A stretch of 28,405 nucleotides of DNA, from positions 1 through 28,405 of the IMG/VR virus record IMGVR_UViG_3300044726_000052, one strand, 5' to 3'. Below the pieces are notes generated by a model. It saw nothing but the letters and a program-made list of their open reading frames with translations. It had not been told where the DNA came from and did not search any database. This document shows, in pieces, positions 1 to 28,405 of the stretch (position 1 is its first letter; each line of letters opens with the position of its first letter). The DNA comes from a virus (taxonomy: Duplodnaviria > Caudoviricetes). A program made the position numbers and the translations under genes.

Positions 1-1
1 C

Positions 2-1723
2 TATCAGCCGCTCCTCTCGGTCCGCTCGGGCTCGCGGGTGTCCTGCCCCGGCATGATGGACACGATCCTCAACGTCGGCATCGACCACACGACCACGGAC
101 TTGTGGCTGGAGAAGCTCGGCCCGAAATGCTTCGGGGATAGCCTCCATCGGCTGGTCGTGATGTATGGCTCGGTGGTCAAGGGCATCTCGCGTCAGGCGC
201 TGGAGCCGAACCTCCAGACGGCGCTCGCGGTCTACGCCAGCGAGACCGGCGAGACCTTCCCGACGGCATCGGCTCAGTTGCTCGGAGCCATCGAGGCCGT
301 GTTCAAGTCGTGGGATAACGACCGCGCCGTCACCTACCGCAAGCTGAACAAGATTCCCCGCGAGTGGGGCACCGCCGTCACCGTCCAAGCGATGGTCTTC
401 GGCAACCTGAATGACCAGTCCGGCACGGGCGTGTTGTTCACTCGCAACCCGGATACGGGCGAGGCCAAGGTGACCGGCGAGTGGTTGCCGAACGCCCAAG
501 GCGAAGACATCGTCGCGGGCATTCGGACGCCCTTTCCGATGGACGAAATGACGACGTGGAACGCGGCGGTGCATGCCGAATTGCTCGGAGCCGTGACCAC
601 GCTCGAAACGCTCAAGCGGGATATGCAAGACGTCGAGTGGACGGTGCAGGACGGGAAGCTCTACTTGCTCCAGACCCGCTCGGCCAAGCGCAGTGCCACG
701 GCGGCCATCAAGGTGGCCCTCGACATGGCCACGTCGGGCCTGCTGACCAAGGCCGAAGCGGTGAAGCGTGTGACGGTCGAGCAGTTCGACCTCGCACAGA
801 TGGCGTCCCTCGACCCGAAGTTCACGAAGACCCCGGCCTACACGGGGCTGGCGGCCTGCAGCGGCGTGGTGACGGGCAAGCCGGTGTTCACGAAGGAAGA
901 CGCTATCGCGGCCACGGAGCCGGTGATTCTGGTCCGTGAGGAGACCACGCCGGAGGATATCGCGGGCATGTTCGCGGCGGTGGGCGTGGTCACGATGACG
1001 GGCGGGATGACCTGCCACGCGGCCGTCGTGGCCCGCAGCATGAACCGCGCCTGCATCGTGGGTGTGGGCCAGTCGCTGGAGGCCCTGAAGGATATCGAGG
1101 TGCTGTCCATCGACGGCGCGACGGGTCGCATCTGGGCCGAGAAGGTGCCCATCGTCGGCGGCCAGTCGAACCGGTTGACGGCGCAGTTCTCGCAGTTGGT
1201 GATGGACGTGCTGAAGACCACGCCGGTCATCCAGTCCGTCCCGCTGGTGGATCTGGACTCGGCGCTGCTCTACCTCGGAGCCAAGGTGCTCGACGTGCCT
1301 GCCTCGGTGGCGCTGGTGCGAGAGACGGCCAAGAAGGTCACGCGGCTGTATCTCGACCTGTCGCCCTCCAAGGGCGCGGCCGAGACCGAGTTCTTGGCCT
1401 TGTGCGCCTCCTACAACGGTCCGCAGCGGGTCGTGGATGCGCTCGCGGGCTTCGCGGAGTTACACGAGAAGCTGGTGGTCATCGGCCCGGTCAAGACGCC
1501 GTTCAAGATGCTCGGGCAGGCCGAAGACCTTCGGTCCATCGTGCTCGCGGCCGAGGAAATTGCGATGGCCGGGCTCGACCTGACGGACGTCGCCGTGAAG
1601 AAGGTGTTGGACTGGAAACAGAGCGAGGGCTTTGCGCTCGTGTCACTCGGGACGCATGTGCCGGGGTCCAAGAGCATGATCAGCGTCCAGCAGGCGCTGC
1701 AACTGATTGCGGGGGTAGCGTAA
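2..1723 (+). CDS. PPDK-like dikinase, 5'-truncated by the window: ATP-grasp and phospho-His carrier domains, no pyruvate/PEP TIM barrel
   Basis: Frame is open from base 2: PLLSVRSGSRVSCPGMMDTILNVG, AVTVQAMVFGN, GTGVLFTRNPDTG, NAQGEDIVAG, DVEW..LYLLQTR, ETTPEDIAGM and GGMTCHAAVVAR (catalytic His). The final ~190 aa lack PEP-binding barrel motifs. Confidence 0.9.
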   Translation, partial: YQPLLSVRSGSRVSCPGMMDTILNVGIDHTTTDLWLEKLGPKCFGDSLHRLVVMYGSVVKGISRQALEPNLQTALAVYASETGETFPTASAQLLGAIEAVFKSWDNDRAVTYRKLNKIPREWGTAVTVQAMVFGNLNDQSGTGVLFTRNPDTGEAKVTGEWLPNAQGEDIVAGIRTPFPMDEMTTWNAAVHAELLGAVTTLETLKRDMQDVEWTVQDGKLYLLQTRSAKRSATAAIKVALDMATSGLLTKAEAVKRVTVEQFDLAQMASLDPKFTKTPAYTGLAACSGVVTGKPVFTKEDAIAATEPVILVREETTPEDIAGMFAAVGVVTMTGGMTCHAAVVARSMNRACIVGVGQSLEALKDIEVLSIDGATGRIWAEKVPIVGGQSNRLTAQFSQLVMDVLKTTPVIQSVPLVDLDSALLYLGAKVLDVPASVALVRETAKKVTRLYLDLSPSKGAAETEFLALCASYNGPQRVVDALAGFAELHEKLVVIGPVKTPFKMLGQAEDLRSIVLAAEEIAMAGLDLTDVAVKKVLDWKQSEGFALVSLGTHVPGSKSMISVQQALQLIAGVA

Positions 1724-2016
1724 TGGCGCTCAGTATCGGTGTGTCGGTGGGGAGTCGGGTGGACGTCGGCGGCCATGTGCTGGAAGTCCGGGCACTGGCC
1801 CACCCGAATCTGATTGTCCTCGGCGTCGATGGCGGCCCGGATGTCGTCATCACCGAGGAGGCCCGGAAGGAAGTGCTGCCCGAGGTGTTCGTGCAGACGG
1901 GCGTGGGCCCGACGGGCACGGGGAATCGGCTGGCGATTACCGCGCCGAAGGCGATTCGCATCTCGCGGATCGAGTCCGCGCAGGAGGTTCGTCATGGTGC
2001 TGACCGACAAAGTTAA
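1723..2016 (+). CDS. Small beta-rich protein with a CsrA-like C-terminal motif
   Basis: TAATG stop/start overlap with the upstream gene. RLAITAPKAIRISR resembles the CsrA motif vRiGixAPxxvxihR. Confidence 0.6.
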   Translation: MALSIGVSVGSRVDVGGHVLEVRALAHPNLIVLGVDGGPDVVITEEARKEVLPEVFVQTGVGPTGTGNRLAITAPKAIRISRIESAQEVRHGADRQS

Positions 2017-2320
2017 GCGCGTCCTCGCGGGCGAGAGTATCTCGACCGAGGAGTTGGAGTACATGCTGGCCCAAGCGGCCATCACCTCGATGCGCGACTG
2101 CAACCGCCGGTACTACGCATGGCTGTTCCGGGTCGAGGGCAACACGTTGCTCGACATGCAACGGGTGGACCTCGTGGAACTCGGCCACGGCCCGACGGCC
2201 ATGTTGGAGGAGCACGACGCCTGCAGCGGAGCCGGGTGCCGGGCCTGCGGCTGGGTGGGCTCGGTGTCCCGCGCCATCGCAGACACGACGGCACGGTATT
2301 TGACAAATCAATCGGGATAG
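1994..2320 (+). CDS. Hypothetical protein with a DnaJ-like zinc-finger remnant
   Basis: AGGAGG at 1982-1987 precedes ATG 1994. Contains HDACSGAGCRACGWVG. Confidence 0.7.
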   Translation: MVLTDKVKRVLAGESISTEELEYMLAQAAITSMRDCNRRYYAWLFRVEGNTLLDMQRVDLVELGHGPTAMLEEHDACSGAGCRACGWVGSVSRAIADTTARYLTNQSG

Positions 2321-2328
2321 TCCACACT
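2300..2328 (+). promoter_or_regulatory. Possible sigma70-like promoter
   Basis: TTGACA-N17-CACACT (weak -10) upstream of the gene at 2361. Confidence 0.45.
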
Positions 2329-2360
2329 GGTGGCTAGATCCCAAGGGAGTGGGTCAGGCG

Positions 2361-2924
2361 ATGACGATGAACGGATTCAAGATTGGACTGGGCGACCTGA
2401 AGGTGCCCCTGACGAAGCGGCACTACTTCACGGTGACCGGCGGGCCGTACTACGACCGGCCGACGAGCATGGTCGGGGTCAAGATGGCCCAAGAGATTCA
2501 CCTCCCGTGCGACGTGGACATCCCGACCCGAGACTTCTCCGTCCCGACCCCCGCCACGCTGGCCTACGGGCTCGCTGAGGCCGTCGAACAGATGCTGCGG
2601 GGCGAACCCCTCTACGTGGGCTGCATGGGCGGCCGGGGCCGCACGGGCCTGTTCCTCGCGGTGCTGGCGAAGGCGATGGGCGTCAAGCAGCCGGTCGAGT
2701 TCGTTCGGAAGCACTACTACCCGCATGCGGTGGAGACGGCCGACCAGTACCGGTTCGTGCAGGAGTTTGAGATTCCGCTCGATGTCAAGGCAGCGGTCAA
2801 GCAGGCGCGGCTGAACGCCCAGTGGTACTTCTGGACCAAGAAATTCTGGTTTGCCAACCTGACCCGGAAGCCCGGCCGGGCGCACACGCCACGCCAGCCC
2901 CGCGTGGTGCGACTTGACAAATAA
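2361..2924 (+). CDS. Cys-dependent (CX5R) PTP/dual-specificity-like phosphatase
   Basis: VGCMGGRGRTG P-loop and AVETADQ Q-loop. GGAGTG ribosome-binding site before ATG 2361. Confidence 0.8.
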   Translation: MTMNGFKIGLGDLKVPLTKRHYFTVTGGPYYDRPTSMVGVKMAQEIHLPCDVDIPTRDFSVPTPATLAYGLAEAVEQMLRGEPLYVGCMGGRGRTGLFLAVLAKAMGVKQPVEFVRKHYYPHAVETADQYRFVQEFEIPLDVKAAVKQARLNAQWYFWTKKFWFANLTRKPGRAHTPRQPRVVRLDK

Positions 2925-2943
2925 CTCTCGGGTGTCGTAAGAT
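2914..2943 (+). promoter_or_regulatory. Sigma70-like promoter
   Basis: TTGACA(2914-2919)-N18-TAAGAT(2938-2943). Confidence 0.6.
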
Positions 2944-2987
2944 CGGTCTTGTGACTGCCGCGTTCCTTGTCAACGGAGTGACCTCAG

Positions 2988-3401
2988 ATGTCTCGACAAT
3001 CTGAATATCGGCAAAATCGAAGACAGGCTGATCCGGAATACGCTGAGCGTCTGAGGCAGCATGTTCGGAACTGCCGGACCAAAAAGACCGGGAAACCCGT
3101 GAAAGTTAGAGGGGCACGCGGACCGGCGAGATTCGAATCGAATTCTCAGCAACTGCGAAGGTCCAGATACGGGCTATCGCCTGAAGAATTCAATGCGTTG
3201 TTGGAGAAGCAGCAGGGGCGGTGTCCCGTGTGCAAGGCCGATATCACGGGACCGAAAGCCGCTCAAGTGGACCACGACCACAGGACGAAGCAAGTTCGTG
3301 GGCTGCTGTGCATACGATGCAATCGCGGCATCGGGCTGTTACGTGATACTATTGATGTGTTGAAGGCAGCAATTGCCTATCTTTCCAATGGAGTGGAGTG
3401 A
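2988..3401 (+). CDS. Endonuclease VII-like (His-Me finger) nuclease, probably homing-type
   Basis: YGLSPEEFNALLEKQQGRCPVC...VDHDHRTKQVRGLLCIRCNRGIG. Visibly more AT-rich than its neighbours. Confidence 0.88.
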   Translation: MSRQSEYRQNRRQADPEYAERLRQHVRNCRTKKTGKPVKVRGARGPARFESNSQQLRRSRYGLSPEEFNALLEKQQGRCPVCKADITGPKAAQVDHDHRTKQVRGLLCIRCNRGIGLLRDTIDVLKAAIAYLSNGVE

Positions 3402-3405
3402 CTTT

Positions 3406-4503
3406 ATGAAGTATCTGCCCGGAAACACACTCGCCCATTTCAACGATGCTCCGCAGAAGCAGCGGCTGGATCTGTCGGCCATCCCGGCCTCGGTCTTCGC
3501 GGCGTCCACGTCGGAGTATCGCAAGGCGTGTGGCGAGGTGTCTCCGAACGACGAGGCCATCACGTTCTATGCGCTGAACCATTGCGCCAGCATCATCCGG
3601 GGCAAGTTCACGCCGAACGAAGTGCTCCCGGACTGGGCGCTCAACGTGATGGGCACCTACACGCAAGTGACCGCCGCGCAGGGCACCCGCCTGCTGCACT
3701 ACATTTTGTCCATCACGACCCGCGAGATGCGGCACCTGAAACCGCCGTCACCGGTCTCGTTCTGGAAGACGCTCAGCCAGAAGGCCGGGCCGGAGATGGC
3801 GGAGTTCGTCAAGCTGGTCAGCAGCAACGGCAATGAGGAGACCGCTGTCAAAGCCTACATGCACAAGCCGCCGACCGCCACGGTCGCGCAGTATCTGGAG
3901 GCCATGTCCTACGGGTTCTGGAAGGGCTGGGGCGACTATGAGCCCGAGACGTGGCAGGGGCAGTGGCACGGCAGCTACGGCGGCCCCATGTGGGCGCTGG
4001 TGGCCGACGCGGCCTTGGCGATGATCTACGGCAAGACGTCGATGGAGATGCTCGTGGACACCGGCTACACGCTGGCCCACAACGGCGGCCCGATTTTCAA
4101 CAAGGGCATGATGTACAAGCACTACGACAGCGAATTCATCAAGATCCTCGACATCCAGCGGTCCGGCCAGATTCCGGACCTGATGCTCGACTCGCATGCG
4201 TGGGGCCCGAAGAAAACGCTGGAGGCCCAGAACGCGGTGCAATTGGTTGCCACGGCGCTGCCGGGCGAGTTCAAGGGCTACGTGGATTGGAAGCCCGTCA
4301 TCGCCATGCTGCCGTCGAAGGATTCGAAACAGAAGTACGCGGCTGAACTGGCGAAGCAAAAGGTCAAGACCCCGGCGGCTCCGGCCAAGCCGGTGAAGGT
4401 GCCGGACACGTTCTTGTTCGGCAAGAAGGTCAAGCAGGTCGGTGAGTTCGTCGTGATGCCGGGCGTGTCCGTGCCGACGTTTGAACGATTGAAGGTGGCG
4501 TGA
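3406..4503 (+). CDS. Hypothetical protein with enzyme-like motifs (REMRH, SYGGPMW, D..YTLAHNGGPIFNK)
   Basis: GGAGTG site before ATG 3406. Long ORF with the local GC3-rich codon style and a TGATG overlap with the next gene. Confidence 0.8.
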   Translation: MKYLPGNTLAHFNDAPQKQRLDLSAIPASVFAASTSEYRKACGEVSPNDEAITFYALNHCASIIRGKFTPNEVLPDWALNVMGTYTQVTAAQGTRLLHYILSITTREMRHLKPPSPVSFWKTLSQKAGPEMAEFVKLVSSNGNEETAVKAYMHKPPTATVAQYLEAMSYGFWKGWGDYEPETWQGQWHGSYGGPMWALVADAALAMIYGKTSMEMLVDTGYTLAHNGGPIFNKGMMYKHYDSEFIKILDIQRSGQIPDLMLDSHAWGPKKTLEAQNAVQLVATALPGEFKGYVDWKPVIAMLPSKDSKQKYAAELAKQKVKTPAAPAKPVKVPDTFLFGKKVKQVGEFVVMPGVSVPTFERLKVA

Positions 4504-5249
4504 TGGCGTGGGATAGCGGGAAGCACGACGACAAAAAGTGGTCGAAGAAACACGACTCGATGTTCTCGGGGACGGCGCTCGCGCCCCGGTGCTACGAGAC
4601 GCACCCGCCCATCAAGCTGGGCAAGGGCACCCTCTACGGCGGGAGCGCGAGCTATCCCGCCCAGAAGAAAGCCGACGTCTACGTGGCCCTGCAGAGCGGG
4701 AGTTCCAGCGGCCTGACGTCGGACCCGTGGGAGGTGCAGCGCGTGGTGGAGATTCACTACGGGGTCTCCGACATGGCGGCCCCGAAGAACCTGCCCCGGT
4801 TCAAGAAACTGATCGACTACGTGTGCGAGCAACTGGAGGCCGGGAAGAAGGTCCACGTCGGCTGCATCGGCGGCCACGGGCGCACCGGCACCATCCTCTC
4901 GGCCATCGTCGCGCAGATGACGGACGAGAAGGACGCCATCCAGTGGGTGCGGAAGCACTACTGTAAAAAGGCCGTGGAGTCCAAGGAGCAAGTGGACTTC
5001 CTGATGAAGCACTACGGCGTGTCGAAGGCATCGGGCTCCAAGGATCACGTCGTTCGCGCCTACAAGGCCGACCCAGACAGTCGGCACTGGGACGACGACG
5101 TCATCGTCAGCAAGCCGAAGTCCTACGAGTCCCGGCAACCCTCGGGGGAGGCCAACGTGCGTCGTATCATCCCGACGGGCGTGACGTCGAGCACTCGGAC
5201 GTTCGTGCCCATCGTGTCGGCCCGGAGTCTCTGGAAGCGGAAGGCTTGA
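4503..5249 (+). CDS. Second CX5R PTP/dual-specificity-like phosphatase
   Basis: HVGCIGGHGRTG, upstream DMAAP acid loop and AVESKEQ Q-loop. Confidence 0.85.
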   Translation: MAWDSGKHDDKKWSKKHDSMFSGTALAPRCYETHPPIKLGKGTLYGGSASYPAQKKADVYVALQSGSSSGLTSDPWEVQRVVEIHYGVSDMAAPKNLPRFKKLIDYVCEQLEAGKKVHVGCIGGHGRTGTILSAIVAQMTDEKDAIQWVRKHYCKKAVESKEQVDFLMKHYGVSKASGSKDHVVRAYKADPDSRHWDDDVIVSKPKSYESRQPSGEANVRRIIPTGVTSSTRTFVPIVSARSLWKRKA

Positions 5250-5274
5250 CAAATCTATTCCCGTTTGGTAGGAT
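5246..5274 (+). promoter_or_regulatory. Sigma70-like promoter with extended -10
   Basis: TTGACA(5246-5251)-N17-TAGGAT(5269-5274), with TG upstream of the -10. The -35 contains the upstream stop codon. Confidence 0.7.
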
Positions 5275-5311
5275 CTGAAAGTGGTTGATTGCTCAATTGG
5301 AGTGAGCCCCG

Positions 5312-6526
5312 ATGGCGTTTGATTCTGAAATCGCGTTCTTCGCCAAGGTGTTCGGTCCGACGCATGCGGCCACGCAAGTGGCACAGGCGCTGGTGGCCAA
5401 GGGGCTGAAGTTCGAAGTCGGCCTCTACATGCTCAAGGCCCTACGGCACGGTGCGACCTATCAAGTCGCGCTGACGAAAGGCTCGACGTCGCTGATGAAA
5501 GGCGTCTTGCCGCCGGAGCTTGTAAAACAAAACAAAGACCTCATCACAGAATGGTTGGACACCTTGGCCCTCATTTTCCTGAAGACACCGCCCGCGCCCG
5601 GTCAGTCGCCCATCGAAGCCCAGAAGGGCGGGAAGCATTCCTTTGAACCGCCCGCGTTCACGCAGGGCGAGCCGATGGGCAAGGTTGGCCCGGTGGGCCA
5701 TCCGGGACCGACGGGTGAGCCGGGAGCCTCGACGCTCGACGTCGTGTTCACGGCCTTCACCGGCAACAAGCTGTTCGCCATCAAGGCGATTCAGACGATG
5801 ACCGGCTGGAGCCTGACGACCGCCAAGGCGTTCGTGGAGTCGGTGACCACGGGATACAAGACCGTGCCGCCGCTCGTCCTCGGCACCGATACGGCCCCGG
5901 CGATGCTCGCCAATGTCCTCGACCCGAAAGTGGGAGCCGAGGGCACGGTCACATATGCGGGGCAGACTGTGGCCCTGCAGTTCTTCAAGGTGCCGGGGGT
6001 GTCGGGTGGGATCGCGCCTCTGTCTGAGGCCATGAAGAAGGCGACGGCGGCCACCGAGAAGTTGTCCGCAGCCCTCGCGGAAGGCATGGAACATGGCCCG
6101 GCCCTCTACAAGCAGAAGGTCGCCAAGGGCGCGGCGGTGGTTGCTGCCGCCGTCGGATTGCCGAAAAAGACCAACGCGGTCATCTCCCTCCGCGATGCGG
6201 AGGCCATCGGCCAGCCGGTGCATGGCACGTCGAGCGGCTCGGTCTACTACACGGTGGCGACCGGCCCCCGCGTCCGTCTCGCGGCCCGCGTCCACAAGGG
6301 TGGGTCGGTGAGCATCCGCGCCGAGTGGAAGCCGACGCTGCACCCGGACGAGAAGAAAAAGCTGCAGGACATCGGGCTGCAGATGAAGGAGTCCTATGCT
6401 TCGATGCACCTCAACGCGGCTGACGTGCCGGTGGGCCGGGTCATCGGGGCCTTCGTCATCGGCATCGGGCTGGAGTGGGACGCCATCGTGAAGTCCTCGG
6501 CCGAACTCGTGGTGGAGAACAACTAA
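5312..6526 (+). CDS. Multidomain protein with a ribosomal bL12 (L7/L12) C-terminal-like domain and a short collagen-like linker
   Basis: LDVVFTAFTGNKLFAIKAIQTMTGWSLTTAKAFVES (~5735-5842) matches the bL12 C-terminal pattern. GKVGPVGHPGPTGEPG forms G-x-y repeats. Confidence 0.7.
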   Translation: MAFDSEIAFFAKVFGPTHAATQVAQALVAKGLKFEVGLYMLKALRHGATYQVALTKGSTSLMKGVLPPELVKQNKDLITEWLDTLALIFLKTPPAPGQSPIEAQKGGKHSFEPPAFTQGEPMGKVGPVGHPGPTGEPGASTLDVVFTAFTGNKLFAIKAIQTMTGWSLTTAKAFVESVTTGYKTVPPLVLGTDTAPAMLANVLDPKVGAEGTVTYAGQTVALQFFKVPGVSGGIAPLSEAMKKATAATEKLSAALAEGMEHGPALYKQKVAKGAAVVAAAVGLPKKTNAVISLRDAEAIGQPVHGTSSGSVYYTVATGPRVRLAARVHKGGSVSIRAEWKPTLHPDEKKKLQDIGLQMKESYASMHLNAADVPVGRVIGAFVIGIGLEWDAIVKSSAELVVENN

Positions 6527-6813
6527 TGGCTGACACGTTGCTCAAACACGCCCCGGCCGCCAAGCCGGAAGTGGACTGGCTCAAGGACCTGACCATCGGG
6601 CAGAGCCGCACGGGCCCCCTGTTCCCCGGCCTGCCCGAGGATATCGTCTGGACGCTCGTGGAGCGGACCAAGACTCAGTGGATGTTTGAAGGCGTCTGGT
6701 GCGGGGTCCCGATGATGGACGTGATCATCACCGAGACCAGCGAAGCCCTGATGCTGACCACCGTGGTCGAGAACCCCGACTATCTGACCTTCCCGGTCAG
6801 GAAGGAAGCGTAG
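6526..6813 (+). CDS. Hypothetical protein (95 aa)
   Basis: TAATG overlap with the upstream stop and GGAG upstream. Confidence 0.65.
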   Translation: MADTLLKHAPAAKPEVDWLKDLTIGQSRTGPLFPGLPEDIVWTLVERTKTQWMFEGVWCGVPMMDVIITETSEALMLTTVVENPDYLTFPVRKEA

Positions 6814-6816
6814 GCC

Positions 6817-7212
6817 ATGTCGAGTCTTCCGTTCTTCGCCGCCGACACCCTCGGCATGACGCTCTATCAAACGGGCAACACGCTGCAGGCTACGGAGTTC
6901 CACAAGCTGGCGATGGGGCCGTGGCGAGTCGAGACCAAGTTCGAAGCCGTGGCTCCGCTGAACGCCGGGCGGGAACTCACGTTCTGGGTCAAAGTGAATG
7001 ACCGGCTGCCGCTCTACGTCATCGTCCGGGACAAGGAGTGCTGGATGCTGGTGTTCGACCCGACCATCCTCGCTCCGCTGCTGAAGCATGCCTCGGAGGA
7101 GGGCACGTCGCTCAAGGCGTTCATCGTGGCGGTCAAGCCTGCCATCAAGCGCATCTTCTGTTGGAAGGGCGACAATTGGTTCACGGTCGCGTATGATAAG
7201 GGGCTGCTCTAG
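6817..7212 (+). CDS. Hypothetical protein (131 aa)
   Basis: Starts 3 nt after the previous stop, with typical local codon usage. Confidence 0.7.
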   Translation: MSSLPFFAADTLGMTLYQTGNTLQATEFHKLAMGPWRVETKFEAVAPLNAGRELTFWVKVNDRLPLYVIVRDKECWMLVFDPTILAPLLKHASEEGTSLKAFIVAVKPAIKRIFCWKGDNWFTVAYDKGLL

Positions 7213-7263
7213 TAGCCCGAGCACGTCAGCGCGTTGCACTCAGTTGCACGACCCGGAGCGCCT

Positions 7264-9639
7264 ATGCACCTCACGGTGTGGACGAAGTCGAGTCCCCAGA
7301 AAACCCTTCACAGTTTGTCGCCCGTCCTGAAGACGGTGCCGGGCCTGCCGGTGACCGTCGTCAGTGACTACACGGTGCCGCCGGAGACCACCACCCTGCT
7401 GGCCTTGGGGTCGGACTCCCTGAAGTACCTGCAAGAGGCCAAGGTCGTCGCCAAGAACCGGACGGTGACCTCGCTCCGCACGACCCCGTGGCACCTGCTG
7501 AACATCCCGTTGCTCGTCAGCTACAGCCCCGACATCTGGGAGATTGACCACGGCTACTACGTGGACCTGCTGACCGACACCGGACTGGCGGCCCGCCATG
7601 CGGTGACCGGCTCGTGGTTGCCGAAGTATGGCCAGTACCGCTACGTCCCGGACTTTGCGGACCTCTGCAAGGCTGTCGAGGCCCAGCATGCGTTTCTGGA
7701 GGAGCCCGTAGACTTGTCGTTCGATCTGGAGACGCTGGGGCTCGACCCCTACGCCACGCCGACCATCTTCCCGCCGTTCCCCGGCGGGTATATCGTGACC
7801 ATGCAAGCCAGCCATCTCAAGGGCACGGCTGACGTGGTGCGGTTCAAGCACCGGCACGATGAGACGGTCTGCCTGTCCGATCCGGTGTTCCTCGATCAAC
7901 TGGAATTCCTGCTGAACAGTCCGAAAGTGCGGGTGAAGGGTGCCGACTTCAAATTCGATCAACACTGGCTCTGGGTCCGTGCAAGAAAACGGGCCAAAAG
8001 TTTCACGTTTGACACGGCGCTGGTGGGATCGTTGCTTGATGAAAATCGCAGCAATGGTCTCGATCTCCATGCCAAAGTCTACGTCCCCGCACTCGCCGGG
8101 TACTCTGATGAGTTCGATGCCACCGTCGATAAAAGCCGGATGGACAAGGTCCCGCCCGACAAACTCCTACCCTACGCGGGCGGGGACGTCGATGCCGACC
8201 TCCAAGTGGCCGAGGCCCAGAAAAAAGAACTCCTCGCGGACCCGAAGCTCGCCGCGTTCTACGTGAACATCCTCCACCCCGCCGCCCACGCCTTCGCCGC
8301 GCTGGAGCAGGGTGGGGTGGTCGTGGACCTCAATGCCTACAAAGCCCTCAAGGCCGATCTGGAAGTGGAACACCTTCGGCTGGTCAAGGAAGCGAGCAAA
8401 ATTGTCGGCGGCCGGGTGGTGGCCAAGCACATGGACCTCGGCAAGCTCGGGGGCATGAACCTGACCAAGGCGTCGATGCTGATCGACTTCCTGTTCGGGC
8501 CGATGGGCCTGAAGCTCAAGCCCAAGATGTTCACTGAGAAGCCCGACAAGGACGGCATCAAACGCCCCTCCACCGCCATGGAGCATCTGGAGATGTTCGC
8601 GGACGTGCCCGAGGCCAAGGAGTTCATCGGCATCATCCGCGAAGATAGCAGCGTGATGAAGACCTACGACACCTACGTCGTGGGGTTCCTAGAACACCTC
8701 CGCAGTGACGGCCGGTTCCACCCGACCTACTTCCTGTTCGTCGGGGACAAGATGCTGAACCAAGGCGGGGCCAAGACCGGGCGGCTCTCCGCCAAAGGCC
8801 CGGCGTGGCAGACCATCCCCAAGCACACTAAGTGGGCCAAGCGCATCCGGCGGTGTTTCCCGGCCCCACCGGGCTACGTGGTGGTCGAACGCGACTACAG
8901 CCAAGGGGAACTGCGGGTCGCTGCCTGCATCGCCCACGAAGCCAACATGATTGCCGCCTACAAGGCCGGGCGTGACCTCCACGCGGAGACCGCCGGGCCC
9001 TTCAGGGGGTACGACTACGCCGCCATGATGGCCCTCAAGCAGGCCAACGTGGAGTTGTTTGACGCCATCCGCCAGTTGGGCAAGGCGGGCAACTTCGGAT
9101 TGCTGTTCGGCATGGGGGCCGAGGGGTTCATGGCCTACGCCGCACAGAACTACGGCGTGGCTTTGACGCTGGAGGAGGCGACGGCGTTCCGGGACGGCTT
9201 CTTCAAGAAGTATCCCGGCCTGCTCGTCTACCATGACACCTACAAGGCGCTGGCGAAGCGGGACCGCATGGTGCGGACGCCGCTGGGGCGCATCCGTCAT
9301 CTGCCGCTCATCAAGAGTCCCAATCAGGAAGTTCGCGCCAAGGCCGAGCGGCAAGCCATCAATTCGCCCGTGCAGGGAACGCTCACGGACATGACCTGCT
9401 GGAGTCTGGCGCTGGAATACCGCGAAGGGCTACACGACATCGCCCCGGCCTTCGGCTCGACGCATGACTCGATGTCCAACTACGTGCCCGAGGATCAAGT
9501 GGACGTCATCGTGCCGAAGCAGTTGGCCATCATGACGAACCTACCCTTCCACAAGGTGGGGTGGGCACCGCAACTCACGTTCGTGGCCGACGCCAAGGTC
9601 GGGCCGAACCTCGCAGACCTGAAGGCGTGGGGCTCTTGA
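7264..9639 (+). CDS. polA: Family A DNA polymerase with 3'-5' exonuclease and a degenerate N-terminal UDG-like region
   Basis: Exo motifs FDLET, FKFD, FDT and YAGGD. Polymerase motifs TGRLS, A (DYSQGELRV), B (RQLGKAGNFGLLFG) and C (THDS). GGAG precedes ATG 7264. Confidence 0.95.
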   Translation: MHLTVWTKSSPQKTLHSLSPVLKTVPGLPVTVVSDYTVPPETTTLLALGSDSLKYLQEAKVVAKNRTVTSLRTTPWHLLNIPLLVSYSPDIWEIDHGYYVDLLTDTGLAARHAVTGSWLPKYGQYRYVPDFADLCKAVEAQHAFLEEPVDLSFDLETLGLDPYATPTIFPPFPGGYIVTMQASHLKGTADVVRFKHRHDETVCLSDPVFLDQLEFLLNSPKVRVKGADFKFDQHWLWVRARKRAKSFTFDTALVGSLLDENRSNGLDLHAKVYVPALAGYSDEFDATVDKSRMDKVPPDKLLPYAGGDVDADLQVAEAQKKELLADPKLAAFYVNILHPAAHAFAALEQGGVVVDLNAYKALKADLEVEHLRLVKEASKIVGGRVVAKHMDLGKLGGMNLTKASMLIDFLFGPMGLKLKPKMFTEKPDKDGIKRPSTAMEHLEMFADVPEAKEFIGIIREDSSVMKTYDTYVVGFLEHLRSDGRFHPTYFLFVGDKMLNQGGAKTGRLSAKGPAWQTIPKHTKWAKRIRRCFPAPPGYVVVERDYSQGELRVAACIAHEANMIAAYKAGRDLHAETAGPFRGYDYAAMMALKQANVELFDAIRQLGKAGNFGLLFGMGAEGFMAYAAQNYGVALTLEEATAFRDGFFKKYPGLLVYHDTYKALAKRDRMVRTPLGRIRHLPLIKSPNQEVRAKAERQAINSPVQGTLTDMTCWSLALEYREGLHDIAPAFGSTHDSMSNYVPEDQVDVIVPKQLAIMTNLPFHKVGWAPQLTFVADAKVGPNLADLKAWGS

Positions 9640-9665
9640 CAAAGTCATAACGCCTCTGCTAAGCT
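9636..9665 (+). promoter_or_regulatory. Sigma70-like promoter with extended -10
   Basis: TTGACA(9636-9641)-N18-TAAGCT(9660-9665). The -35 contains the polymerase stop codon. Confidence 0.65.
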
Positions 9666-9709
9666 AGGCACACTGGAACACCTCGTTCCGGCCAATGGAG
9701 TGATTCAGA

Positions 9710-11443
9710 ATGATTGACCCGAAGAATCTCCCGGCTCCCCCGACGACGGGTGTCACACGAGTGGTCACCCCGACGGGGGACCGCTACGTCTCGACCGTCA
9801 TCACCGACAAGCTGTTGGCCCGGCAACTGGTCATCAAGGACAATCACGGCGTCCTGAACGCGGAGTCTCTGCCGGAGTTGGAACGCTTCATCTCTGAGTA
9901 TGGGATGTGTGACTTCTGCTCCTCGTCCGAGGCCCCGCACACGCTCGTCATTCCTGACTTCACGATGACCGACGCGGTCGGCAGCCATATCGGGAACAGC
10001 ACGGGCGGCTGGGCCTGTTGCGACGAGTGCTACGCGCTCGTCAAGGCCGACCAACGTCAGGAACTCCTCGACCGCTCCCAGAAGTTACTGGGCGGCGGCA
10101 AGTATGGCGCGGGAGCCATCAAGATTCTGCACACGCAGTTCTGGGGCGTGTGGGACACGTTGCACGAAGCCGCCGGGGTAAGCTCCGTGCTGGTCGATTT
10201 CGTCAACGACAAGCTGGCGTCCTTCCCGCACCCGGACCCGCCTCCGGATGACCGGTCGCGTCGTCTGGCAGCCATCCAGCGGTTCACCGGGCTGACCACG
10301 GACGAGATGGCCGCGCTGATGCGTGGCGAACTCGCCTACCAGCAGGTCAGCCAGAAGTTGGTGGCGGCCAAGCGCCGGTTCAGTCCGACCGAGGCCACGA
10401 AGCTCCTTGAATCCATCATGCGGACCAACGCGCCGATGCCGCCGGGGCAAACCCCGCATTGGCAGGTGGCTTTGGACATGAAGTATGCCGCCATCAAACG
10501 GTTGCAAAAGGCGCTGGCCGCGACGAACCCCTCGGTGTTCTTCCCCGAGGCCGTGGATGTGAACGACCGGCAGGCCGTGCGGAAGATGGTGATGCAGGCG
10601 GAACAGATCACCGAGCTTCAGCACCTCGGCTACGCCGACGACATCAAGCACCTCACGCTCGCGGCCACCTACTCCTTCAACGCGGACACGATGGATGCCA
10701 TCCGGCTGGGCGCGAACTCCATCCCGCACGAGTCCCCGCTGTCGTCGGTCGAGACGCCCTATCAGACGGCCGGGTTCTTCTGGTTCGCGGAGCCGTTCCC
10801 CATCACCAGCAGCCCGGTGGTCAGCGACAAGACCAACGCGCTTCTGTGGGGCTGGGAAGATGGCAACACGCTGCGGCTGACGACCTTCGTCATCGAGAAC
10901 GGAGAACTCTCCCCCTCCACGAAGTGGGTCTGGCCCCGCCATCTGACGTTCCACGAGATGATCGGGCTGAACACGGCCGGGCACCGTCGGATGTATGGCC
11001 CCGGCGGAGAATACGCGCACCTTCCGTACCTCGTCGGTGAGGAGACCACGATGAAGTGCGTGGCCGAGATGAGCCTGTTCTTCCTTATGAGTTGCGTCTG
11101 GTTCAAACAACGGGTGCTCGTCAGTGCGCCGGGTCACGTCGAGCGTCATGCCCGGAAACGCTACCAGAAGGAACACAAGTTGAAGGAGCCGCCGACGGTG
11201 CAAGTGATTGCCCTGCGGCAGTCCACGAAGGCCCCCAAGGAGCCGGGCGACCCGATGCTGGAGCCGACCGAGCACCGGAGGTATGACAAGTGGCGCTGGG
11301 TCGTGGACGGCCACAACCGTCTGCAGCCGTGCGGCTCCGGCCTGAAGGACCGGAAGCTGATTTGGATCGCGCCCTTCGTGAAAGGACACGGTGATGCCCC
11401 GCTCAAGCCCAAAGCGACTAAGGTCTACGCTGTAATTAGATGA
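9710..11443 (+). CDS. Hypothetical phage protein with an N-terminal Cys cluster and a C-terminal VxGHxR...IWIxPxxKG motif
   Basis: CDFC...WACCDEC and RWVVDGHNRLQPCG...KLIWIAPFVKG. GGAGTG ribosome-binding site. Confidence 0.8.
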   Translation: MIDPKNLPAPPTTGVTRVVTPTGDRYVSTVITDKLLARQLVIKDNHGVLNAESLPELERFISEYGMCDFCSSSEAPHTLVIPDFTMTDAVGSHIGNSTGGWACCDECYALVKADQRQELLDRSQKLLGGGKYGAGAIKILHTQFWGVWDTLHEAAGVSSVLVDFVNDKLASFPHPDPPPDDRSRRLAAIQRFTGLTTDEMAALMRGELAYQQVSQKLVAAKRRFSPTEATKLLESIMRTNAPMPPGQTPHWQVALDMKYAAIKRLQKALAATNPSVFFPEAVDVNDRQAVRKMVMQAEQITELQHLGYADDIKHLTLAATYSFNADTMDAIRLGANSIPHESPLSSVETPYQTAGFFWFAEPFPITSSPVVSDKTNALLWGWEDGNTLRLTTFVIENGELSPSTKWVWPRHLTFHEMIGLNTAGHRRMYGPGGEYAHLPYLVGEETTMKCVAEMSLFFLMSCVWFKQRVLVSAPGHVERHARKRYQKEHKLKEPPTVQVIALRQSTKAPKEPGDPMLEPTEHRRYDKWRWVVDGHNRLQPCGSGLKDRKLIWIAPFVKGHGDAPLKPKATKVYAVIR

Positions 11444-11455
11444 CAAGGAGATGCG

Positions 11456-11638
11456 ATGACGACGCCGCGACTCGACGTTCGGAAGTGGGTGGTGATTGCC
11501 ACGGATGGTTCGCGTTTGTTCTGGTCGGTCACCATTGGCTGGGTGAATCTGGCCGACGCCACGCAGTTTGATGCCGAGCACTTGCTCACGATGAACCTTC
11601 CGGTCGGCGGGGCGTGGATGCCCATGTCGAATGTCTAG
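11456..11638 (+). CDS. Small hypothetical protein (60 aa)
   Basis: AAGGAG precedes ATG 11456. Confidence 0.55.
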   Translation: MTTPRLDVRKWVVIATDGSRLFWSVTIGWVNLADATQFDAEHLLTMNLPVGGAWMPMSNV

Positions 11639-11906
11639 GGAGACGCGCTACCAGCGGATGGTTCGGACGCGGATGCTCCTGCTCGACGTGCTGGCCATTC
11701 TCGATGGCGAAATCGAGACGCAACTGCAGCGCCGACATAGCCAGTTGCAGAATTACGAGAAACGCAAAGCCCGTGGGCAGTGTGCGGCCAAGGCGTCGTG
11801 CAAGTTCACGGTCGTGCCGGGCTACACCTGTTGTGCCTACCATCTTCGCAAGAGCGCCGAGGCCACGGCCCGCCACAAGCGATTGAGTGGAGCCGCTGTT
11901 ATCTGA
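11631..11906 (+). CDS. Small basic protein with a Cys/His cluster (possible Zn finger)
   Basis: Overlaps the upstream stop. Contains CAAKASC...TCCAYH. Confidence 0.55.
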   Translation: MSRETRYQRMVRTRMLLLDVLAILDGEIETQLQRRHSQLQNYEKRKARGQCAAKASCKFTVVPGYTCCAYHLRKSAEATARHKRLSGAAVI

Positions 11907-11978
11907 CAAACTTTCCCACGAGGGGAACGCCGGGGTCGAGATGCACGGCATCCCGGCCGTGGGCCGCGTTTGGCAAGA

Positions 11979-12007
11979 TTGCAATTGGTTGCCAGACTGG
12001 GTACACT
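11979..12007 (+). promoter_or_regulatory. Probable portal operon promoter overlapped by a GCAA-N4-TTGC palindrome
   Basis: TTGCAA(11979-11984)-N17-TACACT(12002-12007), with GCAATTGGTTGC at 11981-11992. Confidence 0.55.
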
Positions 12008-12056
12008 CTGGGCTCCCCCGACTGACCAGTTATTTGTTACGTGGGCAGGAGCCATC

Positions 12057-13922
12057 ATGGCGTTGAAAGTCACTCCGGGCACGCTGAGCAAACTAGAAAA
12101 GCCCCAGCGGTCCACGATCACCTTCATCCAACAGGTGATTAAGGGCGAGACATATTTGGTGATGGCGCAATCGAAGGTGGAGTTGGAGGACGAGTTCTCC
12201 CACCTCTACTTCACGACGACCGCCCCGCAGAACCTGTTCCTCCAGCCGCCCTTTGACCCGAACGTCCTGCTGAACCTCGTCCAGACGAACAACATCCTGA
12301 ACCAGTGCATCGAGGCGATGGAAGTCAACATCGACGGCACCGGTATCGAGTTCGAACCGCTGGAAGAAGGCGGGAAGGTCAGCCCCGAGGAAGAAAAAGC
12401 GGCCAAGCAGTTCTTCAACGAGCCCTACCCCAACATCTCGTTCGTCAGCCTCCGGCGCAAACTCCGCCGCCAGATGGAGTCCATCGGCTATGGCTTCATT
12501 GAAATCCTGCGGAACGTGGCCGACGATGTCGTGTCCATGCGGAACGTGGAGACGCCGCACATTCGCATGTGCAAACTCGACAAGCCCATCCGCGTGAAGA
12601 AGATGATCGAACGCGACGGCAAGGAAGTCGAGTTGGAACTGTGGGTGCGTGAGCGCCGGTTCGCCCAGATGGTGGGCCTGAAGGATCAGGTCTACTTCCG
12701 GGAGTTCGGGGCGACCCGACAATTGCACCGCACGACCGGCGAGTGGGAGGAAGACGGCAAGGCTGTCAAGCCCGAGGACCGGGCGTCGGAACTCCTGATT
12801 CTCGGCATCAACCCGGACATCACCACGCCCTACTTCCTCCCGCGCTGGATCAACAACCTCCCGTCGGTCATCGGCTCCCGCCATGCCGAAGAACAGAACC
12901 TCCAGTTCCTCGACGCCGGGGGACTCCCGCCCGCCATCGTGTTCGTGCAGGGCGGCACCATCATCAAGGACGCCTCTGACCAGTTGCGGATGTACCTGTC
13001 CGGCATGAACAAGAACAAGAACCGGGCGGTGGTCGTGGAAGTGCAGTCGTCCAGCGGTTCGCTGGATGCCTCCGGGAAGGTGGACGTCAAGGTCGAACGC
13101 TTCGGTTCTGCCGCCTCCAATGACTCGATGTTCCAGAAGTACGACGAGGCCACCGAGGAGCACGTTCGGACGGCTTTCCGCCTGCCGCCCCTGTTCCTCG
13201 GGAAAGCCGACGACTACAACTTCGCCACGGCCCGCACGGCCTACATGGTGGCGGAAGCCCAAGTCTTCGGCCCGGAGCGCACCGAGTTCGATGAGGTGAT
13301 GAACAAGACCATCATCAAAGCCATCGGCTGGGAAACGCTCCGCATGCGCTCCAAGCCCATCACCCTGAAGGACGTCGAGGCGCAGTTGCAGGGCTTGACG
13401 CTGGCGAAGGACGTGGCGACCCGCGAGACCTTCCTCAAGGAAGTCAATGCCATCACCGACCTGTCGCTCGACATGGCCGAGGTCCCGGCCCAAGGCGTGG
13501 GCGAGATGCACGAGCCGCTGGAGAACACCCCGACCGCCGACGAGATGGATTCCGGCAAGCTCCCGGCCGCCATGGCAGCGGTCCAACCGGCCATGAAGCC
13601 CGCGCCGGAACCGCCCGGCCCCGACAAGAACGACAAGGAGATGAAAGACCTCAAGGTCAAGGAGCAACGCGAAAAGCTCCGGCTCATCAAGGGCAAGAAG
13701 ACCGCCAACGAACTCATCGACTTGGTCCATGACTACGCGACGATGAAAGGGCTGGTGCAGAAGCGGGAGTTGACGCCCGAGACCCAACTCCTAGTCGAAG
13801 AAGCCGTGGACCATCTGGACAGCGAAGACCGGACGGCGTTCAACCGCCTGTTCGCGTCCTACGTGTTCGGCGGCGACGACCCGGACCTCCAGCAGATTGT
13901 TGAGTTCAACCGAGAGGCGTAG
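12057..13922 (+). CDS. Phage portal protein (PBSX/HK97-like, long form)
   Basis: AGGAG before ATG 12057. Motifs ESIGYGFIEILRN, YFLPRW, FLDAGGLPPAIVFVQGG, AFRLPPLFLG and YNFATA..A...F.PER. Confidence 0.88.
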   Translation: MALKVTPGTLSKLEKPQRSTITFIQQVIKGETYLVMAQSKVELEDEFSHLYFTTTAPQNLFLQPPFDPNVLLNLVQTNNILNQCIEAMEVNIDGTGIEFEPLEEGGKVSPEEEKAAKQFFNEPYPNISFVSLRRKLRRQMESIGYGFIEILRNVADDVVSMRNVETPHIRMCKLDKPIRVKKMIERDGKEVELELWVRERRFAQMVGLKDQVYFREFGATRQLHRTTGEWEEDGKAVKPEDRASELLILGINPDITTPYFLPRWINNLPSVIGSRHAEEQNLQFLDAGGLPPAIVFVQGGTIIKDASDQLRMYLSGMNKNKNRAVVVEVQSSSGSLDASGKVDVKVERFGSAASNDSMFQKYDEATEEHVRTAFRLPPLFLGKADDYNFATARTAYMVAEAQVFGPERTEFDEVMNKTIIKAIGWETLRMRSKPITLKDVEAQLQGLTLAKDVATRETFLKEVNAITDLSLDMAEVPAQGVGEMHEPLENTPTADEMDSGKLPAAMAAVQPAMKPAPEPPGPDKNDKEMKDLKVKEQREKLRLIKGKKTANELIDLVHDYATMKGLVQKRELTPETQLLVEEAVDHLDSEDRTAFNRLFASYVFGGDDPDLQQIVEFNREA

Positions 13923-13924
13923 GC

Positions 13925-15652
13925 ATGCCTCCGACGTTCGATCTTCGCACCTACGCCAAGCTGGAAGCCGCCTTGATCCGCCATCTGGTCAAGGACTGGA
14001 AGCAGCGGTCTGCCCCGATCTTCGCGGACATCGCCACGGCGTGTCGGAACCGGCAGTGGAACGAGGCCCGTCGGCGGGTGCCGGAACTCGACCTGCACGA
14101 GGTCGGCGCGGAGAACAAGGAGTGGATCAAGTACCATCTCCACTCGTTCGCGGTGTTCGGGGCCGGGTGTGTCGCTAAGCAGCGGCCCTCCTTTGTGGGT
14201 GTCGGCACCTTTGATACCACCCTCAATCAAGTCGCCCAGAACGTCGTCACCTATCTGGAACTCACCGCCACGAGTCAGGTGCAGACCCAAACATTGCAAC
14301 TGATTGCCGAAGACGAGGCCATGGCCACGGCCCCGGTGAAGGTGGCGTACGACCCCGCCCAACCCCGTGATGCGAGTGGAAAATGGACGGGCACGGCAAC
14401 ATTCACAGCAACCGAAGATATTCCCGAGTATCCGGGTCGGGAACTCTCGGATCATATTTCTAAGATTCAGGACGCACCTATCGTTCAGATTGAGACGTCA
14501 GAAGATCGTGTAGACGAGGGCACCGTTGCAGTCATGATGCGTGCCATGCAGGCCGGGGAAGGATTGCCTGCGTTAGTCGTGGAATTTTCTGGAGATACGC
14601 CGGACGGCACTGGGGATATGGTCACGGTGATTGATGGCCACAATCGCCTAAAAGCCGCAAAGCGATTGGGAATGTCTATCGTACCCGTGCGGGTGCGAGT
14701 GGCAGACGATGATTGGTCTACTGTGAAAGCGGCCGGGGGCATGGCTATTCGTGTGGCCACGGCCCAGTTGAAGGTGGCGAAAGACACCCGCTGGGATGAG
14801 TCGCAACATCCTCGCAACCCCGCCGGGTCAGACGCCGGAGGCGAGTTCACCACCGTCATCAAGGAGGGCATGCGGGCCTACGCCAAGAAGGATTCCGACC
14901 GCTTGAAGGCCCTCGGCGTCCCGCCCGACTGGACGGATGTTCAAGTCTCCATCAACCCAAACGCCGGGCTCCAAGCCACCGGCAAGGATGCCAAGGGCCG
15001 CACCCAGTACTGGTACAGCGCCGAGCACGACGAGAAAGCCGCCGCCGAGAAGTTCGAACGGGTCAAGGAGTTTGCCAGCGTGGCCGACAAGGTCAGCGCC
15101 CAGACCTTGAAGGATCTGGAGTCCGATGACCCCGAGGTCCGGGAGGCCGCCGCCGCGCTCTACGTCATCGAGAAGACCGCCTTCCGCATTGGGTCCAACG
15201 CCGAGACCAAGGCCGACAAGAAAGCCTACGGCGTCACGACGCTCCTCGGTAAGCATGTGCGGGTGCTGGAGGGCGGCCGGGTCTCGTTCCGGTTCCCCGG
15301 CAAGAGCGGCGTCCTGAACGCCAAGATCATCAAAGACCCGGTGCTCCACAAGATGATGTCGGAGCGCAAGGGCGGGTCGGACGCCCCGCTGTTCGACACT
15401 TCCGGCGACAAGGTCCGGGACTACATGGATCGCACCGCCCCCGGCTTTCACCCCAAGGACTACCGCACGCATCAGGGGACCGCCATCGCCCTGCTGGAAA
15501 TCGACAAGCGCAAGAAAGTCAAGACCGAAAAAGAGTTCAAGCACGCTCAGAAGATGGTAGCGAAGGTCGTGGCGGCCCACCTCGGCAACACGCCCACCGT
15601 CGCCATCGAGAGTTACATCAACCCGGCCGTGTGGGGGCGACTCCGTGCATAA
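13925..15652 (+). CDS. Polyvalent protein: helical N-terminus (putative MuF N-half), ParB/Srx domain and type IB DNA topoisomerase
   Basis: ParB: LPALVV...VIDGHNRLKAAKRLG. TopIB: VPPDWTDV..LQATGKDAKGRTQY, RIG, GKSG, KDYRT and LGNTPTVAIESYINP (Tyr codon at 15614). Peptide tags at 14348 and 14792. Confidence 0.85.
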   Translation: MPPTFDLRTYAKLEAALIRHLVKDWKQRSAPIFADIATACRNRQWNEARRRVPELDLHEVGAENKEWIKYHLHSFAVFGAGCVAKQRPSFVGVGTFDTTLNQVAQNVVTYLELTATSQVQTQTLQLIAEDEAMATAPVKVAYDPAQPRDASGKWTGTATFTATEDIPEYPGRELSDHISKIQDAPIVQIETSEDRVDEGTVAVMMRAMQAGEGLPALVVEFSGDTPDGTGDMVTVIDGHNRLKAAKRLGMSIVPVRVRVADDDWSTVKAAGGMAIRVATAQLKVAKDTRWDESQHPRNPAGSDAGGEFTTVIKEGMRAYAKKDSDRLKALGVPPDWTDVQVSINPNAGLQATGKDAKGRTQYWYSAEHDEKAAAEKFERVKEFASVADKVSAQTLKDLESDDPEVREAAAALYVIEKTAFRIGSNAETKADKKAYGVTTLLGKHVRVLEGGRVSFRFPGKSGVLNAKIIKDPVLHKMMSERKGGSDAPLFDTSGDKVRDYMDRTAPGFHPKDYRTHQGTAIALLEIDKRKKVKTEKEFKHAQKMVAKVVAAHLGNTPTVAIESYINPAVWGRLRA

Positions 15653-17558
15653 CGACGACGTCATCGCCTACCCGCCCGACGTGTTGGACCGCGTGATGCG
15701 CGAGTTCATCGAGACGACCCAGTACGTCGGCACGGTGCAGCCATGGCGCGTCACGCCGGAGACGTACGACGACCCGGACGATGATGTGGCGGTCAAGTGG
15801 GACCCGGCGCAGCATCCTCGTGATGAGCAGGGTCGGTTCGCGGCGTACCACGGGTCCAATGTTTCGGACATCCAAGAGTTCAAAGCGGCCTATGGAGCCA
15901 TTCCCGGTTGGTTCTCTGGGCATCAGGACTTGGCGAGCGGGTATGCCGATCTCAAGACGCGCTTCTTGGGGGGCACGGCGACGGTCTACCCGGTGAAACT
16001 TTCCATTCAGAATCCCATCGAGATTGCCGGGGATATGAATGCGAAGACGACCTATCGGGAAGAACGAGAACGAACCGGGTTGGAGTTCACGGTCGGGAAG
16101 TATGGCGATGAAATCGTGGAGGGGGTCGAGCAGAAATACACCCGCTATGAAATTGTCACGTCCCCCGAGTTCGTCGCTGCCGCTAAAGCCAAGGGCTATG
16201 ACGGCATCAAGGTCAACGAGGGCGGGCATCCGACGTGGGGCGTGTTCGATTCCCAGCAAGTGGTCCACGCGGGGAAAGCGACCGTCCTGACAGAGGCTAC
16301 GCGCCGGAAGGCGCGAGATCAGGCCCGAGACGACGCCAAGAAGTGGCGGGCGGTGACGGCGAAATGGGACGAAACTCTCAAGAAATTCGACCCCAACCAG
16401 CCCCGCGATAAGAGTGGGAAATGGACGGACGGCCGGACGTTCACCAGTGAGGAAGGTTACGACTGGCACGAGAAGGGGCCGGGTATCGGCTGGGCCAAGA
16501 GCCTCCGCTATGCGGACATCAAGCAGTTGAGCAACTACTCCGGCTTCGGGTACCACGACGTGAACGACTTACGCCGAGGCACCTACAAGCAGCCGGTCAA
16601 GAACTACTTCGTCCGAGCCGCCACGCCCGAAGAAATGGCACGGGTCGGCTGGGATGTGGCCAACAACAAGTGGGTGCCGAGCATCAAAGTCAAGGAAGGG
16701 GAGTACAAGCCGGGGCATCCCATCGATCCTCGTGATCAGATGACGCCCGAACGTGAGGCTCAGTTTGGGCACCCCATGGGGAAAAGCAACCCCAGCGATT
16801 TCAATCCGGCTGATCCGTACCATCAGGTAGCCGACGGACGCATTGTCGTCAACCAATACTATCGCCCGGTCGAGGGCGGTCCGCCGATGATGTTCAGTAT
16901 CCAGCGGGCGGCCCCGGATGCGGAACGGCTGGCGCAAGTGCAAGGCGAAGCGGATGCGCTGGATGACCTGATTGCTCATCGCGGGCTGGTGTTGCCCGAG
17001 GACACGACGGTGCTGCGAGGGGCCTATCTGCCCGGCGTGACGGTGGAAGACCTGCAGGACATGGAACTCTACGGCAAGGTCTACGAGGAGAAGGGCTTCA
17101 CGTCCACGTTCCTCGGGGATGCCGAGGGCCGCGCCAGATCCTACCCCGCCCTTGGCAAGTGGGAAAGCATCCACCAGCGTTATAAGTCCAAAGGGAATCC
17201 GCTGATCGAGCATCAAGATGAAGTGGGGACGGCGATCCAGTTTCACATCACGCTCCCGGCCGGGACCAAGGTGGCGTCGGTTGAAGCGGCACGACGGATG
17301 AGTCATACGTTTCCCCCCAAACCGGATGGCAGTGGGCGGGATTACGCGGCCGAACCGACGATGGGCACCGAAGACCTGCAGAACAAGAAGACGCGCAGCG
17401 AGAGTGAAATTCTCCTCGGCAGTGGCGCACGGTTCAAGGTCACACGGGTGGAATTCGGCTACACGTACGAGACGGGGGACCCGCTGCTCAAGCCGGTGAA
17501 GGTCTACGAGGTCCATCTGGAATACATCGGCGGCGGGAGCAGCGAGGGCACGCGATGA
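15645..17558 (+). CDS. Polyvalent protein with two ADP-ribosyltransferase-like domains (ART-PolyVal-like and VIP2/Alt-like R-S-E)
   Basis: Domain 1: AYHGS..WFS..ASGYA..VYPVKL..NP..KGYDGI..VFDSQQV. Domain 2: YSGFGYHDVNDLRRG..VLRG..KGFTST..ITLPAGT..ESEILL..GARFKV. Tags at 15798 and 16386. Confidence 0.8.
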   Translation: MHNDDVIAYPPDVLDRVMREFIETTQYVGTVQPWRVTPETYDDPDDDVAVKWDPAQHPRDEQGRFAAYHGSNVSDIQEFKAAYGAIPGWFSGHQDLASGYADLKTRFLGGTATVYPVKLSIQNPIEIAGDMNAKTTYREERERTGLEFTVGKYGDEIVEGVEQKYTRYEIVTSPEFVAAAKAKGYDGIKVNEGGHPTWGVFDSQQVVHAGKATVLTEATRRKARDQARDDAKKWRAVTAKWDETLKKFDPNQPRDKSGKWTDGRTFTSEEGYDWHEKGPGIGWAKSLRYADIKQLSNYSGFGYHDVNDLRRGTYKQPVKNYFVRAATPEEMARVGWDVANNKWVPSIKVKEGEYKPGHPIDPRDQMTPEREAQFGHPMGKSNPSDFNPADPYHQVADGRIVVNQYYRPVEGGPPMMFSIQRAAPDAERLAQVQGEADALDDLIAHRGLVLPEDTTVLRGAYLPGVTVEDLQDMELYGKVYEEKGFTSTFLGDAEGRARSYPALGKWESIHQRYKSKGNPLIEHQDEVGTAIQFHITLPAGTKVASVEAARRMSHTFPPKPDGSGRDYAAEPTMGTEDLQNKKTRSESEILLGSGARFKVTRVEFGYTYETGDPLLKPVKVYEVHLEYIGGGSSEGTR

Positions 17559-18754
17559 AGACCGAGACGCGGCTCCCCGAAGGCGGCGACCGATTCGTGT
17601 GGGGGGCGGAGTTCGTGCCCGCCCAGAAGTGGGACGAGTCTCAGCACCCTCGTGACAAAGAAGGCCAGTTCACCGACGCCGGGACCACGCGCCAGCCGGG
17701 CGAAGACGTGGACGACATGGAAGGCGCGGGTCCCGAGCGCAAGAAGTGGTCGGACCTGAACGTCAAGGCCATGGAAGCCACGGAGGCGTTCTTTACGGCA
17801 AAGGACGCGCATCGTCCCCTGTTTACGCGGGTCGATGAGGCCATGTCTGCCTTAGTGGCGAAAAATCCTGACGCGACGGTCGGAGAGCTTGACGAGGCGG
17901 GCCGACTCGCCGTCCCGGAGTGGGAAGCATCGAAGGCCCGGCTCCAAGCTGCTCAGAAGGCGATGCTCGCGGCTGAAGAAGCGGTGCGGGAGCAGACGCC
18001 CCGCATGAAGACGGAGATTGTGACGAACCTCGCGGTGGCCGAAGCGAAGAAGATGGGGGTTCACCCGTGGTACCTCAACGTCGTGGACAAGGAGCCCCGC
18101 GAGTTCAAAGTGGGGGACAAGCAGTTCACCGAAGGGGGGCACTTTCAGCCGTGGGACGAGATGATTGAAATAAACGTGCGGAATCTCGACTATGGTGACG
18201 CGCCCGTCGTGCGGGGGATGGTGTCCCACGAACTCTCGCATTTCGTCTACCACCGGGTGAAGGCCATTGCCGATGCGGAATTCGAGAAATACAAGGCCAA
18301 GGCCATCGATCCGCACGATTCCGATCAATACACCCCGTGGCACACGGAACACTTTGAGCGGGACCCCGACCGGTTTGGGGCCTACCGTGCGAAGGCGTCG
18401 TCTCAGGCGATGCTGGCGGCGGAGTTTCCCGCCTCGATGGCGTTGTCGATCATGTCGGGCGGCCCTCAGTACCTGTTCAAGGGCATCTCCCGCGAGATGG
18501 TCAATGAGAACGGTCACAGTGCCTATGCGAAGTCCTACTGGTCGAAGGACGCGATTGCGGCGAAGCATAGTTACGAATCGGCCATCAATGAGACCATCGC
18601 GGAGGTGACGCGCTATCTGCATCACCCCCGGTCGTGGCATGAAGACCACCCGGTGAATCTGGACTCGCCGTGGGTGAAGCTGACCAGCGCCATGCACAGC
18701 TACTACCGGCAGCGGCAGGCCCGCATTGACGCGGCGAAGTTGGCCAACCGATGA
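17555..18754 (+). CDS. Tagged zincin-like metallopeptidase protein
   Basis: HELSH (HExxH) at 18227, then SAYAKSY and NETIAE. Tag at 17630 and ATGA overlap. Confidence 0.75.
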   Translation: MKTETRLPEGGDRFVWGAEFVPAQKWDESQHPRDKEGQFTDAGTTRQPGEDVDDMEGAGPERKKWSDLNVKAMEATEAFFTAKDAHRPLFTRVDEAMSALVAKNPDATVGELDEAGRLAVPEWEASKARLQAAQKAMLAAEEAVREQTPRMKTEIVTNLAVAEAKKMGVHPWYLNVVDKEPREFKVGDKQFTEGGHFQPWDEMIEINVRNLDYGDAPVVRGMVSHELSHFVYHRVKAIADAEFEKYKAKAIDPHDSDQYTPWHTEHFERDPDRFGAYRAKASSQAMLAAEFPASMALSIMSGGPQYLFKGISREMVNENGHSAYAKSYWSKDAIAAKHSYESAINETIAEVTRYLHHPRSWHEDHPVNLDSPWVKLTSAMHSYYRQRQARIDAAKLANR

Positions 18755-19752
18755 TCCCGCAGCCCTTCACCCTCGACGGCCGGTCCGGCACCATCGTCTA
18801 CATGGACGCCCACTGGCAGCCCGTCCCGCCCGAGCAGGCGACGATGGCCAAGGCGGTCTTTGATGACGGTGCGGTGGCGTTCTACTTCGCGGAGAGTGAC
18901 GCCAAGAAACGGGAGTACGTCCGTGAACCGGCGGGCAGCCCCGAAGGGGGACGGTTTGCGGAGACCGCTGATGGCCTGCCCCTGAATGCCAACGGGCAAG
19001 TGGCCGAGGCCAACGGCCAGTGGAATCGGTCCGCCTCCGGTGAGAAGCCCTACCATTGGCAGAGTCGCCACGACGACCCGACCTACGTCGTCCCGAAGGT
19101 GTATCACACCGTCGTCCGGGACGGTGGCACATGGGGGTATTCGCATGGCAACAGCCAAGCGATTACCGGATCGTCCGCGTCCAAGATGAACATCCCCGGT
19201 TACCGGGATACGGCCGATGAAAACGACAATTCGCGGGCCATGGAGATTGCCGACCGGTTCTTGACGAACATCGCGGCCGACGACATGGGGTCCGAAGAAG
19301 TGCTGCATCATGCGTTCGAAAATACGCGGCACACGGTGTTCAAGGTCGGGGATACGCTCCGCCTGCCGCTGATGGCGGCGTCGGGGGATATTGGGGGGTC
19401 GTACGCCATCCGATCCTACGCGGAGACCCAGCGGGGCGAGCCCGTGGTCTTTGAGTTCGAACCCGGCACTCAGATGTCCGCCTATAGCACGGTGACTTTA
19501 CGGGACGCCAAAGACCTCGACCACCCGACGGTCGAAGCCGCCATCAAAGAACGCGGCTATCTCTGGGACGAAGCCATTGTGGCGGGGGGCTTTGAAGTGG
19601 TCAGCGTCACCACGAAATACATGGGGTCGCAGCATTCCGATAAGCCTGAGTTGTCGGGAGCGGACGTGACCTCGCAGATTTACGGCAAGGTCGTGCGCTT
19701 GCGGCAACGCGAGACGTTCTCTCCGTCGAAGGGCTGGGTGCCGCGTGGCTGA
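18751..19752 (+). CDS. Small N-terminal domain, tag and divergent ART-fold-like domain
   Basis: ATGA overlap and variant tag at 18916. VLHHAF..VGDTLRLPLMAAS..YA..VVFEF..DEAIVAGGFEVVSV follows ART element order, but the catalytic motifs are degenerate. Confidence 0.6.
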   Translation: MIPQPFTLDGRSGTIVYMDAHWQPVPPEQATMAKAVFDDGAVAFYFAESDAKKREYVREPAGSPEGGRFAETADGLPLNANGQVAEANGQWNRSASGEKPYHWQSRHDDPTYVVPKVYHTVVRDGGTWGYSHGNSQAITGSSASKMNIPGYRDTADENDNSRAMEIADRFLTNIAADDMGSEEVLHHAFENTRHTVFKVGDTLRLPLMAASGDIGGSYAIRSYAETQRGEPVVFEFEPGTQMSAYSTVTLRDAKDLDHPTVEAAIKERGYLWDEAIVAGGFEVVSVTTKYMGSQHSDKPELSGADVTSQIYGKVVRLRQRETFSPSKGWVPRG

Positions 19753-22700
19753 TCTGACGTTAGCAGTCGCTCAGTCGCATCAAGAGGCTCCCCATCAGAC
19801 GGGACACTCTCGAAAAGCCCCGCCCCCGCCGGGACTAGGCGGCCTCACTCGGAAGTTTGATGCCGTGCTCCATCCTCGTGGCGAGGACGGCCGGTTCGTG
19901 GAGGCCAGCCAGCCGCGCATCTTCAATCGGCCCGAGGAAGTGGGTTCTTATGAGAGTTGGGGCGGAGGGAAACGCTGGGGGTGGAAAGACCCCCAAACAG
20001 GAGAGACGACCGGCCGCCTCCTGACCGGTGAGCCCATCGCCCCGGAGAACGTCCCCAAGACCCTGTACCACGTCACCACGGCGGCCACGGCGGTGGAGTC
20101 CTCCGGCGTCCTGCTGGGGCTCCTAGAGGACGGTGGGCTGGGGGGCGGGCAAGCGCCGGGGGTGTCCTTCACGGCGGACCCTCAAGACGCCGTGGTCATC
20201 CAGCGAGAACTCCGTCGGGCGGTGCAGATTGCCCGAGGCGACCTGACCATTGAGGATTTGGCCCAGTTCGCCCGCGAGGACGAACGGGAAGCCGGGTTGT
20301 CCGAGGGGGCGTTGAAACCAGCGTTGGACTATGGTCGAGGTCAGTGGGACGGCAACGAGTTCATTTTGCGAGGGCAATATGTACCGGGGAAAGGGCATGA
20401 CCCTGATACGCCCCACACCCCTCAAGAACTGGAACGGGTGCGTCGAAGCCTGTTGAAGGATGCGTTCAGCGCCTACTTGCAAACCCGTGAAGAAGCGGCG
20501 GCTAAAGCGTTGGGCCAGAAAGAATGGCCGTATTCGGTGCCCATGCTCAAGAACCCCCTCATCCTCGGACGGCAAGAGCATCTCGCCAAGCTCACACCCG
20601 AGGACATCCAGACGTTGACGGTCGAGTCTGCCCAGATTCCCGCAGGCGCACTGGTCACCACCGGCTCCGATAAGTTCCTGCACGAAGTGCGGGTCTATGC
20701 CGACGTGCCCCGGCCCAAGCGGTTGCACTCAATTGCCAAGAAAGATTTTGACGAATCCTTGCACCCGCGAGAACCCGCCGGGTCAGGCGATATTAGCGGA
20801 CAGTTCACGGGATCAGGCCACACCGGAGCCGCGATGCCGGACCCGGTGCTGGCGGGCCACGCCAAAGCCGGTATCGCTAAGGTCGAGACGCTCCTGCCGC
20901 AAGCCATCGAAGACGCTGACTACACCGGCACGGCGAAATCATGGAGTGCCGTTGACAGTGGCGTGCAGAACGAAGTGCGGCAAGAGTGGGAAAACGAACA
21001 ATACGAGGACGGCGTCGATGTCGATACCTCGTATCTGGACGAGGAGACCAAAAAGGAAGTCCAGAAAGACAATCAGGCGCTTCTCGATCAGGCGGTCGAG
21101 GTCACGGTTCGCAACCTACAGAATGTCAAACCCTTCAAAGATACCGACCCGACGCTGCCGATGCGGCCCCCCGAGGAGTGGTTGGAAGAAGCCTTCACGC
21201 CGAAGGAATTCGAACTCCATCGTACGCTGGACCCGGACACCATCGACTACGGCGAAGGCGAGCACGAAGACGGACCGCATCAGGTCGCGTTGGACTTGGA
21301 CGCGCTGCGATTCACGTCGGGCGAGCCGCTGACCCCGGATGAACAGAAGATGGTCCGGGACCAGTGGGACGCGGCTTACAAAGATGCGTATGAGACGGCG
21401 CTGGAAAAGGCGTTTGAGTCCAACAGCTACTCTGAGCAGCGGAACGAACTAGAGCAGCAACAGGTGTCGGACGCATGGGACAATTTGTCTGACGAGGAAA
21501 AACTCGATTACATGCGGTCAAAAGGTAAGTCTGTGGGGCTGGACACGGGGGAACCCGACACATGGGTGACCGGCGTCGAGACGGGGGCGAAGGAGAACGA
21601 GGATTACGCTCGCACCCATGCCATCGCCCTGAAGCTCACGGAACTCCGCACCGACGAACTGCGGAAAGAGCGTGGGCTGCTCGATGCGGGGCCAGTTCCC
21701 ACCTACGAGATTCGCACGCGGCAGCTTGAGTCTCGGTCTGGATTCGTGGGCGACGACCCCAATAAGGTCGTGACGTCCACGTACTACACGGCGGTGACTG
21801 AGACCGGGCGGGTGATTGCCGAGGGCTACACGGAGCAGAGCGTCAAGAACCAAGCTGATTCGTGGGCGTCTCGCCAATCGACGGAGTCTTCTCGGGTCGG
21901 GACGCCGGAGATGATCGAAGACCTCTGGCGGCAGTGGAAGCTCTCATCGAGCGAAGGCATAGCCCTCTCCATGCAATTGGCCGCCGCGCAGGAATTTGGT
22001 GGGCTACACCGGTTGACGCCGGACGAACTCAAGACGGCTCTCGACGCGGCCGATGAAGTCGGCGGCATGGAGAACATCAAAGCCTACGTCCGCGCCCAAT
22101 GGGAAGTCACCCAGATGGTCATGGCCAAGGCCGGGGAAACCAAGGTCGAGGTCTACCGTGGGCTGATGTTGGAAGGGGATCGGATTGATCGCACGCCGAA
22201 CGTGAAGGTGGATAGCTCTACCGGAGAGTCTGTCAAACGCTCCTTGCCCACCAACATTTCAGTGCAACAACGCGAGGGTGTCTTTACGGTGACGTTCGAA
22301 TACGCTGGCCAGATTTTGCATGTGGAGAAGAAACCCAAGGCCCCCAAGGTTCCGTACAGCAGCATCGTGGATCTTCCCAAAGAGGGCACCCCTACGGAGT
22401 GGGAAGATGACGCGACGGCGGTCCAGCGGCGGATTGAGTACTACCATCGCACGAGTGGCAAAGAGTTGATCAAGCTCCCAGAGTTGATGTTGCGCCGAGC
22501 GGGTGCTCAGTCCACGACGGGCACGGCGTCGGTCGCCAACAATTGGAACGGCGTGGGAGAACTGCCTCCAAACCCGGTCCGCGTAGTCCTCCGCATCGAG
22601 GCTCCGGCGACGTCGGTCCTGTCCCTCCCGGTGTATGGACAGAACGACCAGTCGGAGCACGAGTCGGTCCTCATCGGCACCAAGGACCGCTGGCTCTGGG

Positions 22701-24361
22701 ATGCGTGGCGGAAACAGGCCCCGCTAATCAAGACCATTCCCATCAGCACGACGGTCCGCAAGGCGGAAACAGGGCCGTTGGTCATCGACCTGCAGGACGA
22801 AGACCGGGGCAAGCCGCACTGGATGTCCAGTGTGAACTGGTCCACGGTGCAAGCAGTTGCCAAGACCTACCTTGACGTATTAAAATGGGAGGAAAGTGAG
22901 CACCCCCGTGAACCCCAAGGCTCCGCCATCGGCGGACAATTTACCTCGGCAGCCTCGCAACCTGACGCCGGAGCAGGAGGAGGCCGAGGAAGCGCCGTAT
23001 CGCCGTCGGCCGCCGTCAAAGGACGCCCCGACGCCGTCCCCGCCGCCCAAGCCATAGCCGACTCGTACAACGCCCGACAGGGCCTGCCGCCCGTCCAGCA
23101 CGGCTACGTGGCCGTGGACGAGCCCCGAGCAGGCACCATCGCGGACGCCTACGACGCCCTCCCCGAGCATGACGAGGACAACCCCGCCGTGCAGGCGGCC
23201 TACGAGGCGCTGGCGACGGAGATCCAAGCCCAGTGGGACCACATCATCGCCAGCGGCGTGGAGATGGTCCCGTGGACCAAGGAGGGCCAGCCGTATGCCA
23301 CCTCCAAAGAGATGGCGGACGATGTCCGCGTCAACAAGCGGCTCTACTTCTTCACGGGGGGCACTCCGAACCGGTTCATGGCGAAGGCCGATGCCAACGG
23401 CCTGACCATCAACGACAAGTTCCGAGCCGTGCATGACTTCTTCGGCCATGCCGCCGGGGGCTACGGGTTTGGCGCTCGCGGCGAGGAGAACGCATGGGTG
23501 TCGCATTCCCAGATGCTCTCCCCGCAAGCACGTCGAGCCCTGACCACGGAGACCCGAGGGCAGAACTCGTGGGTCAACTTCGGGCGGCAGAACTACCACC
23601 CGGACGGGACCTACAAGAACATCCCGCCGGGCGACCGGCCGTTTGCCACCCAGAAGGCGGCCCTACTCCCGGACATCTACGCGCTGCTGCCGGGGGAACG
23701 GGCGCTCAAGTGGGACGAGTCCCAGCATCCGCGAGATGAGGTGGGGCAGTTCACCCGCGTGGCGATGACCAGCCAGCGGCCCGAGGACGACCCGGAGCAC
23801 AAAGAGAACAAAGAGGTGTTCAAGCACATGCGGGCCTTTGAACAGGGGCTGAAGGCCCTGCCGGGCGTCTCCCGTGTCTCCGTCAAGCCCGGCGTCGGCG
23901 GCTGGAACGGGGGATCGGAGTCCATGTGGCAGATTTACTACCGAGGGAACGGCGAAGCCCGGAAGCTCGTGGCCCGGACGGCGAAGCAGTACAACCAAGA
24001 TTCGGTGCTGGTCCTGAACAAATGTGAAAAAGGGGCAGACTGCCAGCCCGCAGTTGAGTTATTCTTTAAGGGGGGCATTTCGCCCCAGACGCGGGAGCAT
24101 ATTCACGCGACGTTGCTCGCGCACGGGATTACCGGCTGGACGTGGATGAAGCGGGACGGCAAGTCGCTGCTCCGCATGGTCAACGTGCCACCGTGGTCTA
24201 CGTGGGGCGCGGACGGCGTGAAGCACCAGCAGGCCACGGCGACCATCAGCCGGGAACTGCACGAGTACGGCATCGACAATTTTCGGAAGGTCCACAAGGT
24301 GGGCGTCTCGATTATGGAACGCGAAGGAGCGCACAGCTATGACGCCATCATCGGCAGATAA
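19745..24361 (+). CDS. 1538-aa polyvalent protein: His-type ART-like domain, acidic domain plus R-S-E ART-like domain, HDxxGH domain and SAM-lyase-like domain
   Basis: Four tags (19856, 20747, 22886, 23711) each precede a module. Motifs in order: LYHVT..GVSFT..HEVRVY; VYRG..QSTT..EHESVLIG; FRAVHDFFGH..GEENAW..ETRGQNSW; GGW..SE..AKQYNQDSVL. Confidence 0.8.
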   Translation: MADLTLAVAQSHQEAPHQTGHSRKAPPPPGLGGLTRKFDAVLHPRGEDGRFVEASQPRIFNRPEEVGSYESWGGGKRWGWKDPQTGETTGRLLTGEPIAPENVPKTLYHVTTAATAVESSGVLLGLLEDGGLGGGQAPGVSFTADPQDAVVIQRELRRAVQIARGDLTIEDLAQFAREDEREAGLSEGALKPALDYGRGQWDGNEFILRGQYVPGKGHDPDTPHTPQELERVRRSLLKDAFSAYLQTREEAAAKALGQKEWPYSVPMLKNPLILGRQEHLAKLTPEDIQTLTVESAQIPAGALVTTGSDKFLHEVRVYADVPRPKRLHSIAKKDFDESLHPREPAGSGDISGQFTGSGHTGAAMPDPVLAGHAKAGIAKVETLLPQAIEDADYTGTAKSWSAVDSGVQNEVRQEWENEQYEDGVDVDTSYLDEETKKEVQKDNQALLDQAVEVTVRNLQNVKPFKDTDPTLPMRPPEEWLEEAFTPKEFELHRTLDPDTIDYGEGEHEDGPHQVALDLDALRFTSGEPLTPDEQKMVRDQWDAAYKDAYETALEKAFESNSYSEQRNELEQQQVSDAWDNLSDEEKLDYMRSKGKSVGLDTGEPDTWVTGVETGAKENEDYARTHAIALKLTELRTDELRKERGLLDAGPVPTYEIRTRQLESRSGFVGDDPNKVVTSTYYTAVTETGRVIAEGYTEQSVKNQADSWASRQSTESSRVGTPEMIEDLWRQWKLSSSEGIALSMQLAAAQEFGGLHRLTPDELKTALDAADEVGGMENIKAYVRAQWEVTQMVMAKAGETKVEVYRGLMLEGDRIDRTPNVKVDSSTGESVKRSLPTNISVQQREGVFTVTFEYAGQILHVEKKPKAPKVPYSSIVDLPKEGTPTEWEDDATAVQRRIEYYHRTSGKELIKLPELMLRRAGAQSTTGTASVANNWNGVGELPPNPVRVVLRIEAPATSVLSLPVYGQNDQSEHESVLIGTKDRWLWDAWRKQAPLIKTIPISTTVRKAETGPLVIDLQDEDRGKPHWMSSVNWSTVQAVAKTYLDVLKWEESEHPREPQGSAIGGQFTSAASQPDAGAGGGRGSAVSPSAAVKGRPDAVPAAQAIADSYNARQGLPPVQHGYVAVDEPRAGTIADAYDALPEHDEDNPAVQAAYEALATEIQAQWDHIIASGVEMVPWTKEGQPYATSKEMADDVRVNKRLYFFTGGTPNRFMAKADANGLTINDKFRAVHDFFGHAAGGYGFGARGEENAWVSHSQMLSPQARRALTTETRGQNSWVNFGRQNYHPDGTYKNIPPGDRPFATQKAALLPDIYALLPGERALKWDESQHPRDEVGQFTRVAMTSQRPEDDPEHKENKEVFKHMRAFEQGLKALPGVSRVSVKPGVGGWNGGSESMWQIYYRGNGEARKLVARTAKQYNQDSVLVLNKCEKGADCQPAVELFFKGGISPQTREHIHATLLAHGITGWTWMKRDGKSLLRMVNVPPWSTWGADGVKHQQATATISRELHEYGIDNFRKVHKVGVSIMEREGAHSYDAIIGR

Positions 24362-24530
24362 CGACGAGCAACGACGACAAGCCTTTCGGGACCATCTGGC
24401 GCAGGAACGAGCGTCAGGGGAGCCCATTGATACGTCGTGGACGGATGACTTGCCGTCCGACCGGCTCCCCGAATACGAGGATGAGACGTCGGTGACGTTC
24501 ATCCAGAAGACTCCGCCCCCGGAGTCGTAG
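24339..24530 (+). CDS. Small acidic hypothetical protein (63 aa), candidate partner of the upstream domain
   Basis: AAGGAG precedes ATG 24339. Overlaps the end of the upstream gene and fills the gap to 24537. Confidence 0.55.
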   Translation: MTPSSADNDEQRRQAFRDHLAQERASGEPIDTSWTDDLPSDRLPEYEDETSVTFIQKTPPPES

Positions 24531-24536
24531 GGCCCC

Positions 24537-26441
24537 ATGTTCAACCCTGCTGCCATTCAGGCGCTGATTCGGAGCACGACCACGCGCTATCGACGCATCC
24601 TGAAGTGGGATGAAGACAAACACCCACGGGTGCCGAGCGGCAGCGGGCGGGAGAGCGGACGCTTTACGTCGGCGGGCACTGTGCAGGAGTCGCTGGCGGT
24701 GCCGACGCCAACTCCCCCGCCCGTGTTTCCCAAAGCCCAAGCGCCTGTGGAAGTGCTCCGTGCTCGTGGCGGCCCGCAGACCCGGCAGGCCATTGCGGCC
24801 GAGGTGGCCGACGTCAATGTCGAGCGGGTGGCGTACGCGAAGGCGCTGCAACAGGGGGGCCGGGCGTACTCCAAGGCTCCGGGGATGAGTCGGGACCCCG
24901 GCATGGGGCTGGCCGACTACGCCGACCTGATGAACGCGCCGACCGGCACGGGCTTCGGGAACACCCCGCGCATCACCGGAGACCGCGAGGCGGTGCAGCG
25001 GCTGACGACGCCCGTGAAACCGCCGTCACGGACGCTGGAGGTCCTGAAGACGGCGCACATTATCGATGCGGAGGAACTCGATCCGGGCGAACACGCCAAC
25101 GACGTGTTCAAGGTCACGCTGGCCACGCTCGATAATGACGAGGAGGAAACGACAGCCATCCTCAAACCCGAAGTCGGGGAGGCGTGGACCGGCTCGTTCT
25201 CCAACGACGCCATCGTCGCCAACATCACGAACCGACAATTCTCACTGGCGGAACGCGAAGCCACGGCCTATGAATTCGCGGAGGCCATGGGGATGAATGA
25301 CGACGCGGATTTTGTGCCGAAGACCGTGGCCCGCACGGAGATTGATAACCTGCCCGAGGCCAGCGGGAGCGACGGCGGCGGGGGCATGGACTCCTACGCG
25401 ATTCAGGAGGAATACGATGCCTATCGAGAGAAGGCCCTAGAGAAGGCCATGGACGCCGTGGGGCAGGAGTTTGGCGACCTCTACTATGCCGCCCAGACCG
25501 AGCACTTGGAGGACATCAATCGCCGGGCCGACGAGGCCGCCGAGATTTGGAACGACTTAGTCGAGAAGGAGTTTGCCGACGCGGCCGAGACCACCGATGA
25601 GGATTTTCGGGCCCAGCGAGACCATCCCGTGCTGCCGATGGGGAGTCAAGAACCCTTTGAGCGCCGGGTGCCGGTCACGCTCGACCCGCTGGAACTCATG
25701 GACGAGGCCAAGATTGATGTCGAGCACACGATGTCGCCCGCCGAGCGCGAGAATCTCCGGGCCGTGATGCGGCAGCATCTGCAGGACGGCGCGTACGAAC
25801 TGGGTGACGTGGACGAAGACGCGGCCCGCGAGCATCTGGATCGGGATCAGTGGATGGAAGACCATCAGGATACTGAAAACCGGTTGTATGACAGCAAGAT
25901 CCAATCGCTGGAGGCGTGGAAGCAGAGTCAAGGCTACGGCACCCGCGAGCCCGGCAGCGCCAAGAACACTCGTGCCCCGCACCCGAATGGGGGCATGCTG
26001 CAGGACTTCGTGGAGGGGCTAACGCCCTCCGGGGCCATGTCCTCACAGGAGCGGCGGAAGATCGCCATCTTCGATTATGCGGTGGGCAGCTTGGACCGCC
26101 ACGGCAACAACGTGTTCTACGACGGCGACGGGAACTTGCTGGCCATGGACAATGGTTACGCCTTCCCGGATTCCAATGACACCACCTTCCGGTCGGACCC
26201 GACGAGGCGGTGGTTGTCGTGGGGCAGTGACGCGGAGATGCCCGAGGATGAGCGGAAGCCCTTGCTGCTGGCCATGCAGAACACCGACTGGCAGGCGTTC
26301 GCGGACCGGCATCCGAACATGAGTCCCGGAGAGCGCGAGGCGTTCTTGGAGCGCATCGGCCATCTGCGGACGGCGCTGGAGACCTCGACGGGGTTGTATC
26401 GCCTGTGGACGAAGATGTCCCAGAAGCTGATGAGAACTTGA
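24537..26441 (+). CDS. Tagged PI3/4-kinase/HipA-like kinase with a large acidic insertion
   Basis: ILKP, REATAY, VPKT, GMLQDFV, FDYAVGSLDRHGNN (Asp at 26094) and AMDNGYAFP. Tag at 24606. Confidence 0.85.
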   Translation: MFNPAAIQALIRSTTTRYRRILKWDEDKHPRVPSGSGRESGRFTSAGTVQESLAVPTPTPPPVFPKAQAPVEVLRARGGPQTRQAIAAEVADVNVERVAYAKALQQGGRAYSKAPGMSRDPGMGLADYADLMNAPTGTGFGNTPRITGDREAVQRLTTPVKPPSRTLEVLKTAHIIDAEELDPGEHANDVFKVTLATLDNDEEETTAILKPEVGEAWTGSFSNDAIVANITNRQFSLAEREATAYEFAEAMGMNDDADFVPKTVARTEIDNLPEASGSDGGGGMDSYAIQEEYDAYREKALEKAMDAVGQEFGDLYYAAQTEHLEDINRRADEAAEIWNDLVEKEFADAAETTDEDFRAQRDHPVLPMGSQEPFERRVPVTLDPLELMDEAKIDVEHTMSPAERENLRAVMRQHLQDGAYELGDVDEDAAREHLDRDQWMEDHQDTENRLYDSKIQSLEAWKQSQGYGTREPGSAKNTRAPHPNGGMLQDFVEGLTPSGAMSSQERRKIAIFDYAVGSLDRHGNNVFYDGDGNLLAMDNGYAFPDSNDTTFRSDPTRRWLSWGSDAEMPEDERKPLLLAMQNTDWQAFADRHPNMSPGEREAFLERIGHLRTALETSTGLYRLWTKMSQKLMRT

Positions 26442-26467
26442 CAAATATCTAGCCTTTCTGGTAGACT
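26438..26467 (+). promoter_or_regulatory. Sigma70-like promoter with extended -10
   Basis: TTGACA(26438-26443)-N18-TAGACT(26462-26467). The -35 contains the kinase stop codon. Confidence 0.65.
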
Positions 26468-26487
26468 AGCGAGATGAGGGGTGTCAG

Positions 26488-26739
26488 ATGCACGCGAAAT
26501 TGATGAATTACGCCGGGAACACCCCGCAGGTCATGGCCGTCCTCCGGGTCGTGGATGGCACCCTCCAGATCGAGGGAGACCTGCAACCGGAACGCCGGGA
26601 ACATCTGGAGAGCGAGTACGCGCTGTTCAAAGCGCGAATCGATCCGACGGGAAATGCCCAGAAGTTCCTGCAGGAGCGGCTCCCGTTCGTGTTCGCGGGG
26701 ATGAAGCTGATCAAGCCGAAGTTTGTCGCTGAGGGGTAA
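26488..26739 (+). CDS. Small hypothetical protein (83 aa)
   Basis: GAGGGG precedes ATG 26488, directly downstream of the promoter. Confidence 0.65.
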   Translation: MHAKLMNYAGNTPQVMAVLRVVDGTLQIEGDLQPERREHLESEYALFKARIDPTGNAQKFLQERLPFVFAGMKLIKPKFVAEG

Positions 26740-26757
26740 CCCGTGCAACCAATTGCC

Positions 26758-28405
26758 ATGGCCGACGTGCTGCGACGGCGGCCGGTCGAGAAGCGCGACT
26801 ACGACTACGGCAGCACCCAGATCGAGATTGACCCCGGCTCCACGGCGGCGGCCCGGCTGAGTGCCGCCCGGCTGCAGATTGACGAGGCCCATGTCGGCGG
26901 TCACGGTAAGGACGTCGATGGCAACCACGTCACGGTCCGCTATGGCCTGCTGAACGAGTCACTGGACGACCTCCGGGCCTACCTCCGAGGGCTGGCCCCG
27001 TTCGACGCACAGGTCACCGGCATCGAACTGTTCAACGTCTCTGAACACAGCGAAGGCATGGTGCCGGTGGTGGCTCGCATCGCCAGCCCGAGGCTCCGCG
27101 AAATCGAATCACAGATTGGGCTTCACGCCGACTTCAAGGCCAAGTCCTTCCCGACCTACAAGCCCCACGCCACGCTGGCCTACGTGAAGCCCCGGTATGC
27201 CGACCGCTACGCGGATCTGCCGGTGGGCGGGAGTTTCTGGGTGCAGGCCGTCACCATTAGTCATCCCGACGGCGGCAAGGAGATTGTGCCGTTCGAAGGG
27301 CTGGTCCAGAAGGCCGACGAAGAAGGCCGGTTCGTGACCCCGTTCGTGGACTTCAGCACGTTGGGAGACGCCCAACTGCAGATGATTGCCAGCCTCAACG
27401 CCAGCCGCTTGGCGACGTGGGGGTTCACGGCCGAGGCCGAGATGCGCGGCGTGACGCGCTACCGGCTGACGGCGGTCCTCGATGGACGCACGAGCAAGTT
27501 CTGCCAGTTGATTGATGGCAAAGTCTTTGAGGTGGAGGAAGGCCGGGAGAAAGTGCTGGAAGCCCTCCAAGTGCAGGACCCGAACGACCTGAAGACGGTG
27601 CAGCCATGGCCGAAGCAAGACCGGGACTCCATGGATGAGTTTGCGGAGATGTCTGACGAGGAATTCGTGGAACGCGGTCTGCACATCCCGCCCTACCACC
27701 CGCATTGCCGGACGGTCTGCGTGTTGGTCGGCGGGGCTCCGAAGAAGACGTTCTCGCCTCGACCGGAGGCCGGGCTGTCTGATCAGCAAGTGACGCCCGA
27801 GACGTTCGCGGAGATGGGCATCGAGGCGACCCAAGAAGACATCGACCATTGGAACGCCCACGTCGGGCTGTCCCCGGCGGAACTCATCGCCAAGCTGGGC
27901 GGAGCGACGGTCCATGACGTGCTGGCCGGGAAGGTCAAGTCATCGGTCCAATTCCCCGACAACGGCGATATCTCCGTCCGCGCCAAGGGCATCAACGTTG
28001 ATGTCAAGTATGCCGTCGGCACGACCCTCGACCCCTACACCGGCACCTACTACCTGACCGACGCCGAGGTGATTGGCGACGTCGGCGCGGCGACCCGGTA
28101 TCTCAAACAGTTGATGGGCTCGATGGTGGAAACGGGCGTCAGTGCCCAGTGGTCGAAGCTGGTCGTGGCGCTCAAAGGGCTGCCCACGCCGTACGTGCAA
28201 TTGGGATTCCTCCCGGACACCTTCCACTGGGAGACCCTTCGCGCCGAGGCGTTGTCCGCGTTGAAGACCTCACCGGATCTGAAGAAGATGATGGCGAGCT
28301 TCAAGACCGAGGATGCGCTGCTGGTCGAACATCTGCTGCTGGCCGACGACCCGGTGAACCTGCAGGTCCTGACCGACCTGAAGCTGACCTACCAGCGCAA
28401 GTCCG
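26758..28405 (+). CDS. Acb1/gp57B-like 2H phosphoesterase fused to a MuF/SPP1 gp7-like head morphogenesis domain; 3'-truncated and absent from the ORF track
   Basis: Manual translation gives no stop to the window end (alternative GTG start at 26743). 2H motifs HVTVRYG (26926) and YKPHATLAYVK (His at 27166). MuF core RYRLTAVLDGRTSKFCQLIDGK (DGRT at 27481) and PPYHPHCR (27688). Confidence 0.85.
   Translation, partial: MADVLRRRPVEKRDYDYGSTQIEIDPGSTAAARLSAARLQIDEAHVGGHGKDVDGNHVTVRYGLLNESLDDLRAYLRGLAPFDAQVTGIELFNVSEHSEGMVPVVARIASPRLREIESQIGLHADFKAKSFPTYKPHATLAYVKPRYADRYADLPVGGSFWVQAVTISHPDGGKEIVPFEGLVQKADEEGRFVTPFVDFSTLGDAQLQMIASLNASRLATWGFTAEAEMRGVTRYRLTAVLDGRTSKFCQLIDGKVFEVEEGREKVLEALQVQDPNDLKTVQPWPKQDRDSMDEFAEMSDEEFVERGLHIPPYHPHCRTVCVLVGGAPKKTFSPRPEAGLSDQQVTPETFAEMGIEATQEDIDHWNAHVGLSPAELIAKLGGATVHDVLAGKVKSSVQFPDNGDISVRAKGINVDVKYAVGTTLDPYTGTYYLTDAEVIGDVGAATRYLKQLMGSMVETGVSAQWSKLVVALKGLPTPYVQLGFLPDTFHWETLRAEALSALKTSPDLKKMMASFKTEDALLVEHLLLADDPVNLQVLTDLKLTYQRKS

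Follow-up and report, generated by a model that had tools for sequence, protein, structure and literature searches.

How does a phage head gene come to lie in two pieces 13 kb apart, and what do the genes between them do? The window analysed here, a stretch of 28,405 nucleotides from a virus of the Caudoviricetes, carries a portal gene followed by the N-terminal half of a MuF head gene, an array of enzyme modules and, only then, the MuF core. Few systems have revealed how a phage selects the non-structural proteins that enter its head, and MuF itself still has a poorly defined role. We favor, with reasonable rather than strong confidence, the view that MuF is split at a lysine predicted to be cut by the head protease, and that the hinge around this lysine collects lysine-tag-enzyme cassettes whose products would be separated by cleavage in the prohead and delivered along with the phage DNA.

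The MuF gene is divided at a variable hinge

The portal gene (11970..13922, on the plus strand like every feature below, with the start probably at ATG 12057) was identified by PHROG 12 (portal, E 4e-25) and by 50 related loci. Three bases past its stop begins an ORF of 575 aa (13925-15652), whose first part (13925..14332) is the helical N-terminal half of MuF; it aligns at 38% identity with residues 4-127 of the intact MuF of relative L030 (E 8e-23). As the sequence-only reading had noted, this region lacks the MuF core, and its ~140 aa alone match no Pfam family. A left hinge remnant follows (14333..14347), assigned from its sequence and the hinge lysine of relatives, in which lysine 139 (PVK|VA) is the predicted protease site. 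After a gap of 12,981 bases the core appears where that reading had placed it, behind a 2H domain, with LDGRTSKFC at 27478 and PPYHPHCR at 27688. It occupies 27313..27740 and is 49% identical to L030 residues 141-275 and 51% identical to the core of DLP3 gp2; its matches to PF04233 (E 2e-5) and TIGR01641 (E 5e-8) are both under the cut-off, and the intact L030 protein passes both. The description of this core as catalytic-like is not supported, no activity being known for MuF. The contig ends within a clade-specific C-terminal domain (27741..28404) that is conserved whether a relative's MuF is intact or split, and the core-bearing ORF (26743-28404) is 3'-open.

The two halves are a single protein in relatives: MuF is one polypeptide in 137 of the best 150 of 1,719 representatives (88 intact and 49 with an in-frame hinge insert, the other 13 being core-only) and two ORFs in the window. 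This bears out the earlier proposals that the halves derive from one ancestral polypeptide and that MuF is an expandable insertion site, the hinge of relatives taking inserts either in frame or with splitting of the gene. In place of the suggested concatenation of the halves, each half and a natural intact orthologue were used for searching. Eleven relatives are split as in the window, with inserts of 3.0-15.0 kb, and each of the five complete relative genomes (5/5) has one N-half and one core. A related-loci search with the MuF core alone gave no match, and the cores of relatives were recovered via portal loci and relative genomes; the phylogeny of the relatives is a quick tree in which 39 of 71 inner branches are open. 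The AlphaFold model of an intact N-half plus core (pLDDT 95.2, pTM 0.91) places the hinge in a loop at 135-149. In BFVD, full-length minor capsid proteins match this model; neither sequence search nor Foldseek found a solved MuF structure.

An assembly artefact was rejected, as the contigs of four sequencing runs, one of which may be the source of the window, listed no insertions or deletions across 13500-28405, and the same module ends recur across relatives. A single contig shows a joint 16970-27049, but with only 23 letters on one side, and it was set aside. A pseudogene was likewise rejected, both halves being conserved at non-synonymous sites (pN 0.06 and pS 0.45 for the N-half against L001). 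Could splicing, protein trans-splicing or recoding nevertheless yield a continuous MuF, the cargo being an intervening element? The overlaps of 4-8 bases among the first five large ORFs speak for such restoration, but the insert is plainly translated in frame in 49 relatives, relatives share the module ends at which one ORF stops and another starts, and Pfam scans matched no intein family in any ORF, and we regard this reading as very improbable. An intein-fractured gene was also rejected, given the lack of intein families and junction residues that consist of the lysine motif and the tag. Literature searches, which covered few subscription papers and no supplements, returned no description of a split MuF, of the tag, of XkdF specificity or of a packaging motif.

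A hinge lysine marks the predicted cut

The hinge is the most length-variable window of the intact MuF alignment (13-41 aa) and contains a near-invariant V-x-K|A motif, with K in 85 of 89 intact proteins; the pattern [VAILT]xK occurs in 86 of 88 intact-MuF hinges versus 271 of 820 control windows. The window contig stops short of its own protease and capsid genes, and both were read from relatives (portals 48-69% identical), in which an XkdF protease lies downstream (profile E 3e-22). In relative G005, V-x-K|AD occurs in the capsid (residue 9) and five times in the scaffold. Because V-x-K|A also marks the capsid and scaffold of relatives, the MuF split falls at a predicted XkdF-protease cut, and a head protease of this type would be expected to cut after the hinge lysine. 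The right hinge remnant (LVQK|AD, lysine at 27310-27312) ends a segment that comprises a 17-aa leader with a VEK end and an untagged 2H phosphoesterase (26743..27312; PF13563 E 6e-6, just under the curated cut-off). The conserved hinge lysine is a point absent from the sequence-only reading.

It is hardly credible that the zincin of the cassettes, in place of the XkdF protease, processes the polyproteins in the manner of the MPTases in polyvalent proteins. Autoproteolysis by MPTase domains is proposed by Iyer et al. 2017 (PMC5512222), and 11 of the 17 loci examined carry this zincin family. However, the lysine motif stands in 86 of 88 intact MuF proteins without hinge cargo and in the split G005, L021 and L024, which lack this zincin in the region examined, and the zincin has a partner of its own, as do the other chain-ending effectors.

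Enzyme modules and their small partner genes

The claim that six large coupled ORFs lie between the MuF halves needs one correction: six are present (beginning at 13925, 15645, 17555, 18751, 19745 and 24537), but the MuF N-half gene counts as one of them, the first, and there are two small ORFs besides (24339-24530 and 26488-26739). Beyond the hinge remnant, the first gene continues with tag 1 and a ParB-like module of the in-frame type (14348..14791; PHROG E 2e-8) and ends with tag 2 and a topoisomerase IB (TopIB) module (14792..15652; PF01028 E 1e-26). The second opens with a 51-aa leader, a candidate partner for the preceding TopIB that is joined to the module behind it (15645..15797); then come tag 3 with an ART-PolyVal module (15798..16385; PF18760 E 6e-12) and, at the ORF end, tag 4 with a VIP2-like (R-S-E) ART (16386..17558; PF03496 E 4e-5 and motifs). 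The third consists of a 25-aa leader linked to that ART (17555..17629) and tag 5 with a zincin (HExxH) module, again at the ORF end (17630..18754; HELSH at 18227, NCBIfam SprT E 3e-5). The fourth joins a 55-aa leader, the candidate zincin partner (18751..18915), to tag 6, a YVRE variant, and a module with degenerate ART-like motifs (18916..19752). The fifth has a 37-aa leader with a GLTRK end, called from sequence (19745..19855), tag 7 with an H-x-E-type ART-like module (19856..20746), tag 8 with a large module bearing R-S-E ART-like motifs (20747..22885; VYRGL / QSTT / SEHESV), tag 9 with an HDxxGH module matching the unknown PHROG 3170 (22886..23710; E 7e-23) and, ending the ORF, tag 10 with a SAM-lyase-like module (23711..24361; PF23780 E 3e-4, weak). 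A 63-aa ORF, the candidate partner of this last module (24339..24530), precedes the gene with a 23-aa leader, tag 11 (24606) and a PI3/4-kinase-like (HipA-like) kinase (24537..26441; PF00454 E 2e-5), which is followed by an 83-aa ORF, the candidate kinase partner (26488..26739).

Five of these modules had been called ART-like. Two calls are backed by profiles, whereas the modules at 18916, 19856 and 20747 show motifs and have no Pfam or NCBIfam match. That at 18916 has no similarity to the window's other ART and is the weakest ART call; that at 19856 carries LYHVTT / VSFT / HEVR, invariant in 8 relatives, and an Atlas lead to PARP/Arr under 0.9. The broader view of the cargo as polyvalent-effector in type agrees with the domain set and with one relative whose hinge clearly encodes an anti-CBASS Acb1 domain (E 7e-39). 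ORFs 13925, 15645, 19745 and 26743 each hold at least two conflict domains per chain in a head-gene context.

Each gene-ending module (TopIB, ART, zincin, SAM-lyase-like, kinase) has its own small downstream partner. The TopIB partner is linked in 3/3 clade members and also in the unrelated L200 (E 3e-9), the ART leader in 2/2 (window and L001, with different modules downstream), the zincin partner in 11/11, the SAM-lyase-like partner in 6/7 and the kinase partner in 11/11 matches, although within-clade leader linkage is expected from hitch-hiking alone. Three of the five pairings recur in unrelated phages (L200, L193-195, L070, L080), and in L200 the zincin partner is a free-standing 56-aa gene. 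In two unrelated kinases (L046, L128), the downstream ORFs had no score against the partner profile. The fold of the 83-aa ORF gives a weak lead to HipS and the HipA N-terminus (4pu3_A, Z 3.7, rmsd 3.8, 69 aligned, below RWD domains at 4.8; 7vkb_B, Z 3.4, rmsd 3.6, 67 aligned), with no match at Z>=5. These linkages suggest that the five partner genes likely act as antidotes to their modules, and stop-bearing effector-partner cassettes explain the splitting of MuF. The small partner genes had also gone without mention in the earlier reading.

A shared tag preceded by lysine

Ten tags in the window fit the pattern W/F/Y-D-x2-3-H/Q-P-R..G-x-F/W and the eleventh is the variant YVREPAGSPEGGRF at 18916, in agreement with the eleven tagged modules first counted; as a control, the pattern was run against the minus strand of related loci (940,368 bases), which gave 2 matches. 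All 11 window tags are preceded by lysine. Across loci, K stands at −1 in 100 of 130 tags versus 28 of 456 controls, and within −4 to −1 in 129 of 130 versus 99 of 456. A DNA repeat or att site was rejected as the nature of the tag, for conservation is at the peptide level and codons vary (55% nucleotide identity). No NCBIfam family was found for it, and Atlas matches were under 0.9 or short structural only. In tblastn searches of cultured phages, in which such short queries are insensitive, single tags matched only Streptomyces phage Gilgamesh gp48 and a Helicobacter prophage portal, and a third tag had no match.

In unrelated phages the residue before the tag varies with the phage. Its class is common within a phage (0.82 versus 0.60 shuffled, 0/5,000), a permutation result inflated to the extent that tags within one phage share flanks by descent. 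K or R precedes 19 of 20 tags in 8 HK97-protease loci, and D precedes 4 of 5 tags in 3 DUF2213 loci. L070 is an exception, with an XkdF protease yet D-type tags (K nearby in 1/7 only), and L077, the sole T4-type locus, has no E ahead of its tag; of the XkdF assignments in other loci, 3/5 are weak (E 0.002-0.04). XkdF was absent from 5/5 genomes with non-K tags, which we do not count because these genomes are 22-77% complete.

Is the tag an address? An unlikely alternative, which we weigh seriously, is that it is instead a protease-binding or folding cap or a DNA-binding peptide, the split and cut sites being real and the stand-alone cargo being loaded by a leader, in the manner of the T4 capsid targeting sequence, or only as a MuF, portal or protease fusion. 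The tag remains past the predicted cut, whereas the T4 targeting sequence is removable; kinase genes have a common helical leader ahead of the lysine; the 2H module has the lysine site and lacks the tag; and tags also occur within portal, protease and scaffold fusions, where an address would be needless. Against this, the leaders are mutually unrelated and for the most part go with the module that precedes them, whereas the tag alone is common to all four cargo genes that contain no MuF sequence. Moreover, the capsid, scaffold and intact MuF have the lysine motif without the tag, which is thus dispensable for the predicted cut.

A model for cassette capture and delivery

Was MuF the carrier of the cargo, as first thought? 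The hinge is indeed an insertion site. However, it is not the only one, since tagged genes are also found ahead of MuF, past the portal, and beyond its downstream end, and together with the four MuF-free cargo genes this makes MuF unlikely as the only carrier; we would see it as a landing site more than a carrier. The eleven modules are likely loaded into the virus particle. The intact MuF of a cultured relative, DLP3 gp2, gave 8 peptides in particle mass spectrometry, although the authors of that study warn that their preparation also contained non-structural proteins (PMC7326821), and the portal targets SPP1 gp7 to the procapsid (PMC6316719).

We propose the following sequence of events. The ancestral MuF comprised an N-half, a variable hinge with V-x-K|A and a core, a step that we take as demonstrated, as we do the insertion of cassettes at the hinge and their reshuffling with tags as borders. 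An XkdF-type prohead protease may cut past the hinge lysine, the halves being held together by folding, which would make their covalent link dispensable. Read-through cassettes lengthen the MuF protein. Chain-ending cassettes split the gene: each brings a stop codon together with a small partner gene, the end of which is often continuous in frame with the following lysine-tag. The partners may serve as antidotes guarding the producing cell, as in MuF toxin-immunity pairs. The retained tag, W/F-D-x3-H/Q-P-R..G-x-F/W, could be a loading or ejection address by which MuF-free genes reach the head, and the released enzymes may act early in infection against host defenses and rival elements.

We also considered a late-expressed, mostly unpackaged arsenal working inside infected cells or lysogens (host take-over, superinfection exclusion or toxin-antitoxin addiction), with tags as recombination borders. 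Partner genes suit toxin-antitoxin logic, modules are shuffled with tags as borders, and SPP1 gp7 has 1-2 copies per capsid (PMC5576092). Yet the tags are kept as peptide while their codons vary, the residue before them follows the head protease type, tagged genes lie mostly amid head genes in the loci inspected, and three modules are covalently joined to MuF halves; we therefore hold the late arsenal to be quite improbable and return to packaged cargo.

It is possible, if not quite probable, that the scheme is more general: the ~15-residue tag would be a lineage-independent capsid-loading address paired with each phage's protease site, effector-antidote cassettes would be plug-in virion cargo, the cut MuF hinge would be a neutral landing pad, and antidotes would be carried as the leader of the module behind them until head maturation cuts them off. 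The locus predicts where the MuF and capsid proteins of the cultured DLP3 and SIO-2 would be cut, and offers a short candidate loading peptide and five candidate effector-partner pairs. It also shows how a lone C-terminal MuF toxin can grow into a reshuffled arsenal of several genes, and it makes candidate immunity proteins of N-terminal leaders and of many short head-region ORFs that lack annotation.

Comparison with known systems

The window MuF resembles SPP1 gp7, Mu gpF and Delepquintavirus DLP3 gp2 in gene position and core profile match; unlike them, it is two genes 13 kb apart. In T4, internal proteins bear a capsid targeting sequence that lies before the gp21 cut and is removed. Similarly, a short peptide and a prohead-protease site are proposed here for head loading, V-x-K|A/D being common to the relatives' hinge, scaffold and capsid (residue 9) and K standing before the tags; unlike the T4 sequence, the window tag lies past the predicted cut, would be retained, and is common to unrelated phage lineages.

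The cargo is also like the polyvalent proteins, as described in the sections consulted of Iyer et al. 2017 (PMC5512222), in its stock of domains (ART, zincin, 2H, kinase, ParB, GNAT) and in its head-module context, MuF or portal fusion and proposed packaging with proteolytic release. It differs from what those sections describe in lying within MuF at a conserved hinge, over several genes, and in having a recurrent lysine-preceded tag and effector-partner pairs; the word "split" is absent from the main text of that paper, to which this check was confined. Likewise, the 83-aa ORF recalls HipT-HipS (PMC9325769, in the sections consulted), in which a HipA-like kinase lies beside a small alpha/beta protein, and has a weak fold likeness to the HipA N-terminus and 7VKB chain B. 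We take this as a lead and not as membership: the window partner is downstream, no HipB was seen, and Z is only 3.4-3.7. Finally, MuF polymorphic toxins share with the window a MuF behind the portal and an effector at the ORF end followed by a small ORF, which in the sections consulted of Jamet et al. 2017 (PMC5576092) is present in 89.4% of 191 toxin genes. The toxins described there each stand as one C-terminal domain on an intact MuF, whereas the window has five chain-ending effectors between the MuF halves, with a partner that is often the leader of the next module.

Origin of the split MuF gene and its cargo

Are the two MuF segments that flank the cargo array of the window parts of one ancestral protein? 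MuF is split in the window: the gene after the portal (ORF 13925-15652) begins with ~140 helical residues, and the MuF core, preceded by a 2H domain, follows far downstream in an open ORF (26743-28404), both as described in the sequence-only reading. That reading also proposed that a single ancestral gene had supplied both halves, and such polypeptides do occur in related phages. Among 50 portal-related loci, L030/L033 encode the N-half, the core and a C-terminal domain in a single 542-aa frame, and three others (L025, L031 and L034) carry in-frame inserts between the halves. A search for longer proteins with the N-half gave 29 matches, five of them containing both halves. With the intact L030 MuF as query, the best 150 of 1,719 representatives comprised 88 intact proteins, 49 with an insert in the hinge, the loop joining the N-half to the core, and 13 with the core only, a group that may include some fragments. 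The kind of split found in the window recurs in eleven relatives, with halves 3.0-15.0 kb apart, and five complete genomes each contain one N-half and one core. Non-synonymous sites are conserved in both halves (N-half compared with locus L001, pN 0.06 and pS 0.45). In a quick tree of 74 cores with low support, the 11 included split rows fall among the in-frame-insert forms, consistent with a change from intact to insert to split. L200, an unrelated phage of the glutamate type, has a short ORF resembling the MuF core (3391-3864; PPLHPRCRC) downstream of a tagged array, possibly a further split MuF.

The eleven modules counted earlier are recovered as ten regular tags and one variant, the tag being a short recurrent peptide (W/F/Y-D-x2-3-H/Q-P-R..G-x-F/W) that opens each module. 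Profiles back ParB, TopIB, two ARTs, zincin and kinase modules, and weakly a SAM lyase. Five ART-like modules had been claimed; beyond the two with profile support, three were identified from motifs alone, and the one at 18916 is doubtful. At the end of the large ART-like module (22770-22885), a piece invariant in seven relatives follows its own lysine site (K↓AE..LVIDLQ.EDRGKPHWM; arrow, predicted cut) and is possibly another small partner or tag.

The window (GC ~62%) is an entire 28,405-base virus contig whose sequence occurs in metagenomes from soil, groundwater and sediment, with no insertions or deletions listed against it in contigs of four runs. Its genes include those for PPDK, two phosphatases, DNA polymerase A and the portal. 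The gene resembling pyruvate phosphate dikinase lies at 38-1723, and one is also reported for the SIO-2-like vibriophage J26; the two dual-specificity phosphatase genes lie at 2349-2924 and 4500-5249, and two are likewise reported for phage DLP3. A 404-aa protein (5312-6526) contains a stretch like the ribosomal L7/L12 C-terminus (E 2e-5). By MuF core, the closest cultured phages are Stenotrophomonas DLP3/DLP5 (51%) and SIO-2-like vibriophages; complete relatives have genomes of 112-120 kb. The contig stops within the MuF core gene and so shows neither a protease nor a capsid gene of its own.

A predicted protease site in the hinge

In the AlphaFold model, the intact N-half and core form a single unit with high confidence (pLDDT 95.2, pTM 0.91), and residues 135-149 form a loop. 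This model matched full-length minor capsid proteins in BFVD, and PDB searches with intact MuF by sequence and structure gave no match. Length varies most in the hinge loop (13-41 aa), yet its lysine is retained in 85 of 89 rows, usually as V-Q/K-K↓A-E/D, and [VAILT]xK matched 86/88 hinges versus 271/820 control windows. Remnants persist in the window at the end of the N-half (PVK↓VA) and the start of the core (LVQK↓AD). Similarly, in relative G005, VIQK↓AD occurs at residue 9 of the capsid protein and V/T-x-K↓AD five times in the scaffold, with an XkdF protease adjacent. Proteases of the HK97 type cleave on the C-terminal side of lysine, and T4 gp21 does so at glutamate. Since the loose motif also arises by chance in the DNA polymerase (seven in 801 aa), the argument rests on position and conservation rather than the motif alone. 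We propose that the hinge lysine is likely to be a head-protease cut site.

Effector-partner cassettes

Cutting 14 genomes or loci at their tags yielded 200 pieces in 39 families (the largest an over-merged mixture), reshuffled among proteins. ORF-ending modules of the window each keep their own downstream piece, or partner, regardless of what comes next: zincin in 11/11, kinase in 11/11 matches, the SAM-lyase-like module in 6/7, TopIB in 3/3 and ART in 2/2. Relative G008 has TopIB as an internal module and lacks its partner. Within the clade, such linkage is expected from hitch-hiking between tags, so partners were sought outside it. The zincin partner occurs in 33 loci, many redundant, with zincin directly upstream in 32 and a contig edge in one; it is a free 56-aa gene in L200 and is joined to a different tag in the unrelated phages L193-195. 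Likewise, TopIB in L200 is followed by its partner as leader of the next gene (E 3e-9), and all 41 matches to the kinase-partner profile lie just downstream of a kinase. Among five distinct kinases lacking a profile match, the downstream ORF exceeded 200 shuffles in G005, L070 and L080 and did not in the other two. For the kinase partner, a small alpha/beta fold is predicted that only weakly resembles the N-terminus of HipA and chain B of 7VKB, a HipT-HipS complex (PMC9325769); from its length, chain B is presumably HipS. By analogy with MuF toxin-immunity pairs, we lean modestly towards the partners being antidotes to their effector modules. If a cassette brings its own stop and its partner continues into the following lysine-tag, it would split the host gene with the downstream part still translated.

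The tag as a candidate address

Lysine immediately precedes the tag in 100/130 distinct contexts and lies within four residues in 129/130 (controls, 28/456 and 99/456), counts that are not independent because the contexts are related. The tag is conserved as a peptide while its codons vary. A DNA-pattern scan of viral contigs found 118 tag stretches, many from unrelated phages, where tags occur in portal, MuF, protease and free-standing proteins. After 29 own-clade loci and 11 duplicates were set aside and the window added, 67 loci had tags, 31 of them at least two; tags of one phage shared an upstream residue class at 0.82 versus 0.60 in shuffles (none of 5,000 as high). K/R precedes 19/20 tags in eight HK97-protease loci and 21/29 in five XkdF loci, and D precedes 4/5 in three DUF2213 loci. 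The L077 tag showed no upstream signature. L070 is a clear exception to this pairing: although the phage has an XkdF protease, most of the six tags in its 1351-aa protein (7401-11453) follow D-A-E, and the protein may be a recent import from a D-type lineage.

Tagged genes also lie outside MuF, between portal and MuF in L001, G003 and G005 and downstream of MuF in G003 and G004, and four cargo genes of the window lack any MuF part. The tag rather than MuF is therefore read as the likely loading address, and its directing cargo into the head seems somewhat the better bet. Streptomyces phage Gilgamesh gp48 (L176:8914-18066; ~4,600 aa), encoded after a portal-MuF fusion and beginning RRK↓WNPALHPRDSKGRF, is a tagged protein in a cultured phage and hence a test case. 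Other candidate tags, from other lineages, are L↓LGGxGSGNFGHAGRPG and GHEFHGNQWT in L194 and K↓GAPIGNTNAAK at L035:3474. We also note a small conserved gene past MuF in split relatives (..K↓GEGHIHS/T.KWHRC; L051:15102, L052, oriented, 14188, L055:13370, L057:12969 and L059:16983) and, in a tagged G003 gene located after MuF, an FAD-dependent oxidoreductase module (L053:1924-3567, minus strand).

Relation to known systems

MuF and its cargo are probably packaged into the particle, as suggested by gene context, by the portal-directed targeting of SPP1 gp7 (PMC6316719) and by DLP3 gp2, detected by eight peptides in particle mass spectrometry whose authors caution about non-structural proteins (PMC7326821). 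The MuF hinge of G008 (L058:2735-4981) contains, in frame, GNAT, TopIB and a clear anti-CBASS domain, Acb1 (E 7e-39). This Acb1 domain, together with the domain stock that the cargo shares with polyvalent proteins (PMC5512222, PMC9503650), supports an anti-defence role. The literature searched held no description of a split MuF, the tag or XkdF specificity, and the supplementary material of Iyer 2017 may catalogue architectures of this kind. The effector-partner pairs of the window fit the pattern of MuF toxins with effector-immunity cassettes described in PMC5576092, and the locus is well supported as a real and recurrent variation on MuF and polyvalent effector systems.
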